This document shows positions 1 through 64,000 of a stretch of 64,000 nt of DNA, one piece after another. The notes beneath the pieces were generated by a model, which ran no database searches, was not told the DNA's origin, and saw nothing but the letters and a program-made list of their open reading frames with translations. Source of the DNA: Blastocatellia bacterium (GTDB taxonomy: Bacteria > Acidobacteriota > Blastocatellia > UBA7656). Every line of letters begins with the position of its first letter. Positions within the stretch are counted from its first letter, which is position 1. The position numbers and the translations under genes are program-made. The DNA lies in assembly GCA_046565505.1 (NCBI GenBank), contig JBKHYJ010000015.1, positions 13,600 to 77,599 of the forward strand, in the 5' to 3' direction.

Positions 1-498
1 TGTGGCAATCCTTTGTAAGAAAGCAGAGCAGGAAAGTTGATCCTGTGATGCGCGCAAGCTTATGCGAGCGGGCCGCGCAAGTCAATTACCTCCGCAGCAG
101 ATTCCTGTGCGGTACTATGCGGCACCGCGCATGCGAACCGTAGTTTCGCTTTTACAAATCTGACACATTGCCGGGCCAGGACGGCACGAATATTCAACGC
201 AGGCCGCGCAAATACGCCTCCGCGCCACCCGGCGGGCCGTAAATCGGTAGGGCACAACGATTGCACACCGAGTAAAGTTTGAGCCATGCCCTCCCCGGCG
301 CGCGCGAGGGCTTGCCCTGCTCGCAAGTTTAAGACGCGGGACGTATTCCGCCGCGCCCGGAAAGAAAAGCATCAGGCATCGGATTGTTTGATTACCTCCA
401 GGCCTGCGCCCGGCGCCCGCGGGGCGAAAGGCGCGTGGCTGTGCGAGGGGACGAGGGGTCAGACCCATAGAAAAACGAAGGAAACCAGGGGGAGAAAG

Positions 499-1185
499 AT
501 GAATATGACTAACAAAGTAATGGCGATAACTCTTTGCATCATGGTTGGCCTGCTGGTGCTAGTTACCGCCTGCACAGACCAGGGCGGCGGGGCCAACACC
601 AACGCTACGGCTACGGGGGCCAACAGGAATGGCAGCGCATCGAATGCGAACGCCTCGGGGGGCGCGGGAGACGCGAACGCGCTGAGCAGCGCCGACAGAG
701 ATTTCATGATGAAGGCGGCGGCCGGCGGCATGGCGGAAGTCGAGCTGGGCCGCTTGGCCTCCCAGAAAGGCGCCAGTAACGACGTGAAGACGTTCGGCAA
801 GCGCATGGTTGATGACCACTCGAAGGCCAATGACGAGCTTAAGCAGTTGGCCTCACAGAAAGGCGTCACGCTCCCGGCAGACATGGGCGCGCAGCACAAA
901 GAGACGATGGACCGGCTGTCGAAGCTCAATGGCGCCGCTTTCGATAGCGCTTACGTGTCAGAGATGGTGAAAGACCACACGGAAGACGTTTCGGACTTCG
1001 AGCGGCAGGCCAGCCAGGGCCAGAACTCGGACGTGAAGGCATGGGCCGCCAAGACGTTGCCTACGCTCAGGGATCATTTGCAGATGATTAGGGACACCGA
1101 AACGAAGGTGAGGGGCGGGAGGCCGGCGAACGGTAACAGCGGCAGGCCCGCGAACGCTAACACGGGCAACAGCAACAGGCGCTGA
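499..1185 (+). CDS. DUF4142-family lipoprotein (signal peptide plus lipobox LVTAC; N/G/A-rich low-complexity N- and C-terminal segments)
   Basis: ORF 286..1185, trimmed to the ATG at 499 that follows a GGGGGAGAAAG RBS. It has a hydrophobic signal with LVTAC. The motifs DFMMKAAAGGMAEVELGRLA...GKRMVDDHSKANDEL...MVKDHTEDV are typical of DUF4142. Confidence 0.7.
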   Translation: MNMTNKVMAITLCIMVGLLVLVTACTDQGGGANTNATATGANRNGSASNANASGGAGDANALSSADRDFMMKAAAGGMAEVELGRLASQKGASNDVKTFGKRMVDDHSKANDELKQLASQKGVTLPADMGAQHKETMDRLSKLNGAAFDSAYVSEMVKDHTEDVSDFERQASQGQNSDVKAWAAKTLPTLRDHLQMIRDTETKVRGGRPANGNSGRPANANTGNSNRR

Positions 1186-1378
1186 AGCTCCCTCCTCGCG
1201 CGCCGCCGCGGCTCGATTCCGGCCGCGGAAATGAGACGGCCGGGCGAGGCGTGCGGGGCGTTTAAGGCGGCGACGAACGCGGGCCGGGCGGGCCGTCACG
1301 GAGTCTTATGACCGAAGCGGTCTTCAGTCTATCCGTGGCAATCCGTTCGGCCCGTGTCACGCTCTCATGAAGCCTGGC

Positions 1379-2173
1379 CTAAGGCGTATCGATAATCTCG
1401 ATGGTCGAATCGAATGGCGGGCGGCCGAATGATTCCCATGCATTACCGCCGCGCAGGAATAGCTCCATCCACCTGATCTCTTCGCCCTCTCGATTGGTCC
1501 AGCCGCTGCTGCCGGGCGCGAAAGCCAGTTGACCGGGCCTGACGGAAAAGCTGCCATCGCTCACTATTGCTTCCCGCTCCGCGTCCCTGATTCGCAGGCG
1601 AAGCGCGGAGCCGGGGCGGGCCTTTATCTTACCCGCCTTGAAGGTAGTCTTCAGGTTGCCATACCCGTCGATGTAAGCGATACGGTTCTCCGGCACGTCG
1701 GCTATCTGCGAGCGGTCTACCTCCTCGGCCAGCGCGTCAGGTTGCCCGAGCGCGATGGCGCCAGCGGCTTTGGGGAAAAGGTCGCGCGAGCGAAACTGTG
1801 ACCCCTCGGCAGGCACGGCCGCCCACCTCAACTCTTCGGCCGCGTCGCGGACGAACGAGAACGCATGGCCGGCGCTGACCCCTATGACGCGCACGCCCGT
1901 GGGCAAGCGCGCGAAAGCGAGGCGCTCGCCGGCATTCTCTTCGCGCGCACGTTCGTCATCTTCGCGCGGGGCCACGTTGTGGTAAATGATCGTCCCCGTG
2001 GGCGCTTCATTTAGCCCGAGCTGCGCGACGCAGAATCCGGCGGCAAGCGTAGAGAACGCGGGCACGGGCGTCAGCACGGGCTCGGCGTCCGGCACGTAAA
2101 GATTTATGCGCTGCACGACCTCCGCGAAGGCGAGGTCGCCAGGCCCGTAATCGGCTATGATGTGGATTAACAT
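1379..2173 (-). CDS. SAM hydroxide adenosyltransferase (DUF62, fluorinase/chlorinase-like fold)
   Basis: ORF 1379..2296, trimmed to the internal Met (MLIHIIADYGPGDLAFAEV) that is preceded by a CCAGGAGG RBS. N-terminal and C-terminal conservation is typical of the DUF62/SalL/FlA family. Confidence 0.7.
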   Translation of the reverse strand: MLIHIIADYGPGDLAFAEVVQRINLYVPDAEPVLTPVPAFSTLAAGFCVAQLGLNEAPTGTIIYHNVAPREDDERAREENAGERLAFARLPTGVRVIGVSAGHAFSFVRDAAEELRWAAVPAEGSQFRSRDLFPKAAGAIALGQPDALAEEVDRSQIADVPENRIAYIDGYGNLKTTFKAGKIKARPGSALRLRIRDAEREAIVSDGSFSVRPGQLAFAPGSSGWTNREGEEIRWMELFLRGGNAWESFGRPPFDSTIEIIDTP

Positions 2174-2468
2174 TTCGCCTCCTGGTCGTTCAAAGGTACG
2201 CGGGCTTGTGGCCGCGCGTCCGAGAGACTTGATTGGCAGCAAGGGGCGAGCCAAAGCCATGGAGGCATGAGATTGGCCGGCGCCGGTGACGGTCAACCGG
2301 CGAGGCGAGCCCTGAAAACGGGTAACGCTCAGGCGCGGCTACTGCACGCTTCCAGGGCTTACGGTGATGACGCCGCGTTTCCCGATGTCACTCTCGGTGC
2401 ACGGCCCGAGGCTTGTTGACCATGCCCCAGGAGGCTTCTTAAATGGCCCCGAGGTCATCGGCGGCGGC

Positions 2469-3023
2469 TTATTCCTGCCCCTTTTCAAACTTCAAAGCGG
2501 CGGAGTTCATACAGTAACGCAGGTGCGTGGGCTTCGGGCCGTCCTCGAACACGTGCCCGAGGTGTGCGTCGCACCTGCTGCACAACGCTTCCACGCGGCG
2601 CATGCCGTAGCTGTTATCCGTCTTCTCCGTGACTCTCTCTCTATCGAGCGGCGCATAAAAGCTGGGCCATCCGGTCCCGGAATCGAATTTCGTGTCTGAG
2701 CTGAATAGCTCCTGGCCGCAGCATACGCACTTGTAGAGACCTTTCTCGTGCGAGTCCCAGTATTCACCCGTGAAAGGTCTCTCGGTCCCATGAAGGCGCG
2801 CGACCTCGTACTGCTCCGGCGTAAGCTCCTCGCGCCACTCCTCGTCGGTCTTCACAACTTTATCGGTCATCTTTGATCCTTTCCGTTCGCTTGAATGATT
2901 TGCCCCCGGTGTTTGAATGCCCTTCTCGCCTGAATCCGCCCCGCGACCGCCGGCGCCCATTCGTACGGCGGCGGCGACCGAGGCCATGATTAAGCACGCC
3001 ATCAGCGCGGCGATAAGTCTCAT
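2469..3023 (-). CDS. msrB: peptide methionine sulfoxide reductase MsrB with N-terminal signal peptide
   Basis: Carries the two CxxC pairs (CVCCGQELF ... [12 protein letters not shown]) and the RYCMNSAAL active site. A hydrophobic N-terminus suggests export. Confidence 0.85.
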
Positions 3024-3143
3024 CCGTTCTGCTCCGTCTTCATTTTGGAACTTCTTCTAAAGGGGCGGCCGCCCCCTACGGGCGAAGCCTGTTCCGTCGG
3101 GGAGTCGGATAGTGCGACGGGCGGCGTTTCCGCACACCGCGCA

Positions 3144-5027
3144 TCAAGCGAACTCCGCGAGCTCCGCCCAACGATCCACGTCATTATCCAACTGCTGCTT
3201 GAGCAGCCCCAGTTCCGTATAGAGGGCCTGTACGACTACGAAATCGCTGGCCGATTCCGCCAGCCGGCGCTCTAGCTCGCCCTTCTTCCTTTCGGCCGCC
3301 TCGATCCTCTTCTCTAACTCCTCGAACTCCCGGCGCTCTTTGTAAGAGAGCTTGCGCGCGCCCGCCGATTGCCTTGCGGCCGTGGGCGGTTTCGACGCCC
3401 TCCCCGCTTCGCCCGCCCCGGCCCCGTCGAGCGCCCGCGCTTCGAGGAACGCGCTGTAGTTGCCGGGGTACTCCCTCACGCTGCCGTCGCCGTCGAGGCG
3501 GAAGATGTGCTCGGCCGTGCGGTCGAGAAAATAGCGGTCGTGGCTCACCACTATTAAACACCCGGCGAACGAGTCGAGGTATTCCTCCAGCCGGACGAGG
3601 GTATGAATGTCGAGGTCGTTGGTCGGCTCGTCCAGCAGCAAGACGTTCGGCGCGCCCATCAGAATCCTGAGCAGGTAGAGCCGCCGCCGCTCGCCGCCCG
3701 ACAGCCGCCCTATCACGTCGTACTGTGTCGAGGGCGGGAACATGAACTTCTCTAACATCTGGCTCGCCGTGACGTACTGCCCGTCGGCGGTCTCGACCCT
3801 TTCGGCCACTTCGCGTATGTAATCAATCACGCGCCCGGCGGCGTCCAGCTCCCTGTTCTCCTGGTCGTAGTAGCCGATGACGATTGTCTGCCCCTTCTCG
3901 ACGCGCCCCCCGTCGGGCTCGACCCGGCCCGCGATCATGTCGAGCAGGGTCGTCTTGCCCGACCCATTCGGGCCGATGACGCCTATGCGGTCACCGCGCT
4001 TGAGGCTGTAGCTGAACCCTTCGACCAGCTTTTTATCGCCATATGATTTAGAGACGCGGTCGAGTTCGAGAATCTTCTTGCCCATCCGGCTGAAGCCCAC
4101 TGAGATGTCAAGCTCCTGCCGGGATGACTCCGCCGGCTGTCTCATGAGTTCTTCCGCGCGCTCCACGCGGGCCTTTTGCTTCGTCGTGCGCGCCTTCGCC
4201 CCGCGCCTGAGCCAGGCAAGCTCGCGCCGCATCAGCGCCTCACGTTTCTCGCTGGCCGCCGCGCGCGCGGCCTCCTGCTCCTCTTTCTTTTCGACGTAGT
4301 AGGCGTAATTGCCCGCGAAGCTCTGCACCCTGCCCCTGTCGATTTCGACGATGCGTCCCGTCACCCGGTCCAGGAAGTAGCGGTCGTGAGTTACGAGCAG
4401 CAGCGCGCCCGCGTGTCGCGCGAGGTACGTTTCAAGCCACGCGACTGTGTCCGCGTCGAGGTGATTCGTAGGCTCATCGAGTATGAGCAGGTCCGGGGCC
4501 GAGACGAGCGCGTGTGCGAGCGCAACCCGCTTGCGCTGCCCGCCGGAGAGAGCGCCCATCGGCGCGGCGGTGTCCGTGATGCCGAGTTGGGTCAGGACCG
4601 TCTTGGCATTCGTTTCAAGGCTCCAGCCCCCCGCGGATTCGAGCTGGTGGGCGAGCTTCGCGACGCGGTCGAGCAGCCGCGCGTCGCCCCCGCCGCCCGC
4701 CGAGAGGTCGCGGCAGGCCGCCTCGTAATCATGCAGCAACCGCATGGCCTCGTTGCTGGCGGTGAACACCCTGTCGAGCACGGTCTCGTTCGGGTCGAAC
4801 GGGGGGTCCTGCGGCAGGTAAGCCACCACGCGCTGGCTCGCCATGACGGCCCGCCCCGTGTCCGGCTGCTCGCGCCCGGCGATTATGCGTAACAGCGTAG
4901 ACTTGCCCGAGCCGTTTATGCCGATGATGCCGACCTTCTCGCCATCGTCGAGCCCGAAAGTCACGCCCTCAAACAGCGGCCTGACGCCGTAACTCTTGCT
5001 GACATCTTCGAGAGAAATAATATTCAT
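3144..5027 (-). CDS. ABC-F family ATPase (two tandem ABC domains, no transmembrane domain)
   Basis: Two Walker A motifs (GINGSGKST, GPNGSGKTT) and two LSGG signature motifs. The inter-domain linker is rich in Arg/Glu, and there is a C-terminal coiled coil. Confidence 0.85.
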   Translation of the reverse strand: MNIISLEDVSKSYGVRPLFEGVTFGLDDGEKVGIIGINGSGKSTLLRIIAGREQPDTGRAVMASQRVVAYLPQDPPFDPNETVLDRVFTASNEAMRLLHDYEAACRDLSAGGGGDARLLDRVAKLAHQLESAGGWSLETNAKTVLTQLGITDTAAPMGALSGGQRKRVALAHALVSAPDLLILDEPTNHLDADTVAWLETYLARHAGALLLVTHDRYFLDRVTGRIVEIDRGRVQSFAGNYAYYVEKKEEQEAARAAASEKREALMRRELAWLRRGAKARTTKQKARVERAEELMRQPAESSRQELDISVGFSRMGKKILELDRVSKSYGDKKLVEGFSYSLKRGDRIGVIGPNGSGKTTLLDMIAGRVEPDGGRVEKGQTIVIGYYDQENRELDAAGRVIDYIREVAERVETADGQYVTASQMLEKFMFPPSTQYDVIGRLSGGERRRLYLLRILMGAPNVLLLDEPTNDLDIHTLVRLEEYLDSFAGCLIVVSHDRYFLDRTAEHIFRLDGDGSVREYPGNYSAFLEARALDGAGAGEAGRASKPPTAARQSAGARKLSYKERREFEELEKRIEAAERKKGELERRLAESASDFVVVQALYTELGLLKQQLDNDVDRWAELAEFA

Positions 5028-5030
5028 TCT

Positions 5031-6272
5031 TCAGAACGGGGCCTCGATGGATCGGGCCTGCCCCGTGAACAGCTCCGCGCCGTTTTCCGTGATCGCCATT
5101 ATGTCTTCGAGGCGCACGCCGAACTCGCCCGGGATGTAAATGCCCGGCTCATCGCTGAACGTCATCCCCGGCTCCAGCTTCGTCTTGTTGCCGCGCACGA
5201 GGTAAGTCCATTCGTGGCCGTCCAGCCCTATGCCGTGGCCCACGCGGTGCGTGAAATATTTGTAGCCGGGGCCGAAGCCCGCGTCCACGATCACCTTCCG
5301 CGCGGCGGCGTCAACGTCTTCGCAGGCCGCGCCCGGCCGCGCCGCTTTCAGTGCCGCCGCCTGCGCGCGCTTCTCGACCTCCCACACCTTCCGCTGCCTG
5401 TCGGTGGGCTTGCCGAAGACGGTCGTGCGCGTTATGTCAGACTTGTAGCCCAGCACGTCGCACCCTCCATCTATCAGCACTACGTCGCCTTCGCGGAGCC
5501 TCTGCGCGGTGACCGTCCCGTGAGGCAACGCCGAATACTCGCCGAACAGGACCAGCGCGCCGCCCTGCGCGCCAAGCTTCTGGTGCTCTTGAGCTATCTT
5601 CGCCCCCAGCTCGAAATGCGTCATCCCCTCGCTTAATGTCTTGACCGCGTTCTCGAACGCCTTCAACGTGATTTGATTCGCGAGGCGAATGATCTCAAGC
5701 TCGTGCGCGGATTTCACGCGGCGGCAGCGCGCCGTCACGGGGTCCGCGCTCGTGATGCGGACGGAGGGGGCGGCCTTCGCGACCCCATCGAAGAATCGGT
5801 AATCGACCGTTTCTTCCACGCCGAGCCTGCCCGAGGCGATGCCGCGGTCCCTCAATATGCCTGCCACGACCTCGTAAGGGCTTTCGTCTTCTTCCCATGT
5901 CCGCACGTCGTTGCCGAACTTTATTTGCTCTAGCGCGCGCCCCTTCTCGAAGGCCGGGGCGACGTAGGCTAGCTCGCCTTTGGCGGGGAAGACCGCCGCG
6001 AACATCCGCTCGCTCTGCCCCCACTGCGCGCCGGTGAAGTAATACATGCTCGACCCGCCCATGACGAATATCGCGTCCAGGCCGGCGTCGCGCATGTAGC
6101 GCCGCGCCGTCTCCTGGCGCTGTAAGTATTCTTCCCGCGTGATCGGCTTCGCCTGCCGCGCGTGGGGTGACGCGGGCGAGTCCTGGTCCGCCAGCGCCCC
6201 GGCCGGCTTGAGCGCGGCTGCGAGCGAGGAGAGAGCGCCAATCTTCATGAAGTCTCTTCGGTCAATAGACAT
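5031..6272 (-). CDS. M24 family Xaa-Pro aminopeptidase/prolidase-like metallopeptidase, Tat-exported
   Basis: Twin-arginine motif SIDRRDFMKIGALSSLAAA. The C-terminal half shows the M24 pita-bread fold (HGIGLDGHE, GMTFSDEPGIY). An ATG at 6272 is preceded by GGAGG; the ORF track starts at 6284 with GTG. Confidence 0.8.
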   Translation of the reverse strand: MSIDRRDFMKIGALSSLAAALKPAGALADQDSPASPHARQAKPITREEYLQRQETARRYMRDAGLDAIFVMGGSSMYYFTGAQWGQSERMFAAVFPAKGELAYVAPAFEKGRALEQIKFGNDVRTWEEDESPYEVVAGILRDRGIASGRLGVEETVDYRFFDGVAKAAPSVRITSADPVTARCRRVKSAHELEIIRLANQITLKAFENAVKTLSEGMTHFELGAKIAQEHQKLGAQGGALVLFGEYSALPHGTVTAQRLREGDVVLIDGGCDVLGYKSDITRTTVFGKPTDRQRKVWEVEKRAQAAALKAARPGAACEDVDAAARKVIVDAGFGPGYKYFTHRVGHGIGLDGHEWTYLVRGNKTKLEPGMTFSDEPGIYIPGEFGVRLEDIMAITENGAELFTGQARSIEAPF

Positions 6273-6308
6273 CGTTACCTCCACGTTTGCCGGCCCGGCA
6301 CGCGGGCC

Positions 6309-6527
6309 TCAAGGTCGCGCCTGATTTTCATCGCGCGCGAAAACTTCCTGCACCCTCCCGACCTCTCCGCTCTGCAACCTGACTTTTATTCCGTGCGGGT
6401 GGAACGAAGAGCTTGTAAGAATATCCTTAACAACGCCTCTCGTCCTTTTGCCGGAGCCTTGATCTTTCTTTAATACTATATCCACCTCGACGCCCGGGCG
6501 AATATCTTTTCGGTTCTGACCGTTCAT
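6309..6527 (-). CDS. YwbE/DUF2196-family small protein
   Basis: 72 aa. The GVEVDIVLKKDQGSGKRTRGVVKDILT pattern is typical of the YwbE family. Confidence 0.5.
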   Translation of the reverse strand: MNGQNRKDIRPGVEVDIVLKKDQGSGKRTRGVVKDILTSSSFHPHGIKVRLQSGEVGRVQEVFARDENQARP

Positions 6528-6738
6528 AGTGATGTTACGGCGCGGCGCTTCTCCTTTGCGTTAGTGCGAGCCTCATTCATGATAGCGTCTTCGGGCCGGT
6601 ATGTCAGCGCGACGAGAGGCGGTTGCCTCCACGGGCGGTCGCTCACTTCCGTCGGTCGCGAGGCTAGACATATAACCACGACAGTAGTATCGTCAGCCGA
6701 AACACAAGCCTTGAAATGAAATCGCTGAGGGGCAAATC

Positions 6739-7518
6739 ATGGAGCTTCGCAATAGAGTCGCAGTCGTTACAGGGGGAGGGAACGGCATAGGGCGCGCCCT
6801 GTGCCGCCGCTTCGCGGCCGAAGGCGCGGCGGGCGTGGTCGTCGCCGACCTCGACGCGGACGCGGCGGCGCGCGTGGCCGAGGAGATCAATGGCCTGGCC
6901 GTCACCACGGATGTGAGCGTCGAAGCAGACATCGCTCGCCTTGTAGACGGCGCGACGACGCGCTATGGCCGCGTGGACCTCTTCTGCTCGAACGCGGGGA
7001 TAGGCGTCGATGGCGGCGCGGAGGCGAGCGATGCGGACTGGCAGCGGATATGGCAGATAAATGTCATGGCTCACGTCTACGCCGCGCGGGCCGTGCTGCC
7101 CGCGATGATCGAGCGCGGGGAGGGCTACCTATTGCAGACGGCGTCGGCGGCTGGGTTACTTTCGCAGATCGGTTCCGCGCCTTACTCCGTCACGAAACAT
7201 GCCGCCTTAGCCTTTGCCGAGTGGCTCGCCATCACGCACGGCGGCGCGGGCATAAGGGTCTCGTGCCTGTGCCCGCAAGGCGTCCGCACGGAGATGCTGG
7301 AAAAGGCGCGCGGCGGGGCATTCCTGAGAGACGGCGCGCTCGAACCGGAACAGGTCGCCGATTGCGTGGTCAAAGCTTTAGCCGAGGAGCGCTTCCTTAT
7401 ACTGCCGCACGCGGAGGTGGCCGAATACTTCCGCCGCAAGGCTGACGATTACGACCGCTGGATTCGCGGCATGCGCCGCCTCCAGGAGAGGATACATGGG
7501 TTGCTGGAAACGGATTGA
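6739..7518 (+). CDS. short-chain dehydrogenase/reductase (SDR) family oxidoreductase
   Basis: Carries the TGGGNGIG Rossmann motif, NAG, and the catalytic Y/K region ([11 protein letters not shown]). Confidence 0.8.
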
Positions 7519-7601
7519 GTTTGGCTTATTGTGAAGGCTCTGCGGCTCATGCCTCGCGCCGCGCGAGAGCGCCCGCAAACTCACCCGACAGTCGAGCGCG
7601 G

Positions 7602-8210
7602 TCATGCGCTTGCCGCTTTGCGCCGCACGTTGCGAGCCCTCGCGGCCACGCGGAGCAGCATCGCCCCCATCACCACGGCCGCGAACGGAATGTAGAGAAC
7701 CGAGTTTAACGCCCGGGTCACGTAGGCGAGCGCAAAGACCACCCACAGCAAATACATTCCCGCCGAGTGGACCAGCCGCCACGCGCGCGGCCCTAGCCAC
7801 CTGGCAGACCTATCGAACGAAGTGACCGCCATCGCCAGAATTATTGCGTAAACAACCGACCCCCCGGCGAGCGACGACGGGCTCAGCGACGCACCCGAAG
7901 TAATGACGGCGAGCGCGATGATGGCCGCCCCATGACAGGCGTGCGACACGGCGAACGACACTCCTAAGTAGCGCCTGTTCGCCCGCAGCCACCGGGTCGC
8001 CGCCGCAGGCCATAGCTTCAGGAGAGGTGACGCCACGAAGGCGGCCGTGAAGAGGACGAATGAACTCTGGGCAGTGGAGCGGATGACCAGATGAAGCCCC
8101 CTTTCGCCCGCGCCGAACGCCGCGAGGATCGACGCGATCATTAACGCAATCGCGAGCGCCGCCCACGCCGTTATCATCCACCTGTCAAAATAGGTCCTGG
8201 CCCGAGTCAT
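7602..8210 (-). CDS. polytopic membrane protein, possibly ferric-reductase-like/MsrQ-like TM domain
   Basis: About six predicted TM helices, with conserved His residues inside helices (SHACHGAAI). There is only loose architectural resemblance to YedZ/MsrQ. Confidence 0.4.
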   Translation of the reverse strand: MTRARTYFDRWMITAWAALAIALMIASILAAFGAGERGLHLVIRSTAQSSFVLFTAAFVASPLLKLWPAAATRWLRANRRYLGVSFAVSHACHGAAIIALAVITSGASLSPSSLAGGSVVYAIILAMAVTSFDRSARWLGPRAWRLVHSAGMYLLWVVFALAYVTRALNSVLYIPFAAVVMGAMLLRVAARARNVRRKAASA

Positions 8211-8242
8211 TTCCGCAAGCCTCGCTATGTTGAGTCCGGTCG

Positions 8243-8719
8243 TTAGATCACCCCCGTCACGCGCAGCAGGAATAAGAGCAGCAAGGCCCCGCTCAACACG
8301 AAGGCGAGCGCGCTCAGAACCAGTCCGGCCATCGCGCGCTTGCGCGTGTCTCGCCAGTCCGGGTCGTCCCTCCCGACGGACGACAGCGTGCCGAGTATGT
8401 CAAACGCCTTGAAGGCTATGCCGCCGCTCAAAACGATGGGCGCTAAGAAGGTGAACGGCGCGAGCAATATGCCAGCGACGCCGAGGGCGATGGTGGCGAT
8501 GCCGAGCACGCGATAATAGCGCGTACGGCCGAATCCCAGGACGGCCATCCCGATCCCTATCGCCACGGCCCCGCTAATGAAGGCTAATATAGACCCGGCC
8601 AGCGCAACCCCGCCGAAAGTCCGCACGAACTGAGAGTCGTTAACTGCGTCCGTGTATTCGGGCGCGGTACAATACGCGCCGGACGCGCCCGGCACCCTGT
8701 CGTTCAGGTTCAAGCTCAT
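8243..8719 (-). CDS. hypothetical integral membrane protein (4 TM)
   Basis: Hydrophobic profile only. It overlaps nothing better. Confidence 0.4.
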   Translation of the reverse strand: MSLNLNDRVPGASGAYCTAPEYTDAVNDSQFVRTFGGVALAGSILAFISGAVAIGIGMAVLGFGRTRYYRVLGIATIALGVAGILLAPFTFLAPIVLSGGIAFKAFDILGTLSSVGRDDPDWRDTRKRAMAGLVLSALAFVLSGALLLLFLLRVTGVI

Positions 8720-8804
8720 ACGCGGCCCCTTTCATGTGGTGATCGCCAGTCGGCTCGAAAGCTAGGCGCGGATCAAACCGCTTTTAGTGCTACTTGTTTT
8801 AGTG

Positions 8805-11800
8805 CTACCGGACTCTTTCGGCCGCCGTCGCAGGCCTGCCCTTAGCCGGGTCTGCCCGGATGGGGTCGAGCCTCCTTTCGTCGAGCAGCTTGTTGAAGCG
8901 CGACAGGTCGATCTTAATCGTTTCGTTCAGCCTGCCGTGGAGCTTCTCCAACTGCGCCGAAAGCTCGCGAAAAACGACGTAGGATTGATCCGTGGGCCGG
9001 CCGTCGCCCGTCTCTATGGACCGCCTGAGCGCCGCCATCTGGTTGTTGAGCTTGATGGGGAAATTCAATGGGTCCTGACTGCTCTGGTTGCGGACCTGGT
9101 AGACCTCTTCCTCGACCTCGCTGAGCTTGCGCGCGAGCGCGTCGCCGGCTTCGGTGACAGTCTTATCGCCTGCCTTTGCCTTATCCGAGCGGTCTTTTAT
9201 CTGCTTCTTGATGTCGCGAATGAGGATGACCATTTCGTTCGCTTCGCTCGTCTTGTCTCGAACCTTAATCGCGAGGTCGAACTGTTTCGCAAGGTCGTCT
9301 TCCGTCACGCCCGTGAGCCGCGGGTCTTTCTTCACGACGAGGGTGCGGGTCTGCGTCTGACCGTTCGCCGTGAGCCGCACCTGGTAAGTGCCCGGCGGCG
9401 CGAGCGGCCCCGCCTCCGCTCGCGCGCCCCAAAGAATCATCCCCGGAAACGTCGCGGCCCCGGCGTAGCGTAAGTCCCAGGTGAAACGGTTCGCGCCCGC
9501 CTTTCTCGATGGCGGGCGCGGAGCAGGCGGCCCGAACGATTCGCCCCCGGCGTCTTCCGGGGCCTTCTTGTCGTCGCCGGCCGCGCCCGTGAAGGTCGAA
9601 ACGGTCTGACCCTTTGAGTCAAGGATCTCTATCGTAACTTTGTCGGCCGGCTGCTTCAGGTAATAGTCTATGACGGCTTGATCGACGGACCGGACCGCCG
9701 CGCGCGGCTGGAAGAGATGGACGGCGGCCGCCGCCACCTCCGGCGTAAGCTGCCTGAGCGTCGCTATGTCGTCGAGTATGTAAAAAGACCGCCCGTGCGT
9801 GGCGATAACGAGGTCATTTTCTTCGACCACCAGGTCGGGCACCTGCGTGTCGGGCAGGTTGAGCGCGAGCGTCTGCCAGTTGGCCCCGTCGTCGAATGAA
9901 ACGTAGATGCCATGCTCCGTGCCCGCGTAGAGTAGCCCCACGCGTTTCGTGTCCTCGCGCACGGCGTGGACGTAATCGTCCGCGCCTATGCCGTTGACGA
10001 TCTTTTTCCACGTCTTGCCGTAATCATCCGTCTTGTATAGGTAGGGCGCGCGGTCGTCCAACTGATACCGCTTTGCCGCGAGGTAGGCAGTGCCCGCTTT
10101 ATGCGGGGAGGCTTCGATCAGGCTTACGCGGCTGAATTCGGGCAGGCCGGGTGGTGTGACCTTCTCCCACCGCCTGCCGCCGTCGCGCGTGATGTAAACG
10201 AGTCCGTCGTCGGAGCCCGTCCAGATGGTGTTGGCGTCGTGTTTCGACGGCGCGATGGTGAAAATGGTCCCGTAGATTTCGGGCCCGTTCTGGTCTTTGG
10301 TGATCGGGCCGCCGGAATCGCCGAGAGTCTTCGGGTCGGCGCGCGTCAGGTCGGGGCTGATCCGCTCCCAGCTCTGCCCGTCGCTTGTCGTCTTCCACAG
10401 GTGCTGCGACGAGGTGTAAAGCGTGTTGGGGTCGCGCGGCGAAAAAACTATCGGGAACGTCCACTGCCACCGCTCCTTGAGCGCGCTCGCGGGCATCCCC
10501 GAAAAGAATAGGGGATAAACCTGTATGTCCCGCGTGTGCCCCGTCGTCCGGTCGAACCGCGTCAGCAGCGCGCCCTGGCTCCCCGCGTAGAACAGGTTCG
10601 GGTCGGTAGGGTGCGGGGCGATGTAGCCGCTCTCGCCGCCTCCGACCGCGTACAGTGAGGGCACGGCGCGCTGGCCCCGCCCGCCATCGCTCGGCACGCA
10701 GACAGTCGAGTTGTCCTGCTGCGCGCCGCACACGTGGTAAGGGAAATCCCTGGTCGTCGCGACGTGGTAAAGCTGAGCCGTCGGGTAGCCCTGGCCGGTC
10801 CAGGATTCCCCCCCGTTGATTGATACGTTCGAGCCTCCATCGTTGCTGTTAATCATTCGCCTGGGGTTGTCCGGCGCGATCCACAGGTCATGATTGTCCC
10901 CATGAGGGACCCGTATGGTCGCGTAGGTCTTCCCGCCGTCGGTCGATTTGTAGAAGCCCGTGTTGAGAACGTAAACGGTGTCGCGCGCCTTCGGGTCCGC
11001 GTATATGCGCGAGTAGTAGAACGCGCGCTGCCGCAAGCGCCGGTCTTCGCTCACCCTCTTCCACGTTGCGCCCGCGTCATCCGAGCTGAAAACGCCTCCG
11101 TCTTCGGCCTCGACTATCGCGTAGACGCGGGCGGAATCGATTCCCGAAACCGAGACGCCTATCTTGCCGACGACGCCTTTCGGTAGCCCCGCGTTGCGGG
11201 TTATCTCCGCCCAGTTGTCGCCGCCGTCGGTTGATTTGAACAGGCCGCTTCCCGGCCCGCCGCTCGATAGCGTCCAGGGGGTGCGGTACGCGTCCCAGAT
11301 GGAGGCGAACAGCACCTGCGGGTTTTGGGGGTCGAAGCACAGATCGACAGCCCCCGCGCGGTCGCTGCGAAACAGGACCTTCTGCCAGGACTTGCCACCA
11401 TCCCTGGAGCGGAAGACGCCGCGCTCGTCGTTCGGCCCGAACGGGTGGCCGAGGGCGGCCACGTACACTATGTCGGGATTAGTCGGATGAACGCGTACGC
11501 GCGCGACCGCGTGCGTGTCGGAAAGCCCCGCGTGAGCCCACGTCTTGCCAGAGTCCGTCGATTTGTACACCCCTTCGCCTTGCATGATGTTCCCGCGCAG
11601 CGCCACCTCGCCCATACCTATGTAGACGACGTTCGGGTTCGATTGCGAGACCGCGACCGCGCCGACCGAAGAGCTTTTAATCTTGCCGTCAGTCACGGGA
11701 CGCCAGGTCAGCCCGCCATCGTCAGTCTTCCACAGCCCGCCGCCGACCGCGCCGAAGTAATACTCGAAGGGGCGGGCCGCGCTGCCGGCCGAGGCTATCG

Positions 11801-12002
11801 AGCGGCCCCCGCGGTTCGGGCCTACGTTGCGCCATCTGAGCGCGTTGAAAAGCGCCGCGTCATATGTCTTGCGGGCCTCCGGCGAAGTGGGTCGAGCCGG
11901 TGAAGGCGATTGAGCGACTGATGGCGAATTGAGGTTTGCGACCAGCGCGAGCGCCGCGAGGAAGTTCGTCAGGCGCGAGATTTGATTGAAGACGTGACGC
12001 AT
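8805..12002 (-). CDS. exported VPS10/sortilin-domain, BNR (Asp-box) repeat protein with C-terminal coiled-coil extension
   Basis: N-terminal signal peptide. There are multiple S-x-D-x-G-x-T-W Asp-box repeats (STDSGKTW, SRDGGKSW, STDGGDNW, SDDAGATW, STDGGKTY, TRDGGRRWEKV, TDDYGKTW). The last roughly 200 aa are charged and helical. Confidence 0.8.
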   Translation of the reverse strand: MRHVFNQISRLTNFLAALALVANLNSPSVAQSPSPARPTSPEARKTYDAALFNALRWRNVGPNRGGRSIASAGSAARPFEYYFGAVGGGLWKTDDGGLTWRPVTDGKIKSSSVGAVAVSQSNPNVVYIGMGEVALRGNIMQGEGVYKSTDSGKTWAHAGLSDTHAVARVRVHPTNPDIVYVAALGHPFGPNDERGVFRSRDGGKSWQKVLFRSDRAGAVDLCFDPQNPQVLFASIWDAYRTPWTLSSGGPGSGLFKSTDGGDNWAEITRNAGLPKGVVGKIGVSVSGIDSARVYAIVEAEDGGVFSSDDAGATWKRVSEDRRLRQRAFYYSRIYADPKARDTVYVLNTGFYKSTDGGKTYATIRVPHGDNHDLWIAPDNPRRMINSNDGGSNVSINGGESWTGQGYPTAQLYHVATTRDFPYHVCGAQQDNSTVCVPSDGGRGQRAVPSLYAVGGGESGYIAPHPTDPNLFYAGSQGALLTRFDRTTGHTRDIQVYPLFFSGMPASALKERWQWTFPIVFSPRDPNTLYTSSQHLWKTTSDGQSWERISPDLTRADPKTLGDSGGPITKDQNGPEIYGTIFTIAPSKHDANTIWTGSDDGLVYITRDGGRRWEKVTPPGLPEFSRVSLIEASPHKAGTAYLAAKRYQLDDRAPYLYKTDDYGKTWKKIVNGIGADDYVHAVREDTKRVGLLYAGTEHGIYVSFDDGANWQTLALNLPDTQVPDLVVEENDLVIATHGRSFYILDDIATLRQLTPEVAAAAVHLFQPRAAVRSVDQAVIDYYLKQPADKVTIEILDSKGQTVSTFTGAAGDDKKAPEDAGGESFGPPAPRPPSRKAGANRFTWDLRYAGAATFPGMILWGARAEAGPLAPPGTYQVRLTANGQTQTRTLVVKKDPRLTGVTEDDLAKQFDLAIKVRDKTSEANEMVILIRDIKKQIKDRSDKAKAGDKTVTEAGDALARKLSEVEEEVYQVRNQSSQDPLNFPIKLNNQMAALRRSIETGDGRPTDQSYVVFRELSAQLEKLHGRLNETIKIDLSRFNKLLDERRLDPIRADPAKGRPATAAERVR

Positions 12003-12366
12003 CGTATGACCCTCGGTTGTTTTTCAGCTCATGCCCGGTTGTGAATTGAACGCCCAGAATAGAGAACCTTCGACGCGCGGTAGCTTATTCGAGCGTAGAA
12101 GAGAAGTCAATTACGGGGCGCGCCCTGATACACGCGCGGGCTGATCCGTAGAATCTCGATGGCGTACTTAACAAGATGATCGCGGAATAAAGTTGAGGCG
12201 GCCGGGCCGCGGCCGGGGATAAGCATTGCCCCTAGACCGAAGGAACGGTCGCCGCGCGCTAATTTACTTTCTAACTTCTTCGCGTTATCTTTCGAGTGTA
12301 TAGTGCCGGGCGGCCCGCGACGGGCTGAACGCTCGCAGACGATTCTTTACTACAAGGAGACGCTAG

Positions 12367-13575
12367 ATGGACGCATCCTTCGGCGCGATGACTGCGGCGA
12401 GGCCCGCCGCCGCGACCCGACCGCTCGCCATCCCCTGGTTCGTTTACGCGGCCCTGTTCGGCTCGACCAGCATCATCATAGGGGGCGAGTGGGACATATC
12501 CTGGCACCAGAGCATCGGCCGCGACACCTTCTGGTCGCCGCCGCACTTAGCCATCTACCTCGGCGGAGTCGTAGCGGGGCTGGCCTCGGCCTGGGTCGTG
12601 CTAAAGACGACTTTCAAAGGCAGCGCCGAAGAGCGCGCTGAAGGGGTGCGGCTCTGGGGGTTCACCGGGCCGCTCGGCGCGTTCCTCTGCATATGGGGCG
12701 CGCTCGCCATGCTCACATCCGCGCCGTTCGACGACTGGTGGCACAATGCGTATGGCCTGGACACGGAGATTCTAAGCCCGCCTCACGTCGTGCTCGCGCT
12801 CGGCATCGGCGTGATACAGCTCGGGGCGATAGTCACCGCGCTCGCACTCCAGAACCGGAACGAGCGGCAAGCCGAGGCCGGGGACGCGGCAGCCATGCGG
12901 CGGCGCACTCTGCTGCGGCTGATGTACGTCTACGCAGCGGGGATGTTGTTGAAGAGCGCGTTCGTCATGGCATGGTCTTATATGAATCGCGTACTCATGC
13001 ACAGCTCGATCTTTTATGAAGTGGGCTGTCTCGTGCTCCCGCTCTTCATCATCCCCGCGGCCCGCGCTTCGAGGCTGCGCTGGCCGGCGGCGGCGACCGC
13101 CGCCGTCTACATGTCCCTGTCGCTGGCGCTGGTTTGGGTTCTGCCTCTGTTCCCGGCCGAGCCGAAACTCGGCCCGGTCAGGCAGCACGTCACGCACCTG
13201 ATACCGCTGGAGTTCCCGCTGCTGCTCGTGATCCCGGCCTTCGCAATCGATTTGGTGATGCGCCGCCTGGGCGAGAAGCGCGACTGGCTGCTGTCGGTCG
13301 CCCTGGGGGTGGCGTTCTTCGCCGCGCTGCTCGCCGCGCAGTGGCCGTTCGGGGATTTTTTGATGTCGCCGCTCTCGCGCAACTGGGTGTTCGCCACGGA
13401 CCAGTTCGGCTATTACGTAAGCCCCGACTGGTACAACTTCCGCCACGCCTTCTACCCCTGGGACGCCAGCCGTTCGGCCCTGGTAGTCGGCTTGCTCACG
13501 GCCATACCGCTCGGGGTCGTGTCGGCACGAATAGCGCTGTGGTGGGGCAACTGGATGAGGAGTGTTAAGAGATGA
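12367..13575 (+). CDS. hypothetical polytopic membrane protein (about 10 TM), first gene of a 2-gene operon
   Basis: AAGGAGA RBS. Hydrophobicity pattern. Its stop overlaps the next start (ATGA at 13572-13575). Confidence 0.55.
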   Translation: MDASFGAMTAARPAAATRPLAIPWFVYAALFGSTSIIIGGEWDISWHQSIGRDTFWSPPHLAIYLGGVVAGLASAWVVLKTTFKGSAEERAEGVRLWGFTGPLGAFLCIWGALAMLTSAPFDDWWHNAYGLDTEILSPPHVVLALGIGVIQLGAIVTALALQNRNERQAEAGDAAAMRRRTLLRLMYVYAAGMLLKSAFVMAWSYMNRVLMHSSIFYEVGCLVLPLFIIPAARASRLRWPAAATAAVYMSLSLALVWVLPLFPAEPKLGPVRQHVTHLIPLEFPLLLVIPAFAIDLVMRRLGEKRDWLLSVALGVAFFAALLAAQWPFGDFLMSPLSRNWVFATDQFGYYVSPDWYNFRHAFYPWDASRSALVVGLLTAIPLGVVSARIALWWGNWMRSVKR

Positions 13576-15179
13576 GGCGTCGCTTATTCCCGTGCGTAGC
13601 GTTGGCGCTGGCGCTCGCGGGCGGCCCGGCCGCGCTCGCGCACGTCGGCAGCCCCGACATTTTATTTGAAGGTAAAGCCGGGCCTTATAACCTGCTGGTC
13701 AGCATCCAACCGCCCGACGTCGTGCCGGGCATCGCGCGGATTTCCGTCCACGCCGAAAGCGGCGACCTCAGCCGCGTGACGGTCCAGCCCATCTACTTCC
13801 GCACGGGGGGCGATGGCGCCCCGCGCCCCGACGAGGCCGAGCGGGCTCATGGGGACCCCCGCCTTTTCGATGGCAAGCTGTGGCTGATGGAGTTCGGCTC
13901 GTCCAGCGTGAGGGTGCGCGCGGAGGGCGCGGCCGGGTCAGGCGAAGTGATCGTGCCCGTCCCGGCGGTCGCAACTGCGCGGCGCGGAATTGATACAAAG
14001 CTCGGCGTGCTGCTCGGCTGTCTCGGCCTGTTTCTGTTCGCGGGAGCCGTCGCCGTCGTCGGCGTCTGCGCACGCGAAGCCATCCTGCCGCCCGGCTCTG
14101 TGGTGACGAGGGGCGACCGCGCCCGCGCGCGAAAAATCATGCTCATCGCCGTCGCGTTGATCGCCGTCGCGATAATCTTCGGCGGCAAATGGTGGCGCTA
14201 TGTTGATGGCCGCTACCTTGAACATATGTACAAGCCCATCGGGCTGAGCGCGACCGTTCGGGCGGAAGGCCTGAGCCGGGCGCTGCGGCTGGAGATGAAT
14301 AACACGGAGTGGCTCGACCGCCAGTCGGGAGATTTGATTCCAGATCATGGGAAGCTGATGCACCTGTTCCTGGTGCGCGAACCGTCGCTCGACTCATTCG
14401 CGCACCTGCACCCGACCAGGTCGGACGCGGACGCATTCGAGATCGCGCTGCCGCCGATACCCGAAGGCCGGTACAGGGTTTATGCGGACGTGGTCCACAG
14501 GAACGGGCTGACAGAAACGCTCACGGCGGAGACGGACCTGCCGCCCGCTTCGGGCGTTCAGCAATCGCCCGCTTCCGCTTACAGCAGCGCCGACCCTGAC
14601 GATTCATGGCTAGTTTACGGCGGCGGAGCGCAGGCGGAGCAGAGACTGGAGGATGGCTCGACAATGACGTGGGAGCGCGATGGCGGCCGGCCGCTCGTAG
14701 CCGGCCGTTTAGAGTCGTTGCGCTTCTTTGTGAAGTCGCCCGGGGGGGAGCCCTCCGCGCTTGAGCCTTACATGGGGATGCTCGGTCACGCCGTCGTCAT
14801 GCGAGATGATGGCGCGGTCTTCGTGCACGTTCACCCCGTGGGCACGGTCTCTATGGCATCTCAACAAGCGTTCGTCGAGCGCGTGGGCGGGGCCGTCACT
14901 GACAAAGGCGAAGGCGGCATGAGCGCGGCAGCCGCCGGCAAGGACGCGGGCGGCGACTCCCGGCATATGAGCGGCATGGAGCATTCGTCTGGAATGAGCG
15001 CGGCGGCCCCTTCGGCCCACGCGGGCGTGCGCGGCCCTTCTGAGGGCGCGGCCGCCGACGCGAGGGGCACAGTCTCTTTCCCATACTCTTTCCCCAAACC
15101 GGGAAACTATAGCATCTGGGTGCAGGTCAAGCGCGGCGGGCGCGTGCTGACGGGCGTGTACGATGTGAGCGTGCTTTGA
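13572..15179 (+). CDS. exported bitopic/periplasmic protein, putative metal (copper)-binding; His at mature N-terminus, Met/His-rich C-terminal tail
   Basis: Signal peptide ...ALALAGGPAALA|HVGSPD. It has two central TM helices, then a second soluble domain carrying the H-x-H motif (SFAHLHP). The tail reads MSAAAAGKDAGGDSRHMSGMEHSSGMSAAAPSAH. Confidence 0.55.
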   Translation: MRRRLFPCVALALALAGGPAALAHVGSPDILFEGKAGPYNLLVSIQPPDVVPGIARISVHAESGDLSRVTVQPIYFRTGGDGAPRPDEAERAHGDPRLFDGKLWLMEFGSSSVRVRAEGAAGSGEVIVPVPAVATARRGIDTKLGVLLGCLGLFLFAGAVAVVGVCAREAILPPGSVVTRGDRARARKIMLIAVALIAVAIIFGGKWWRYVDGRYLEHMYKPIGLSATVRAEGLSRALRLEMNNTEWLDRQSGDLIPDHGKLMHLFLVREPSLDSFAHLHPTRSDADAFEIALPPIPEGRYRVYADVVHRNGLTETLTAETDLPPASGVQQSPASAYSSADPDDSWLVYGGGAQAEQRLEDGSTMTWERDGGRPLVAGRLESLRFFVKSPGGEPSALEPYMGMLGHAVVMRDDGAVFVHVHPVGTVSMASQQAFVERVGGAVTDKGEGGMSAAAAGKDAGGDSRHMSGMEHSSGMSAAAPSAHAGVRGPSEGAAADARGTVSFPYSFPKPGNYSIWVQVKRGGRVLTGVYDVSVL

Positions 15180-15248
15180 CTGTGAAAGCTGGACGCGGGC
15201 CAGGACACAAACGTGTCAACAGACCAGTCGTGATCAGGGGTTAGTAAC

Positions 15249-16022
15249 ATGCAGAGCAACCGCTGGGCGATGGGCGGGAGAATCCGGCTCAACGTCAACA
15301 TAGATCACATTGCCACCATTCGGCAGGCGCGGAGGACGTTCGAGCCCAGCCTCGTCACCGCGGCCGCCCTGGCAGACCTCGCGGGGGCGAGCGGCATCAC
15401 CATTCACCTCAGGGGCGACAGGCGGCACATACAGGACGAAGACGTGAGGACGCTGCGCGCGGTTGTTAAGACTCACCTCAACCTCGAGATGGCCGCTACC
15501 GCCGAGATGGTCAAGATTGCCCGCGACGTGCGGCCGGACGCCGTGACGCTCGTGCCCGAGCGGCCCGACGAGATAACGACCGAGGGGGGGCTGGACTCCG
15601 TGTCTCATGAAGAAGAGATCACGCGGGCGGTCGCCGAAGTGCAGGACGCGGGAGTGCTCGTCAGTATTTTCCTCGACCCGGACATCGCGCAGGTCGAGGC
15701 GGCTCACAGGGCGGGCGCCAGGCAGGTCGAGATATGTACGGCGAGGTACGCAGAGCTGACGGACCCTACGGCGCACGCGGCGGCGGCGGAGGTAGACGCT
15801 GAGCTTGCGCGCATCGCGGAGTGCGCGGGCAGGGCGGGCGAGCTGGGGTTTCAAGTCGCCGCCGGGCACGGGCTGACTTACAGGAACGTGGCGGCCATCG
15901 CGGAGATTTACCCGATGGAAGAACTCAACATAGGCCACAACATCGTGGCCCGCGCGGCGCTGGTCGGCATGGAGCGCGCCGTGCGCGAGATGGTCGCCGC
16001 CATCAACGGCAGGATTCTTTGA
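15249..16022 (+). CDS. pdxJ: pyridoxine 5'-phosphate synthase
   Basis: NIDHIATIRQAR ... HLRGDRRHI ... AGHGL motifs typical of PdxJ. Confidence 0.85.
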   Translation: MQSNRWAMGGRIRLNVNIDHIATIRQARRTFEPSLVTAAALADLAGASGITIHLRGDRRHIQDEDVRTLRAVVKTHLNLEMAATAEMVKIARDVRPDAVTLVPERPDEITTEGGLDSVSHEEEITRAVAEVQDAGVLVSIFLDPDIAQVEAAHRAGARQVEICTARYAELTDPTAHAAAAEVDAELARIAECAGRAGELGFQVAAGHGLTYRNVAAIAEIYPMEELNIGHNIVARAALVGMERAVREMVAAINGRIL

Positions 16023-16068
16023 TGATTGAAAGCGGCGCGAGGGTGTCATAGGCGGGCCGGCCTCGCCG

Positions 16069-17181
16069 CTACTTTTTAATCTCCCTCGGCCGGTAGCTCG
16101 TCAGGTTCCGGGACTTGTCACGGTGGCGCTCGAGCGCGAGCGTGATGAGCCTGTCTATCAATTCCGTATAGGGTATCCCGCTAGCTTCCCACATCTTCGC
16201 GTACATGCTGATCGAAGTGAAGCCGGGCATGGTGTTTATCTCGTTTATGATTATTCTCTCCGTGCCGCGCTCGATGAAGAAGTCCACGCGCGCGAGCCCC
16301 GACCCATCGATGGCCTGGAAAGCCTGAATGGCGCACCGCTGTAGCTGCGAGGTGACCGCCTCCGGGAGGTCCGCGGGCACCTCGGTCCTCGAGGCGCTAT
16401 CCACGTACTTGTCCTCGTAATCGTAAAACTCATGGCCTGTTATTATCTCGCCGGGGAGGCTGGCCGCGGGGCGGTCGTTGCCGAGCACGCTCACTTCGAT
16501 CTCGCGCCCGTTCACCGCGCGCTCGACGATTACCCTACGGTCGTACCGCGCCGCGTCGTTTATGGACTCGCGCAGCCCTTCTTCGTCGCCGGCCTTTGAT
16601 ATGCCGACCGACGAGCCGAGGTTCGCCGGTTTGACGAAGACCGGGAAGCCCAGCGTCGCGCTTATACTTTCGATCACGGCGGCGGGATTCTCTTCCCAGT
16701 GTGACCGCAGGATGCCCTGGTAGTCGGTGACGTTCAGGCCGGCGTGCTGGAATAACTGCTTCATGATGATCTTATCCATGCCGGTCGCGGAAGCCAGAAC
16801 GCCGCAGCCCACGTAAGGCACGCCCGCCATTTCGAGCAGCCCTTGAATGGTCCCGTCCTCGCCATACGTGCCGTGCAGGACGGGCAGCACCACGTCCAGA
16901 GGCTCGCTCACGCCCGCGTCGAGTAAGGTCAGCCCTCGGCGGGTCGGGTCGCCTATGATGGCGACTTGCTCGTGATGGTTTGAAGCCATCACGGCCTGAG
17001 GCAGCATCGCCGCCGCGTCGCCCGAGATGACCCACCGGCCCTCCGGGCTGATGCCGATGGGGACGACTTCGTATCTGGATTTGTCTATAGCGTTGATGAC
17101 CGACTCGGCCGACCGCAGCGACACCTCATGCTCGCCCGACCTGCCGCCGAAGATAACGCCCACCCTCATCTTATTAGCCAA
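16069..17181 (-). CDS. ddl: D-alanine--D-alanine ligase
   Basis: The N-terminus [16 protein letters not shown] plus an ATP-grasp C-terminal region (ARVDFFIE..., [10 protein letters not shown]). Confidence 0.85.
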
Positions 17182-17250
17182 GTGATTTCCCCGCCTGGTC
17201 TCCGGTGTAGGGTCGCGGGGCCTGCGCCGCCAGGGACCCGGAATCCGAAA

Positions 17251-18162
17251 TCATAGAATCTTTTTGCCGAGCGCGGAGAGTATCATCTCGACTCCGAGCA
17301 GCGCGGTCTGGTTGGCCGTGTCGTAAAGCGGGTTGACTTCGGTTAGCTCGACCGACAGCACGCGGCCGGAGTCGGCTATCTTCTCCATAGCGAAGTGGCT
17401 CTCGCGGTAAGTCGCGCCGCCGCGCTCCGGCGTGCCGACTCCGGGGGCGTAAAACGGGTCTATGAAATCCATGTCCATCGTGACGTGAATCCCGGCGGTG
17501 TTTCGTGAGGCGATCTCGACCGCCTCCTCAATCACCTTTGCCATGCCGCGCTCGTCAACTTCCGTCATGGTGAAGACGCGGATGTTGAGATTCTTTAGCA
17601 GCTCGCGCTCTCCCGGGTCAACCGAGCGCGCGCCTATGATGGCCGTGTTTTGAGGGAGGACCTTCGGCGCAAAGCCCGCGACGTGCGTCAGCTCTTTTGC
17701 TCCATAGCCTAGCAGGGCGGCCAGTGGCATTCCATGAATGTTGCCCGAAGGGGTCGTGTCGGGCGTGTTGGTGTCGGCGTGCGCGTCCAGCCAGATGACG
17801 CCGATTCGCTCGTTCCGCTTGCGGCGAAATGACGCGACGCCCGCGACGCTCCCGATAGCGATCGAATGGTCGCCGCCGAGGATGACCGGCATCGCCCCCT
17901 CTTCGAGGGCCGCTTCGACCATCGCGGCCAACTCTTCGGAGGCCGCTGCTATCTCGGGCAAGTAGCGGGCGCGCGTATTAGTCTGGCTCACGGCCTCCGG
18001 CGGATGTACGTGCACGTTGCCCGCGTCCGTAACCTCATAGCCGAGCCGCGTTATCGCCTGGTTCAGGTCGGCGATGCGAATAGCTGATGGCCCCATATCG
18101 ACCCCGCGCCGCCCCGCGCCTAAATCCATCGGCACGCCGATTATCTTAACCTTTCTATTCAT
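17251..18162 (-). CDS. arginase/agmatinase-family ureohydrolase (arginase-like)
   Basis: Mn-binding motifs [15 protein letters not shown] and SVDMDFIDP. Confidence 0.8.
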
Positions 18163-18348
18163 AAGACCTCCTATTCATTCTCCCACTCCACCTGCGGAGT
18201 GGCAAGACAGGCGGCGACCGATGCAGGCGGGCCGCCCCCGCCTGACGCCGCCGCCCATGACGCGGTGTCGCGCGGCGACGCATGCAAATAAAAAGAGGCC
18301 GCCGCCGGCAGCCTCTATGAGGTAGGAGGGTGAAAAATGAAATGGAGC

Positions 18349-19539
18349 TTAACGCCCGATAGAAGCCTGCTCGGGCTCCGCGCCCGGCATAATCCCATAG
18401 CTATCGGCGAGATCAGCCACCTTGATCGCGGCCAAAATCTTAGGCACGTAATCGCGCGTCTCTTTCGGGAGAAGCTGCTTTTCGTATAACTCCCAGAAGT
18501 TCGCGCGGCCGTTCTTGACTATCGCTTCCATCACTCTAGGCTCACCTGAATTGTAGGCGGCCATCGCGAGCGCCCAATCGCCGAAGATCGTGTAAAGGTC
18601 GTGCAGGTACTGTGCCGCCACGCGCGTCTGCTTCGTAGGGTCAGACCTCTCGTCGTTCCCCGCCTCTACGGCAAGGCCATACTCCAGCGCCGTCTTGGGA
18701 ATGAATTGCCAGAGTCCCCCGGCCGCGGCGGGCGACACCGCGTTGGGATTCCAGACGCTCTCGACGTGCGCCAGCCACACCAAGTCTTCAGGCAACCCCG
18801 CCCTGCGGAATTCTGCGCGCGCCATCCTCAAATAAGCGTTGCTGCGTTCGATGCCTATGGTCATCGTCCTGCGCCCGCCCGGCGTTGACGTGTACCAATT
18901 AACCCAGCGTTCGATCGCAGGATTAGTGCTGTAGGCAACGTCGCCGACCGTCAAACGTGATGACCGGGCGGAGATGACCTGCGATATGCCAGCTTCCGCG
19001 GACAGCGTATCTACGTCCGCTCGCGGCTCCGCCTTCGGCGCGGCTTGAGACTCCGCTATCATCGCGCCTTCCGCGAACTGCTTCAAATCCTCCGGCGATT
19101 GCTCGGTGTAAGCTGCCTCCTCGCCCTTCCGGGTCTGAGGCGGGTTGATTTTTCGAGAGGCCTTGACCGGGCGAATGCCCGAGCCATTCTCATGCCTGGC
19201 CGCCTCCCCTTGAATCCGTTTTTGGACTCGGGCGTAATACTCCGCGAGTTGTGAATTATTCTCGGCCCCCTGCGCAAGAATGTTTATCGCCTTCTCGAAA
19301 TCGAGGCGCTGACGTGTGAGGCCGCGCGGGGCTTTCTCTGGGGTCGGCTCTGCCACCGCTCCTTCGCCCGCGGCCGGCATGCCCAATTGCAGTAATGATC
19401 TTTCATGACGCGGCGCGAAAAAGAGCATGGCGGCTCCCATGACGGCCGTGGCGATAACTGTTGAAATCAGTCTCTTTATCAGAGATTTTCCAGAGATTGC
19501 TTTTTCAGAATTCGGGGCAAAAAAATGATTGAGCTTCAT
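18349..19539 (-). CDS. membrane-anchored lytic transglycosylase (SLT domain)
   Basis: Catalytic region LAHVESVWNPNAVSPAAAGGLWQFIP. ORF 18349..19680, trimmed to the Met preceding a signal-anchor (MKLNHFFAP...). There is a long low-complexity linker. Confidence 0.75.
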   Translation of the reverse strand: MKLNHFFAPNSEKAISGKSLIKRLISTVIATAVMGAAMLFFAPRHERSLLQLGMPAAGEGAVAEPTPEKAPRGLTRQRLDFEKAINILAQGAENNSQLAEYYARVQKRIQGEAARHENGSGIRPVKASRKINPPQTRKGEEAAYTEQSPEDLKQFAEGAMIAESQAAPKAEPRADVDTLSAEAGISQVISARSSRLTVGDVAYSTNPAIERWVNWYTSTPGGRRTMTIGIERSNAYLRMARAEFRRAGLPEDLVWLAHVESVWNPNAVSPAAAGGLWQFIPKTALEYGLAVEAGNDERSDPTKQTRVAAQYLHDLYTIFGDWALAMAAYNSGEPRVMEAIVKNGRANFWELYEKQLLPKETRDYVPKILAAIKVADLADSYGIMPGAEPEQASIGR

Positions 19540-20054
19540 CGACACTCCCACCAGGCAGAAACCGGACTCGCCGGGTTGTTTATCGTTAAACTGATGTTCT
19601 TCAGTGGCTTGATTTATGGGATGTAAGCCGAGCTTCGTTAAGGTTGGAGGACGCGATGAAGCTTCGGAGACCCCACCCATGCACCTTGTTCGTTATTTCT
19701 ACATCACTTAACTTCCGAATTAATATTATCAAGGTTACCTTTTCGCGTCGAGATGTGACGCCCGTTTGCAAGGAAAATGCAAGAGAGCGATCCTTGGCAA
19801 TGTCAGGCCCAGTATTGAGCAAGCTTGCCGCAATAGTTCTCAAGGATGTTCGGCGTACTTAAATCAGGTATAAAGTGCGGGGTCAGATGCTTGGTCGCCG
19901 CGGTGCTGATCGTCGGGCTAATAGCAGGGGTGATGTGGTCGTAATTCCGGCGGTCGGAAGCCTCTGGGAAGACGCGCTAGGCGCTGGTCTACTTCTAACA
20001 TCTACCTGCGCGAGTGGGTGCACGTCGTCAGACCGCGCCTCGCCCCGGCTTCAA

Positions 20055-20750
20055 TTACAACTCGCTCAATTCTTTCAAGGCCCTCTTATTAACTATAGAT
20101 ATCCTCTTGCGGCCGATGTCGATGAGCCTTTGTGACCTCATGGAGTCGAGTATGATCGTCACAGTCTCTCTGTAAACCCCTAACCTCTCCGCTATGTCTT
20201 CGTGAGTCACCCCGAGGATTGTAGACCCTTCGCGCGCGAGGTCCAGAAGCAGCGCCGCTATTCTGGAATCTGACGACTGAAAGCATGACCTGTAGTGCTC
20301 AGCCTCAACATCGGCAAGCCTGCGGCCTATCTTCTCGACTATCGGGACGGGCGCGGCCTCTAGCCATTGCTTCACCATATTAACGTCCATCACCGCCACG
20401 GTGGCCCCGGACGTTCCCGTGATCGCCCTGGTCCCCAGCATTGTCTGGCCTAGCAGCGGCATCTCCCCGAACAGCATGCCGATGGTCAGCTCCTTCACCA
20501 TGAAGTCGTGGCGCGTGTGCCAGATTTCAACCAGCCCGTGTCTGAGCAGGAACAATTCATCAGTGCCGCGTATAATACGGTGCGCATTGAACGATTGAGT
20601 CGGTAGTTTTTCAAAGATCCGAGCCTCGGGCAGGTCATCGACGCGGAGGTATCCGACCTTTTGCGCGAGGGCGGCGGAGGCGAGGGCTTTCATTCTTTGT
20701 GTTAGCTCGTGCTTTTTTACTCTGCTCTGTGCCGACGATCTTTTGCTCAT
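20055..20750 (-). CDS. Crp/Fnr-family transcriptional regulator
   Basis: An N-terminal cNMP-binding-like beta-roll and a C-terminal HTH (HEDIAERLGVYRETVTIILDSMR). The gene is lower in GC than its flanks. Confidence 0.75.
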   Translation of the reverse strand: MSKRSSAQSRVKKHELTQRMKALASAALAQKVGYLRVDDLPEARIFEKLPTQSFNAHRIIRGTDELFLLRHGLVEIWHTRHDFMVKELTIGMLFGEMPLLGQTMLGTRAITGTSGATVAVMDVNMVKQWLEAAPVPIVEKIGRRLADVEAEHYRSCFQSSDSRIAALLLDLAREGSTILGVTHEDIAERLGVYRETVTIILDSMRSQRLIDIGRKRISIVNKRALKELSEL

Positions 20751-21099
20751 GGCTGTCTCAGCCCACCTCCGTTTTAGGTGACATCACGCCGGCCGCTTGC
20801 GCGGGCGCTTGAGGGAGGACACCTGTCTCAAACGCCCCTTCTGCCGGGTCCGCCCGGAGCCAAAAAAGAGAGGGGTCGCGCGCAGTTAGGTTTCCCTGGG
20901 TACTTCAACTTTGCTGCGCGCGCCCCTCCCCAGCCGCGAAAGGAGGAATCTACGTCTCAAGGTCTTGAATTTTCGAGGCCGCGGCCTCGTAAGCTCAGGC
21001 TGATGAAAAAATATAGGAGATGTGGAATAGGTAGTGTTACACGATTCCACTCTGCGCCTGCGCCGCCCCGCAACGGCGTGTCCAGGGTTAAGGATAAAA

Positions 21100-21540
21100 C
21101 GGTATAAGTGAGTTACTCACTTCTCGCCAGTAACCTTACCCTGATGCATTCCGCCATTCATTCCGCGCCCCGGCGTCTGACGGTCTGCCGAGCGGTCCTC
21201 ACGGTCCGCCCGGTCCTGGCGGCCATTTCAAACGTTCACGTTCTCGCTCAGTCATGGCTTTTGATGACGAGGGGGCGTAGCGCTTCGTGGCCCCTATCCG
21301 CTCCGCCACTTCGGCAGTACGCTCCCCCTCTCCAGCCGCAGCCCCACCCTCTGCGGCCCGATAACATTTCAAACGAACACACGGCCTGTCAGCACAAGTT
21401 AAGCCGCTCCAGGGCCCCGAGCCGGGGCCGCGCAACTGATAGGCTGTGAGGCGTTGCCGCCTCTGCCCCTCCCGCCTCGGGACCGGGACGCAAGAATGCC
21501 CCGAGGCTTCGGCACCCATCCGCCCAATGGTCATTGAGCC
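21100..21540 (+). other. GC-rich structured non-coding island (candidate ncRNA) inside a 1.2-kb ORF-free, otherwise AT-rich spacer
   Basis: No protein-like ORF. It contains two C(UUCG)G tetraloop-type hairpins on the + strand (ggcTTCGgc, ccaCTTCGGcag) and several other short GC stems. It is flanked by AT-rich DNA. Confidence 0.15.
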
Positions 21541-21964
21541 GCCTTAAAGGGCGAATAAATTAATGGAGTCATGCTTCATGAAAAATCACTTCATGATTGA
21601 GCCGTAACAATCCATGTGATACAAAACCTACTTGAGCGGAAATAGAAGTGAGCGGGACATGATGCTCGCCGCCACACGCCCTCGGTAGATTCGGCGAGCA
21701 CTCGTCCGGCAGGCCATTAGTCGCTCCGGCGATACCTGCCGGCGGTAATGAGGCAGGCATCAGTCTATCGCCCATGTTGTTTTCGGACAGTTGAGGCTCA
21801 CCGTATGCGCGGGCGCGTCGGCGCCGCACGTTAAACGCATATCTTTTGCAGAGATCGAACATACCTGAAAGCAATTTGTCTACTGGATTAATTATTACTC
21901 AAATACCCCGAGCGCAGGCATATTACTGTACAATGATTTTCGTGTCAATGAAAATCTGCAACGT

Positions 21965-21972
21965 TGTATAAT
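21965..21972 (+). promoter_or_regulatory. extended -10 box (TGTATAAT) for the XRE regulator/cobQ transcription unit
   Basis: TGnTATAAT lies 24 nt upstream of the ATG at 21996, in an AT-rich leader. Confidence 0.3.
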
Positions 21973-21995
21973 AACAATGAAAGGCGCGGTCATTT

Positions 21996-22463
21996 ATGGG
22001 CAAGTACGTCAAAGAGAACCTCAGCCAGTTGGTGAGGAGGGTTATCAGGGAGAAGAAGCTTTCGCTCCGCCAAGTTCAAGAACTGTCTGGAGGGCAGATC
22101 GAAAAGAGCTACATCAGCAGGATTATGACGGGCAACGTCAAAAACATCACGCTCGAAAAGCTCGTCGCTCTGGCGCGCGGCCTCGACATGGACCCGCATA
22201 TACTCTTCAGCGCCTACTACTTCGACCCGCGCCCCGCGGCCGGCGAGCCGCTAGACGTGATCGAGTTGAGCCTTACCGAGTTCACCGCTTTGATGCAGAA
22301 GGTCGCGGTAAACCCGAAGTTCGTCGAGATTGTGGAAGAGGTGGTCCAGCTACACCCGGGAGAACAGACGACTGCCATGCTCAACTATGCGATGTACCTA
22401 AACGGGCGCAAGCGAGCCGCACGCCGCGGAAAGGAGAGCCTGCCGCGCCAGGCTACGGAGTGA
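21996..22463 (+). CDS. XRE-family (Cro/CI-type HTH) transcriptional regulator with about 80-aa C-terminal extension
   Basis: The HTH reads LSLRQVQELSGGQIEKSYISRIMTG. It is preceded by a GAAAGG RBS and an extended -10 box (TGTATAAT). Confidence 0.7.
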   Translation: MGKYVKENLSQLVRRVIREKKLSLRQVQELSGGQIEKSYISRIMTGNVKNITLEKLVALARGLDMDPHILFSAYYFDPRPAAGEPLDVIELSLTEFTALMQKVAVNPKFVEIVEEVVQLHPGEQTTAMLNYAMYLNGRKRAARRGKESLPRQATE

Positions 22464-22526
22464 TTCTATGAATTGCAAAAACATCGCTCCCGCCCGCCCC
22501 AACTCAATAGCGTTTAGACTCGGCAG

Positions 22527-23993
22527 GTGCGTATGCGGCCGATCATGATCCAGGCGACAAGCTCGGACGCCGGGAAGACGACGATAGTTGCCGGCCTTTG
22601 TCGTCTCTTCGCAAACAGGGGCTACAAGGTTGCCCCATTCAAGTCGCAGAACATGGCGCTGAACTCTTACGTCACCGAAAATGGCGAAGAGATCGCTCGG
22701 GCGACGGCGGTCCAGGCGTTCGGCGCAAGACAGCAGCCCATCGTTCACATGAACCCATTGCTTCTGAAGCCCAAGGCGGACGATGTTTCACAGTTGATCG
22801 TCCACGGGAAGGCGCTTATGGACGTCACCGCGAAGGAATACTTTCTGTCCGGCGCTCTGCAAGGCCTGAAGCTCGGGGCCATACGCGAATCCATAAGCTA
22901 TCTCAGACAGCACTATGACCTCATCATCGCCGAAGGCGCGGGCAGCTGCGCCGAGCCTAACCTCAGGGAGTTGGATGTTGTCAACATGGGCCTCGCCCAT
23001 GAACTGCGGGCGAGGGTCTTCGTCGTGACGGACATTGACAAGGGCGGCGCCTTCGCCGACATCCTGGGGTCGCTGAAGGTCATGGAGATCGTAAAGCCTG
23101 ATGACATCGGACTGATCGCGGGGTTTATCGTTAACAAATTCCGCGGGGACCTCGACGTGCTGCGGCCCGGCTTGGACTTCATCGAAAGGCACACGAGATT
23201 CCCTGTGCTGGGCGTACTGCCCTTCATAAACGACCTCAGATTAGAGGAGGAGGACCGTGTTAAGAAATACCTGTGCGAACACCCCGAAGTGGACATCGCG
23301 GTCATCTACCTCCCGCACATATCCAACGCCAATGACTTCGATTTTCTGGCCTGCGAGCAAAACGTCCGCGTCCGGTTCGTGAAGTCCGCCGATTCACTAG
23401 GAGTCCCCGACGCGATAATCATTCCAGGGACCAAGAATACGGTATGGGACTTGGATTATATGAGAAGGGTAGGGCTTGAGCGGGCCATTAAAGAATCAGC
23501 TAGCTCGACGCCGGTCGTAGGTATTTGCGGCGGGTATCAGATGCTCGGACACACGCTCCGCGATGACGGTCACCTCGAATCCGGGCTCGGCACGATTGAG
23601 GGGATAGGGCTTCTGGACATCACGGTAGAGTTCCTCCCGAACAAGATTGTCACTAACAGAAAATACAGACTCGCCGATGCCAATATTTTTGGCGCCGTGG
23701 GGACGCTTTCAGGCTACGAAATCCATAGCGGTTCGGTGCGGTATGGGAACTGCGAGCCGATGTTCGTCTATGAGGGCGGGTGCGACGGCGCGATCCATCC
23801 CGAGAGGCTTATCTTCGGGACTTTCATTCATGACGTATTCAGCAACCGTGCGTTCACCCGGGCATTCGTGAATCACCTGCGGCAGAAAAAAGGGCTGCCC
23901 GCGCTCACGGTCGAGATGCCCGGGCCTAGAGACTGCGCGGAGGACAGTTACGAGAGGCTGGCCTCGGTGCTCGAACAGTGCGCCTCATTCTGA
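22527..23993 (+). CDS. cobQ: cobyric acid synthase CobQ/CbiP-like amidotransferase (orphan; no other cob genes in window)
   Basis: An N-terminal CobQ/CobB/MinD/ParA P-loop domain (MIQATSSDAGKTTIVAGLCRLF...APFKSQNM) plus a C-terminal GATase domain (ICGGYQMLG ... H...). Confidence 0.8.
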   Translation: MRMRPIMIQATSSDAGKTTIVAGLCRLFANRGYKVAPFKSQNMALNSYVTENGEEIARATAVQAFGARQQPIVHMNPLLLKPKADDVSQLIVHGKALMDVTAKEYFLSGALQGLKLGAIRESISYLRQHYDLIIAEGAGSCAEPNLRELDVVNMGLAHELRARVFVVTDIDKGGAFADILGSLKVMEIVKPDDIGLIAGFIVNKFRGDLDVLRPGLDFIERHTRFPVLGVLPFINDLRLEEEDRVKKYLCEHPEVDIAVIYLPHISNANDFDFLACEQNVRVRFVKSADSLGVPDAIIIPGTKNTVWDLDYMRRVGLERAIKESASSTPVVGICGGYQMLGHTLRDDGHLESGLGTIEGIGLLDITVEFLPNKIVTNRKYRLADANIFGAVGTLSGYEIHSGSVRYGNCEPMFVYEGGCDGAIHPERLIFGTFIHDVFSNRAFTRAFVNHLRQKKGLPALTVEMPGPRDCAEDSYERLASVLEQCASF

Positions 23994-24322
23994 GCCGCGA
24001 ATGCGGAAGCGGATAAAAGCAGTAAGCGTAGGGGCGAGTGGCGGCCGGGATCAGGCAGACTGAAGCAGTGGCAAGCCGGGCGCCCCCGCTGAGAAGTTTT
24101 GTGGTAATTCAGAGAGCCCAACGACGCATGTACTGAAGGGCCGCGTCGTTGGGCGGGCGGCAGCAGCTTGAGGTTACTTAGTTCGATTTCGCGCACCCCG
24201 GACTTGCCGGGGGTTCCTGACCCAGAGGAATTCGTGTATAATTCCGGTCGCAGGGTATAAGCACTTCGCACCGCACCAAAGATCGAGTAGTTCGAGGCAT
24301 TCTTAACTAACAAGGAGGGGCC

Positions 24323-24535
24323 ATGAAAAATCTACTCTTGCTGGTCGGACTGATTGCCCTGGGCGTCGGAGCCTATTTCCTTTATAACTACCTGTACCAG
24401 CCGATTTCGGGCGAAAAGACGTACCTGGTTTTGGGAGGCGTATTCTCGGCGGCGGGGCTTATCTGCTTTGCCGTTTTCTTCTTCATGAAATTTAGAGAGG
24501 AAGGGGATCAGGACATAAGCATTACCAAGTTCTGA
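24323..24535 (+). CDS. small 2-TM membrane protein, hypothetical
   Basis: A strong AAGGAGGGG RBS 6 nt upstream, with two hydrophobic helices. Confidence 0.4.
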   Translation: MKNLLLLVGLIALGVGAYFLYNYLYQPISGEKTYLVLGGVFSAAGLICFAVFFFMKFREEGDQDISITKF

Positions 24536-24881
24536 CCTCTCACATTCTGGATTGGACACGGCGGGCCGTGAGCTATGCGAGCGCGGCATCGCGGCCGGGA
24601 CCGGCGCCATTTACGTAGCCCGGTCGATGGGCATCAGACTGTTTCACCCGTCTCCACGCCTTCACCTGCGCCCCTTTCCCACACACGACATCGCGCCGAC
24701 GCGACCCTGGCGGCGCCGCGGCGCTACGGGTCAGACAATTTTTTAAAGCCGCGCTCACCGAGTGGTAGAACTTCCAAACTTACTGTTAGAATATCTTCGG
24801 GCGGACGGGATGATTCTAACCGCTCTCCTCTGAGTGGACTGTTGTGGGCTGCCATCGAACTTCATACTGGGATAGGTCTAG

Positions 24882-26900
24882 ATGAAGATTTGCACAAGCT
24901 GCGGCTCACCTGTACCGGCTGCTGACGAACGGTGCCCTCAGTGCGGGGCGCGGTCAGACGGTTTCACCGGCAGGCTCACAGGCACAACCCTCGTAGACAA
25001 ATACCTGATAGAAGAACCGCTCGGGGCGGGCGGAATGTGCGAAGTCTATCGCGCGCGGCACATCGCGATGGATAAAGAGGTCGCCATAAAAATACTCAAG
25101 CCCGAGCTCGCCGCGGACCCCAGGATCGCACAGCGGTTCGAGCAGGAGGCCCGCGCCGCCAGCCGCGTCCGCCACCCCCACGCGATAAACGTGACCGACT
25201 ATGGGATAGGGCAGGGCAACACTCCCTTCCTCGTCATGGAGCTTGTCGAAGGGCTGACCGTGCGCGAGATGCTCAGCCGCGATGGCCCTTTCACCATCGA
25301 GCGGGCCGCGAACATTCTGCACCAGGCCTGCGGCGCGCTGGAAGTGGCGCACTCTGTCGGCGTAATCCACCGCGACATCAAGCCGGACAACATAATCATC
25401 TCCGAATACGACGGCAGGGATTGGGTCGAGGTGGTCGATTTCGGGGTCGCAAAGATTCAGGAAGACGTGAACCGCCGCGCCGCGCTCACGGGGGCGAACT
25501 TCATAATAGGCACGCCGCGCTACATGTCGCCGGAGCAGTGCGAGGAGAAGCCCGTAGACGCCCGCAGCGACATCTACTCGCTGGGCGTCGTGGTCTACGA
25601 GATGCTCGCGGGCGAAGCCCCTTTCGAGGGCGGGTCTTCGACGCGGCTGCTGATGGCACATGTCGCAGAGCCCCCGCCGCCGCTCAGGGAGAAGCGGCCC
25701 GACATCTCGCCTGATGTAGAAGCGTTGGTGATGCGCGCGCTCGATAAGAACCCCGACCGCCGCCCGCAGAGCGCGGCCGAGTTCGCGCGGGAGTTCGAGC
25801 GGGCCGCCGGCGTCTCGCAGCCGGGCGCGGATACCGACCGCGGGGGCGCATTCTCTCGCATCAGCGTGCCATTGGATAATCAAGACGTTGTGCCCATCGG
25901 CGCGTCCCAGCCGCTTGAGGGGGCGGACGTAGAAGACGAAGAGACTCTCGTGAGGCGCAGGATGTCTTCAAGCCCGGAGGCTCTCGCGCCGAGCGACACG
26001 CTTCGAGACCTGGCGGATTTGAACCCGTACAACACGGTCGCCGAGGTGCAAGGCTCGGCCCCCTACAGGGCTGATCTCGGCCGACCCCGCTCTGCCTCGG
26101 ACCGCGACGAAGCGGACCTGCTGCCGGGCGAGCCCGACCCCCACGACCCGCAGATCAGGCCCGCCGCCGCGAGCGGAGAAAATCGCGACCGGACCTCTAA
26201 GAGGGAGGGCGGGTATAGAAATTACGCTCTTATAATCGCGTTCCTGGCGCTGATGCTAGCCCTGGGCTTCATCGGCTACGCAATTTTCGGGCGCCGCCCG
26301 GCCCCCGCGAATCCTACGGGCGAAAATTCAACTCAAGACGCGCGCACGGCCGAATCGCCTGCCGCCAAGCCTGAGTCGCCCGCCGCCTCGCCCGCCCCGC
26401 CGAGCACGAACGCTCCCGCGAACAAGCAGGCCGCCAGCGAGCCCCCCACCCCGACCGTCATCAACAAGCCTAACCCGAGCCCCGCGCCCGACGAGCCTAC
26501 GGAAGAGACTACTAGAGTTGATACCGGCAAGATAGAAAAGCAGGTGACCGCCACGGTGTTCAGGGCCTGGGGGGCGCTCGAGAATGGGAGCTTAAGTAAT
26601 CATATGAGTTACTATGCGCCCCGCCTTCGCACCTTCTATCTGAAGAACGACGTGGACCGGGCCTCGGCCCGGGCGGAGATCGCGGGCGCGATGAAGGCTT
26701 ACGACTCGCTCAAGTTCCGGTTCAGCAACATGGAGGTGCGGGTCGATCCTTCGGGCAGGAGCGCCATAGCCACCTACGATAAGTCATGGGACTTCGACGG
26801 CGACCAGCCGTGGTCGGGCACGGTCCGGGAAAGACTATGGCTCGTCAACAGCGGGGGCCGCTGGCTCATTAATGGCGTGAGAGATTTGAAGGTGTACTGA
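24882..26900 (+). CDS. Ser/Thr protein kinase: N-terminal zinc ribbon, Hanks kinase, TM, extracytoplasmic NTF2/SnoaL-like domain
   Basis: CTSCGSPVPAADERCPQCG zinc ribbon. Kinase motifs HRDIKPDN, DFGVAK and GTPRYMSPE. TM helix YALIIAFLALMLALGFIGYAIF. A Pro/Ala-rich linker precedes a C-terminal domain of about 120 aa. Confidence 0.85.
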   Translation: MKICTSCGSPVPAADERCPQCGARSDGFTGRLTGTTLVDKYLIEEPLGAGGMCEVYRARHIAMDKEVAIKILKPELAADPRIAQRFEQEARAASRVRHPHAINVTDYGIGQGNTPFLVMELVEGLTVREMLSRDGPFTIERAANILHQACGALEVAHSVGVIHRDIKPDNIIISEYDGRDWVEVVDFGVAKIQEDVNRRAALTGANFIIGTPRYMSPEQCEEKPVDARSDIYSLGVVVYEMLAGEAPFEGGSSTRLLMAHVAEPPPPLREKRPDISPDVEALVMRALDKNPDRRPQSAAEFAREFERAAGVSQPGADTDRGGAFSRISVPLDNQDVVPIGASQPLEGADVEDEETLVRRRMSSSPEALAPSDTLRDLADLNPYNTVAEVQGSAPYRADLGRPRSASDRDEADLLPGEPDPHDPQIRPAAASGENRDRTSKREGGYRNYALIIAFLALMLALGFIGYAIFGRRPAPANPTGENSTQDARTAESPAAKPESPAASPAPPSTNAPANKQAASEPPTPTVINKPNPSPAPDEPTEETTRVDTGKIEKQVTATVFRAWGALENGSLSNHMSYYAPRLRTFYLKNDVDRASARAEIAGAMKAYDSLKFRFSNMEVRVDPSGRSAIATYDKSWDFDGDQPWSGTVRERLWLVNSGGRWLINGVRDLKVY

Positions 26901-26990
26901 GATTAACGGCGGGCGGGGCTCACCGGGGCGCATTGGCCGCGGCCATTCGACCGGCCTCTCGTAAAGCCCAAACTCGCGCCGCGGGCGGCG

Positions 26991-28187
26991 CTATCCCTTT
27001 TTCAGCTTCTTCGCGACTTCCGCTATCCTCTTCACGCCCTCGCGAATCATCTCCATAGAGTTCGCGTAGGAAATCCTGACGTAGCCCTCCATGCCGAAGG
27101 CGGAGCCCGCCGTGACGACCACCCTCGCCTCGTCGAGCAAGAGCTTTGCAAACTCTGCCGACGTGCTCGCGCGCTCAGTAAATAAATTCTTCACGCACGG
27201 CATGACGTAGAAGGCGCCCTCGGGCATGGCGCACTCTACGCCCTCGATCTCATTTAAAGCGGGGACGAGCCAATCGCGCCTGCGCTTGTATTCCTCGATC
27301 ATGGAGTGCAGGGATTCCTGCTGCCCCGTGGCGGCCTCAATCGCCGCCATCTGCGTAATCGAATTCGCGTTCGACGTGGAGTGGCTCTGCACCTTGAGCA
27401 TCGCCTGTATCCACTCGCGCGGCCCCAGGCCGAAGCCGAGCCGCCACCCGGTCATCGCGTGCGACTTGGAGAACGACCCGCAAATCATCACGCGCGAGCG
27501 CAGCTCCGGCGGTAGCTGGCCCGCGCTGAATGGGGCTGCCGGCGGGTAGGCGAAGTACAGGTAGCACTCGTCGCTTATCACCCAGATGTCGCGCTCGGCC
27601 GCCGCCTCTACGACCTGGCGGAACTCGTCGGGCGGGATGATTCGCCCCGTGGGATTATTGGGCGAGTTGATGATGAGCAGTCGCGCGCGCGGCCCGGCGT
27701 GCTCGCGCACCATGTCGGCCGTCAGCAAAAACTTGTTCGGCTCCGTGTCTATGAAGACAGGTTTGGCTCGCAGGAACTTCGCGATTTCGGGGAAGGTGAC
27801 CCAGTAAGGCGAGGGTATTAGCGCCTCGTCGCCCGGGTTGAGCAGCGTGGCCATCGCGTTGAAGATGGCCTGCTTCCCGCCCATCGTCACCACCACCTGC
27901 GACGGGTCGTAGTCCGCGCCGAAATCGCGACTCATCATCTCGACGACGGCGGCGCGCAAGGGGGTGATGCCGCCGGCCGAGGTGTACCGCGTGAAGTTCT
28001 TTTCAATCGCCCGCTCGGCGGCGTCTTTAACGTTGCGCGGGGTGTGAAAGTCCGGCTCGCCCGCCCCCAGGTCTACGATGTCTACGCCTTCGGCGCGCAG
28101 CCGCTCGGCCTCCATCAGGACCGCGAGCGTCGAAGATACTTCCATCCCGGACACATGGCTTGATTCGCAAAAGACTGCTTGGCTCAT
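26991..28187 (-). CDS. aspartate/aromatic aminotransferase (class I PLP-dependent)
   Basis: Motifs LGAGEPDF and NSPNNPTG, plus the PLP-Lys region SFSKSHAMTGWRLG. Confidence 0.85.
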   Translation of the reverse strand: MSQAVFCESSHVSGMEVSSTLAVLMEAERLRAEGVDIVDLGAGEPDFHTPRNVKDAAERAIEKNFTRYTSAGGITPLRAAVVEMMSRDFGADYDPSQVVVTMGGKQAIFNAMATLLNPGDEALIPSPYWVTFPEIAKFLRAKPVFIDTEPNKFLLTADMVREHAGPRARLLIINSPNNPTGRIIPPDEFRQVVEAAAERDIWVISDECYLYFAYPPAAPFSAGQLPPELRSRVMICGSFSKSHAMTGWRLGFGLGPREWIQAMLKVQSHSTSNANSITQMAAIEAATGQQESLHSMIEEYKRRRDWLVPALNEIEGVECAMPEGAFYVMPCVKNLFTERASTSAEFAKLLLDEARVVVTAGSAFGMEGYVRISYANSMEMIREGVKRIAEVAKKLKKG

Positions 28188-28317
28188 CTATTCTCCAGGG
28201 ACTCGGGATCTAGTTAAGTGCGACCTCGTTGACGCGGCAAATATGGCTGATGACTCAATTCTTAACCCCCAACCCGCGCCGCGCGCAAGCCCGCCGGGCC
28301 ATCCGCGCCGGGATCCT

Positions 28318-28794
28318 TCACCTCGGCTTCTTCTGCATTCGACTTTCGACCGACTCGGGCACGAGCCCCCTGATGGAGCCGCCCAGCTTGAACACCTCTT
28401 TAATCAGCCGCGAGCTGAGGTAGGAATAGGCTTCGGCGGCCATCAAGAAGACCGTCTCGACCTCCGGCTCCAGCCTGCGGTTCATCAGCGCCATCTGAAG
28501 CTCGTACTCGTAATCTGATATGGCACGAATGCCGCGCACGATCACCTGCGCGTCTTGCTGTTTGGCGTAGTCAACGAGCAGGCCCTGAAACGTCCCCACC
28601 CACACATTCGCCCACGGTATCACCTCCCGTATCATCTCTACGCGCTCTTCGGTAGAGAACATCGGCTGCTTGTCGATATTCAAAAGCACCGCGACGACTA
28701 TTTCGTCGAAGAGCTTCGACGAACGCTCTATGATGTCGAGGTGGCCCATTGTGACGGGGTCGAACGTTCCGGGGTAGATGGCGCGGCGCGTCAA
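28318..28794 (-). CDS. coaD: phosphopantetheine adenylyltransferase
   Basis: [18 protein letters not shown] is the canonical CoaD N-terminus. The start codon read from the sequence is TTG. Confidence 0.85.
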
Positions 28795-29257
28795 TCGGTT
28801 TATCTCCTGAAGACTTCTCCAAGCTGGGGATCGATCAAGTTAAGCGATACTAACATAGATCGCCGGCGAGAGGCCATAGGCGGGGCGAGGCCGCGGCCTC
28901 CTTTCGCGCGTTGTTGCTGAAGCCTCTGCGGGCCTGGTATATCAGTGATTCCCCCCGCCCTCCGGCCCGCGCGCAACGGCGATTTGAGAAGGCGGCTCGC
29001 ATTAAAATGACATGTCGCCGCCGGCGAGATCGGTCATTTAGAAGATAAGACCGGCGATGCGCCGGGGAGTTTGGGGGCCGGATTCTTCGTTTCATGCGAA
29101 TTCTCGCGGCCGGCGGCGCGGCATTATCTTTGCACTTATCAATCGACGAAAAGCCCCCTGCTAAAGGTGTATGCAAGAATCATTGGCAGCCACGAGCAAG
29201 AGCATTAGCACGAGGGATGGGACGCTCATTAACAAGCTACGCAGGCGAGAAAAATTG

Positions 29258-32200
29258 ATGACGCGCGCGCCGATGCCTCCGAAAGAAGAAGCGAGACTTG
29301 AGGCGCTGCGCCAGTACTGCATCCGCGACATCAAGCCTGAGGGGCCGATTGATGAGCTTGCCCGCCTCGCGGCGCAGATCTGCGCCGCACCCGTCGCCCT
29401 GCTAGGCATAGTCGAGGCGGACCGCGTCTGGTACAGGTCGAAGTCGGGCACGAGGTCCGCGGCCGTTGACAGGGATAAGGCATTCTGCTCCTGGGCCATC
29501 CTTCAGCCGGGCCTGTTCGTCATCAAAGACGCATCAAAGGACCCGAGATTCAAAGACAACCCGCTCGTCGCCGGCGAGCCTAAGATTCGGTTCTACGCCG
29601 CCGCGCCCCTCGTGACGCCCGAAGGCCACGCGCTCGGAACCCTGTGCGTCATCGACTATAAGCCTAGAGAGTTGAGCGCGCCGCAGGAGATGGCGCTACG
29701 CACGCTAGCCGGCGCCGCCGTCCACCACCTCGAACTCAGGCGACACGAGAAGGAGCTTCAGCAGGCGAAGGCCGACCACAAGCGGGCGCTCGACGCGCTG
29801 GCTGCCAGCGAGGAGCGTTATAACCTGATAGCGCGCAGCGCCAACGACGGGCTGTGGGACTGGAACCTGGAGACGAATGAGATCCGCTTCTGCCCCCGCT
29901 GGAAGGCGATGCTCGGGTACAAAGAGGACGAGATCGGCGCGCGGCCCGACGAGTGGTTCAACCGCGTTCACCCGGAAGACATTGAGCAGGTGCAGGAAGA
30001 GGTCACGGCTCACCTGCTCGGGCTGCGGCCGCAATTTCACAAAGAGTACCGCATGCGTAGGCAGGACGGCAGCTACCGCTGGATGCTGACGCGGGGCATG
30101 GCCGTGTGGGATTTCGACAGGCAGGTCTACCGCATGGCAGGCTCGGTCACCGACGTGACCGAGAACAAAGAGGCCGAGCAGCGCCTACTGCACAACGCGA
30201 CGCACGACGTTTTGACGGGCCTGCCCAACCGCGCGCTGTTTATGGACAGGCTGAAGCTGTTGTTTGACAGGGCGCGGCAGGACGGCGGCAACCTGTTCGC
30301 CGTCCTCTTCCTCGACCTCGACCGCTTCAAGATAGTCAACGACAGCCTCGGCCACCAGATAGGTGACCAGTTGTTAGTCTGCCTGGCGCGCCGCCTGGAA
30401 GCCTCGCTCCGCCCCGGCGACATCGTGGCGCGGCTGGGCGGCGACGAGTTCGCGATCATACTTGACGACCTCAACCACATCAGCGACGCGACGCAGGCCG
30501 CCGAGCGCATACACAAAGAACTGTGCGCGCCGTTCAACCTGAGCGGGCATGAGGTCTTCGCCTCCGTGAGCATAGGCATCGCCCACAGCGACACGCCATA
30601 CGAGCGCCCGGAAGACTTCATCCGAAACGCGGACACGGCGATGTACCGCGCCAAGGACCAGGGCAGGGGCAGGTTCGAGCTATTCGACAAAGGCATGCAC
30701 GTGCGCGCGGTGGCGCTGCTCGAGCTTGAGACGGACCTGAGGCGTGCGCTCGCGCGCGACGAGTTCTGCCTTCACTACCAGCCCATCGTCTCGATAGAGA
30801 ATTGGAGGATCGTCGGATTTGAAGCCCTGCTGCGGTGGCAGCACCCCGAACAGGGTTTCGTTTCTCCCACCAAGTTCGTCCCCGTGGCCGAGGAGACGGG
30901 CCTGATAAACCAGATCGGCCAGTGGGTGTTTCGCGAGGCCTGCAAGCAGCTGCGCGCGTGGCAGATTCAATTCCCGTCGGACCCGCCGCTGACGGTCAGC
31001 GTCAACCTCTCGGCCAAGCAGTTCTCCCACCCGGCCCTCATCGAAGAGATCGAGCAGGCGCTCGCGGAAACCGGCGTCTCCCCGAGCAGCCTCAAGATCG
31101 AAATCACGGAGGGCGCGATCATAGAGAACGTGGAAGTCGCGACGGACATACTGCGGCAGCTCAAGGCGCTCGGCATACGAATCTCGCTCGATGATTTCGG
31201 GACGGGGTATTCGAGCCTGAGCTACCTGCACCGCTTCCCGATAGACACGCTGAAGATAGACAGGTCATTCGTCACCCGCATGAGCATGCCCAAGAACTCC
31301 GAGATCGTCCGCACCATCATCACGCTGGCGGTCAACCTCGGCATGGACGTGATCGCCGAAGGCGTAGAGACGCGCGAGCAGATAATCCTGCTCACCGGGT
31401 TGAACTGCGAATACGTGCAGGGCTTCTTGCTGTCGAAGCCCGTCGATGGCAAGACCATGATGGAGTTGATAGAGCAGACGTACCAGAAGGGGTTGAATGA
31501 ACATGCGGAAGCGGTCTCGCGCGCTTTCGCGTCGCCGGCCGGGCTCGAAAAGGGGCTCGATTATGAGAAGGGGCTGACTCTAATGACTCCAGACCTGCCC
31601 GCGTTAGAGCCCGAAGGCCCGCTGGAATATCAGCCAGGTCTTGCCGCTGCAAACAGCTCCGGCTACGGGTTGCCCGAATCCCCGGCGCCAAGACGGCAGG
31701 GGCCCGTGCGCGCCGCGGAGCAGCCTGTGCCCGTAGAGTCCCCCGATAGATCGATGAGCAAGAACCGCCGCAGGTGCGAGCGATTCAAGTTGTCGCTGCC
31801 TGCGCGCGTGACGGGGTACGACCGAAAGACAGGAAAGTGGACGGAGACGGGCCAGACGGCCGACGTGAGCCGGGTGGGCGCGACCCTCAGCCTGGGCAGG
31901 CGCGTGCGCCACGGCAGCATAATACATCTGACGTTGCCGCTACCGCCTAAGCTGCGCACGCACGGCCACTCCGAGTCGAGCTACAGAGTCTACGCGATAG
32001 TCAGGCGCGTAGAGCCGCCGCGGGACGGAATAAGAATGATCGGCCTCGAATTCGTGGGCGAAAACCCCCCGGCCGGTTACCAGGAAAAGCCGTGGGCGCT
32101 ATTCCACAGCAGGAGGTGGACCGGGGCCGGGCGCAGGCGAGAGCCCAGGGAAGACAAGATGGAGGCGGTCACGATTGAGTACCTCACCGAGGGCATGGAG

Positions 32201-32431
32201 TCGCTCGGGCAGGAGCCCGCGCTCTCGGAGAACCGCAGCCGGAGCGGCATGCGTATCCTGCTTCAGAACGCGGCCCCCGATTTCGACATGTTGAGGATAT
32301 ACGGCCCGGAGCCTAACGCCGAGAAGATCGCGGCCGTGTGCAACCGCTACACGGGCAGCGACGGCTTCGAGCGGCTGTGCCTTCGATTCACGGGCAGAAG
32401 GGAAGCGGCGGCGGCCGTCTCCGCAGGTTAG
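29258..32431 (+). CDS. multidomain c-di-GMP protein: GAF - PAS - GGDEF - EAL - PilZ(-like) C-terminus
   Basis: An intact GGDEF motif (RLGGDEFAII), an intact EAL motif (GFEALLRWQHPE, plus the DDFGTGYSSL loop), a PAS region (DGLWDWNLETNEIRF) and a C-terminal PilZ signature (RRRCERFKL ... DVSRVGATLSLG). ORF 29171..32431, trimmed to the ATG at 29258. Confidence 0.85.
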   Translation: MTRAPMPPKEEARLEALRQYCIRDIKPEGPIDELARLAAQICAAPVALLGIVEADRVWYRSKSGTRSAAVDRDKAFCSWAILQPGLFVIKDASKDPRFKDNPLVAGEPKIRFYAAAPLVTPEGHALGTLCVIDYKPRELSAPQEMALRTLAGAAVHHLELRRHEKELQQAKADHKRALDALAASEERYNLIARSANDGLWDWNLETNEIRFCPRWKAMLGYKEDEIGARPDEWFNRVHPEDIEQVQEEVTAHLLGLRPQFHKEYRMRRQDGSYRWMLTRGMAVWDFDRQVYRMAGSVTDVTENKEAEQRLLHNATHDVLTGLPNRALFMDRLKLLFDRARQDGGNLFAVLFLDLDRFKIVNDSLGHQIGDQLLVCLARRLEASLRPGDIVARLGGDEFAIILDDLNHISDATQAAERIHKELCAPFNLSGHEVFASVSIGIAHSDTPYERPEDFIRNADTAMYRAKDQGRGRFELFDKGMHVRAVALLELETDLRRALARDEFCLHYQPIVSIENWRIVGFEALLRWQHPEQGFVSPTKFVPVAEETGLINQIGQWVFREACKQLRAWQIQFPSDPPLTVSVNLSAKQFSHPALIEEIEQALAETGVSPSSLKIEITEGAIIENVEVATDILRQLKALGIRISLDDFGTGYSSLSYLHRFPIDTLKIDRSFVTRMSMPKNSEIVRTIITLAVNLGMDVIAEGVETREQIILLTGLNCEYVQGFLLSKPVDGKTMMELIEQTYQKGLNEHAEAVSRAFASPAGLEKGLDYEKGLTLMTPDLPALEPEGPLEYQPGLAAANSSGYGLPESPAPRRQGPVRAAEQPVPVESPDRSMSKNRRRCERFKLSLPARVTGYDRKTGKWTETGQTADVSRVGATLSLGRRVRHGSIIHLTLPLPPKLRTHGHSESSYRVYAIVRRVEPPRDGIRMIGLEFVGENPPAGYQEKPWALFHSRRWTGAGRRREPREDKMEAVTIEYLTEGMESLGQEPALSENRSRSGMRILLQNAAPDFDMLRIYGPEPNAEKIAAVCNRYTGSDGFERLCLRFTGRREAAAAVSAG

Positions 32432-32804
32432 CCCCCGCCGCCCGGCAAGAGGTGTCGGGAGGAAGATAGAAAAAACTCGCGCCCTGTCACCACCACATCA
32501 TCCAGTAGCCTTCCCGTTACGCCTTCCCAACTAATCCGGCAGTCACGCGAGGCACGCCGGCAAGCGTCGGCCCCGCCTCATTCTTTGTCGCCGCCCGCGG
32601 GGGTAGCTCCGCGCGGCGTACGGCCGGTGGCCCCGCGTAACTTTAAGCTGTATGATTGAATCAATCGGGCCATTTACTGATCCGTGCCCGAGGTGGACGC
32701 GCATCATAATTGAAGCGATGAGACGCTACCCCATTCGGCCGCGCCCGGCCGCATCAAGTGGCACCCGCCACGTCCCGGATAATTCTCACCCGAGGCTAAT
32801 CGAT

Positions 32805-33665
32805 ATGGTTGAAAAAAAGAAGGAGACAGACTCCGCCCCCCACGGGCCGAGCCTCGACGAGCGCCAGGAGCGAATGGCCGAAGAGCGCAGCTCGGCCAAC
32901 GCGCACATCATTCACGAGGTGATACGAAAAGACGGCGAAGAAGAGTTACGCCGGACGACTTCAAGCCTGGCCTGGTCCGGCTTGGCCGCGGGACTCTCGA
33001 TGGGTTTTTCGCTCGTCGCCGAAGGCTTAATTCACTCGCACCTGCCGGACGCGCCCTGGCGGCCCATGCTCACGAAGCTCGGCTATAGCGTAGGGTTCCT
33101 CATCGTCGTGCTCGGGCGGCAGCAGTTGTTCACGGAGAACACGCTTACCCCCATAATACCGCTGCTCTCCCGGCGCGACGCCGCCACTTTCAAAAACGTC
33201 TTGAGGCTCTGGGGGGTCGTCCTCGCGGCCAACCTCGTGGGCGCCGCCCTGTTCGCGTGGGTGATAGGCCGCACGGAGGCCTTCAGCCCGGAGGCCCGCC
33301 ATAGCTTCGGCGAAATAGGGCGCGAGGCGATGGAAGGCGGCTTCGGAAAGATAATGCTGGAAGGCGTCTTCGCAGGGTGGCTGATAGCCCTGATGGTGTG
33401 GCTGCTCGCCGGCGCGAAATCGGGCCTCGTATCGATCATCGTCATAATAACATATCTTGTGGGGCTGGCAGGCTTGAGCCACATCATAGCCGGCTCAGTC
33501 GAGGCGATTTACCTCGTGGTGACCGGGGCCCAGTCCGCGGCCCGCGCCGCGCTCGGCTACATCATCCCCGCGCTTCTGGGCAACATCCTGGGCGGCGTGT
33601 CGCTCGTCGCCGCGCTCAACCATGCGCAGGTCGTCGCGGGGGGCGGCAAGAACGAAGAGGGCTGA
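32805..33665 (+). CDS. formate/nitrite transporter (FNT) family channel
   Basis: FNT signature LGRQQLFTENTL and six TM helices. ORF 32652..33665, trimmed to the Met before a charged N-terminus. Confidence 0.75.
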   Translation: MVEKKKETDSAPHGPSLDERQERMAEERSSANAHIIHEVIRKDGEEELRRTTSSLAWSGLAAGLSMGFSLVAEGLIHSHLPDAPWRPMLTKLGYSVGFLIVVLGRQQLFTENTLTPIIPLLSRRDAATFKNVLRLWGVVLAANLVGAALFAWVIGRTEAFSPEARHSFGEIGREAMEGGFGKIMLEGVFAGWLIALMVWLLAGAKSGLVSIIVIITYLVGLAGLSHIIAGSVEAIYLVVTGAQSAARAALGYIIPALLGNILGGVSLVAALNHAQVVAGGGKNEEG

Positions 33666-33914
33666 GGTACGCTCTTTGATACCCGGTCGTCGTGCGGTCG
33701 TGCTAGAGGCCAACAGCGGGTTCAGCGTCATGCCGCGCGCAGGTAGCGAGTCGAACTCGGCGCTCGCCCATGTCGCCGAGCGCGAATCGCGGGCGGATTA
33801 ACCACACACTTCAAAGCCATTATGTCCCAGCTATCTTGTCCCATCGGTCAGGCAATATTACGCATAAAGTCGGCATGGACGGCACAATGAGGTGTTGAAA
33901 TGCGTGTCTCACCC

Positions 33915-33930
33915 CGGCACAAAGGTTGCA
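33915..33930 (+). promoter_or_regulatory. sigma-54 (RpoN)-type -24/-12 promoter element upstream of xoxF
   Basis: cGGCACaaaggTTGCa matches TGGCAC-N5-TTGC(A/T) with the correct GG/GC spacing. It lies about 200 nt upstream of the xoxF start. Confidence 0.45.
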
Positions 33931-34126
33931 AAGCGCAAATCATGCATCACAACACTACTCTTGGTTTAATTCAGAGCGGTACGATACCTGGCGTATGAGC
34001 GCAGATATGGCTGACCGGCTGGCCGGGCGATTCGCGGTCAAAGTAAACATCTCCGTCCGAGGGTGATTCGCGCCGACGCATTGAATGATAGCCAAGGGGC
34101 CGGGTGTCTGCTATGAGAGCCGCGTT

Positions 34127-35998
34127 ATGAAAAGAATAAGGCTGGCTTCGTCTTTGACCTGTAATCTGTTCCTTATCACCGCAATCCTGTGCGCGCTTTT
34201 ATTGCCTATGGCGTGCTCGGACAAGCCTTCCGCGCAGCAGGTGCAACAGCAGCCGCCGACCGGCGCGCCCGCCGAGCAGCGGGCCGGGATGCCGCCCGGC
34301 TCGGCGGCCGAAGATGGCCAGTGGGTCATGCCCGCGAAGGATTACGCGAGCACGCGCTACAGCGGGCTTGACGAGATCAACGCGGATAACGTGAAGAACC
34401 TGAAAGTCGCCTGGACGTTTTCCACCGGGCTGGTGAACGGGCACGAGGCGGCCCCGCTGGTCGTGGGCGATACGATGTATGTCGTCACGCCGTTCCCGAA
34501 TTACCTCTACGCCCTGGACCTCACGCAGCCGGGCGCGCCCGTGAAGTGGAAGTACGACCCTAAGCCCGCCGCGGCCGCGCAAGGCGTCGCCTGTTGCGAC
34601 CTCGTCAACAGGGGGTGCGCCTACTCCAACGGCAAAATCTATTACAACACGCTCGATAATCACACGGTGTGCGTTGACGCGGGGACGGGCAAAGAAGTCT
34701 GGAAGACGAAACTGGGCGACATCAACCTGGGCGAGTCGATGACCATGGCGCCGCTCGTCGTGAAGGATAAGGTCCTGGTCGGCAACAGCGGCGGCGAATT
34801 CGGCGTGCGTGGCTGGCTCACGGCCGTCGACGCCAACACGGGCCAGATTGCCTGGAGGGCATACCACACGGGGCCCGATTCGGATTGCCTGATAGGGGCG
34901 AACTTCAGGCCGTATTACGAGCAGGACCGCGGGAAAGACCTGGGCGTTTCTTCCTGGCCCCCGGACGCCTGGAAGACGGGCGGGGCCGGGACATGGGGGT
35001 GGATTTCTTACGACCCGCAGATGAATCTGATCTACTACGGCACGGCCAACCCCGGCCCCTGGAACCCGGACCAGCGGCCCGGCGATAACAAGTGGACGTC
35101 GGGCATCTTCGCCCGCAACCCGGACAACGGCGAGGCCGTCTGGTTCTACCAGTGGAGCCCGCATGACTTGCACGATTACGATGGCATCAACGAGCAGATA
35201 CTGGTCGAGCTGCCTATCAACGGGCAGACTCGCAAAGTGCTGCTCAGGCCCGAGCGCAACGGTTACGTGTACGTGCTCGACCGCGCCACGGGCGAGGTGC
35301 TTTCGGCCACGCCTTTCGCCTACATCACTACGTCGAAAGGCGTGGACCTGAAGACGGGGCGGCTGATCTACAACGAAGAGACGAAGCCCGAAGTCGGCAA
35401 GGTGGTCCGCAACATCTGCCCCTTCTCGCCGGGGGCGAAGGACTGGCAGCCGTCCGCCTTCTCGCCCAGGACCGGGCTGCTCTACATCCCCGCGAGCAAC
35501 TGCTGCGAAGACGTCGAAAGCGTCGAGGCAAATTACATAGCGGGGACCCCGTTCGTCGGGATGAACGTGAAGATGTACGCGGGGCCGGGCGGCAACCGCG
35601 GCGAGTTCATCGGCTGGGACCCGGTGGGGCAGAAAAAAGTCTGGGGGATCAAAGAGAACTTCCCCGTCTGGAGCGGGGTGTGCGCGACGGCCGGCGACGT
35701 CGCTTTCTATGGCACTATGGACGGCTGGTTCAAGGCGGTCCATGCGCGCACGGGCGACGTGCTGTGGCAGTTCAAAGTCGGCTCGGGCATCATCGGCCAG
35801 CCGATCACCTACCGCGGGCCGGACGGCAAGCAGTACGTGGCGGTACTTTCCGGCGTCGGCGGGTGGCCCGGCGCGATTGTTTCCGTAGGGCTTGATCCGC
35901 GCGATCAGACGGCCGGCCTCGGGTTCGCGGCCGCGATGTCTGACCTGCCGGATTACTCGACCAGGGGCGGCATGCTTTACGTCTTCTCGCTGCCCTAG
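34127..35998 (+). CDS. xoxF: PQQ-dependent alcohol (methanol/ethanol) dehydrogenase, lanthanide-type (XoxF/ExaF/PedH-like)
   Basis: An eight-bladed PQQ propeller with the vicinal Cys pair (VACCDLVNRG), the catalytic Asp, and an additional Asp two residues later (HDLHDYDGIN, the DYD motif). Signal peptide. Confidence 0.85.
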   Translation: MKRIRLASSLTCNLFLITAILCALLLPMACSDKPSAQQVQQQPPTGAPAEQRAGMPPGSAAEDGQWVMPAKDYASTRYSGLDEINADNVKNLKVAWTFSTGLVNGHEAAPLVVGDTMYVVTPFPNYLYALDLTQPGAPVKWKYDPKPAAAAQGVACCDLVNRGCAYSNGKIYYNTLDNHTVCVDAGTGKEVWKTKLGDINLGESMTMAPLVVKDKVLVGNSGGEFGVRGWLTAVDANTGQIAWRAYHTGPDSDCLIGANFRPYYEQDRGKDLGVSSWPPDAWKTGGAGTWGWISYDPQMNLIYYGTANPGPWNPDQRPGDNKWTSGIFARNPDNGEAVWFYQWSPHDLHDYDGINEQILVELPINGQTRKVLLRPERNGYVYVLDRATGEVLSATPFAYITTSKGVDLKTGRLIYNEETKPEVGKVVRNICPFSPGAKDWQPSAFSPRTGLLYIPASNCCEDVESVEANYIAGTPFVGMNVKMYAGPGGNRGEFIGWDPVGQKKVWGIKENFPVWSGVCATAGDVAFYGTMDGWFKAVHARTGDVLWQFKVGSGIIGQPITYRGPDGKQYVAVLSGVGGWPGAIVSVGLDPRDQTAGLGFAAAMSDLPDYSTRGGMLYVFSLP

Positions 35999-36847
35999 AT
36001 GGGGTGGGACACATTGCCGTATAGCAACAGGCGGGCGCGGGCGGCCGTTTCGCTATTCGCGCTGACGACGTTCTTACTCTCTACCCCTTCGTGCGCTCAC
36101 AAAGGGCAGGTCGGCGCCGCGCGGCAGCTGCGCGTGTGCGCGGACCCGAATAACCTCCCGTTCTCCAACGAGCGGATGGAAGGGTTCGAGAACAAGATCG
36201 CCGACTTATTAGCTCATGAAATGAACGCGGGGGTCGCCTACACGTGGTGGGCGCAGCGGCGCGGCTTCATCAGGAACACGCTGAAGGACTGCAAGTGCGA
36301 CCTCGTGATGGGCGTGCCGAGCAGCTTCGAGCTTGCGCTCACGACCAGCCCCTACTACCGCTCCACCTACGTCTTCGTCTACAGGAAAGACCGCGGGGTG
36401 AGCGTGCGTTCTTTCGACGACCCCATCCTGCGCAAGGTCAAAGTGGGCGTCCAGATGATCGGCGACGATTACGCGAACGCGCCGCCCGCGCATGCGCTCT
36501 CGAAGCGCGGGATCATCCAGAATGTGAAGGGCTACACGGTGTATGGCGACTACTCGCAGGACAACCCCCCCGCGAGGATCATAGACGCGCTCATCAACGG
36601 CGAGATCGACGTGGCTATCGTGTGGGGGCCGCTCGCGGGCTACTTCGCGAAGCGCGCCGCCGTGCCGGTCGAGATCGTCCCGGTCTCGCCGCAGATCGAC
36701 CGGCCGTTCCTCCCCTTCGTCTATGACATCTCTATGGGGGTCAGGCGGGGGGAAGACGCATTCAAGGAGGAGCTGGAGAGCATACTAGAGCGGAAGCGGC
36801 CGGAGATCGAGAGCATACTCGACGAATACGGAGTGCCGCGACTTTAA
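35999..36847 (+). CDS. xoxJ: quinoprotein dehydrogenase-associated periplasmic substrate-binding protein (XoxJ/MxaJ-like, SBP family 3)
   Basis: Directly abuts the xoxF stop. It has a signal peptide and SBP3 fold motifs (RVCADPNNLPFSN ... IDVAIVWGPLAGYFA). Confidence 0.7.
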   Translation: MGWDTLPYSNRRARAAVSLFALTTFLLSTPSCAHKGQVGAARQLRVCADPNNLPFSNERMEGFENKIADLLAHEMNAGVAYTWWAQRRGFIRNTLKDCKCDLVMGVPSSFELALTTSPYYRSTYVFVYRKDRGVSVRSFDDPILRKVKVGVQMIGDDYANAPPAHALSKRGIIQNVKGYTVYGDYSQDNPPARIIDALINGEIDVAIVWGPLAGYFAKRAAVPVEIVPVSPQIDRPFLPFVYDISMGVRRGEDAFKEELESILERKRPEIESILDEYGVPRL

Positions 36848-37005
36848 GGGACGGTGAGCGCGGAACGATGAACGACGAGGCGGAAGACGATGAGCCGGGA
36901 GGGCGTGGGTTTCGAATCGCTAACCGCGAATCGGAAACAGGGGGGCCGCGGCCCCGCCATCCCGCTCCCGTCGCCGCGCTTTCGCCGTCCGATTCGGGGG
37001 AGAAG

Positions 37006-37560
37006 ATGCGTTTTACAAGAAGTGTCTCGGTAACGCTGTGCGCCCTCTCGGTCGCCCTGGCCTTCGCTTCCTGCGAGAGGGAGCGGCGCGAGTTCAAAGG
37101 GTCGCCCCCGCCGGTCACCCCGGTCAACGACGTGCGGCAGAGCGAGCTGCGGCCCGGGCCGCCCATGCCCGACAACAGGGCCGAAGCCCCCTACGTGGAC
37201 AACGCCTACGCCATGTCTGAAGGCAAGCGGCTCTTTGAATCGATGAACTGCGTGGGGTGCCACGCGCACGGGGGAGGGGCCATCGGGCCGCCGCTGATCG
37301 ACGAGAAGTGGATTTATGGCGCCAGCCCGGAGAACATCTACGCCACCATCGTGGAGGGCCGGCCCAACGGCATGCCCGCATTCGCGGACAAGATCCCGAA
37401 TGATCAAATCTGGCAGATCGTCGCCTACGTGCGCTCTCTGAATGGGATGGCGTCAAAGGACGCCGCCCCGAGCAGGAGCGATCACATGCAGGCAAAGCCC
37501 GCCGAGCAGTCCACCAAACAAGAGCCCCTCAGGACTCAGAGGGCCGAGCACAAGCCGTGA
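37006..37560 (+). CDS. lipoprotein class-I c-type cytochrome (candidate electron acceptor for the dehydrogenase / donor to caa3 oxidase)
   Basis: CVGCHAHGG heme-binding site with a downstream Met ligand (NGMPAF) and a lipobox (LAFASCE). ORF 36868..37560, trimmed to the ATG at 37006, which follows a GGGGGAGAAG RBS. Confidence 0.7.
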   Translation: MRFTRSVSVTLCALSVALAFASCERERREFKGSPPPVTPVNDVRQSELRPGPPMPDNRAEAPYVDNAYAMSEGKRLFESMNCVGCHAHGGGAIGPPLIDEKWIYGASPENIYATIVEGRPNGMPAFADKIPNDQIWQIVAYVRSLNGMASKDAAPSRSDHMQAKPAEQSTKQEPLRTQRAEHKP

Positions 37561-37563
37561 ACG

Positions 37564-38646
37564 TTGTCTGTGACCACAGATGAGCGGAGGGAAGAGATGA
37601 AGGCGGACGATCACAACTCATGGAGGGGCCGCGGCGGGCGGGCGGCTTGTGGGCCGGGGGCGACGCACCTGTGTTTACCGCCCGCGGCTTGCCTCCACCT
37701 GTGGCCCCACTCCGCGCTCGACCCCGCCGGGCCGCAGGCGGGCAGGATCAGCCACGTCTGGTGGGTGATGTTCGTCGTCAGCGTAATCGTTTTCGCCCTG
37801 GTGATCATGTTTTTATTCTTCGCCATCTACCGCGCGCGGCGCAGGGAAGCGCCCGCCGCCGAGCCGGAGGCCCGCCGAAAGATGACGCGGGCGGTGGTGG
37901 CCGCGACCGTTTTGACTACGGTCATCTTGTTCGGGCTTCTGGTCGATGATGTCATAGTGGGGAGGGCGCTATCTTCGCTGCCCGCCCATAACGACCTCGC
38001 AATCGAAGTGGTAGGGCACCAGTGGTGGTGGGAAGTGAGGTACCCTCATGAGGACCCCAGCCAGAGCTTCACGACGGCCAACGAGATACACATCCCCGTC
38101 GGCAGGTCCGTCATGCTGACGCTCACGTCGCGCGACGTTATTCACAGCTTCTGGGTGCCGAACCTGCACGGCAAGAAAGACCTCATCCCAGGTCACATGA
38201 ATACCATGTGGGTTCAAGCCGACAGCCCCGGCGTCTATCGCGGCCAGTGCGCGGAATTCTGCGGATACCAGCACGCGCACATGGCGCTGGTCGTCGTGGC
38301 CGAACCGGAAGAGCAATTCGACGCCTGGTACGACCGGCAGCGCTCGCCGGCGGTTCAGCCGACAGACCCTCAGCAGGCGAGGGGGCAACAGGTCTTCCTA
38401 TCGTCGCGCTGCGTCATGTGTCACAGGGTCGTGGGCACGCCGGCGGGCTCTATCGTCGGGCCCGACCTCACGCACGTCGGCGGCAGGCAAGAGATTGCCG
38501 CGGGCGCGTTACCTAACACGCGCGATCACCTGGCCAGGTGGGTCGTAGACTCGCAGGAGGTGAAGCCTGGCAACCGGATGCCCCCTAATAACTTCAGCCC
38601 CGAAGACCTCGACGCGATGCTAGCTTACCTGGAGGGCTTGAAATGA
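37564..38646 (+). CDS. coxB: cytochrome c oxidase subunit II with C-terminal cytochrome c domain (caa3-type)
   Basis: A CuA site (H...CAEFCGYQHAHM) and a C-terminal CVMCH heme c site. The true N-terminal start is uncertain. Confidence 0.8.
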   Translation: MSVTTDERREEMKADDHNSWRGRGGRAACGPGATHLCLPPAACLHLWPHSALDPAGPQAGRISHVWWVMFVVSVIVFALVIMFLFFAIYRARRREAPAAEPEARRKMTRAVVAATVLTTVILFGLLVDDVIVGRALSSLPAHNDLAIEVVGHQWWWEVRYPHEDPSQSFTTANEIHIPVGRSVMLTLTSRDVIHSFWVPNLHGKKDLIPGHMNTMWVQADSPGVYRGQCAEFCGYQHAHMALVVVAEPEEQFDAWYDRQRSPAVQPTDPQQARGQQVFLSSRCVMCHRVVGTPAGSIVGPDLTHVGGRQEIAAGALPNTRDHLARWVVDSQEVKPGNRMPPNNFSPEDLDAMLAYLEGLK

Positions 38647-40598
38647 GCCTGGACACGAAAGTCATGTCGCCCGACGAGGCGCGTGCGGCCGACCCGGCCG
38701 AAGAGCGCGAGCGCCGCAAGCTAGAAGAGACCTGGCGCACGCCCCCGGGGCTGCTCGGGTGGTTTATGACCACCAACCATAAGTCCATCGCCAAGCGCTA
38801 CATCGTCACCGCTTTCATCTTCTTTCTCCTCGGCGGGCTAGAGGCCGCGGCGATGCGCCTTCAGCTGTCGCGGCCCGAGAACCGATTCCTGGGGCCGGAC
38901 CTCTACAATCAGATTTTCAGCATGCATGGCACGACGATGATGTTCCTGTTCGCGGTCCCGATCATGGAGGCGATGGGGCTCTACTTCGTGCCGCTGATGA
39001 TAGGGACGCGCAACGTCTCCTTCCCGCGCATGAACGCCTATGGCTATTACGCCTACCTGATCGGCGGGCTGTTGCTGTACGTCGGCTTCGTGCTCGGGAT
39101 AGGGGTGGACACGGGCTGGTTCAGCTACGTGCCGCTCTCGGGGCCGGATTTTTCGCCCGGCAAGAGGGTCGATTTCTGGGCGCAGATGATAACCTTCACG
39201 GAGATAGCGGCGCTGGTGTCGGCCGTGGAGATAATCGTCACGGTGTTCAAGCAGCGGGCGCCCGGCATGTCGCTCAATCGCGTCCCGCTGTTCGTGTGGG
39301 CGATGGTCGTGACATCTTTCATGGTGTTGTTCGCCATGCCCGCCATCATGCTCGCAAGCTCGATGCTGGCGATGGACAGGCTCGTCAGCACACACTTCTT
39401 CAACCCGGCCGAAGGCGGCGACGCGATACTGTGGCAGCACCTCTTCTGGTTCTTCGGCCACCCGGAAGTCTACATCATCTTCATACCCGCGACGGGGATG
39501 GTTTCGACCATCCTGCCCGCGTTCACGCGCCGCGGCGTCTTCGGGTACACGGCCCTCGTGCTGTCGCTCGTGGCGACGGGGTTCATAGGCTTCGGCCTGT
39601 GGGTTCACCACATGTTCGCCACGGACGTGCCGCAGCTCGGGCAGAGCTTCTTTACGGCCGCCAGCGTAATGATCGCCGTCCCGAGCGGGATACAAATCTT
39701 CTGCTGGATAGCGACGCTGTGGGGCGGGAAGCTTCACCTGAAAACGCCCCTGCTGTTCGTGCTCGGGTTCGTCGCGCTGTTCGTGCTGGGCGGGCTGACG
39801 GGCGTGATGCTGGCGGCGGTGCCGCTGGACCTCCAGGTGCACGACACGTATTTCGTGGTCGCGCACTTCCACTACGTGCTGATAGGGGGCGCGGTCTTCC
39901 CGCTCTTCGGGGCTTTCTATTACTGGTTCCCGAAGTGGACGGGCCGCATGCTCGACGAGCGAATGGGCAGGTGGAATTTCTGGCTGATGTTCATCGGGTT
40001 CAACGTCACTTTCTTCCCCATGCACCAGCTCGGGCTCAGGGGAATGCCCCGGCGGGTCTACACCTACCTCGAAGGGAACGGGTGGGACGGCATGAACCTG
40101 ATCGCGTCAGCGGGCGCGGCCATCATCGCCGCGAGCGTGCTGGTTTTTCTCATCAATGTTTTCAAGAGCCGCGGCGGCGGCCTCGCGGCGGGGGGGGACC
40201 CCTGGGGTTCCGACACGCTCGAATGGGCCACGGCCTCGCCCCCGCCGGACTATAACTTCCAATACATCCCGACGGTGAACGGGCGCGAGGCGCTGTGGAC
40301 CCGCGACGAGGAGACGCCGGTCGTCACAGGGCTCCGCAGCGAGTGCCGGGAGGTGCTGATTACCAAGACGCTCGACGCGGAGCCCGACCACAGGCACGAG
40401 CTGCCCGGCCCGTCCATCTGGCCGCTGGTGCTCGCGCTCGCGACAGGCTTCACGTTCATCGCCGGCATATTCACCCCGTGGGCCTTCCCCATCGGCGCGG
40501 TCTTGAGCCTGGCGGCCCTCGTCGGGTGGTTCTGGTCAGGCAACGAAGCGAAGAATTACCCGCCGCACGAAGGCGGGCCATCGGAGAGCCCGACATGA
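38643..40598 (+). CDS. ctaD: cytochrome c oxidase subunit I (heme-copper oxidase, type A) with C-terminal extension
   Basis: GHPEVYIIFIPATGMVS, WVHHMF and HFHYVLIGG motifs. Its start overlaps the coxB stop (ATGA). Confidence 0.9.
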   Translation: MSLDTKVMSPDEARAADPAEERERRKLEETWRTPPGLLGWFMTTNHKSIAKRYIVTAFIFFLLGGLEAAAMRLQLSRPENRFLGPDLYNQIFSMHGTTMMFLFAVPIMEAMGLYFVPLMIGTRNVSFPRMNAYGYYAYLIGGLLLYVGFVLGIGVDTGWFSYVPLSGPDFSPGKRVDFWAQMITFTEIAALVSAVEIIVTVFKQRAPGMSLNRVPLFVWAMVVTSFMVLFAMPAIMLASSMLAMDRLVSTHFFNPAEGGDAILWQHLFWFFGHPEVYIIFIPATGMVSTILPAFTRRGVFGYTALVLSLVATGFIGFGLWVHHMFATDVPQLGQSFFTAASVMIAVPSGIQIFCWIATLWGGKLHLKTPLLFVLGFVALFVLGGLTGVMLAAVPLDLQVHDTYFVVAHFHYVLIGGAVFPLFGAFYYWFPKWTGRMLDERMGRWNFWLMFIGFNVTFFPMHQLGLRGMPRRVYTYLEGNGWDGMNLIASAGAAIIAASVLVFLINVFKSRGGGLAAGGDPWGSDTLEWATASPPPDYNFQYIPTVNGREALWTRDEETPVVTGLRSECREVLITKTLDAEPDHRHELPGPSIWPLVLALATGFTFIAGIFTPWAFPIGAVLSLAALVGWFWSGNEAKNYPPHEGGPSESPT

Positions 40599-41203
40599 AG
40601 CAGAGGCCGGCCATAGACGTTTCACACTTGCCGCTTCACGCCTACGGCAGCCACACGACGCTCTGGTGGGGCAACGTGCTGATGTGCGTCATCGAAGGGA
40701 CGATGTTCGCGATAGTCGTCGCGTCCTACTTTTACATCCGCAAGGTGTTCCCCCACTGGCCGCCGCTTAACACGCCGTTCCCGGACCTGCTGCCCGGGAC
40801 CGTTAATACTGTCATCCTGCTTGTGAGCTGTGCGCCGATGGTGTGGGTGCACAGGCTCGCCGTGGGTGAGGGGAGCCAGCGCGCGATTCAGGCCGGGGTC
40901 TTGATATGCATCGCCCTCATGCTGACGTCAATCGCGCTGCGCTGGTTCGAGTTCCCGCGGATGTTTTCTCAGTGGGACTCGAACGCTTATGGGTCGATCA
41001 CCTGGACGGCGCTCGGCTTACACCTCGGCCACCTGCTTGCCGCCACGGCGGAAGCCTCCGTGCTCGCCGCATGGATGTTCACGCATGAGCTTGACGAGAA
41101 GCACAGGCTGGACCTCAACATGCTGGCTCTCTACTGGTATTTCGTGGTCGGCGCGTGGGCTATACTTTACCCCGTCCTCTATTTCGGGCCTCGCCTGCTG
41201 TAG
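40595..41203 (+). CDS. cytochrome c oxidase subunit III-family membrane protein
   Basis: Its start overlaps the ctaD stop (ATGA at 40595-40598). It has 5 TM helices. The HAYGSHTTLWWGNVLMCVIEG pattern is typical of subunit III. Confidence 0.65.
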   Translation: MKQRPAIDVSHLPLHAYGSHTTLWWGNVLMCVIEGTMFAIVVASYFYIRKVFPHWPPLNTPFPDLLPGTVNTVILLVSCAPMVWVHRLAVGEGSQRAIQAGVLICIALMLTSIALRWFEFPRMFSQWDSNAYGSITWTALGLHLGHLLAATAEASVLAAWMFTHELDEKHRLDLNMLALYWYFVVGAWAILYPVLYFGPRLL

Positions 41204-41222
41204 CGCCGCGGAGGGATCAGAA

Positions 41223-41600
41223 GTGACGGCCGAGACGAAAAAAGATACCTCGAATGGCGGAAGGCTCTTGAACCTGTGGGCGGGGCTGTTCGCCGCGCCT
41301 GTCGCATGGCTGGTCGAGCTACAGCTCCACTACATGCTGGTCCCGTGGGCCTGCTCGACCGGGCGTCACTTCGTCTTGCACCTGATCACAGTCGCGGCCC
41401 TGCTGGTCGCCGTGGTAGGGGGCGTACTGGCCTGGCAGGGTTGGCGGCAGTCCGGGCCTGGGTGGCCCGATGGCTCCGGCGGCCCCGCGCCGCGCAGCCG
41501 GTTTATGGCCGTAACGGGGCTGCTGCTCAGCGCGCTCTTTTTCTTCGTAATACTGGCGCAGGGAATCCCCATCTTCGTCTTGAACCCATGTCAGCAGTGA
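41223..41600 (+). CDS. small 3-TM membrane protein, possible caa3 oxidase subunit IV-like
   Basis: A GTG start follows a GGAGGGA RBS. The call rests on position within the oxidase operon and on hydrophobicity only. Confidence 0.35.
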   Translation: MTAETKKDTSNGGRLLNLWAGLFAAPVAWLVELQLHYMLVPWACSTGRHFVLHLITVAALLVAVVGGVLAWQGWRQSGPGWPDGSGGPAPRSRFMAVTGLLLSALFFFVILAQGIPIFVLNPCQQ

Positions 41601-42556
41601 CCAGGAAAATGCCGCGCCCTTCGCCCCGCCGGCCGGCGCTCGCCCTCTCCTTCGTTGCGGCGCTCGCGGGCGACGCGCTGGCGCACGGGGGCAAGCCGCA
41701 CGGGCCGGGCGACCTCCTGACGACCTGGGGCCTGGAGCCGGTCGTGCTGGTGGGGCTTGCGCTCGCCGGCTGGCTTTACGTACGAGGCGTGAGGCGGCTG
41801 TGGCGGGAGTCTTCCGCGGGCCTCGGCATTCGCAGGTGGGAGGCCGCGTGTTACGCGGCCGGGTGGCTCGCGCTGTTCGTCGCGCTCGTGTCCCCGCTCC
41901 ACCCGATGGGGAGCGTGCTGTTCTCCGCGCACATGACTCAGCATGAAGTGCTGATGCTGGTCGCCGCGCCGCTACTGGTGCTGGGCCGCCCCCTGATCGC
42001 TTACCTGTGGGCGCTGCCCGTGCGGTGGCGGCGCAAGGCGGGCCGTGTCGGGAAAGTCGGCTGGGTGGGGGCGAGCTGGCATGCCGTCACGAACCCGCTC
42101 GCGGCATGGGCGATTCACGCGGTGGCGCTGTGGGTGTGGCATGCGCCGGCGCTCTTTCAGGCGACGCTCAAAAGCGAGCTGGTCCATACAACACAGCACC
42201 TGACCTTTCTACTTTCCGCGCTGCTGTTCTGGTGGGCGCTCATACACGGGCGCCACGCGCTGATGGGGTACGGCGCGGCGGTGCTCTACATGTTCACCAC
42301 GTCCGTACACAGCGGGGTCCTGGGGGCGCTGCTGACGTTCGCCTCTTCGGTGTGGTATCCGGCTTACTCGGCGACGACCGAGTCGTGGGGGCTCACGCCC
42401 CTCGAAGACCAGCAGCTCGGCGGGCTGATAATGTGGGTGCCGGCGGGCCTGGTCTACCTCTTCGCGGGCCTCGCGCTGTTCGCCGGGTGGCTGCGCGAAT
42501 CGGAGCGCAGGGTCTTGAGGCGCGAGGGCCGGCCCGGGTCATACAGTGAGGGTTAA
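41588..42556 (+). CDS. ctaG: cytochrome c oxidase assembly factor CtaG (caa3-type, PF09678-like)
   Basis: A multi-TM protein with a conserved HMTQHEVLM segment, downstream of the oxidase subunits. ORF 41276..42556, trimmed to the ATG at 41588. Confidence 0.6.
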   Translation: MSAVTRKMPRPSPRRPALALSFVAALAGDALAHGGKPHGPGDLLTTWGLEPVVLVGLALAGWLYVRGVRRLWRESSAGLGIRRWEAACYAAGWLALFVALVSPLHPMGSVLFSAHMTQHEVLMLVAAPLLVLGRPLIAYLWALPVRWRRKAGRVGKVGWVGASWHAVTNPLAAWAIHAVALWVWHAPALFQATLKSELVHTTQHLTFLLSALLFWWALIHGRHALMGYGAAVLYMFTTSVHSGVLGALLTFASSVWYPAYSATTESWGLTPLEDQQLGGLIMWVPAGLVYLFAGLALFAGWLRESERRVLRREGRPGSYSEG

Positions 42557-42562
42557 AACAAA

Positions 42563-43567
42563 ATGCGAGTGACGCGCCGATTCGTCCTGGCCTGCTGCCT
42601 TGCGGCGGCCGTCTGTGCACAAGCCCTGCCGGCCGCCGGCCGTCAGAGGGCGCCCGCGTTCGCCTACGTGAGCAACGAGCGGGATGGGACGGTAACGGTC
42701 ATCAACACGGCTACCGACGCGGTGGTCTCTACGATCCGCGTGGGCGGGCGGCTGCGCGGCATACAACTGAGCCCGAACGGCAAGAGGCTGTACGTCGCGA
42801 TGACTTACCCGTCCAATCGCAGGGAGAGCGAGACCGACAAGATCGTCGCCATCGACGCGGCGAGCGGCAGCGTGATCGCGAAGTACGACGCGGGCAGCGA
42901 CCCCGAACAGTTCGCGGTCAGCCGGGATGGGATGCGGCTCTACACTTCAAACGAGGACGCGGGGACGGCGTCGGTGACGGACCTGCGTACGGGCCGCGTC
43001 ATCGCCACGCATGTGGTCGGGATAGAGCCCGAGGGGGTCGCGCTCAGCCCGGACGGCCGCTGGGTCTACGTGACGGCCGAGAGCAGCAGCAACGTCACGG
43101 TGATAGACACGCGGACGAACAAGGTGAAGGCCACGTTCCCCGTAGGCGCGCGGCCGCGTTGCGCCGCCTTCTCGCCCGACGGGCTGCGCGCCTACGTGAC
43201 GGCCGAGAATGGCGGGACGGTGTCGGTCGTCAACACGGCTACGCACAAGGTTATCGACACGATCGAATTGCCGCGCGGGCAGGTCAAACCCATGGGCATA
43301 GCGGTGTCGCGCGATGGCAGGCGCATCTACGTCACCAATGGGCGGGGGAATTCGGTGGCGGTCATCGACAGCAGGAGCCGCAAGGTCATGGCGATGGTCC
43401 CGGTGTCGCAGCGCCCCTGGGGCATCGCCATCACCCCCGACGGCAGGAAGATTTACACGGCCAACGGGCTGTCGAACGACGTGGCCGTTATAGACGCGGC
43501 CACCAACAGAGTAATCACGACCGTCAAGGCGGGTGACGGGCCGTGGGGGATCGCGATGAGCCATTGA
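42563..43567 (+). CDS. YVTN-family beta-propeller repeat protein (PQQ-dependent catabolism-associated beta-propeller type)
   Basis: A signal peptide plus seven repeats of about 40 aa ending in YV(T/A) (AYVSNERDGTVTVINTAT..., LYVAMT..., VYVTAESSSNVTVIDTRT..., AYVTAENGGTVSVVNTAT..., IYVTNGRGNSVAVIDSRS..., IYTANGLSNDVAVIDAAT). Confidence 0.75.
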   Translation: MRVTRRFVLACCLAAAVCAQALPAAGRQRAPAFAYVSNERDGTVTVINTATDAVVSTIRVGGRLRGIQLSPNGKRLYVAMTYPSNRRESETDKIVAIDAASGSVIAKYDAGSDPEQFAVSRDGMRLYTSNEDAGTASVTDLRTGRVIATHVVGIEPEGVALSPDGRWVYVTAESSSNVTVIDTRTNKVKATFPVGARPRCAAFSPDGLRAYVTAENGGTVSVVNTATHKVIDTIELPRGQVKPMGIAVSRDGRRIYVTNGRGNSVAVIDSRSRKVMAMVPVSQRPWGIAITPDGRKIYTANGLSNDVAVIDAATNRVITTVKAGDGPWGIAMSH

Positions 43568-43596
43568 CGCTCCGCGTCGCCGGCCGAGGGGGCACT

Positions 43597-44145
43597 GTGT
43601 CAAGAAATAACGGGCCTTGGGTCATAAACGAAACGACTCTGAAATACCGGAACGATTTCATAGAAGTTAATGAAGACCGCGTCATCAGGCCCGACGGCGA
43701 GCCCGGCACTTACGCGACGGTTGACATGAAGGCGGGGCTTGCCGTCCTTCCCGTGGGTGAAGACCGCAGCGTATACCTGACCAGACAGTTCCGCTACGCC
43801 ATAGGGAGGGAGAGCATAGAGGTCGTAGGCGGGGCCATAGATGAGGGCGAGGACGCGGAGGCGGCGGCGAGGCGGGAGCTTCGAGAAGAGGTCGGGATCG
43901 AGGCCGGGGAGTTGACCCCGATGGGCGTTATCAACATAGACACTTCAATAGTTGACGGGGCCGTGAGTCTGTTCCTCGCCAGGCGGTTGAGATTTACCGA
44001 GCCGGACCGGGAAGGCACCGAAGTCATAAAGCCCCTGAGGGTGACTCTCGACGAAGCCGTGAATATGGTTATGAGCGGAGAGATAAACCAGGGCACGAGC
44101 TGCGTCCTGATACTGAAGGCCGGCAATTACCTGGGCGCGCGGTAG
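43597..44145 (+). CDS. NUDIX hydrolase
   Basis: Nudix box GGAIDEGEDAEAAARRELREEVGIEAG. ORF 43543..44145; a GTG at 43597 follows GAGGGGG and avoids overlapping the upstream stop, but the start is uncertain. Confidence 0.65.
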   Translation: MSRNNGPWVINETTLKYRNDFIEVNEDRVIRPDGEPGTYATVDMKAGLAVLPVGEDRSVYLTRQFRYAIGRESIEVVGGAIDEGEDAEAAARRELREEVGIEAGELTPMGVINIDTSIVDGAVSLFLARRLRFTEPDREGTEVIKPLRVTLDEAVNMVMSGEINQGTSCVLILKAGNYLGAR

Positions 44146-44266
44146 CGGGCGTTCTTGTCCTGGTTTTAATTCGGCGGCTTTTAACCCTTTGAGGTGTTTA
44201 TTACTTACCCTGCTATGCCCTCTATCGCCGTGCGCGGCAGATTGATCGCGGGCGAAAGCCCGCGCC

Positions 44267-46942
44267 TCAGACGGCCCTCCCGGCCGCCACGTCCATCCTG
44301 ATGTTATCATCCCTAAGCGTCGGCACGGGTGCCGCGTCGTAGTGCTTGAGCAGCTCCAATATCGGCTCGAGCTTGTCATAAAATACGACGACGATCTCGC
44401 CCTCATCCATGCTCCGAATCGCGTATTCGATGGCCTCCGTTTCATTAAGCACGATGGAGCATTCGCGCTCGGGCGCTTCGCCCTTGACCGCCTCGCATAG
44501 CAGCCCGGCGACCTCCCCCTTGGCTCGGCCGCGCAGGTCCTTGTCTTCCTTAATGATGATGCGGTGGAGGCCCTTTGCCGCCACCTGGCCCGCCTGCCTG
44601 ATGATGGAGTCCGCCCTGTCGCCGGGCACGCCTATCACGCCCGTGACTTTTCGCCCGCGCCAGAGCGACGCCATGCGACAGACGGATTTAAACGCGTCGG
44701 CGTTGTGGCCGTAGTCCAGCATGAGGTGGCCGGGGCCCACGCGGAAGACGTTGGCCCTGCCGGGGTTCTGCGCGTCGTTCCTGAAGCCCGCGATTGCGGA
44801 AGCCGCCTGCTTTCTTGTCACGCCGTAGGCGCGGCTGGCCGCCATCGCCGCGAGCACGTTCGCGACCTGAAATTCGGCCGTGCCCTGCATCGTCACGGGA
44901 ACGTCCGACACCTGGATGATCCTGTGCTCCGCCCTGTGCGCCGACTCTATGATCCAGCCATTCTTAACGAAATATGCGGTGCCGCCCGCCGCCGTGTGCC
45001 TCTTAATCAAGAGGTGATTATTGCGCGTCGAAAAATAGACCACATGTTTTTTGATGGCGTTAACGCGGGGGTCTTCGGCCAGCCGCGCGAGGCGTTCGTC
45101 GTCGGCGTTGAGCACCAGCGTCCCGCCTTCTCTCACGCGCTCGGCCACGAGCGACTTTATGCGCACCAGGTCGTCCACGGATTTGATCCCGTCCTGCCCT
45201 ATGTGGTCCGGCTGTACGTTGGTCATCACGGATACGTCCGACCAGTCGTAGCCGAGCCCCCTGCGCGCGATGCCTCCGCGCGCGGTCTCAAGCACGGCCA
45301 CCTCGACGGCCGGGTCGCACAGAATCGTCCTCGCCGAGTGCGGGCCGGTCGTGTCGCCTTTAACGACGCGCTCCCCGGCGATGTATATGCCATCGGTGGT
45401 CGTCACCCCGACCGCGCGCCCCGACTCGGCTATGACATGAGCGATCATGCGGGTCACGGTCGTCTTGCCGTTCGTGCCCGTTATCGAAATGATGGGGATT
45501 CTCGCGGGCTCGCCCGGCGGGTATAGCATGTCCACGATGGCGGCGGCCACGTCGCGGCTGCGCCCTTCGCTCGGGTAATGATGCATGCGCAGCCCCGGGG
45601 AGGCGTTGACCTCTATCACGCCGCCGCCTTCTTCCGGCGGCTCGATAATGTCTCTCAGGACCAGGTCCACGCCGCAGATGTCCAGGCCGATGACTCGCGC
45701 GACCCTCTCGCAGAGCCGCCTGACCTCCGGGTGAACGACGCCCGTAACGTCTTTGGCCGTGCCGCCCGTCGAGAGGTTTATCCCCTCCCTCAGGAACACC
45801 ACCTCTTCTTTCTTCGGGATGTGGTCCAGGCTGAGCCCCGCCTTACGCAGGTGCGCCAGCAGTATCGGGTCCGCCTTGATGCGCGTGAGCGGCTTTTCGT
45901 GCCCATCGCCGCGGCGCGGGTCTTCATTCGTAATGTCGATCAATTGCTTTACCGTGTGCCGCCCATCGCCGGTGACGTGAGCGGGAAGCCGCTCGCTGGC
46001 GGCGATCATCTCGCCGCCGACCACTACCACCCTGTAGTTCCGCCCGACGAATAATTCCTCGACCAGGACGCTCGGGGATATCTCGCGCGCGATCCTGTAG
46101 GCCTGGGCCACTTCCCCCGGCGTCGTGAGGTTGAGCGAAACGCCCTTCCCCTGGCACCCGTCGAGCGGCTTCACGACGACGGGTGCGCCGAGAATTCCCA
46201 GGGCCCGTAACGCCTCGGCCTCCGACCCGGCCACCATGCCGCGCGGGACCGGGATCGAAGCTGCCTCCAGAATGGACTTGGTCAATTCCTTGTTCCCGGC
46301 TATCTCCATCGCGATTGCGCTCGTCTGCTCTGACATGGCCGCCTGTATGTACTTGCGGTTCTTCCCGTAGCCGAGTTGCACGAGGCTGTCGCCGTTGACG
46401 CGGACCCACGGGATGCCGCGCCGCGCGGCGGCGTCTACAATCGCTTTCGTGGTCGGGCCGAACTCCGTCCTGGCGACGATGCGGCGGGCCTCTTCCACTT
46501 TTTCGTCGAGCGCGAACGGCTCGCCCTTTATGACGGCTTCGACGAGCCTGACGGCGGCCTCAAGGAGGTGGCGCGTGCCTTTCTCCGCCTCGTACTCCAC
46601 GACGACGTTATAGCAGCAGGGCTCGTCGGCCTCACTGGTCCTGCTGTGACGCGCGGCGATACCCGCGCGGCCGGCCATCTCCACCGCGACATGCTCGACG
46701 ACATGGCCCACGTGCGTGCCTCCGTTGAGCAGCGCGACGAAGCCGCCCGGCTCGCCCGTGTCGCACCGGTGGTCGGCGAGGCCCGGCAGCAGGTCGAGCA
46801 GGCGCGCGACGAACCCATCAATCTCGTGGCTCTGTCTTTCGCACAGGTCGCCGAGGCAGAGCCGCATCACGAGCGCGGGTTTATGACTGTAGATATTCGG
46901 GCCGGCCAGCGTCCGCATCCTTTCGATCCTCATCGCGATCAC
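44267..46942 (-). CDS. cphA: cyanophycin synthetase
   Basis: 891 aa. An N-terminal ATP-grasp domain and a C-terminal Mur-ligase domain (ISITGTNGKTT). Long stretches closely resemble cyanobacterial CphA (MRIERMRTLAGPNIYS..., VLETARGGI..., DYGHNADA...). Confidence 0.9.
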   Translation of the reverse strand: MIAMRIERMRTLAGPNIYSHKPALVMRLCLGDLCERQSHEIDGFVARLLDLLPGLADHRCDTGEPGGFVALLNGGTHVGHVVEHVAVEMAGRAGIAARHSRTSEADEPCCYNVVVEYEAEKGTRHLLEAAVRLVEAVIKGEPFALDEKVEEARRIVARTEFGPTTKAIVDAAARRGIPWVRVNGDSLVQLGYGKNRKYIQAAMSEQTSAIAMEIAGNKELTKSILEAASIPVPRGMVAGSEAEALRALGILGAPVVVKPLDGCQGKGVSLNLTTPGEVAQAYRIAREISPSVLVEELFVGRNYRVVVVGGEMIAASERLPAHVTGDGRHTVKQLIDITNEDPRRGDGHEKPLTRIKADPILLAHLRKAGLSLDHIPKKEEVVFLREGINLSTGGTAKDVTGVVHPEVRRLCERVARVIGLDICGVDLVLRDIIEPPEEGGGVIEVNASPGLRMHHYPSEGRSRDVAAAIVDMLYPPGEPARIPIISITGTNGKTTVTRMIAHVIAESGRAVGVTTTDGIYIAGERVVKGDTTGPHSARTILCDPAVEVAVLETARGGIARRGLGYDWSDVSVMTNVQPDHIGQDGIKSVDDLVRIKSLVAERVREGGTLVLNADDERLARLAEDPRVNAIKKHVVYFSTRNNHLLIKRHTAAGGTAYFVKNGWIIESAHRAEHRIIQVSDVPVTMQGTAEFQVANVLAAMAASRAYGVTRKQAASAIAGFRNDAQNPGRANVFRVGPGHLMLDYGHNADAFKSVCRMASLWRGRKVTGVIGVPGDRADSIIRQAGQVAAKGLHRIIIKEDKDLRGRAKGEVAGLLCEAVKGEAPERECSIVLNETEAIEYAIRSMDEGEIVVVFYDKLEPILELLKHYDAAPVPTLRDDNIRMDVAAGRAV

Positions 46943-47811
46943 CTCTTCTTTGGCTGCCTCCGCGCCTTCTTCGCCTTGGAGGGCTTGTCGTCGGTGGGGG
47001 ATTCTTCGGTTGCGATAGGCCTCCGGGTATTCAGGTCGAACCGGGACCCGGCCGGCAGGACGTGGACCTTCACGTCGAACAGGGCGAGAGAGCCGCCCTC
47101 TTCGAGGTCGGGTAAATTCGTATGCGAGATGGCTCCCGCATCTATGACGGTGACCGCGCCCTCGCCGATCACGTCGAAGTGGCTGTCGGTGATGACCAGG
47201 GCCGTGTTCTCGTCAATGCCGAGCCCGAGGTCCTGCGGGAAGTGAGCCACGCCTGTCAGCAGGCGCCCGAGGCGGCCTCGCTGCGAGAAGTGTGTGTCGA
47301 TGATCGTCCCGATCAGGAAGTCCATGCCGGGCCCGATCTCGACGCGGCCGAAGCGCGGGGTCTCGTCGCGGTCCCCGCTGATTATCATTGAATTGCCCAT
47401 CATAGAGGCCCCGGCGCTGGTCCCCGCGACGACGACCCCCTTTTGGAATTTCCGAAAAAGCGACTGGTGCAGCCTGCTGCCACCGAGCAGCGCCGTGATG
47501 TGTAGCTGGTCGCCGCCGGTGAAGAATATCCCCGTCGCGTCCTCGACCGCTTTGATGCCCGCCTCCGACTGCGCGTCCTCTCTTTTGGACACGTCTACGA
47601 TTCGTACGTCATCTACCCCGAGCTTCTTGAACGCTTCGGTATATTCGCGGCCTAGCTCTTCGACAAGGTTCGTGGCGACCGTCATGACGACGATCCTGGC
47701 TTTCGGCCCCTTCGCAAGTCGGAGGAATTCTTTGAGAATCACGCAGTCGTTCTCCCTGTCTTCCGCGCCGCCTATGGCTATTAACTTTCCGTCAGTCCGT
47801 ATCAGTTCCAT
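46939..47811 (-). CDS. cphB: cyanophycinase (S51 peptidase)
   Basis: LIAIGGAEDRE and the catalytic Ser region AGTSAGASMMG. Its stop overlaps the cphA start by 4 nt. Confidence 0.85.
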   Translation of the reverse strand: MELIRTDGKLIAIGGAEDRENDCVILKEFLRLAKGPKARIVVMTVATNLVEELGREYTEAFKKLGVDDVRIVDVSKREDAQSEAGIKAVEDATGIFFTGGDQLHITALLGGSRLHQSLFRKFQKGVVVAGTSAGASMMGNSMIISGDRDETPRFGRVEIGPGMDFLIGTIIDTHFSQRGRLGRLLTGVAHFPQDLGLGIDENTALVITDSHFDVIGEGAVTVIDAGAISHTNLPDLEEGGSLALFDVKVHVLPAGSRFDLNTRRPIATEESPTDDKPSKAKKARRQPKKR

Positions 47812-47914
47812 ACCGATCCGATGCTCCTGTTGTCGCCCGCCCGCGCCTCACCCCCTGCGGGCTCCCGAGTCATTAAGAGCGCCCTTGCCACCGCTCTCTA
47901 TGCTTCTATCTATC

Positions 47915-47936
47915 CAGGTTGATTTCGCAGGTTGAT
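47915..47936. promoter_or_regulatory. direct repeat CAGGTTGAT x2 (13-bp register) upstream of cphB
   Basis: Two exact 9-bp copies about 100-125 nt upstream of the cphB start codon, inside the cphB/iadA divergent spacer. Confidence 0.3.
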
Positions 47937-48803
47937 GCCGCAGACGGTTCCGATGAATGTGAGTCTTGATCGTGCGGGGCCAAATATGTCTAGCGCCTGG
48001 GCCATGCAGGTTCAGAAACGTCAGCTCGTCTGCAATAATTCGGCCCGCTTATTTGTAAACACAATCCGCGGATGACCGTTGATTCCCGCCTCTCTCCCCG
48101 CACGGCTATCCGTCGTCAACCGTGCAGAGGCTTGATTGATCCCCTCCTGATGTCTTTGCCAAACAACTCCTGTATGCGCATGGGCGCTAACGTAAACGGC
48201 AACTCCCGTACCAATTCCCGCGCGCGCCATGCCCTTATTCTCAAACCGGGCCGCGCGCAAAGGGCTCGCGAAAAAAATGCTGTGATTTCGCACGTTTATC
48301 ATCCGCCCGTTAGGGCGATTCGGGCGCGCCGTCGCGTTGTGAATGTGAACCTTTTTGATGTCTATGTCGAAAAGGTGCTCTCGTATGAGACGTTAAAGTC
48401 GTGGGAGCACCAGTCCCGTACGACTTCGCCTGCGCGCGTGGGGATGCGGCCTCTCGGCTGGCGCGGGGTGAGAGCGAATCGAGGGCGGTGCGTGGCACAG
48501 TTTGCCTCATCGCGTTACCATTTCGCCACTGCCCGTCCGCATGAAGCGGCCTTGCGCGCCTCCTGATGCTCATAACGAGCGGCATACTTTCTGCTCTTGG
48601 AATCGGAGTAATGCTTACCCATTGCGAGGGAGCGAGGCGTAGTATTCTTAGGCCCGCGTTATCTGAACGGTCTTCTCTGTACTTTGTCTTTCTACTTGCT
48701 GTGTTCCTCCTCTTCTTCATAGGGCCGTGGGGGCGGTTGCTCGCCCCCCGGCCCATTTTTGCGCGCCCGGCTAAGCGACGGGGTGACTGCTTAGGAGACG
48801 GAC

Positions 48804-49958
48804 ATGCTGACCTTAATCGAGAATGGCGAAATCTATGCCCCCGAGCCTCAAGGGCGGGATACGATCCTATTGGCGGATGGGAAGGTGGCAAAAATAGGCG
48901 GCGTTGACCGGCGCGCTTTGCAGCCCCTGGGGCTCGAAGTCGAGGTCATAGACGCCGCGGGCTGCGTGGTCACGCCGGGCTTCATAGACCCTCACGAACA
49001 CCTCCTCGGCGGCAGCGGCGAGAAGGGCTTCAGCACCCAGACGCCGGAGATATATTTGAGCGAGATCGTCTGCGCGGGCATAACGACGGTCGTCGGCTGT
49101 CTTGGCGTGGACACTACGATGAAGACCATGCCGGGGCTGCTCGCCAAGGCGAAGGGCTTGAAAGAAGAGGGCGTGTCCGCCTTCATATGGTCCGGGGGCT
49201 ACACTGTGCCGCCTACGACTATCATGAAGACGATCCGCGACGACATCCTGTTCATAGAAGAAGTGATAGGCGCGGGCGAGGTCGCAATCTCCGACGAGCG
49301 CTCCACGGAGCCTCGCCTGCGCGAGCTTGCCAGGCTCGTGTCGGACGCGCACGCGGGTGGCATGCTGAGCGGGAAAGCCGGCGTCACGCATTTTCACACG
49401 GGAGGGGGGAGCGAACGTCTGTCACTGCTGCGCGACCTGCTTGACGGGTACGAGATAGAGCCCGGCTGGCTTTACGCCACGCATGTCGGGCGGAGCCAAT
49501 CATTAATGGAAGAAGCGATAGGGCTCGCCCACAGAGGGTGCTTCGTCGATGTGGACACGGTCGAGGAGGACTTGCCGAAGTGGCTCGGGTTCTACCTGGA
49601 GCGGGGCGGAAACCCCGACCAGCTCACCGCCTCTTCGGACGCCTCCATCACGAGCCCGCGCAACCTGTACGAGCAGGTGCGGGCCTGCGCCGTAGGGCAT
49701 GGCTTCCCGGTCGAGCAGGTGTTGAAGCTTGTAACGTCGAACACCGCGCGGGCGTTGAGGCTGGAAAATAAGGGCAGGCTCGAAGCGGGCAAGGACGCGG
49801 ACGTGCTCGTGCTGAAGAAAGGCTCGCTTGAGGTCGTGGACGTGATCGCGGGCGGCAGGCGAATGGTCAGTCGCGGGGAGATCGCAATCACAGAGAAATT
49901 CCTGGAGGACAGCAACCGCTCCATTACGCTCAGGGGTAGGAAAACGGGGCGCGGTTGA
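48804..49958 (+). CDS. iadA: isoaspartyl (beta-aspartyl) dipeptidase, amidohydrolase superfamily
   Basis: GFIDPHEHLLGG metal-binding motif, and overall conservation to IadA across the full length. Confidence 0.85.
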   Translation: MLTLIENGEIYAPEPQGRDTILLADGKVAKIGGVDRRALQPLGLEVEVIDAAGCVVTPGFIDPHEHLLGGSGEKGFSTQTPEIYLSEIVCAGITTVVGCLGVDTTMKTMPGLLAKAKGLKEEGVSAFIWSGGYTVPPTTIMKTIRDDILFIEEVIGAGEVAISDERSTEPRLRELARLVSDAHAGGMLSGKAGVTHFHTGGGSERLSLLRDLLDGYEIEPGWLYATHVGRSQSLMEEAIGLAHRGCFVDVDTVEEDLPKWLGFYLERGGNPDQLTASSDASITSPRNLYEQVRACAVGHGFPVEQVLKLVTSNTARALRLENKGRLEAGKDADVLVLKKGSLEVVDVIAGGRRMVSRGEIAITEKFLEDSNRSITLRGRKTGRG

Positions 49959-50165
49959 GAGCGCCGGTTTAGTGCGTCAGCTCGCACGGAGGCCATCAAG
50001 ATTTCGGATCAGGGCGGACCGTCGCATAGCCCCCGCCCCGGTAGAGACGAGCCGGCCTCGCCCGGGCCTAACCTTAGTGTGCAAGAGAACAGGGGAATGG
50101 CGTTCGATTAATACAGCCCGGTAGATTGCTTCTGGCAACCATCACTCACATCCCGGAGTTGTTAG

Positions 50166-50744
50166 ATGCGAACTACGGTATTGATCCTTGTGCTCCTTCT
50201 CTTGCCCCTGACCGCCGCGGCCCAGCAGACGCCTAAAGTCGAGTTATTCGGCGGCTATTCTTACTTCCGCAACGAGGGCGGCTCGGGCCTTCATGGGTGG
50301 AACGGCTCGGTCGCGGCCAACCTTAACAAGTGGTTCGGACTTGTAGCGGACGTTTCGGGCCATTACGACTCCAGGTCATTTCGGTTCACGGACGTGCGCG
50401 GCAACGTGGGCCTGTTCGATGGCAGAACTAACAGGCACACGATTCTGATCGGGCCGCGCTTCTCTTACCGCAACAGCAGCCGCTTAGTCCCATTCGCCCA
50501 TGCGCTGGTCGGGGTGACCCGCGTGCATGAAGAAACGACAAACCTCGCGACTGATTTCTCCGCAGTCTTTAGAGGGAATAATTCTGGCTTCGCGATGGTC
50601 GCGGGCGGGGGGCTGGACGTGGGAATGAGCCGAAACCTGGCCCTTCGAGTAATACAGGCCGATTACTTCGTGACTCGCATTTTCGGGACGCAACACAACA
50701 CGCGCATATCCGTAGGGCTCGTGTTCCGGCCCGGCTCAAGGTAA
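50166..50744 (+). CDS. outer-membrane beta-barrel protein (OmpW/opacity-like porin family)
   Basis: A signal peptide ending AAAQQ, alternating amphipathic beta-strands, and the C-terminal aromatic residues F-x-F/V-F. Confidence 0.7.
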   Translation: MRTTVLILVLLLLPLTAAAQQTPKVELFGGYSYFRNEGGSGLHGWNGSVAANLNKWFGLVADVSGHYDSRSFRFTDVRGNVGLFDGRTNRHTILIGPRFSYRNSSRLVPFAHALVGVTRVHEETTNLATDFSAVFRGNNSGFAMVAGGGLDVGMSRNLALRVIQADYFVTRIFGTQHNTRISVGLVFRPGSR

Positions 50745-51099
50745 GAAGGCGCTATGCGTCGCCATATCCTCATAACCCCTACGGTAATTTTCACGGCATT
50801 CGGGCGAGCACCGTCACGCCCTGCCCCTAGCCCGCGGGCCGCACGCCCGCAGGCTTTGCCTGAGGTGCTCGCCCGAATTAGTCTTGTCGCCCCGCCGCTC
50901 GACCGGGCTCCTTCGCCGACCGAGCTTTAATACCATGTTTTGAATGCGCCTGCCTCGCGGGGCCGCGGACGGCCCATTCTTCTCCGCCCCCTGTTTTATC
51001 TTTTGCCTGCCGCGGCGGGCGGAGTAATATTTCAAATCTAAAACGAGATTCGAATAGAATTCGTAAACGCTTTAGCTTCGGCCCGGCGGGCGAGGGGGT

Positions 51100-53502
51100 G
51101 TGGGGATGCGAAGATTCAGGAGCTTTCGGAACACAGTTTTTAATGCCCTGCTGGTGAGCTTCGCACTGATACCGGCTTTCAATCACTCTGTGATCTCGGC
51201 GGGCGTCCAGCGGCCGCGCGCGGATGGCCGCGCGGGCTACGGGCCTGTGATTGAAATGCTTGAGCGTTTCATCGAGCGCGAGATGGTCGATAAGCAACTA
51301 CCCGCGCTTTCGATAGCGCTCGTCGATGACCGTCAGACCGTCTGGGCGAAGGGTTTTGGCTTCGCCGACCCGAAAGATAAAACGCCCGCCACGGCCGATA
51401 CTGTTTACCGCGTGGGGTCCGTGTCGAAGCTCTTCACGGACATCGCCGTCATGCAGCTAGTGGAGCGGGGAAACCTAGACCTGGACGCGCCCGTGAGCAG
51501 GTACCTCCCGGACTTCAGCCCGCGCAACCCTTTCGGCAAGCCCGTCACGCTGAGGCAGCTAATGTCGCACCGCTCGGGCCTCGCCCGCGAATCGCCCGTG
51601 GGCAGCTATTTTGACCCGACGGAGCCTTCGCTCGCGCGCACGGTCGCGAGCCTTAATAAGACTTCCCTCGTTTACGAGCCTGAGACGCGCAGCAAGTACT
51701 CGAACGCCGCCATCGCGACGGTCGGCTACGTGCTTGAGCGCACGCAGGGGCAGCCGTTCGCCAGATACTTGAAGCGCGCCGTGCTCGACCCGCTCGGCCT
51801 CGCGCACAGCAGTTTCGAGCCTTCGCCGGAGGTCAATGGCAAGCTCGCGAAAGCTTTCATGTGGACCCTCGATGGCCGCGTCTTCGACGCGCCGACCTTT
51901 CAGCTCGGCATCAGCCCGGCCGGGAGCATGTACACTACAGTCACGGACCTGGCGCGCTTTATGAGCGCGTTGTTTGCCGGGGGCGAAGGCGCGAACGGGC
52001 GGATTCTCAATCCGGCTACGCTCGAGCAGATGTGGACGCCGCAGTACGCGGCACGAGGCCAGAAGGCCGGCTTCGGCATAGGCTTTCATGTGGCGGAGGT
52101 TGACGGGCACCGACAGGTCGGGCACGGCGGGGCCATCTATGGGTTTGCCACTTCGCTTGAGGCCCTGACCGAAGACAAGCTCGGCGTCGTGGTCGTCACC
52201 ACGAAAGACTCCGCCAACGCGGTGACGAATCGAATAGCCGGCATAGCTTTGAAAGCCATGCTCGCGGCCCGCGAAGGCAAGGCCGTCGCGCCGCCGGAAA
52301 TCAATCCGCCCGTAGAGCCCGCACTCGCGCGCAGGGTCGGCGGGCGGTACGTGAGAGGCGATAAAGGAATCGACCTGATCGAAAGCGGCGGCGGGCTCTC
52401 CGCGCTCGCGATGGGCGGCGGCGAGCCCGTGCGGCTTCGGGCGGCCGGGGCCGCGCTCATAGCCGACGACCTGCTCGGCTACGGCGCGACGATTACTGTG
52501 CGCGGCGACGAGCTGGTCGCCGGCGGCGAGACGTTCAAGCGAGTCCCCGTCGTCAAGCCCGCGCCCGCGCCGAAGCAGTTTGAAGGGCTGATAGGCGAGT
52601 ACGGATGGGACCACGACATTCTGTATATACTTGAGAAGGACGGGAAGCTCTGGGCGCTGATAGAGTGGTTTGAATTCGACCCTCTCGAACAAGTTTCGGA
52701 GGATGTCTTCAGGTTCCCGAGCCGCGGGCTTTACGATGGCGAGCGGCTCGTTTTCAAGCGAGACGCGAGAGGCCGCGCGACGGAGGTCGAGGCGGCGAAC
52801 GTCGTATTCAAGCGCCGTGCGGTGGGGCCGGAGGATGGCGCGCCGCAACTACGAGTCGCGCCCCTGCGGCCCGTCAGCCTGTTGTTAAAGGAAGCCCTGG
52901 CGGCCTCGCCGCCGCGAGAGAGCGGCGATTTCCGCGAGCCGGAGCTTGTGGAACTCGCGCGGCTCGACCCGACCATCAAGCTGGATATTCGTTACGCGAC
53001 CACGAATAATTTCCTGGGCAGCGCCTTCTACTCGGAGGCGCGCGCCTTCATGCAGAGGCCGGCGGCGGAGGCGCTCGTTCGCGCGCACCGCAAATTGAGA
53101 GGGCAAGGATTCGGGCTGCTCGTACACGACGCCTACAGGCCGTGGTACGTGACGAAGGTTTTCTGGGACGCGACGCCGGACGACAAGAAGGTTTTTGTGG
53201 CGGACCCCGCGAAAGGCTCGCGGCACAACCGCGGCGCGGCGGTCGACCTCACGCTTTACGATTTGAAGACGGGCTCGCCCGTCGAGATGGTTAGCACTTA
53301 CGACGAGACGACCGACCGCGCCTACCCGGATTACCCGGGCGGCACGTCGCTGCAACGGTGGCACAGGAAACTGTTGCGCGACGCGATGGAGGCCGAAGGG
53401 TTCACGGTGTATGAAGCCGAGTGGTGGCACTTCGATTACAACGACTGGCGCAAGTACCGAATCGGCAACGTGCCCTTCGATAAGATAAGAGCCGCTAGGT
53501 AA
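51100..53502 (+). CDS. fusion protein: serine beta-lactamase/DD-peptidase-like (PF00144) domain - middle domain - C-terminal VanX-type D-Ala-D-Ala dipeptidase (M15D) domain
   Basis: The N-terminal domain carries S-x-x-K (SVSKLF), Y-S-N and HGG motifs. The C-terminal 200 aa carry the VanX zinc and catalytic motifs SRHNRGAAVDLTL and EWWHFDY, plus LDIRYATTNNF. Signal peptide. Confidence 0.8.
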   Translation: MGMRRFRSFRNTVFNALLVSFALIPAFNHSVISAGVQRPRADGRAGYGPVIEMLERFIEREMVDKQLPALSIALVDDRQTVWAKGFGFADPKDKTPATADTVYRVGSVSKLFTDIAVMQLVERGNLDLDAPVSRYLPDFSPRNPFGKPVTLRQLMSHRSGLARESPVGSYFDPTEPSLARTVASLNKTSLVYEPETRSKYSNAAIATVGYVLERTQGQPFARYLKRAVLDPLGLAHSSFEPSPEVNGKLAKAFMWTLDGRVFDAPTFQLGISPAGSMYTTVTDLARFMSALFAGGEGANGRILNPATLEQMWTPQYAARGQKAGFGIGFHVAEVDGHRQVGHGGAIYGFATSLEALTEDKLGVVVVTTKDSANAVTNRIAGIALKAMLAAREGKAVAPPEINPPVEPALARRVGGRYVRGDKGIDLIESGGGLSALAMGGGEPVRLRAAGAALIADDLLGYGATITVRGDELVAGGETFKRVPVVKPAPAPKQFEGLIGEYGWDHDILYILEKDGKLWALIEWFEFDPLEQVSEDVFRFPSRGLYDGERLVFKRDARGRATEVEAANVVFKRRAVGPEDGAPQLRVAPLRPVSLLLKEALAASPPRESGDFREPELVELARLDPTIKLDIRYATTNNFLGSAFYSEARAFMQRPAAEALVRAHRKLRGQGFGLLVHDAYRPWYVTKVFWDATPDDKKVFVADPAKGSRHNRGAAVDLTLYDLKTGSPVEMVSTYDETTDRAYPDYPGGTSLQRWHRKLLRDAMEAEGFTVYEAEWWHFDYNDWRKYRIGNVPFDKIRAAR

Positions 53503-53599
53503 CCGCCGCGCAGGGCTCGCGCGCCTTCCGCGGCCGCGCGACCCGGCGGCGGGTTTTTGCGGCGCGGCATGTAGATCATGTTTTAGAGGAGAAGTTACG

Positions 53600-56500
53600 A
53601 TGAAGAGAGCGGTGTTGTGGACGATCACGTTCTTATTGGCCCTGGCGGGGGCGAGCCACGGGCAGACGGGAAAGCTTCTGCTGTTGCAAAAGCCCACGTT
53701 GAGCAAGACTCACGTAGCGTTCGCTTACGCGGGGGACTTGTGGATAGTGAGTAGGGAAGGCGGCGACGCCGCGCGCTTGACGACGGGAACGGGCGTCGAA
53801 ACCGACCCGATCTTTTCGCCCGACGGCAGCCTGATAGCCTTCACGGGGGAGTACGATGGCAACGTAGATGTTTACGTCGTCGCGGCCGGCGGCGGCATAC
53901 CGAAGCGATTGACTTATCACCCCGGCGCCGACGTCGCGGTCGGCTGGACGGCCGACGCCAAGCAGGTGCTATTCCGCTCGGGCCGCAACAGCCCGTTCCC
54001 CGTCCCGCGCCTCTTCACCATGCCGGTCGATGGAGGGTTCCCCGCGGAGGTGCCTCTGCCGATGGCCGACAGCGGGAGCTATTCGCCCGACGGGACGCGG
54101 CTCGCCTACGTGCCGACCACGCAGTGGCAGCAGGCGTGGAAGCGTTACCGCGGCGGGCAGACGAGCCCCATCTGGCTGGCTAACCTTTCGGATTCGAGCG
54201 TCGAAAAGATACCGCGCGAGAACTCGAATGATTCATACCCGATGTGGGTCGGCGACCGCGTCTACTTCCTCTCCGACCGCAATGGGCCGACGACGCTGTT
54301 CGGTTACGACATCGCGACGAAAAAAGTCACGCAGTTGATCCGCAACGAGGGCCTGGACATCAAGTCGGCGTCGGCGGGACCGGGCGCGATCGTCTACGAG
54401 CAGTTCGGCTCGCTTCATTTATACGATCTGAATTCGGGGAAGGCGCGGAGGCTGGACGTACGCATAGCCGGCGACATGCCTGGCGTCCGCCCGCGGTTCG
54501 AGAAGGTGGCGGCCCGCATAGCGTCGGTGGGCCTTTCGCCCACGGGCGCGCGGACGGTATTCGAGGCGCGCGGCGAAATCTTGACGGTCCCTGCGGAGAA
54601 GGGCAGCGCGCGCAACCTAACAAACACCTCCGGGGTGGCGGAGCGCGACCCCGCCTGGTCGCCCGACGGCAAATGGATAGCTTATTTCTCCGACGAGTCC
54701 GGCGAGTACGAGCTACACCTTCGAGACCAGACAGGGATGGGCAACGTGCGAAAGATCAACCTGGGCAACCCGCCCTCGTTCTATTACTCGCCCACCTGGT
54801 CGCCCGACAGCAAAAAGATCGCTTACACGGACAAGCGGTTGAACCTCTGGTACGTCGACCTGGATAAGGGCGCGCCCGTGAAAGTAGACACCACAGCCTA
54901 CGAGAACCCCTGGCGGGTCTTCGACCCCGTGTGGTCGCCCGACAGCCGTTGGCTGGCCTACACGAAGCAGCTCGATAATCACCTGGGCGCGGTCTTCCTC
55001 TACTCGCCCGAAACGGGCAAGAGCCACCAGATTACGGATGGCCTGAGCGACGCGCGCTTCGCGACTTTTGATAAGGGCGGAAAATACCTCTACTTCACGG
55101 CGAGCACGGACATAGGCCCCACCACGGGGTGGCTAGACATGTCCAGCTTCAATCACCCGGTCACGCGCAGCGTCTACGTGGTCGTGCTCAGGAAAGACTT
55201 GCCCTCCCCGCTCGCGCCCGAAAGCGACGAGGAGAAGGTGCAGGAGGCGCAAAAGGCTGCGGACGCCGCCGCACAGCCGGGGGCGGGCGGGGATAAGCCC
55301 GCCGAGAAGAAAGAGCCCGTCACGGTGACGATTGACCTGGATAACATCGGGCAGCGCGTACTCGCTCTGCCGATCCCCGCGCGGAACTACACGGGGATGG
55401 AAGCGGGGAAGGCGGGCATACTTTACCTGCTCGAAGTCGCGCCGGGCGTGGGCGACCTGTTCGGCGGCGGCCCCCAGACGCTACACAAGTTCGAGCTTGA
55501 GAAGCGCAAGATGGATAAAGTCATTGAAGGCATCAACGCCTTTCTACTCTCGGCCAACGGCGAGAAGATGCTCTACCGCCAGGGGCAGGGGTGGTTCATC
55601 GCGGCGACCGCCCAGCCCATTCAGCCCGGCCAGGGCGCGCTCAAGCTCGACGAGATGGAGGTCTACGTGGACCCGCGCGCCGAATGGGATCAGATGTACC
55701 GTGAGGTGTGGCGCATACAGCGGGATTTCATCTACGACCCTGGCCTCCACGGCCTCGACCTCAAGTCCGCGCAGGCGAAGTACAAGCCATACGTGGAGGC
55801 GATAGCTCATCGCGCGGACCTCAACTACCTGTTCACGGAGATGCTCGGCGAGCTTACGGTCGGGCACATGTTCATAGGCGGGGGTGACGCGCCCGCGCCC
55901 AGGAGGGTGAAGGGCGGTTTGCTGGGGGCCGATTTCCGGGCGGAGAACGGGAGGTATCGCTTCGCACGAATCTACAATGGCGAGAACTGGAACCCCGGCC
56001 TGCGCGCGCCCCTGACGCAGCCGGGCGTGAACGTCCAGGCGGGCGAATACCTCCTCGCGGTAAACGGCCGCGAGGTGCGGTCGGCGGACAACGTCTACAG
56101 CTTCTTTGAAGGGACGGCGGGCAAGTCCGTTGTGATAAGAGTCGGCCCGGACCCGGGCGGGGCGGGGGCGCGCGAGGTGACGGTGGTGCCGGTCGAGAGT
56201 GAAACGGGGCTGCGAAATCTCGCCTGGGTCGAAGACAACCGCCGAAAGGTGGACCAGATGAGCGGCGGCCGGCTGGCTTACGTCTACCTGCCTAACACGG
56301 CCGGCGAAGGGTACACGAATTTCAACCGCTATTACTTCGCGCAGATCAACAAAGAGGGGGCCGTCATCGACGAGCGATTCAATGGCGGCGGGACGGCGGC
56401 CGATTACATCATCGATTATATGCGGCGGCCGCTGATGAATTACTGGCAGACGCGCGAGGGCAAGACCTTCACGACCCCCGTCGGCTCGATCTTCGGGCCG

Positions 56501-56899
56501 AAAGCCATGATCATCAACGAGTACGCGGGCAGCGGCGGCGACGCCTTGCCGTGGTACTTCAGAAAGGCGGGCGTCGGGCCGCTGGTAGGCAAGCGCACCT
56601 GGGGGGGGCTGGTCGGCATATATGATTACCCGCAGTTGATAGACGGCGGGTTTGTGACCGCGCCGCGCGTGGCGTTCTGGAGCCCGAAAGGCGACTGGGA
56701 TGTCGAGAATCATGGCGTCGCGCCCGACATCGAAGTCGAGTACGACCCGCAGGCATGGCGGGCGGGCCGCGACCCCCAGCTTGAAAAAGCTGTCGAAGTC
56801 GTTATGGACGCGCTCAAGAAGAACCCGCTGCCCAGGCACGAAAGGCCGGCTTACCCGAATTACCACAACCCGAACCGCGCCTCGACATCGGGCCGCTGA
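53600..56899 (+). CDS. tricorn protease homolog (S41 family) with TolB-like beta-propellers and PDZ domain
   Basis: 1099 aa with a signal peptide. Its N-terminus (VAFAYAGDLWIVSREGGDARLTTG...DPIFSPDGSLIAFTGEYDGN) is typical of tricorn. The C-terminal S41 catalytic region is AGSGGDALPW. Confidence 0.85.
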   Translation: MKRAVLWTITFLLALAGASHGQTGKLLLLQKPTLSKTHVAFAYAGDLWIVSREGGDAARLTTGTGVETDPIFSPDGSLIAFTGEYDGNVDVYVVAAGGGIPKRLTYHPGADVAVGWTADAKQVLFRSGRNSPFPVPRLFTMPVDGGFPAEVPLPMADSGSYSPDGTRLAYVPTTQWQQAWKRYRGGQTSPIWLANLSDSSVEKIPRENSNDSYPMWVGDRVYFLSDRNGPTTLFGYDIATKKVTQLIRNEGLDIKSASAGPGAIVYEQFGSLHLYDLNSGKARRLDVRIAGDMPGVRPRFEKVAARIASVGLSPTGARTVFEARGEILTVPAEKGSARNLTNTSGVAERDPAWSPDGKWIAYFSDESGEYELHLRDQTGMGNVRKINLGNPPSFYYSPTWSPDSKKIAYTDKRLNLWYVDLDKGAPVKVDTTAYENPWRVFDPVWSPDSRWLAYTKQLDNHLGAVFLYSPETGKSHQITDGLSDARFATFDKGGKYLYFTASTDIGPTTGWLDMSSFNHPVTRSVYVVVLRKDLPSPLAPESDEEKVQEAQKAADAAAQPGAGGDKPAEKKEPVTVTIDLDNIGQRVLALPIPARNYTGMEAGKAGILYLLEVAPGVGDLFGGGPQTLHKFELEKRKMDKVIEGINAFLLSANGEKMLYRQGQGWFIAATAQPIQPGQGALKLDEMEVYVDPRAEWDQMYREVWRIQRDFIYDPGLHGLDLKSAQAKYKPYVEAIAHRADLNYLFTEMLGELTVGHMFIGGGDAPAPRRVKGGLLGADFRAENGRYRFARIYNGENWNPGLRAPLTQPGVNVQAGEYLLAVNGREVRSADNVYSFFEGTAGKSVVIRVGPDPGGAGAREVTVVPVESETGLRNLAWVEDNRRKVDQMSGGRLAYVYLPNTAGEGYTNFNRYYFAQINKEGAVIDERFNGGGTAADYIIDYMRRPLMNYWQTREGKTFTTPVGSIFGPKAMIINEYAGSGGDALPWYFRKAGVGPLVGKRTWGGLVGIYDYPQLIDGGFVTAPRVAFWSPKGDWDVENHGVAPDIEVEYDPQAWRAGRDPQLEKAVEVVMDALKKNPLPRHERPAYPNYHNPNRASTSGR

Positions 56900-57242
56900 A
56901 TGGGCGGCTGACGTGGTCGAGCGCGCGGCTGCGGCGGTGACCGCGGGGGCGCGGGCGGAGACGTAGAGCTAACGCCCGACGTTCCTCTGCGGCCCCGCGG
57001 TCAGGCTTTCGTTAACGCCGCGGTGGCGCCCCTCGTTCACGCGAGCGGTGAGTTTCGGGGCCGGCCGATTGACCGCCTTAAATCCAGCCCTCAGTGCGAC
57101 TGCGTACCGACGCCCCGCGCGTTTGCCATTAGAATAAAGGCATCCTCACTTGACGGTGGACGAATAGGGATCGCGCGGGGAATGACCTACGGCGGCGAGC
57201 CTCCCGGCACCATCCTCCGAATCTTTACTCTCGTTACATGCT

Positions 57243-57971
57243 TTGACATCTCATCAGCCTTATAACAGGAGCCAAATTCTAAACGCTCTGCCCGCTGCCG
57301 AGCGGTCGCGCCTGCTCACAATGTCTAAGTCGGTCTCGTGCGGCTTCAAACAGGTCATATATGACTGCGGCGACCCTACCGAGTTCGTCTACTTCCCGGT
57401 CCAATGCGTGGTCTCTGTGATGTCGGTGGCGGAGAACGGCACGGGCGTCGAGGTGTGCATGGTGGGCAACGAAGGCGTCGCGGGGGTGTCGGCGCTGCTC
57501 GGATGCGACAGCACGCCTGATCGGGCCAGGGCGCTGGTCGCCGGGGACGTCATCAGGGTCGAGGCTCGCGCGGTTAAGGAGGAATTCAGGCGCGTCGGGC
57601 TCTTTCATGAAATCTTACTCCGCCACATGCAAGTGATAATGACGCAGTTATCTCATATCGCCTGTTGCAATCGCGTGCACTCTATTGATAAGCGACTCTC
57701 GCGGTGGCTGCTGATGATATGTGACAGGGCGGAATCGCTTGAGTTCTCGCTGACTCATGAGTTCATTTCGGATTTGCTGGGGGCGCGCAGGGCGGGCGTG
57801 ACCGTGGCGGCCGGCCTGCTTCAGAGGAGAGAGATAATACGTTATTCGCGCGGCCGAATCGTCGTGCTCGACAGGCGGAGGCTGGAAGAGGGCGCCTGCG
57901 ATTGCTACAGGGCCATCAAACAGGAATACGACCGCTTTGCCCACTTCCTCGGAAGCGACTCCCGTCCATAG
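57243..57971 (+). CDS. Crp/Fnr-family transcriptional regulator
   Basis: A cNMP-binding beta-roll (FKQVIYDCGDPTEFVYFP) and a C-terminal HTH (HEFISDLLGARRAGVTVAAGLLQRREIIRYS). The annotated start is a TTG without a clear RBS, so the start is uncertain. Confidence 0.7.
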   Translation: MTSHQPYNRSQILNALPAAERSRLLTMSKSVSCGFKQVIYDCGDPTEFVYFPVQCVVSVMSVAENGTGVEVCMVGNEGVAGVSALLGCDSTPDRARALVAGDVIRVEARAVKEEFRRVGLFHEILLRHMQVIMTQLSHIACCNRVHSIDKRLSRWLLMICDRAESLEFSLTHEFISDLLGARRAGVTVAAGLLQRREIIRYSRGRIVVLDRRRLEEGACDCYRAIKQEYDRFAHFLGSDSRP

Positions 57972-58032
57972 GCCCCCGCCCGGCAAGAGTCCCTGTTGTA
58001 CAGGCGGACTGTCGGGAGGGCCCGGCCGAGGC

Positions 58033-58977
58033 TCAAGCGGCGTTCTGCTTGGAGATGCGCTTCCGGAAGTAATCAATCGTCGCGGCCAGCCCCTCTTCGA
58101 GGGAAATCTTCGGCTCCCAGCCGAGGTATTCGCGCGCCAGCGTGATGTCAGGCTTCCGCCGCCGAGGGTCGTCGGAAGGCAGCGGGCGGTATTCTATCTC
58201 CGACTCGCCCCCCGTCATCTCTAACACTTGTCGCGCGATCTCAACCACGGTCTTCTCGCAGGGGTTGCCGAGGTTGATAGGCCCGGTATGCTCCGAGTTC
58301 ATCATCCGTATCAGCCCATCGACGAGGTCCGACACGTAGCAGAACGAGCGCGTCTGCGACCCGTCCCCGAACACCGTCAGCGGTTGGCCGCGCAACGCCT
58401 GGACGATGAAGTTTGACACCACCCTGCCGTCGTCCGGGCACATCAGGGGGCCATAGGTGTTAAATATCCGCACGATCCGCACCTTCACGTCGTTCTGCCT
58501 GTGGTACTGCATCGTCAGGGCCTCGGCCACGCGCTTGCCTTCGTCGTACATGGACCGCTCGCCTATCGGGTTGCAGTTGCCCCAGTAAGTCTCCGGCTGC
58601 GGGTGCACGTCCGGGTCGCCATAGACCTCCGACGTGGACGCGAGCAGGAAGGGCGCGCCCACGCGCTTCGCGATTCCCAGCAGGTTGTAAGTCCCGAGGA
58701 AGTTCGTCTTGAGCGTCTTGATGCCATTGGATTGATAATGAATGGGCGAGGCGGGGCTGGCGAGGTGGTAGACCTGATCGACCTCCAGCAGCAGCGGCTC
58801 TATGACGTCATGCCGCCTGAACTCGAAACGTGAGTCGGCGATCAAATCCCGAATGTTCTCACGGCGTCCCGTGACGAGGTTATCAACGCAGATTATTTCG
58901 TTGCCTTCTTCGAGCAGCCTGCGGCAAAGGTGCGAGCCGATGAAGCCCGCGCCCCCGGCTACGAGTATTCGTTTCAT
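58033..58977 (-). CDS. UDP-glucuronate decarboxylase (UDP-xylose synthase), SDR-type NAD-dependent epimerase/dehydratase family
   Basis: [10 protein letters not shown], and YxxxK within a YDEGKRVAE context. Confidence 0.85.
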
Positions 58978-59156
58978 TCTTGCTATGCCCTCGATGAAAC
59001 CGATTTTTGACTCCTTGCTTTCAGGCAGCCGATTCTAGCACAGATCAATAAGTTTATCCCCCGTTAAACGCTTGTTCACGCGGCACGCGATGAATCGCGC
59101 ACCGGCCCGGCCCCGACGGGGCGGGAGGCCCGCCCCCGGCCATTCTTTAACAACTC

Positions 59157-59645
59157 TCACCTGGAGCCCGCGCCGACTACCGCGCCTTCCGGATAATGCG
59201 TCGGCGGCCCGAGGTCTATCCCTTCGTCCTGTCGTTCGGGCTGCTGGCCTCGCAGTTGTTCGGCCATGCCCGCCCCGCGCCGTCCGCGTTGCGCCTGCGC
59301 GTTATAATCCGTCATGGCTACGACGCCCAGCGTAGCCAGCCCGCTAATCACATGAGTCCACGTCGCGGGTTTATTGCGCGAAAATCCCATCAGCCAGGGC
59401 GCGGCCGCGGTGGCGGCCCCCGCCACGGCCTCGATCACGCCGTGGGTCGGGAACGAGATCATCTTGACGGCTCCGAGCGGGTAATTCGTCATCAAGCTCA
59501 GACCCAGAATCGCCCCGCCGGAAGCGACGGAATTGACGGTCGCCGTCTTATTCTTGCTGAAGCCGAATAACCACGGCGCGGCTATCATCGCCCCCGCCCA
59601 GGCGTAATCCATCACGGCGTGCGGCAGCGGTTGTAGTTTCTTCAT
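59157..59645 (-). CDS. membrane protein with internal tandem duplication (SPW-repeat-like family)
   Basis: Two copies of an AAPW(L)(F/M)GFS(K/R)NK(T/P)AT...G...LG...MT(N/D)Y unit, each spanning two TM helices. Confidence 0.5.
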   Translation of the reverse strand: MKKLQPLPHAVMDYAWAGAMIAAPWLFGFSKNKTATVNSVASGGAILGLSLMTNYPLGAVKMISFPTHGVIEAVAGAATAAAPWLMGFSRNKPATWTHVISGLATLGVVAMTDYNAQAQRGRRGAGMAEQLRGQQPERQDEGIDLGPPTHYPEGAVVGAGSR

Positions 59646-59880
59646 GTCTGTTGCCTCCTGTTTGAACTAATCTCGAAAATTGTCCGGCTCACTGCATGGC
59701 CGGCCGCTACGGCAGATTAATGGCAATCAGCGGGCCAGCGGTCGGCGCCCCGAAGCTTGCCTTCGGCCGGCCCGCGCCGAGCGATGCGCGGCATTCATGG
59801 CCGGCCCGCGAGCAAAGTTTGTAGCCGCTCGATTGCCCGCGCAGGTCGCGGCCCGGTCCGCTCGGTCGCGGGCCGCAGGC

Positions 59881-60762
59881 TCAGCCGACTCGCCTTCTTA
59901 CCTCGGCGTCGGCCCCCACCTCGAAGTTGTAGGTGTCGCCGTGTTTCAGGTAGACGACCTGCATTTCGAGCCCGGCGGACTTGACCGCCTGCATGAAATC
60001 TTCAAGCGGCGATTTGAACACAGTGTAGTCGTTATAGTGAATGGGTATGGTCGTGCGCGGTTTTATGATCTTCATCGCCTCGACCCCCTGCCTGGCGTTC
60101 ATCGTCACCGTGATGCCGAGTATTTTCGTGCCCCCGAGGTGCATCAGGGCCAGCTCTATGACAGGGTATCGTTTCGGTATCTCTCTCAGGTCGTCGTGCA
60201 CGAGAGTATCGCCTGTGATGTAGAGGTGCAGCCTCGTATCACCGGCCCCGTCCTGGAATTCGAGCATGCTGCCCATCACGGGCGGGAGCAGGGCGTTCAT
60301 CAGGCCGGGCCCGTGCTTGCCGGGCATCGAAGTTATGCGCAGCCGGCCCCCCCCTTTTACAACCGAAAGCGATTCCCAGGTGTCGAGGCCATGCGTCGCC
60401 GTGAACCCTTTACCCTTCAGCGAGGACGCCGCATGCCGCGTCGTGATTATAGGCAGCGACTTATCGAGCTTCTCTTCCGCGATGCGGTCGAAGTGGTCTC
60501 CGTGCAGGTGCGAGAGCACGCATAAATCGAGCGGCGGCAGCTCGTGGATGTCTATCGCGGGGTTCGTCAGCCGCTTCGACGTAAGCCCATAGCCGAGGTG
60601 CACATGGTCCCCGCTGTGCAGGAAGTTAGGGTCCGTCAGGATCGTCAACCCGCCATAGCGCAGGATCACCGTCGCCGTCCCGACGAAGAAGATCGACCCG
60701 CGCGCGAAGTCTAGCCTCTCCCGCCCCGAGTCTTGAAGCGTAAGCGTTCGCTCCTCGCTCAT
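59881..60762 (-). CDS. metallo-beta-lactamase fold hydrolase
   Basis: HLHGDHFD (HxHxDH) motif and downstream His/Asp ligands. Confidence 0.75.
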   Translation of the reverse strand: MSEERTLTLQDSGRERLDFARGSIFFVGTATVILRYGGLTILTDPNFLHSGDHVHLGYGLTSKRLTNPAIDIHELPPLDLCVLSHLHGDHFDRIAEEKLDKSLPIITTRHAASSLKGKGFTATHGLDTWESLSVVKGGGRLRITSMPGKHGPGLMNALLPPVMGSMLEFQDGAGDTRLHLYITGDTLVHDDLREIPKRYPVIELALMHLGGTKILGITVTMNARQGVEAMKIIKPRTTIPIHYNDYTVFKSPLEDFMQAVKSAGLEMQVVYLKHGDTYNFEVGADAEVRRRVG

Positions 60763-60837
60763 AACGTATTCCCCTCTTTTATTTGCCGCGTCCGCCCTGT
60801 TTTCACCCTCAGCGTCGAAGGCATGCGGGTCGCCCCG

Positions 60838-62235
60838 TCAGTTGCGCCGCGCCGCCACGTCGCTGCCCATCGCCTGTTCGGCCGGGACCCCTCCGACCAT
60901 CTGTTGCGCGACTATCAGTTGACGCGCTTCGGCCCTCAGCCCCGGCAGGCGCAACGCGAAGATTGACGCGCCCAGTATGCAGACGGCGCCGCCCGCCGCC
61001 ACGGTGGCTGGCGCGCCGAGCCGCCCGGCCAGCACGCCGGCCAGCAGCGACCCCACGGGAGCCATGCCCATGAACATCATCGAGTAGACGGCCATCACGC
61101 GGCCTCGCAAATGATCCGGCACCATCGTCTGGATCAGCGTGTTTGAGGAAGCCATCTGCACCATCATAGACAGTCCCACCGGGACCAGCAGCGCCGCCGA
61201 TAACCAGAACGTGCGCGACAGTGAAAACAGTATCAGCCCGACGCCGAATCCCGCCGACGAGAAGGCCACCCACCGGCCGAGCCCCGCCACCCCCTTGCGG
61301 CCCGCGAGGGTCAACGCGCCCGCCAGCGCGCCTACCCCTGAAGCTCCCATCAGCACTCCGAGGCCGCTCGGGCCGCCGCGCAAAATGCGGTCTGCGATGA
61401 TGGGCATCAGCACGGCGTAAGGCATCCCGGCCAGGCTCACGACCCCCAGCAATAAGAGCAACGCGCGGATAGGCCCGGTCTGCCCGGCGAACCTGAAGCC
61501 CTCGACGACATCCGCCAGGGGCGAGCCCCCGTGCGCCGCGCGCGGGCGAATCGCGACTTTCATCATAAGCAGCCCCGCGATTACCGCCACGTAGCTCGCT
61601 CCATTGGCGAAGAAGCACCACCCCTCGCCTATGGCCGCGACCAGCACGCCCGCGACCGCCGGCCCGATGATGCGCGCCCCGTTGAACATAGACGAGTTCA
61701 GCGCGATGGCGTTTATCAAATCCTCCTTACCTACCATGTCGACGATGAACGCCTGGCGCGCGGGGATGTCGAAGGAATTGATGACGCCGAGCACCGCCGC
61801 GAAGGCGAATATATGCCCCACCTTGATAAGCCCTGACAGCGTCAGCGCGGCCAGGGCGAAGGCGAGCAGCATCGCCACCGTCTGCGTGATTATGATTATG
61901 CGCTGGCGGTTCTTCCTGTCCGCGACGATGCCGCCGATGGGCGCGAGCAGAAAGACAGGTATCTGGCTCGAAAACCCTACCAAGCCCAGCAGCACGGACG
62001 AGCCTGTCAGGCGATAAACGAGCCATGACTGCGCCACGGATTGCATCCACGTCCCCACCAGCGATATTAGCTGCCCGCCGAAGAACAGTTGAAAGTTGCG
62101 ATGCTTGAGCGCGCGTATGGCCGCGGGCAGACGGCCCCGATTGCCGCCCGCCGCGGGCTCATGCGAATCTTTGTGTTGCGTTGGTGAGGGGCTCGCGCTC
62201 GCTTCGCTTTCTGCTACTACGTTATTGCGCTTCAT
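60838..62235 (-). CDS. MFS transporter (12-14 TM)
   Basis: Hydrophobic repeats with MFS loop motifs. ORF 60838..62307, trimmed to the Met at MKRNNVV. Confidence 0.7.
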   Translation of the reverse strand: MKRNNVVAESEASASPSPTQHKDSHEPAAGGNRGRLPAAIRALKHRNFQLFFGGQLISLVGTWMQSVAQSWLVYRLTGSSVLLGLVGFSSQIPVFLLAPIGGIVADRKNRQRIIIITQTVAMLLAFALAALTLSGLIKVGHIFAFAAVLGVINSFDIPARQAFIVDMVGKEDLINAIALNSSMFNGARIIGPAVAGVLVAAIGEGWCFFANGASYVAVIAGLLMMKVAIRPRAAHGGSPLADVVEGFRFAGQTGPIRALLLLLGVVSLAGMPYAVLMPIIADRILRGGPSGLGVLMGASGVGALAGALTLAGRKGVAGLGRWVAFSSAGFGVGLILFSLSRTFWLSAALLVPVGLSMMVQMASSNTLIQTMVPDHLRGRVMAVYSMMFMGMAPVGSLLAGVLAGRLGAPATVAAGGAVCILGASIFALRLPGLRAEARQLIVAQQMVGGVPAEQAMGSDVAARRN

Positions 62236-62459
62236 AACAATAAAGGTAAGCGCACGGGCGCGGCCTGTCCATCCGCGCGGTGATCGCCGGGAGGGCGCGG
62301 CCGCCAATGACCTAGCCTGTTAAGGGAAGGCCGCGCGCTTCTCATATAAATGAAAGAGGGGGCCATAGCCCCCTCTTCGTCACAATCATCTTTAGCTCCA
62401 CCACGCTGTTTTAATAATAGTATTCAATAAACGACCGTGTGAGCTGTGGACGCTTGTGA

Positions 62460-62483
62460 GTGTTTGAATACCTTTTCAAACAC
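62460..62483. promoter_or_regulatory. perfect 9-bp inverted repeat (GTGTTTGAA-N6-TTCAAACAC) in an AT-rich segment
   Basis: Read directly from the sequence. It could be an operator or a hairpin. Confidence 0.3.
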
Positions 62484-62881
62484 GTCTATTTCCTATTCAA
62501 TTTGCGTGCTAAAGATTTCGCCATCCCTCTAATCTTATCGAATCCGGGCTAAGTCATATAACTAGAGAAGAAATGCGGCTGCCATCGGGCATGCGTTTTC
62601 CGCGTAGTCAGTTCTTACTTCACATTAGTTTCACATAGCTGGGTCAAGATTGTGTTTATTAACGAACCGTCATTCAAGCAGAGATCATCTCCGCGAGCGG
62701 CGAGGGCATCAAGAGTGGCGCCGCGCGACTCAAGGGTGGTCAGGTAAATGATTTCAGTGTACGCGCCCGTACATATCTCCAGCACATATATTGTTATGGT
62801 TTTAGAAATATGGTTGCGCACATCGCATCAAACGAGCCAGGCGCAGGTATAGAGTCGAACCCTAATAAGGAAGGGACGCAC

Positions 62882-63085
62882 ATGTTCACTCAGCGCCAGG
62901 ATGCGGCGATCAATCTGCTCGCGACCGGCTACAGTGTTGCCGATGCGGCGGCCGTGCTCGGCGTGTCGCGAAGCATCCTGGACAAGTGGCGGAATCGCAA
63001 TCCGGTCTTCGAGCAGGAGATAAACAGGCGACGCCAGGAGATAGGAGTGCCCGCCAAAAGGGCGCCGCGTCATAAGAGCGTCTAA
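62882..63085 (+). CDS. small helix-turn-helix protein (orphan, 67 aa)
   Basis: An AAGGAAGGGA RBS. The HTH reads GYSVADAAAVLGVSRSILDKWRNR. It lies at the edge of an AT-rich segment. Confidence 0.4.
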   Translation: MFTQRQDAAINLLATGYSVADAAAVLGVSRSILDKWRNRNPVFEQEINRRRQEIGVPAKRAPRHKSV

Positions 63086-63306
63086 TCGCCCGGCAGTGGC
63101 TCGGCCAATTCGACACGCGGCCCTCACCAGATTAATCCGTCAGAAATGTTAGAGTGGACCTGCCTCGTGCGGCAAGGTCGGCCTGTGAATCGCTTTCATT
63201 GCGCCGGCCGTCTTCGCGCGGATGAAGGGCCGTTTCGGTTCCAAGTCGTATGGCGGCCGGCGGAGGGGCGGGCAGCGCCCGCCCCCGTACTTTCGGCCAT
63301 CGCCTT

Positions 63307-63630
63307 CTACGAAGTCGGTCCGGTGTTGGTTGCGCCCCCCGTTGAAGCGGCCGACAACTCCACGTCTCCGCCGCCCGCGTTGCGCCCCGAGCCGCCCTGT
63401 TGTGACAGGAGCCTGCCGAGGTGCTGTTGGAGTTGTTGGATCGTCTGCCGGTCCTGTTGCATGACCTGTTCTATGACGCGCGCAATTTCCTGATCGCCCT
63501 TCGCGTCGTCCAGGTACTTCTGGTACGCCTCAATGCCCTTAGACTTTTCGTGCAGGATAGTGATCAGGTCGAACGTGAGATCATCGAGCGGAAAATTCCC
63601 GCCCTGCTTTGAACCGCTCTGACTCGACAT
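63307..63630 (-). CDS. hypothetical helical protein (possible stress-associated four-helix bundle)
   Basis: A strong AAGGAGGA RBS before the ATG at 63630. The C-terminus is Gln-rich. Confidence 0.45.
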   Translation of the reverse strand: MSSQSGSKQGGNFPLDDLTFDLITILHEKSKGIEAYQKYLDDAKGDQEIARVIEQVMQQDRQTIQQLQQHLGRLLSQQGGSGRNAGGGDVELSAASTGGATNTGPTS

Positions 63631-63732
63631 CGTGCTTTCCTCCTTAGTAATTGATCGGTCATTAAGATTCGGCGCCAACCGCGCGGCCCGCCGAAGTGAG
63701 CCGCTGTTGTTTCCGCGGCCGGCGGTTCGCGG

Positions 63733-63993
63733 CTAGCGCCGCCGAGAATTCTCTACTTGCAACTCGTTGGTGACCGCGAACAGGCCGGGCACGCCGCGCG
63801 CCCTGATGTAAGCTATGTTCTTGTCCGCCTCCGTGGCAACGACCCCTTTCAACGTCGCCCTGCCCCTGTTCACTATAATGTGAATGGGGGGGACGGAGCG
63901 CGTGGCGTAGCGAAACAGCGGCGAGTTCCAATTGAATATGGCGCGGTACACGGCCAGCCGCAGGCGGTCATCGGCGGGCGACACGGGCAGCAC
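63733..63993 (-). CDS. BON-domain protein (OsmY-like), probably truncated by window edge
   Basis: The segment IVNRGRATLKGVVATEADKNIAYIRARGVPGLFAVTNELQV matches the BON-domain pattern. The ORF runs to within 7 nt of the window end. Confidence 0.45.
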   Translation of the reverse strand: MLPVSPADDRLRLAVYRAIFNWNSPLFRYATRSVPPIHIIVNRGRATLKGVVATEADKNIAYIRARGVPGLFAVTNELQVENSRRR

Positions 63994-64000
63994 CTCTATT

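Follow-up and report, generated by a model that had tools for sequence, protein, structure and literature searches.

A probable complete cyanophycin turnover locus with putative sigma-54 and leader control in an uncultured Blastocatellia bacterium

The isoaspartyl dipeptidase IadA is usually viewed as a promiscuous protein-repair enzyme that moonlights in cyanophycin breakdown, and cyanobacteria have IaaA rather than IadA. To our knowledge, the regulation of cyanophycin genes is poorly described outside cyanobacteria, and sigma-54 is absent from cyanobacteria. Clusters of cphA1, cphB and iadA have already been described (Sharon & Schmeing 2023, PMC10206079). In Leucothrix mucor DSM 2157, from which LmIadA (8DQN) originates, the three enzymes are encoded within 5 kb, with CphA1 and cyanophycinase adjacent (PMC10206079). 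In RefSeq, about 16-21% of IadA in general are linked to cph genes (Sharon & Schmeing 2023, PMC10206079).

We analyzed a window of 64,000 nucleotides, that is, the whole stretch of DNA considered here, from an NCBI MAG named "Blastocatellia bacterium". This assignment to the Acidobacteriota agrees with the non-cyanobacterial origin proposed in a previous sequence-only reading. The latter had described cphA, cphB and a divergent iadA about 1 kb away, and the three open reading frames were found where it had placed them. The genes cphB (46939-47811, minus strand), encoding a cyanophycinase of 290 aa (peptidase S51), and cphA1 (44267-46933, minus strand), encoding cyanophycin synthetase 1 (888 aa counted from the ATG), form an operon. 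The gene iadA (48804-49958, plus strand), an isoaspartyl dipeptidase gene by its best profile (TIGR01975), runs in the opposite direction, 992 nt from cphB. Every checkable catalytic residue of CphA1, CphB and IadA is conserved in alignments with solved structures or relatives. We propose that this is very probably a complete cyanophycin turnover locus, comprising three enzymes and a putative sigma-54 and leader control; the full pathway claimed beforehand is supported by the sequence tests that all three enzymes pass, together with a fold test for IadA. CphA1 would join Asp and Arg using ATP, its ATP-grasp domain lengthening the Asp backbone and its Mur-ligase domain attaching Arg. CphB would release beta-Asp-Arg dipeptides from the polymer. 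At the other end of the pathway, a short Type-I IadA with two metals bridged by Glu159 would split the dipeptide into Asp and Arg. An arginase gene had also been reported and is indeed present (17251-18162, minus strand; TIGR01229, 316.7 bits for a cutoff of 227.6), but it adjoins ddl (D-Ala-D-Ala ligase), 26 kb from the cph genes, and linkage to the locus does not stand. Its product could possibly make downstream use of the released Arg. A neighboring ORF of 192 aa (50166-50744) was rejected as a member of the cluster, its co-occurrence being single and weak (locus L057). It resembles an outer-membrane beta-barrel protein with a signal peptide, and its orthologue in L161 gives a weak PF13505 match.

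The synthetase ORF (44267-46942, minus strand) matches TIGR02068 with 1152 bits for a cutoff of 850 and aligns end to end with the solved SuCphA1 (7LG5, E=5e-220, residues 4-866). Its domains, Cyanophycin_syn N (PF18921), an ATP-grasp G domain and Mur_ligase_M/C (PF08245, PF02875), support the ATP-grasp plus Mur-ligase architecture claimed earlier. Loss of the catalytic residues of these domains had been named as the observation that would contradict the claim; they are all present. The catalytic and substrate residues of the TeCphA1 G domain (E215, R309, R323, N394, S396, D431, E450 and R458; PMC9427784) correspond here to E210, R301, R315, N386, S388, D423, E441 and R449, which are invariant in 86 aligned CphA1s except for E210, at whose position 56 sequences have Asp and 29 Glu. 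For the M domain, taking as reference the P-loop GTNGKT and the Mg/ATP residues K499, T500, T522 and E558, we found GTNGKTT (486-492), T513, E549 and D576-H577 all kept in the same 86 proteins. The G-domain P-loop His267 is replaced by Gln in CphA1. We rejected this change as a defect, Gln or Lys being standard in 82 of the 86 non-cyanobacterial sequences; since Gln occurs here and in 48 of these 86, His267 cannot serve as a defining residue beyond the cyanobacteria. A check of the primer-dependence motifs, suggested in the same reading, revealed Cx19HxxEH in the N domain (C57-x19-H77-V-V-E80-H81), together with the equivalents of H57, F67 and E87. This is the primer-independence motif (PMC9262961), and through this site CphA1 should make its own primers.

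The length of 891 aa and the 4-nt overlap with cphB that had been described for cphA have to be revised, because they result from taking the longest ORF, which opens with a GTG. The ATG at 46933 has AGGTGA upstream and falls opposite Met1 of the solved CphA1s in the alignment. The Logan, JGI and NCBI gene calls also begin here, all giving 888 aa, and the product is identical to NCBI MFP5260610.1 ('cyanophycin synthetase'); an exact look-up of the 891-aa form returned no match. The start is most likely this ATG and the overlap is probably spurious: after the cphB TGA come 5 nt and then the cphA ATG. Both genes would be co-transcribed and translationally coupled, with the cphA ribosome-binding site within the end of cphB.

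The S51 identity claimed for CphB is well supported. The protein scores 288 bits against TIGR02069 (cutoff 126.6), has a Peptidase_S51 match and is similar to the cyanophycinase 7UQV (E=5e-69). Its Ser-His-Glu triad is intact (S132 in GTSAGA, H174 in DTHF and E201 in GIDENTA) and aligns with those of 7UQV and 3EN0. It also carries a QRGRLGRL motif and a Lys/Arg-rich C-terminal tail of 24 aa. Inspection of the translation showed no hydrophobic leader or signal sequence at the N terminus (MELIRTDGKLIAIGGAED), and CphB appears to be of the intracellular type, unlike CphE.

Relatives whose IadA is 79-96% identical keep the divergent layout and a gene-free spacer of 775-1037 nt, although their outer neighbors vary; conservation of the spacer extends over six related contigs. 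Its three largest ORFs (93-193 aa) have no Pfam or NCBIfam match. Coding was rejected, GC by codon position being flat, periodicity absent and the frame broken: for a 113-aa ORF, the ATG is ACG in L163 and 1-nt indels break the frame. Repeats or mobile-element remnants were also rejected, only short chance-level repeats being present. Compared by tblastx and blastn with 160 related loci and with the remainder of the window, the spacer showed no similarity, and no tRNA matched. The spacer contains a conserved non-coding element of 275 nt (48488-48765, plus strand), a putatively transcribed candidate for an iadA leader/attenuator or an sRNA. Between 50 and 73% of its columns are invariant among four diverged sequences, a level equal to that of the flanking genes. 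Its substitutions lack the 3-nt periodicity (p=0.41) seen in cphB (1e-29) and iadA (1e-30), which indicates that it is non-coding. None of the 4227 families of Rfam 15 reached its gathering score in the window, nor E<=1 in 47750-48850, and neither nhmmer nor the covariance model R1, the latter over 855 kb, found copies beyond the six orthologous loci.

This element ends with an intrinsic terminator (48722-48760, plus strand), consisting of a 13-bp G+C stem with one bulge, a conserved GGTTGC loop and 5 U. Pairing is kept although 4 of 11 pairs are altered on both sides; this helix (helix 9) is 95.5% paired, a run of 4-6 U follows the hairpin in all six sequences, and the terminator scan also calls the L165 copy. 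The other predicted helices show almost no covariation among the six sequences, and the leader, folded as a single sequence, does not surpass shuffles (z = -1.27 on the plus strand, -1.19 on the minus strand). Just before the hairpin lies a CU-rich, anti-Shine-Dalgarno-like box (GCTGTGTTCCTCCTCTTCTT, 48698-48717, plus strand), identical in 6/6 sequences and predicted, with weak support, to pair with a GA-rich segment (48621-48640). The terminator ends 43 nt before the iadA ATG. This unconserved stretch is too short for both a promoter and a ribosome-binding site. We propose that iadA is reached only by read-through of the conserved terminator that closes the conserved 275-nt leader; the last degradation step could then be under a separate conditional control of the attenuation type.

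One could also consider that the element is a free-standing sRNA acting in trans, the CU box seeding on ribosome-binding sites such as that of cphA, a possibility that we retain at low confidence. A seed followed by a terminator is the usual arrangement of sRNAs, and no position of the 20-nt box varies. Over its 3' part, this box complements the ribosome-binding region of cphA: CCTCTTCTT and AAGAAGAGG, the latter at the junction of cphB with cphA, are perfectly complementary, and this is retained in 4 of 5 relatives. The complementarity is nevertheless weak evidence, because CU-rich strings match any purine-rich ribosome-binding site, and the junction doubles as coding sequence (Lys-Lys-Arg). 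Moreover, the element always lies directly 5' of iadA on the same strand, and a free-standing sRNA would leave iadA without a visible promoter of its own. The iadA leader is the reading that we keep.

On the side of cphB, the spacer contains a conserved sigma-54-type -24/-12 element (TGGTACGGGAGTTGCC, 48198-48213, minus strand) that points at cphB-cphA, with a predicted start near 48188 and a leader of about 375 nt. The sigma-54 consensus is reportedly TGGCAC-N5-TTGC with exact GG/GC spacing. The pattern TGGYAC-N5-TTGC has a sole match in the 64 kb, both strands included, for 0.19 expected. Each of the six orthologous spacers carries the element at the exact spacing, and the L163 copy is a textbook TGGCAC-N5-TTGCA. 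Another reading is that the cphB promoter is an ordinary sigma-70 promoter (-35 TTGGTA, 17 nt, -10 AATAAT). The promoter scan picks this site in L165 and the same reading suits L162 and L166, hence three of the six sequences, but the putative -10 is GTTAGC in the window and in L161, and sigma-70 would not require the invariant columns TGG-AC and TTGC at sigma-54 spacing. We regard this reading as unlikely and favor a sigma-54 promoter driving cphBA. Such a promoter would need an enhancer-binding activator, plausibly tied to nitrogen status; no rpoN or enhancer-binding activator gene was seen within the 64-kb window. Our literature search for sigma-54, RpoN or NtrC control of cph genes found no relevant report. 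Upstream of the element, the conservation profile of four diverged sequences and the alignment delineate two conserved islands (48272-48301 and 48360-48419), the second of which includes a near-palindrome, GAC-N-TTAA-N-GTC (48389-48400). The region 48272-48419 is a candidate for bending-protein and enhancer sites.

The spacer could also act at the DNA level alone, through sites for activators, repressors or bending proteins, the hairpin being incidental or ending unrelated read-through. We found no sigma-70 promoter for the leader at homologous positions in promoter scans, and no promoter for a plus-strand RNA; the folding z-scores are unremarkable on both strands, and palindromic islands are present. 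Yet 275 nt conserved at a coding level far exceed the usual operator arrays, and the element is 300-560 nt away from the sigma-54 element. In addition, the hairpin pairing survives three adjacent double changes and the U-run exists on the plus strand only, which makes a purely DNA-level role quite improbable.

We now turn to the protein that this leader would control. IadA matches TIGR01975, the beta-aspartyl-peptidase family, better than any other, but with 317.3 bits, 14 below the cutoff of 331.25, and in two separate stretches; its NCBI name is simply 'amidohydrolase family protein'. It is similar to LmIadA (8DQN, E=5e-78). With the binuclear site of the E. coli enzyme as reference (H68, H70, K162 or Glu, H201, H230, D285), its metal ligands H64, H66, E159, H198, H227 and D279 are invariant in 98/98 relatives. 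The residues corresponding to Ec E77, Y137, R169 and R233, which hold the Asp moiety, are E73, Y133, R166 and R230, also invariant in the 98. The AF2 model (pLDDT 90.4, pTM 0.91) has IadA structures as its top 28 PDB matches in Foldseek (E about 1e-43, TM 0.86-0.92), the next family coming at about 1e-18. Ligands and fold thus argue for the isoaspartyl dipeptidase proposed initially, with a profile score just under the cutoff. In all 98 members, 16 residues are deleted after D279 (Ec 292-307), which removes the beta14-beta15 hairpin; in the predicted model, strand 274-277 passes straight into helix 286-298. All solved IadAs possess this hairpin, which in CpsIadA acts as a gate to the active site (PMC5517026). 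The position of Ec T106 is Val here and in 91/98 relatives altogether. Because the hairpin is missing and Val replaces T106, the substrate range of IadA is uncertain. That the loss of the gate and T106V have shifted the enzyme to another substrate, for instance longer fragments of cyanophycin or some unrelated amide, so that the protein would be an amidohydrolase but not a beta-Asp-Arg dipeptidase, would fit the score under the cutoff, the vague NCBI name and the deletion in all members, but is very doubtful given the invariant metal and Asp-binding residues, a fold whose high-scoring matches are all IadA structures, and a cphA or cphB neighbor at about 78% of the informative loci, in keeping with a substrate derived from cyanophycin.

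Indeed, among 18 well-flanked metagenome loci retrieved by means of the short IadA type, 14 (about 78%) have it beside cph genes, against the 16-21% or so reported for IadA in general. A tentative hypothesis, more likely wrong than right in our view, would be that the 275-nt element is a new cis RNA sensing a cyanophycin-derived or nitrogen signal (beta-Asp-Arg, Arg or a bound regulator) and switching the iadA terminator; together with the sigma-54/activator promoter of cphBA, it would form a dedicated module serving a cyanophycin-specific, gate-less IadA lineage and not a moonlighting protein-repair peptidase. As one more non-cyanobacterial cyanophycin cluster, the finding has a modest value, in a soil phylum (Acidobacteriota, Blastocatellia) whose storage polymers are little studied. 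A hairpin-less IadA that is mostly cph-linked and missed by standard annotation offers a testable case of specialization, and suggests that 'cphA genomes without a dipeptidase' are overcounted. The conserved sigma-54-type promoter and the terminator-ended leader provide a concrete handle on cph regulation outside cyanobacteria.

The comparison with known systems places the locus as follows. Synechocystis and Anabaena share with it the cphB-cphA order, the chemistry and a primer-independent CphA1 with Cx19HxxEH, but their iaaA lies elsewhere, and the CphA1 studied here differs by the Gln at the P-loop His267. The Glu-bridged Type I IadA is common to Leucothrix mucor and this locus. Compared with Leucothrix-type clusters, iadA is here divergent and separated from cphB by a conserved spacer of about 1 kb; its product lacks the hairpin, carries Val at the T106 position and is part of a mostly cph-linked lineage (14/18), in an Acidobacteriota host. 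Within the Blastocatellia, the loci of the nearest family, the Pyrinomonadaceae (L001-L032), are orthologous (57-65% identity for CphA, 61-67% for IadA) and encode the same short IadA. Their cphB-cphA-iadA genes form one co-directional operon with gaps of 20-60 nt, in contrast to the divergent layout described here, and neither the sigma-54 element nor the leader element was found in these loci. CpsIadA from Colwellia psychrerythraea (5XGW; PMC5517026) has the same fold (TM 0.90-0.92) and, as here, a Glu replacing the carbamylated Lys as metal bridge, but its flexible beta14-beta15 gate (297-312), which contacts the neighboring dimer, is absent from our protein. Finally, a parallel can be drawn with terminator-based 5' leaders (riboswitches, T-boxes and protein-mediated attenuators). 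Unlike these, the present element matches none of the 4227 Rfam families and is a candidate only. Like them, it combines a conserved non-coding stretch with an intrinsic terminator shortly ahead of a catabolic gene's start codon, and the CU box may have an alternative segment to pair with.

The sequence-only reading had proposed a locus of cphA and cphB with iadA divergent from them, and the three open reading frames were recovered with agreeing family matches: cphA at 44267-46942 (minus strand, 891 aa from a GTG start in the longest reading), cphB at 46939-47811 (minus strand, 290 aa) and iadA at 48804-49958 (plus strand, 384 aa). CphA reaches 1152 bits against the cyanophycin synthetase family TIGR02068 (cutoff 850), with Cyanophycin_syn N, ATP-grasp and Mur-ligase M/C domains, and CphB reaches 288 bits against the cyanophycinase family TIGR02069 (cutoff 126.6) and also matches Peptidase_S51. 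The best match of IadA is the beta-aspartyl-peptidase family TIGR01975, at 317.3 bits, 14 bits short of the curated cutoff of 331.25. Exact protein matches are MFP5260610.1 (cyanophycin synthetase), MFP5260611.1 (cyanophycinase) and, for IadA, MFP5260612.1, named "amidohydrolase family protein" at NCBI. A Logan contig from SRR23730088 matches window positions 39434-55684 at 100% identity, and the nearest species-level genomes are Pyrinomonadaceae, with a CphA identity of 57-65%.

One detail of the initial description has to be amended. An alternative ATG start of cphA lies at 46933 with AGGTGA just upstream; it aligns with Met1 of solved CphA1, and the resulting 888-aa protein is the product in Logan, JGI and NCBI gene calls. 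Exact look-up of the 891-aa version returned no record. Therefore, the cphB TGA and the cphA ATG are most likely separated by 5 nt rather than sharing the 4-nt overlap first described, and the two genes are tightly coupled under either start. The arginase at 17251-18162 is genuine (316.7 bits, cutoff 227.6) but lies outside the locus, 26 kb off, where it adjoins a D-Ala-D-Ala ligase gene.

We then consider the integrity of the enzymes. CphA1 aligns end to end with that of Synechocystis sp. UTEX2470 (7LG5, E=5e-220). Loss of ATP-grasp or Mur-ligase catalytic residues had been named beforehand as fatal to the assignment; using the residue lists of PMC9427784 and PMC9262961 and an alignment of 86 CphA1 sequences from related loci, we found all those checked, namely E210, R301, R315, N386, S388, D423, E441 and R449 in the G domain and the P-loop GTNGKTT, T513, E549 and D576-H577 in the M domain. 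Primer-dependence motifs had also been suggested for inspection; the N-domain motif Cx19HxxEH is complete (C57, H77, E80, H81), so that primer-independent synthesis is predicted. His267 of the cyanobacterial P-loop is Gln in the window, which we ruled out as a defect since 82 of the 86 sequences have either Gln or Lys there. Alignment of CphB with two solved cyanophycinases shows its catalytic residues (S132 in GTSAGA, H174 in DTHF, E201 in GIDENTA) and the arginine cluster QRGRLGRL. Because no signal peptide is visible, CphB is of the intracellular type. Past its S51 domain, CphB carries a Lys/Arg-rich tail of 24 residues (267-290; 46939-47010, minus strand; …KPSKAKKARRQPKKR), likewise found in the relatives L162, L163 and L166, and its final codons AAGAAGAGG serve also as the cphA ribosome-binding site. 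By homology, CphA1 would make the polymer, CphB would free beta-Asp-Arg and IadA would free Asp and Arg, in line with the full turnover pathway initially put forward.

IadA was compared with the E. coli enzyme and with 97 related sequences of genomic or metagenomic origin. The metal ligands H64, H66, bridging E159, H198, H227 and D279 are invariant, as are the equivalents of E77, Y137, R169 and R233; a bridging Glu is the Type I arrangement of IadA (PMC5517026). Every member compared lacks the 16 residues (E. coli 292-307) that would directly follow the catalytic Asp, and the T106 position is Val in most members of this short group. In the Colwellia psychrerythraea enzyme, the segment deleted here forms the beta14-beta15 hairpin, a probable substrate-entry gate and part of a dimer-dimer contact (PMC5517026). 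In a confident AlphaFold2 model built from 60 homologues (pLDDT 90.4, pTM 0.91), strand 274-277 passes directly into helix 286-298. Isoaspartyl dipeptidases make up all of the best 28 PDB matches of this model, with E about 1e-43 and TM 0.86-0.92; the family that comes next is at about 1e-18. By predicted fold and active site, the protein is an IadA. It is nevertheless a variant in two membership features, with a score below the curated cutoff and no gate hairpin, and for this reason NCBI often labels such proteins only as amidohydrolases.

The search for cphA-cphB-iadA triads, which had been recommended, showed that in Pyrinomonadaceae genomes cphB-cphA-iadA forms a single co-directional operon with gaps of 20-60 nt. 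Metagenome loci retrieved with IadA alone display varied orders, such as cphA-iadA-cphB, iadA-cphB-cphA, divergent pairs or cphB-iadA without cphA; cphA or cphB adjoins iadA in 14 of 18 loci having at least 3 kb on each side (12/15 with at least 5 kb). One soil metagenome contig (L114) has two cphA1 copies (2886-5513, 7353-9968) flanking the short iadA, in the order cphB-cphA-iadA-cphA. Sharon & Schmeing found the three genes clustered in 37 of the 231 complete genomes having all of them, and cyanophycinase with iadA in 21% (PMC10206079). The triad is thus an already known cluster type, and the short IadA lineage seems much more closely tied to cyanophycin than IadA generally.

Relatives with an IadA identity of 96, 83, 83, 83, 81 and 79% all keep the divergent layout, with 775-1037 nt free of genes between cphB and iadA, and their outer neighbours differ. 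Directly after iadA, the window encodes a protein of 192 aa that has a signal peptide and outer-membrane beta-barrel character (50166-50744, plus strand), a homologue of which (34% identity) follows cphB in one Pyrinomonadaceae locus, a single co-occurrence. Further on, an 800-aa protein (51100-53502, plus strand) fuses a class-C beta-lactamase/penicillin-binding-type serine hydrolase (aa 55-374) to a VanX-type D-Ala-D-Ala dipeptidase (aa 613-782); this fusion is likewise downstream of iadA in L161 and the P0006 contig. A 1086-aa GAF-PAS-GGDEF-EAL-PilZ protein of c-di-GMP turnover (29171-32431, plus strand) is separated from cphA by a PQQ-dehydrogenase/cytochrome oxidase block, and in L162 a 1097-aa protein of the same architecture, presumably its orthologue, directly adjoins cphA.

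The spacer shows no codon-position GC signal, no Pfam, NCBIfam or Rfam match and no notable repeats. We aligned six distinct spacers and computed a conservation profile. The 340 nt nearest cphB show little conservation and differ in length between the spacers, and the rest is a constant-length module of about 510-533 nt. Within the variable part, some 190-230 nt of cphB leader (window 47900-48130) are common to the window and L161 and missing from L162, L163 and L166; the leader of L165 is long as well. A sigma-54-type promoter facing cphB, TGGTACGGGAGTTGCC (48213-48198, minus strand), keeps its exact spacing in all six spacers (TGGCAC-N5-TTGCA in L163), 157-403 nt upstream of cphB according to leader length. 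TGGYAC-N5-TTGC has no other occurrence in the 64 kb (0.19 expected), and the invariant columns are precisely those needed by sigma-54. A sigma-70 reading (TTGGTA-17-AATAAT) fits three spacers but neither the window nor L161. Transcription of cphBA would start from this sigma-54 promoter and would then require an ATP-dependent activator. The conserved islands 48272-48301 and 48360-48419, which include the near-palindrome GAC-N-TTAA-N-GTC, occupy the expected place of bending-protein and enhancer sites and may be such sites. Our literature search returned no report of cyanophycin genes under sigma-54 control. Canonical sigma-54 sites (TGGCACGCTCATTGCT and variants) are conserved on the minus strand of four Pyrinomonadaceae loci (L001 1863, L004 1358, L005 640, L022 3294), the L001 copy, the only one inspected, preceding a gene for a 243-aa secreted protein; this suggests that sigma-54 promoters are used in the class Blastocatellia.

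On the iadA side, a non-coding core (48488-48765, plus strand) has 50-73% invariant columns among four diverged sequences, matching the conservation of the flanking genes. Its substitutions lack 3-nt periodicity (p=0.41, against p=5e-29 for cphB and p=1e-30 for iadA). It ends in a hairpin with a U-run (48722-48760, plus strand) in which 4 of 11 pairs have changed on both sides and still pair. The terminator loop GGTTGC (48745-48750) is kept across the six spacers, except that a single base is altered or lost in L166 and L165; such conservation is unusual for a plain terminator. Between the U-run and the iadA ATG lie only 43 unconserved nt, leaving no space for a promoter past the terminator, so that iadA would have to be reached by read-through and the core would act as an attenuating leader. 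Directly upstream of the hairpin lies an invariant CU-rich box of 20 nt. RNAalifold pairs it with GA-rich 48621-48640, a weak candidate helix in which changes are one-sided only; another partner for the box could be the 5' arm of the terminator, which is G-rich, a putative case of classic alternative-hairpin logic. We found no promoter for the leader, its folding energy is no better than that of shuffles, the comparison covers six sequences only, and no copy of the core occurs in any other related locus searched.

We propose this regulatory-RNA reading as a hypothesis. The core could also be an independent sRNA directed to ribosome-binding sites by its CU box; CCTCTTCTT is complementary to AAGAAGAGG at the cphA start. 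Purely DNA-level control by the spacer could be envisaged too. A low-GC relative with divergent cphB and iadA (L081, IadA identity 66%) has an AT-rich spacer of 335 nt (5666-6000); it contains TGTCGAAAGG, to be compared with TGTCGAAAAGG at 48365-48375 of the window, and, some 90 nt upstream of iadA, a hairpin resembling a terminator. It is a hint that the clade of six sequences may not be alone in controlling iadA through an upstream hairpin.

Other Acidobacteriota were already known to carry cyanophycin genes (PMC8528874), and the window locus belongs to the known cphA1-cphB-iadA cluster type (PMC10206079). We rate the finding, in the form first noted, as ordinary. The locus differs from that cluster type in its gate-less and mostly cph-linked IadA lineage, its divergent layout and its conserved module of putative sigma-54 promoter and leader.

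Follow-up and report, generated by a model that had tools for sequence, protein, structure and literature searches.

A widespread four-domain fusion of an S12 serine peptidase module and a VanX-type dipeptidase domain, with a probable export signal, in soil bacteria

Results

An intact gene encodes the fusion protein

The window, that is, the whole 64,000-nucleotide stretch of Blastocatellia bacterium DNA analysed here (contig JBKHYJ010000015.1), contains an uninterrupted open reading frame at 51100..53502 on the forward strand, which reads as 800 amino acids from a GTG and has no internal stops. The ATG at 51106 is the likelier start, because it follows a GAGGGGG sequence and because a gene call on a public contig carries an identical 798-aa product; the GTG would add 2 residues. 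The closest homologue, P0001, is also 798 aa long. The gene and its flanking signals are as follows.

51031..51060, + strand: promoter match of the sigma-70 type, TTCAAA-18-TAGAAT, some 45 bp ahead of the ATG (consensus scan, weak)
51092..51098, + strand: Shine–Dalgarno-like GAGGGGG, 7 nt ahead of the ATG at 51106 (read from the sequence)
51106..53502, + strand: coding sequence of the fusion, 798 aa, with a TAA stop at 53500-53502
51106..51201, + strand: probable Sec-type signal peptide (or N-terminal anchor), MRRFRSFRNTVFNALLVSFALIPAFNHSVISA (heuristic)
53533..53560, + strand: terminator-like GC hairpin, followed by GGGTTTTTGC (consensus scan, weak)

The promoter scan returned two matches where 0.8 were expected in the region. 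The terminator-like hairpin lies within the 97-bp gap between the fusion gene and the next gene, which is of the tricorn type.

The original prediction, made from the sequence alone, described this locus as an 800-aa fusion of two enzyme domains. The single open reading frame, two Pfam domains and the recurrence of the architecture (see below) bear this out. The gene is real and intact, and its product is a four-domain enzyme with a probable export signal.

Domain architecture and active-site motifs

An HMM scan delimited both enzyme domains, as had been suggested. PF00144 covers aa 55–374 with 248.1 bits and PF01427 covers aa 613–782 with 120.1 bits, each against a gathering cut-off of 27. 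The features of the N-terminal domain are listed first.

51262..52221, + strand: S12-family serine peptidase domain, PF00144 penicillin-recognising fold (Pfam E 1.7e-73)
51418..51429, + strand: motif I, S105-V-S-K108, nucleophile Ser and general-base Lys (sequence)
51697..51705, + strand: motif II, Y198-S-N200 (sequence and alignment A1)
52123..52131, + strand: motif III, H340-G-G342, of the HxG type as in R61, DAP and Pab87 (sequence and alignment A1)

The S-x-x-K, Y-S-N and H-G-G motifs named in the original prediction were all located at verified coordinates and are invariant or nearly so among the 58 homologues of alignment A1, in which S105 is invariant and K108 is conserved in at least 90% of sequences. 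In the AF2 model, the pLDDT of the S12 domain is mostly above 85. Its sequence matches in the PDB include Pab87 of Pyrococcus abyssi (2QMI; E 3e-42 over aa 53–423), which is the closest solved sequence relative, IS11 (7spn), Lip3 (9sn1) and R61 (1cef).

S12 enzymes span DD-peptidases, D-aminopeptidases, DL-peptidases, esterases and cyclases. The models for AmpH (PRK10662; 98.2 bits against a cut-off of 266), DAP (NCBIfam PRK13128; 69.3 against 443) and class C beta-lactamases (NF033085; 77.9 against 415) all score below equivalog level. With every equivalog model failing, the specificity of the S12 domain is not readable from its sequence. The assignment of this half as a DD-carboxypeptidase, which the original prediction had made, is not established; the layout of the three domains instead matches that of the D-aminopeptidase DAP.

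The region between the two Pfam domains had been regarded as a linker of roughly 180 aa. It is in fact about 235 aa long (aa ~375–610) and, in a dedicated AF2 model, folds as two beta-barrel domains.

52318..52545, + strand: beta-barrel domain 1, lipocalin-like, aa ~405–480 (AF2 model, Foldseek)
52594..52815, + strand: beta-barrel domain 2, aa ~497–570, GEYGWDH...ALIEWF...VVFKRR (AF2 model, Foldseek)

Barrel 1, for which Pfam gives no match, is the predicted counterpart of domain B of DAP and of the C-terminal domain of Pab87, IS11 and SurE. Barrel 2 is the predicted counterpart of domain C of DAP and weakly resembles DUF7586; the Pfam model PF24491 scores 15.4 bits here, under its cut-off of 27, and 24.7 bits in the relative P0265. 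A first full-length AF2 model gave pLDDT values of only 36–64 for the second barrel, which was solved by re-modelling the excised middle region with a more diverse alignment (pLDDT 89.6). A Foldseek search with the latter model returned DAP (1ei5, E 7.6e-8) as the sole match below 1e-3, followed by weaker matches to 9sn1, 6ksu, 7spn and 8fek. Searches of the PDB with phmmer and with a 34-sequence profile of the middle region gave chance-level matches only, such as a picornavirus polymerase (E 0.0075). When proteins are clustered at 50% identity, only 531 clusters contain the middle domain. Among the matches listed, the full-length proteins, of about 730–830 aa, have it at aa ~350–610.

The C-terminal domain belongs to the M15 family and contains the following features.

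52936..53445, + strand: M15D zinc D-Ala-D-Ala dipeptidase domain PF01427, DdpX-like (Pfam E 1.3e-34)
53137..53139, + strand: R678 in AYRPW, equivalent to VanX Arg71 (1r44 alignment; invariant in A1)
53218..53250, + strand: SRHNRGAAVDL, with zinc ligands H707 and D714 (VanX H116 and D123; 1r44 alignment, A1)
53419..53433, + strand: EWWHF, with catalytic base E772 and zinc ligand H775 (VanX E181 and H184; 1r44 alignment, A1)

The complete VanX zinc and catalytic signature, as originally predicted, is present at verified coordinates and could be aligned residue by residue with the VanX structure 1r44 (E 1e-21). The zinc ligands, the catalytic Glu and R678 are invariant in A1. The best-named match is the DdpX model (NCBIfam PRK10178), which comes close to its cut-off of 176 with 141.9 bits and stays below equivalog level, as does the VanX model (NF033115) with 90.1 bits against 320.

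The fusion recurs in several phyla

Relatives of the fusion were found in at least 577 of 185,579 species genomes, which is a lower bound. The best 80 loci from these species-representative genomes are all full-length matches with the same architecture, and the 120 best protein matches share it as well. Carriers belong to the Acidobacteriota, Gemmatimonadota, Planctomycetota, Verrucomicrobiota and Ignavibacteria/Bacteroidota, so that a search for the fusion in other phyla, which had been proposed as a check, found it across several of them.

An assembly or frameshift error that merged two separate genes had been named as one way in which the prediction could fail. Errors of this kind are known from this GC-rich family, in which the relatives P0152, P0204 and P0250 are visibly frameshifted. 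Here, however, the frame is unbroken and lacks an internal start context; neither a stop nor a ribosome-binding site is present near residue 550, where one had been expected from such an error. The junction falls within well-conserved, confidently folded domains, and hundreds of independent assemblies, complete genomes among them, show the identical architecture. Given this wide recurrence, an artefact was rejected and its probability is negligible. The fusion architecture is real and under selection in several phyla. Apparently unfused proteins consisting of the S12 domain and two barrels (~575–590 aa) also occur; several of them resemble truncations at contig ends.

The fusion family is widespread in soil bacteria, yet it is unstudied: literature searches on fusions of VanX and beta-lactamase domains, on vanX in Acidobacteria and on soil D-aminopeptidases and D-aminoacylases found no description of it, and the fusion protein is labelled in databases only as 'serine hydrolase'.

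The zinc site is the more strictly conserved of the two active sites

Loss of catalytic residues in either half had been considered a second way to refute the fusion; both halves are complete. All 11 catalytic residues are kept in 73 of 81 sequences (80 related loci and the window). In alignment A2, the zinc ligands and the Glu are found in every intact member covering the region; in one sequence, P0215, a Cys replaces R678. Divergent relatives essentially always retain the M15 site and have repeatedly lost S12 catalytic residues; Telmatocola sphagniphila, a cultivable carrier, has a form with a dead S12 site (WP_213498054.1). In three representatives, the apparent absence of the M15 site was due to frameshifts in the translated sequence. 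Judging by these alignments, what stays constant across the family as its catalytic core is the M15 site. That the serine site disappeared repeatedly while the zinc site was strictly kept amounts to a natural experiment on which half is essential.

This pattern is compatible with a division of labour in which the core function resides in the M15 domain, and the S12 domain and the two barrels mainly recognise and gate D-Ala-D-Ala or stem peptides, delivering peptidyl-D-Ala-D-Ala to the zinc site. Only some lineages would have a catalytic S12 domain, that of others being a pseudoenzyme, and the M15 domain would then cut tethered or larger substrates outside the cytoplasm, with a carboxypeptidase/endopeptidase chemistry like that of VanXY. 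We regard this as rather unlikely. If true, substrates would pass in a new way from a penicillin-binding fold to a VanX fold, and the protein might serve as a marker enzyme for the turnover of necromass D-peptides in soil.

The protein is probably exported

The N-terminus has four Arg in its n-region, a hydrophobic maximum of 2.43 (heuristic) and a putative cleavage site after I-S-A; a lipobox Cys is absent. In the AF2 model, it forms a helix of low pLDDT that leads into a disordered stretch. Of 58 homologues, 55 combine a basic n-region with a subsequent hydrophobic run of 12 or more residues, although the sequence itself is not conserved there. This heuristic pattern supports the secretion that the original prediction had proposed, and the products of neighbouring genes likewise bear signal peptides. 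With relatives that belong to diderm phyla, the fusion protein is probably periplasmic or surface-exposed. The contrast that had been drawn with the cytoplasmic VanX is less novel than it seemed, since the PcgL dipeptidase of Salmonella is already periplasmic.

Comparison with known enzymes

Like the fusion protein, the D-aminopeptidase DAP of Ochrobactrum anthropi (1EI5; EC 3.4.11.19) consists of an S12 domain with SxxK, YxN and HGG motifs followed by two eight-stranded beta-barrels. Residues 54–561 of the fusion are colinear with DAP residues 9–501 by phmmer, and the full model matches 1ei5 structurally over 563 columns. Sequence identity is only about 20%, however, and DAP lacks an M15 domain. 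In DAP, the active site is occluded by a loop from domain C. On these models, the protein is a DAP-like three-domain S12 module joined to a DdpX-like dipeptidase, placed after a probable export signal.

In Pab87, a helix links the S12 domain to a single lipocalin-like barrel, and there is no dipeptidase. D-aminopeptidase and DD-carboxypeptidase activities on muropeptides have been measured for this enzyme, which was proposed to process environmental D-peptides. Membership of the fusion in CubicO, the Pab87 family, was rejected. The motifs specific to that family, YAEAF/L, FFYLN and C-terminal ERY (PMC2651629), are absent: the aligned positions read RESPVGSYFD and SKYSN, and a terminal ERY is impossible in a protein that extends 370 aa past the barrel. 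The JGI name 'CubicO group peptidase' seems to be a generic label of an orthologous group.

For the C-terminal domain, DdpX of E. coli (M15D) is the best-scoring named model and is colinear over 171 of 188 positions. DdpX and PcgL are single-domain proteins of about 190–250 aa, whereas the M15 domain of the fusion is tethered to an S12 module of about 570 aa. PcgL is a periplasmic D-Ala-D-Ala dipeptidase that allows growth on D-Ala-D-Ala as sole carbon source, as described in PMC3760250. The fusion carries an N-terminal export signal of the PcgL type, judged heuristically (basic n-region, hydrophobic h-region, I-S-A). By title and abstract, the ddpX papers listed in a literature search concern the nitrogen-stress/NtrC and RpoS regulons, and this link to starvation is likewise in keeping with scavenging. 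The role that we propose for the fusion is the same as that of DdpX and PcgL, namely scavenging rather than resistance. VanX (1R44) shares with the fusion its fold and the residues R71/H116/D123/E181/H184, which correspond to R678/H707/D714/E772/H775. The fusion differs from VanX in its export signal, in its genomic context, which lacks vanHA and vanRS, and in missing a VanX insertion of about 18 residues.

The Paenibacillus enzymes Lip3 and Lip7 (9SN1) resemble the fusion in being secreted S12 enzymes whose substrate cavity is shaped by extra beta-rich domains at the C-terminus. The full model aligns with Lip3, a lipopeptide DL-peptidase with a signal peptide, over 623 columns (E 3.4e-25), and S12 enzymes have repeatedly been recruited to inactivate antibiotics or lipopeptides. 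The fusion might accordingly serve in defence or antagonism: once secreted, its D-stereospecific peptidase would inactivate lipopeptides or non-ribosomal peptide antibiotics that contain D-residues (as TriF, BogQ and Lip3 do), or attack the D-Ala-D-Ala termini of competitors' cell-wall precursors. However, Lip3 and Lip7 have a Lys in motif III where the fusion has His, contain no M15 domain, act on a lipopeptide substrate and carry a C-terminal domain that is unrelated in sequence and, in Lip3, reportedly confined to Paenibacillus relatives. Moreover, no toxin, immunity or biosynthetic genes recur near the fusion in the 81 loci, and we consider a function in defence or antagonism improbable. 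As a whole, the fusion is a novel arrangement of already known parts.

Gene neighbourhoods of related loci

Neighbouring genes were counted in 81 loci, comprising the window and the best 80 related loci of the at least 577 genomes. The most frequent neighbour, a homologue of D-aminoacylase/N-acyl-D-Glu deacylase, was found in 27 of these loci, often adjacent and on the same strand; it is exported and matches 1m7j in the PDB (E 5e-82). An APC amino-acid permease occurs in 20 loci, a TonB-type receptor in 17, an S15 peptidase in 12, a tricorn-type protease in 10 (window included), and an M19 dipeptidase and an M55 D-aminopeptidase in five each. The commonest neighbour family thus reaches no more than one third of the loci. 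Catabolic partner genes are missing from the window except for the tricorn-type protease, so that any inference from neighbourhoods draws on the relatives.

An operon logic within the window itself was also considered and rejected. Upstream of the fusion gene lie genes for cyanophycin synthetase, cyanophycinase and an isoaspartyl dipeptidase, and there is also an OMP-like ORF; these are absent beside the fusion in the 80 related loci. As only the tricorn-type protease recurs, the cyanophycin cluster was treated as unrelated.

The same neighbourhoods bear on whether the enzyme could be a housekeeping factor that remodels the cell's own peptidoglycan. An S12 domain similar to AmpH or low-molecular-weight PBPs would trim pentapeptides or cut cross-links, and the M15 domain would clear periplasmic D-Ala-D-Ala, tuning cross-linking without any feeding. 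[quoted passage not shown] Yet the AmpH score is far under its cut-off, no linkage to mur/dcw or recycling genes was seen in the window or the 80 loci, where the recurrent neighbours are catabolic enzymes and transporters, and the patchy, habitat-linked spread of the family is unusual for a core wall enzyme. We therefore view a housekeeping role as an outside chance.

Discussion

We propose that the fusion protein is an exported bifunctional hydrolase of D-alanine peptides that serves the nutritional scavenging of cell-wall-type D-peptides and not glycopeptide resistance, and assign this reading a probability of roughly 0.6. The S12 module, acting as a D-stereospecific exopeptidase or a DD-peptidase, would trim D-amino-acid oligopeptides such as stem-peptide fragments of peptidoglycan, and the barrel domains may shape its pocket, as in DAP and Pab87. 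The M15 module would split free D-Ala-D-Ala, whose bond is resistant to ordinary peptidases. Together, the two modules would yield free D-Ala and short L-peptides that could be imported as carbon and nitrogen, from D-peptides that may stem either from the cell's own wall turnover or from dead neighbours.

The original prediction had paired a DD-carboxypeptidase with a dipeptidase in coordinated remodelling or scavenging of peptidoglycan termini. This pairing would not work as a linear pathway, because VanX does not act on the single D-Ala that a DD-carboxypeptidase frees; there is no obvious linear route between the S12 and M15 activities. The scavenging part is the best-supported reading, by virtue of the gene neighbourhoods in other genomes.

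A part in glycopeptide resistance or sensing had also been put forward, and VanX-type immunity was weighed together with it. The C-terminal domain does bear the full VanX catalytic signature. However, the DdpX model scores higher than the VanX model, and neither vanH nor a vanA/ddl-type ligase nor vanRS was found among the neighbours scanned in the window or among the families that recur in at least four of the 81 loci. The cytoplasmic D-Ala-D-Ala pool is out of reach for an exported dipeptidase, which could not deplete it, and the relatives come from diderm phyla, which the outer membrane largely shields from glycopeptides. A role of this kind is very improbable. The original prediction was thus right about the domains, the catalytic residues, the fusion and the probable export; glycopeptide resistance or sensing, which it had raised as a possibility, is not supported. 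Nutritional scavenging is favoured by the lack of van genes nearby together with the recurrent catabolic and transport neighbours, and has a precedent in PcgL.

In soil, the peptides of peptidoglycan make up a large stock of organic nitrogen that ordinary proteases do not readily attack. How this stock is used by the dominant, poorly cultivated soil phyla, chiefly Acidobacteriota, Gemmatimonadota, Planctomycetota and Verrucomicrobiota, is little understood. The fusion family is a tangible candidate, open to experiment, for mineralising D-peptides outside the cell, since it appears to be exported, is conserved, combines a presumably D-stereospecific S12 module with the one type of enzyme that cleaves D-Ala-D-Ala and often lies beside an exported D-aminoacylase homologue, D-aminopeptidases and amino-acid permeases. 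Few exported VanX-type enzymes are known (PcgL), and the family contributes a fused one. The fusion is a likely source of 'vanX-like' matches unrelated to resistance in permissive screens of soil metagenomes. The strict NCBI VanX model rejects it, at 90 bits against 320.

A single gene encodes both hydrolase domains

The reading frame at 51100–53502 on the forward strand, originally predicted to fuse a serine beta-lactamase/DD-peptidase-like domain to a D-Ala-D-Ala dipeptidase domain, was read directly and runs without interruption. A GTG at 51100 lies two codons ahead of an ATG at 51106, which has GAGGGGG 7 nt upstream. Translation from this ATG, from which residues are numbered here, gives a 798-residue product identical to that of a public gene call from an independent metagenome contig, and the nearest homologue has this length too. 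Both domains were recovered with Pfam, and all of the motifs quoted in the original prediction were found.

Domains and motifs of the fusion protein
aa 55–374 of the 800-aa form: PF00144 (Beta-lactamase; S12-type serine hydrolases), Pfam 248 bits, cut-off 27
aa 613–782 of the 800-aa form: PF01427 (Peptidase_M15, D-Ala-D-Ala dipeptidase), Pfam 120 bits, cut-off 27
51418–51429, forward strand: SVSK
51697–51705, forward strand: YSN
52123–52131, forward strand: HGG
53218–53250, forward strand: SRHNRGAAVDL
53419–53433, forward strand: EWWHF

The catalytic motif residues of both domains are invariant or nearly so in an alignment of 58 homologues, and R678, H707, D714, E772 and H775 pair with VanX R71, H116, D123, E181 and H184 in the alignment to the VanX structure 1R44. 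Both active sites are intact in the window protein. As the frame contains neither a stop or ribosome-binding site near residue 550 nor a loss of catalytic residues, the fusion stands, and the probability that an assembly or frameshift artefact joined two genes is negligible.

Both Pfam domains were present in all 120 best matches from a collection of 5.8 billion proteins, nearly all of them about 800 aa long and 67–94% identical to the query. A scan of one genome per species located relatives in at least 577 stretches; the best 80 of these loci all align from query position ~45 to ~795 (57–76% identity), and the fusion recurs in several phyla. As labelled, the Acidobacteriota among the best 80 comprise Blastocatellia/Pyrinomonadaceae, Terriglobia and Thermoanaerobaculia, and the other labels are Gemmatimonadota, Planctomycetota (Gemmataceae), Verrucomicrobiota, Ignavibacteria/Bacteroidota and a few others. 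All 80 come from metagenome-assembled genomes (MAGs), some of them complete chromosomes. The full set of eleven catalytic residues is kept in 73 of the 81 sequences (the 80 loci and the window), most exceptions being a paralogue or truncated ORF taken by the script at the locus. Three loci in MAGs labelled Steroidobacteraceae, Proteobacteria and Clostridia (L010, L015 and L017) carry copies 70–72% identical to the window protein, which could reflect mis-binning or recent horizontal transfer. Literature searches on the fusion found no paper describing or testing it; public databases already show the architecture under automatic labels ('serine hydrolase' and a COG-derived double name).

The N-terminal part is modelled as a DAP-like S12 module

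A linker domain of about 180 residues had been proposed between the two catalytic domains; in the AF2 model, residues ~375–610 fold into two beta domains and are no mere linker. With a mean pLDDT of 75, the full-length model left the second half of this region unresolved; the excised region, re-modelled with a more diverse alignment, reached a mean pLDDT of 89.6. In it, an eight-stranded beta domain (aa ~405–480) follows a connecting helix and precedes a second beta domain (aa ~497–570), after which a helix leads into M15. Pfam gave no match above threshold for residues ~375–610, the second half scoring only 15 bits against DUF7586 (24.7 bits in one distant relative), and no PDB relative was found at the sequence level, even with a 34-sequence profile.

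A Foldseek comparison of the middle model with the PDB returned a single match below 1e-3, the Ochrobactrum anthropi enzyme DAP (1EI5, E 7.6e-8, 221 columns), in which the matched part is beta-barrel domains B and C; the next matches were the C-terminal barrels of the S12 enzymes Lip3, SurE, IS11 and Ulm16. Using phmmer, aa 54–561 were colinear with DAP residues 9–501, and alignments of the full-length model spanned 563 columns for DAP and 623 for Lip3. Together, these comparisons identify the N-terminal ~570 residues as a predicted DAP-like three-domain S12 module. The middle region was found in only 531 clusters among 1.84 billion cluster representatives and lies at about aa 350–610 in the full-length matches listed (proteins of roughly 730–830 aa), so that this module appears largely confined to the S12–M15 architecture.

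Several named S12 identities were rejected. The JGI name 'CubicO group peptidase' does not apply, as the defining CubicO motifs YAEAF/L, FFYLN and terminal ERY are absent; the positions aligned to them read RESPVGSYFD and SKYSN. NCBIfam models scored 98 bits for the AmpH equivalog (cut-off 266), 69 bits for the DAP equivalog (cut-off 443) and 78 bits for class C beta-lactamase (cut-off 415). Because the S12 family spans DD-peptidases, D-aminopeptidases, DL-peptidases, esterases and peptide cyclases, the earlier label 'DD-carboxypeptidase' is an assumption rather than a finding. For Pab87, the closest solved sequence relative of the S12 domain, D-aminopeptidase and DD-carboxypeptidase activity on muropeptides has been measured.

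Longer family members of 1000–1530 aa (homologues P0132, P0138, P0139, P0147, P0005 and P0006; loci L026, L051, L074 and L079) carry one or another extra module: a neutral ceramidase-like domain, a PHB-depolymerase-type esterase, a second S12 domain, DUF3471 or a weak N-terminal DsbD_N-like match below the cut-off.

The M15 domain resembles DdpX and is predicted to be exported

The best-named model for the M15 domain is E. coli DdpX (PRK10178), which gives 141.9 bits with a cut-off of 176 and aligns colinearly at 171 of 188 positions. Against the VanX resistance model the domain reaches 90.1 bits (cut-off 320), and VanX has a roughly 18-residue insertion before the SxHxxGxAxD motif that the fusion lacks. 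The scores and the missing insertion rule out a VanX orthologue; judged by sequence, the domain is a DdpX-like member of M15D.

The N-terminus, MRRFRSFRNTVFNALLVSFALIPAFNHSVISA|G, combines four arginines with a hydrophobic core and an I-S-A site, and contains no lipobox cysteine. A heuristic predicts an export signal here, in keeping with the secretion first claimed, and finds the same n-region/h-region pattern in 55 of 58 homologues, though their N-termini are unconserved in sequence. The two catalytic domains are expected outside the cytoplasm in either case, with the N-terminal segment cleaved as a signal or kept as an anchor. A role in glycopeptide-type resistance, also suggested originally, is contradicted by export, by the VanX model scores and by gene context (no van-type ligase, dehydrogenase or two-component system among the families recurring in at least four of the 81 loci), which makes it very improbable.

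The zinc site is conserved where S12 residues are lost

Among forty divergent representatives sharing 38–56% identity with the window protein, every intact member covering the M15 region retains the two zinc-binding His residues, the Asp and the catalytic Glu. One member (P0215) has Cys instead of the substrate-binding Arg678, and three apparent M15-site exceptions are frameshifted translations. The S12 catalytic Ser, Lys or Tyr is lost, with the M15 site full, in about nine members or roughly a quarter of the divergent clusters (including P0159, P0236, P0256, P0258, P0261, P0263, P0265 and P0267). The flanks align cleanly at the lost sites (YRIGEVSGLLT, FRVGAYSELLT and YRIGGLTQAFT versus YRVGSVSKLFT), the variants recur in independent assemblies, and the S12 serine is Gly in WP_213498054.1, encoded by a cultured planctomycete with a complete genome, Telmatocola sphagniphila. 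A rough neighbour-joining tree, built only from the middle and M15 regions, intersperses members with such losses among intact members, suggesting that the residues were lost several times independently.

Since intact members keep the M15 zinc ligands and Glu while S12 residues are lost, the core that the family conserves is the zinc site. It seems that the S12 scaffold has been kept for more than its own catalytic activity. One proposal, which we consider doubtful, is that the main task of the S12 and barrel module is to recognise peptidyl-D-Ala-D-Ala substrates and gate them for the zinc site.

Neighbouring genes point to D-peptide utilisation

Recurrent partners were identified by unbiased clustering of flanking ORFs across the 81 loci. 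The commonest, in 27 loci and often adjacent on the same strand, is a 567-aa amidohydrolase (e.g. L005:2659–4362), a clear homologue of D-aminoacylase/N-acyl-D-glutamate deacylase (1M7J, E 5e-82; 3GIP, E 2.5e-69). Other partners are an APC amino-acid permease (20/81), a TonB-type/CarboxypepD_reg outer-membrane protein (17/81), an RpiR/SIS regulator (13/81), an S15 peptidase (12/81), and an M19 dipeptidase and an M55 D-aminopeptidase (5/81 each); many loci also hold additional S12 paralogues. Several of the partner products start with obvious signal peptides, and the D-aminoacylase homologue is classed here as an exported protein. The latter, together with the M55, M19 and S15 peptidases and the APC permease, suggests that Acidobacteriota and Gemmatimonadota have loosely organised gene neighbourhoods for 'D-peptide utilisation'. 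A 279-aa protein (e.g. L050:1291–2130, reverse strand) occurs in 11 of the 81 loci within ~4 kb of the fusion, mostly within ~1.2 kb; its family has no match in Pfam, NCBIfam or the PDB.

We consider extracytoplasmic breakdown of D-alanine-containing peptides for nutrition the most likely function (probability about 0.6). This reading draws on the anatomy, a putatively exported D-stereospecific S12 module joined to a DdpX-like dipeptidase, and on neighbours in other genomes (D-aminoacylase, D-aminopeptidase, dipeptidases, permease and outer-membrane receptors). Domains, residues, fold and neighbourhoods are observations, whereas the substrates, how the two sites share the work and the physiological role are inferred. 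The fusion is built wholly from known folds, and the proposed role is precedented in PcgL and DdpX. Salmonella PcgL, a periplasmic D-Ala-D-Ala dipeptidase that lets cells grow with D-Ala-D-Ala as their only carbon source (Hilbert et al., 1999, via PMC3760250), is a direct precedent for the dipeptidase half, and the ddpX literature includes papers on the nitrogen-starvation (NtrC) and RpoS regulons.

A weakness of the nutritional reading is that the S12 and M15 chemistries form no obvious linear pathway, because the product of a DD-carboxypeptidase is single D-Ala. D-Ala-D-Ala or (D-Ala)n fragments may instead be what the S12 module sets free; alternatively, each site may simply act on its own D-Ala-containing substrates in parallel with the other. 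A role in remodelling the cell's own wall would be compatible with the fold but finds no support in gene context, and we regard it as unlikely. The similarity to Lip3 suggests that the enzyme defends against peptide antibiotics containing D-residues, or attacks competitors; however, the constant feature of the family is the D-Ala-D-Ala site, leaving such a role distinctly improbable.

At three loci (L006, L018 and L059), additional S12 paralogues of ~800–850 aa adjoin the fusion. Their C-terminal regions lack the M15 catalytic pattern, which suggests that these clusters hold a broader range of long S12 proteins with several domains.

Genes around the fusion in the window

44267–46942, reverse strand: cyanophycin synthetase, 891 aa (Cyanophycin_syn and Mur ligase domains)
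46939–47811, reverse strand: cyanophycinase (Peptidase_S51)
48804–49958, forward strand: isoaspartyl/beta-aspartyl dipeptidase (TIGR01975, 317 bits, just below the cut-off of 331)
50166–50744, forward strand: OMP-like ORF, 192 aa (signal peptide, outer-membrane beta-barrel-like sequence, GGYSYF...)
51031–51060: promoter-like match (consensus match only)
53533–53560: hairpin and T-run (consensus match only)
53600–56899, forward strand: tricorn-type protease, 1099 aa (PD40 propellers, Tricorn_C1, Tricorn PDZ, Peptidase_S41, signal peptide)

The tricorn-type protease, which starts 97 bp downstream of the fusion on the same strand, is the only recurrent partner present in the window and the only window neighbour that recurs (10/81 loci, mostly the closest Blastocatellia-type relatives). 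Upstream, 44267–49958 forms a compact cyanophycin metabolism cluster; neither this cluster nor the OMP-like ORF, which matched nothing in Pfam or NCBIfam, lies beside the fusion in any of the 80 related loci. In P0245, a database relative of the fusion, an OMP_b-brl domain takes the place of the first S12 half, possibly through a deletion or a fusion with an OMP-like upstream gene.

The promoter-like match and the hairpin with its T-run, both consensus matches only, suggest that the fusion gene is transcribed as a unit by itself. In the 360-bp gap that separates it from the OMP-like ORF there is also a perfect 15-nt inverted repeat, ATTCGGGCGAGCACC / GGTGCTCGCCCGAAT, at 50798–50812 and 50864–50878 with a 51-nt spacer.
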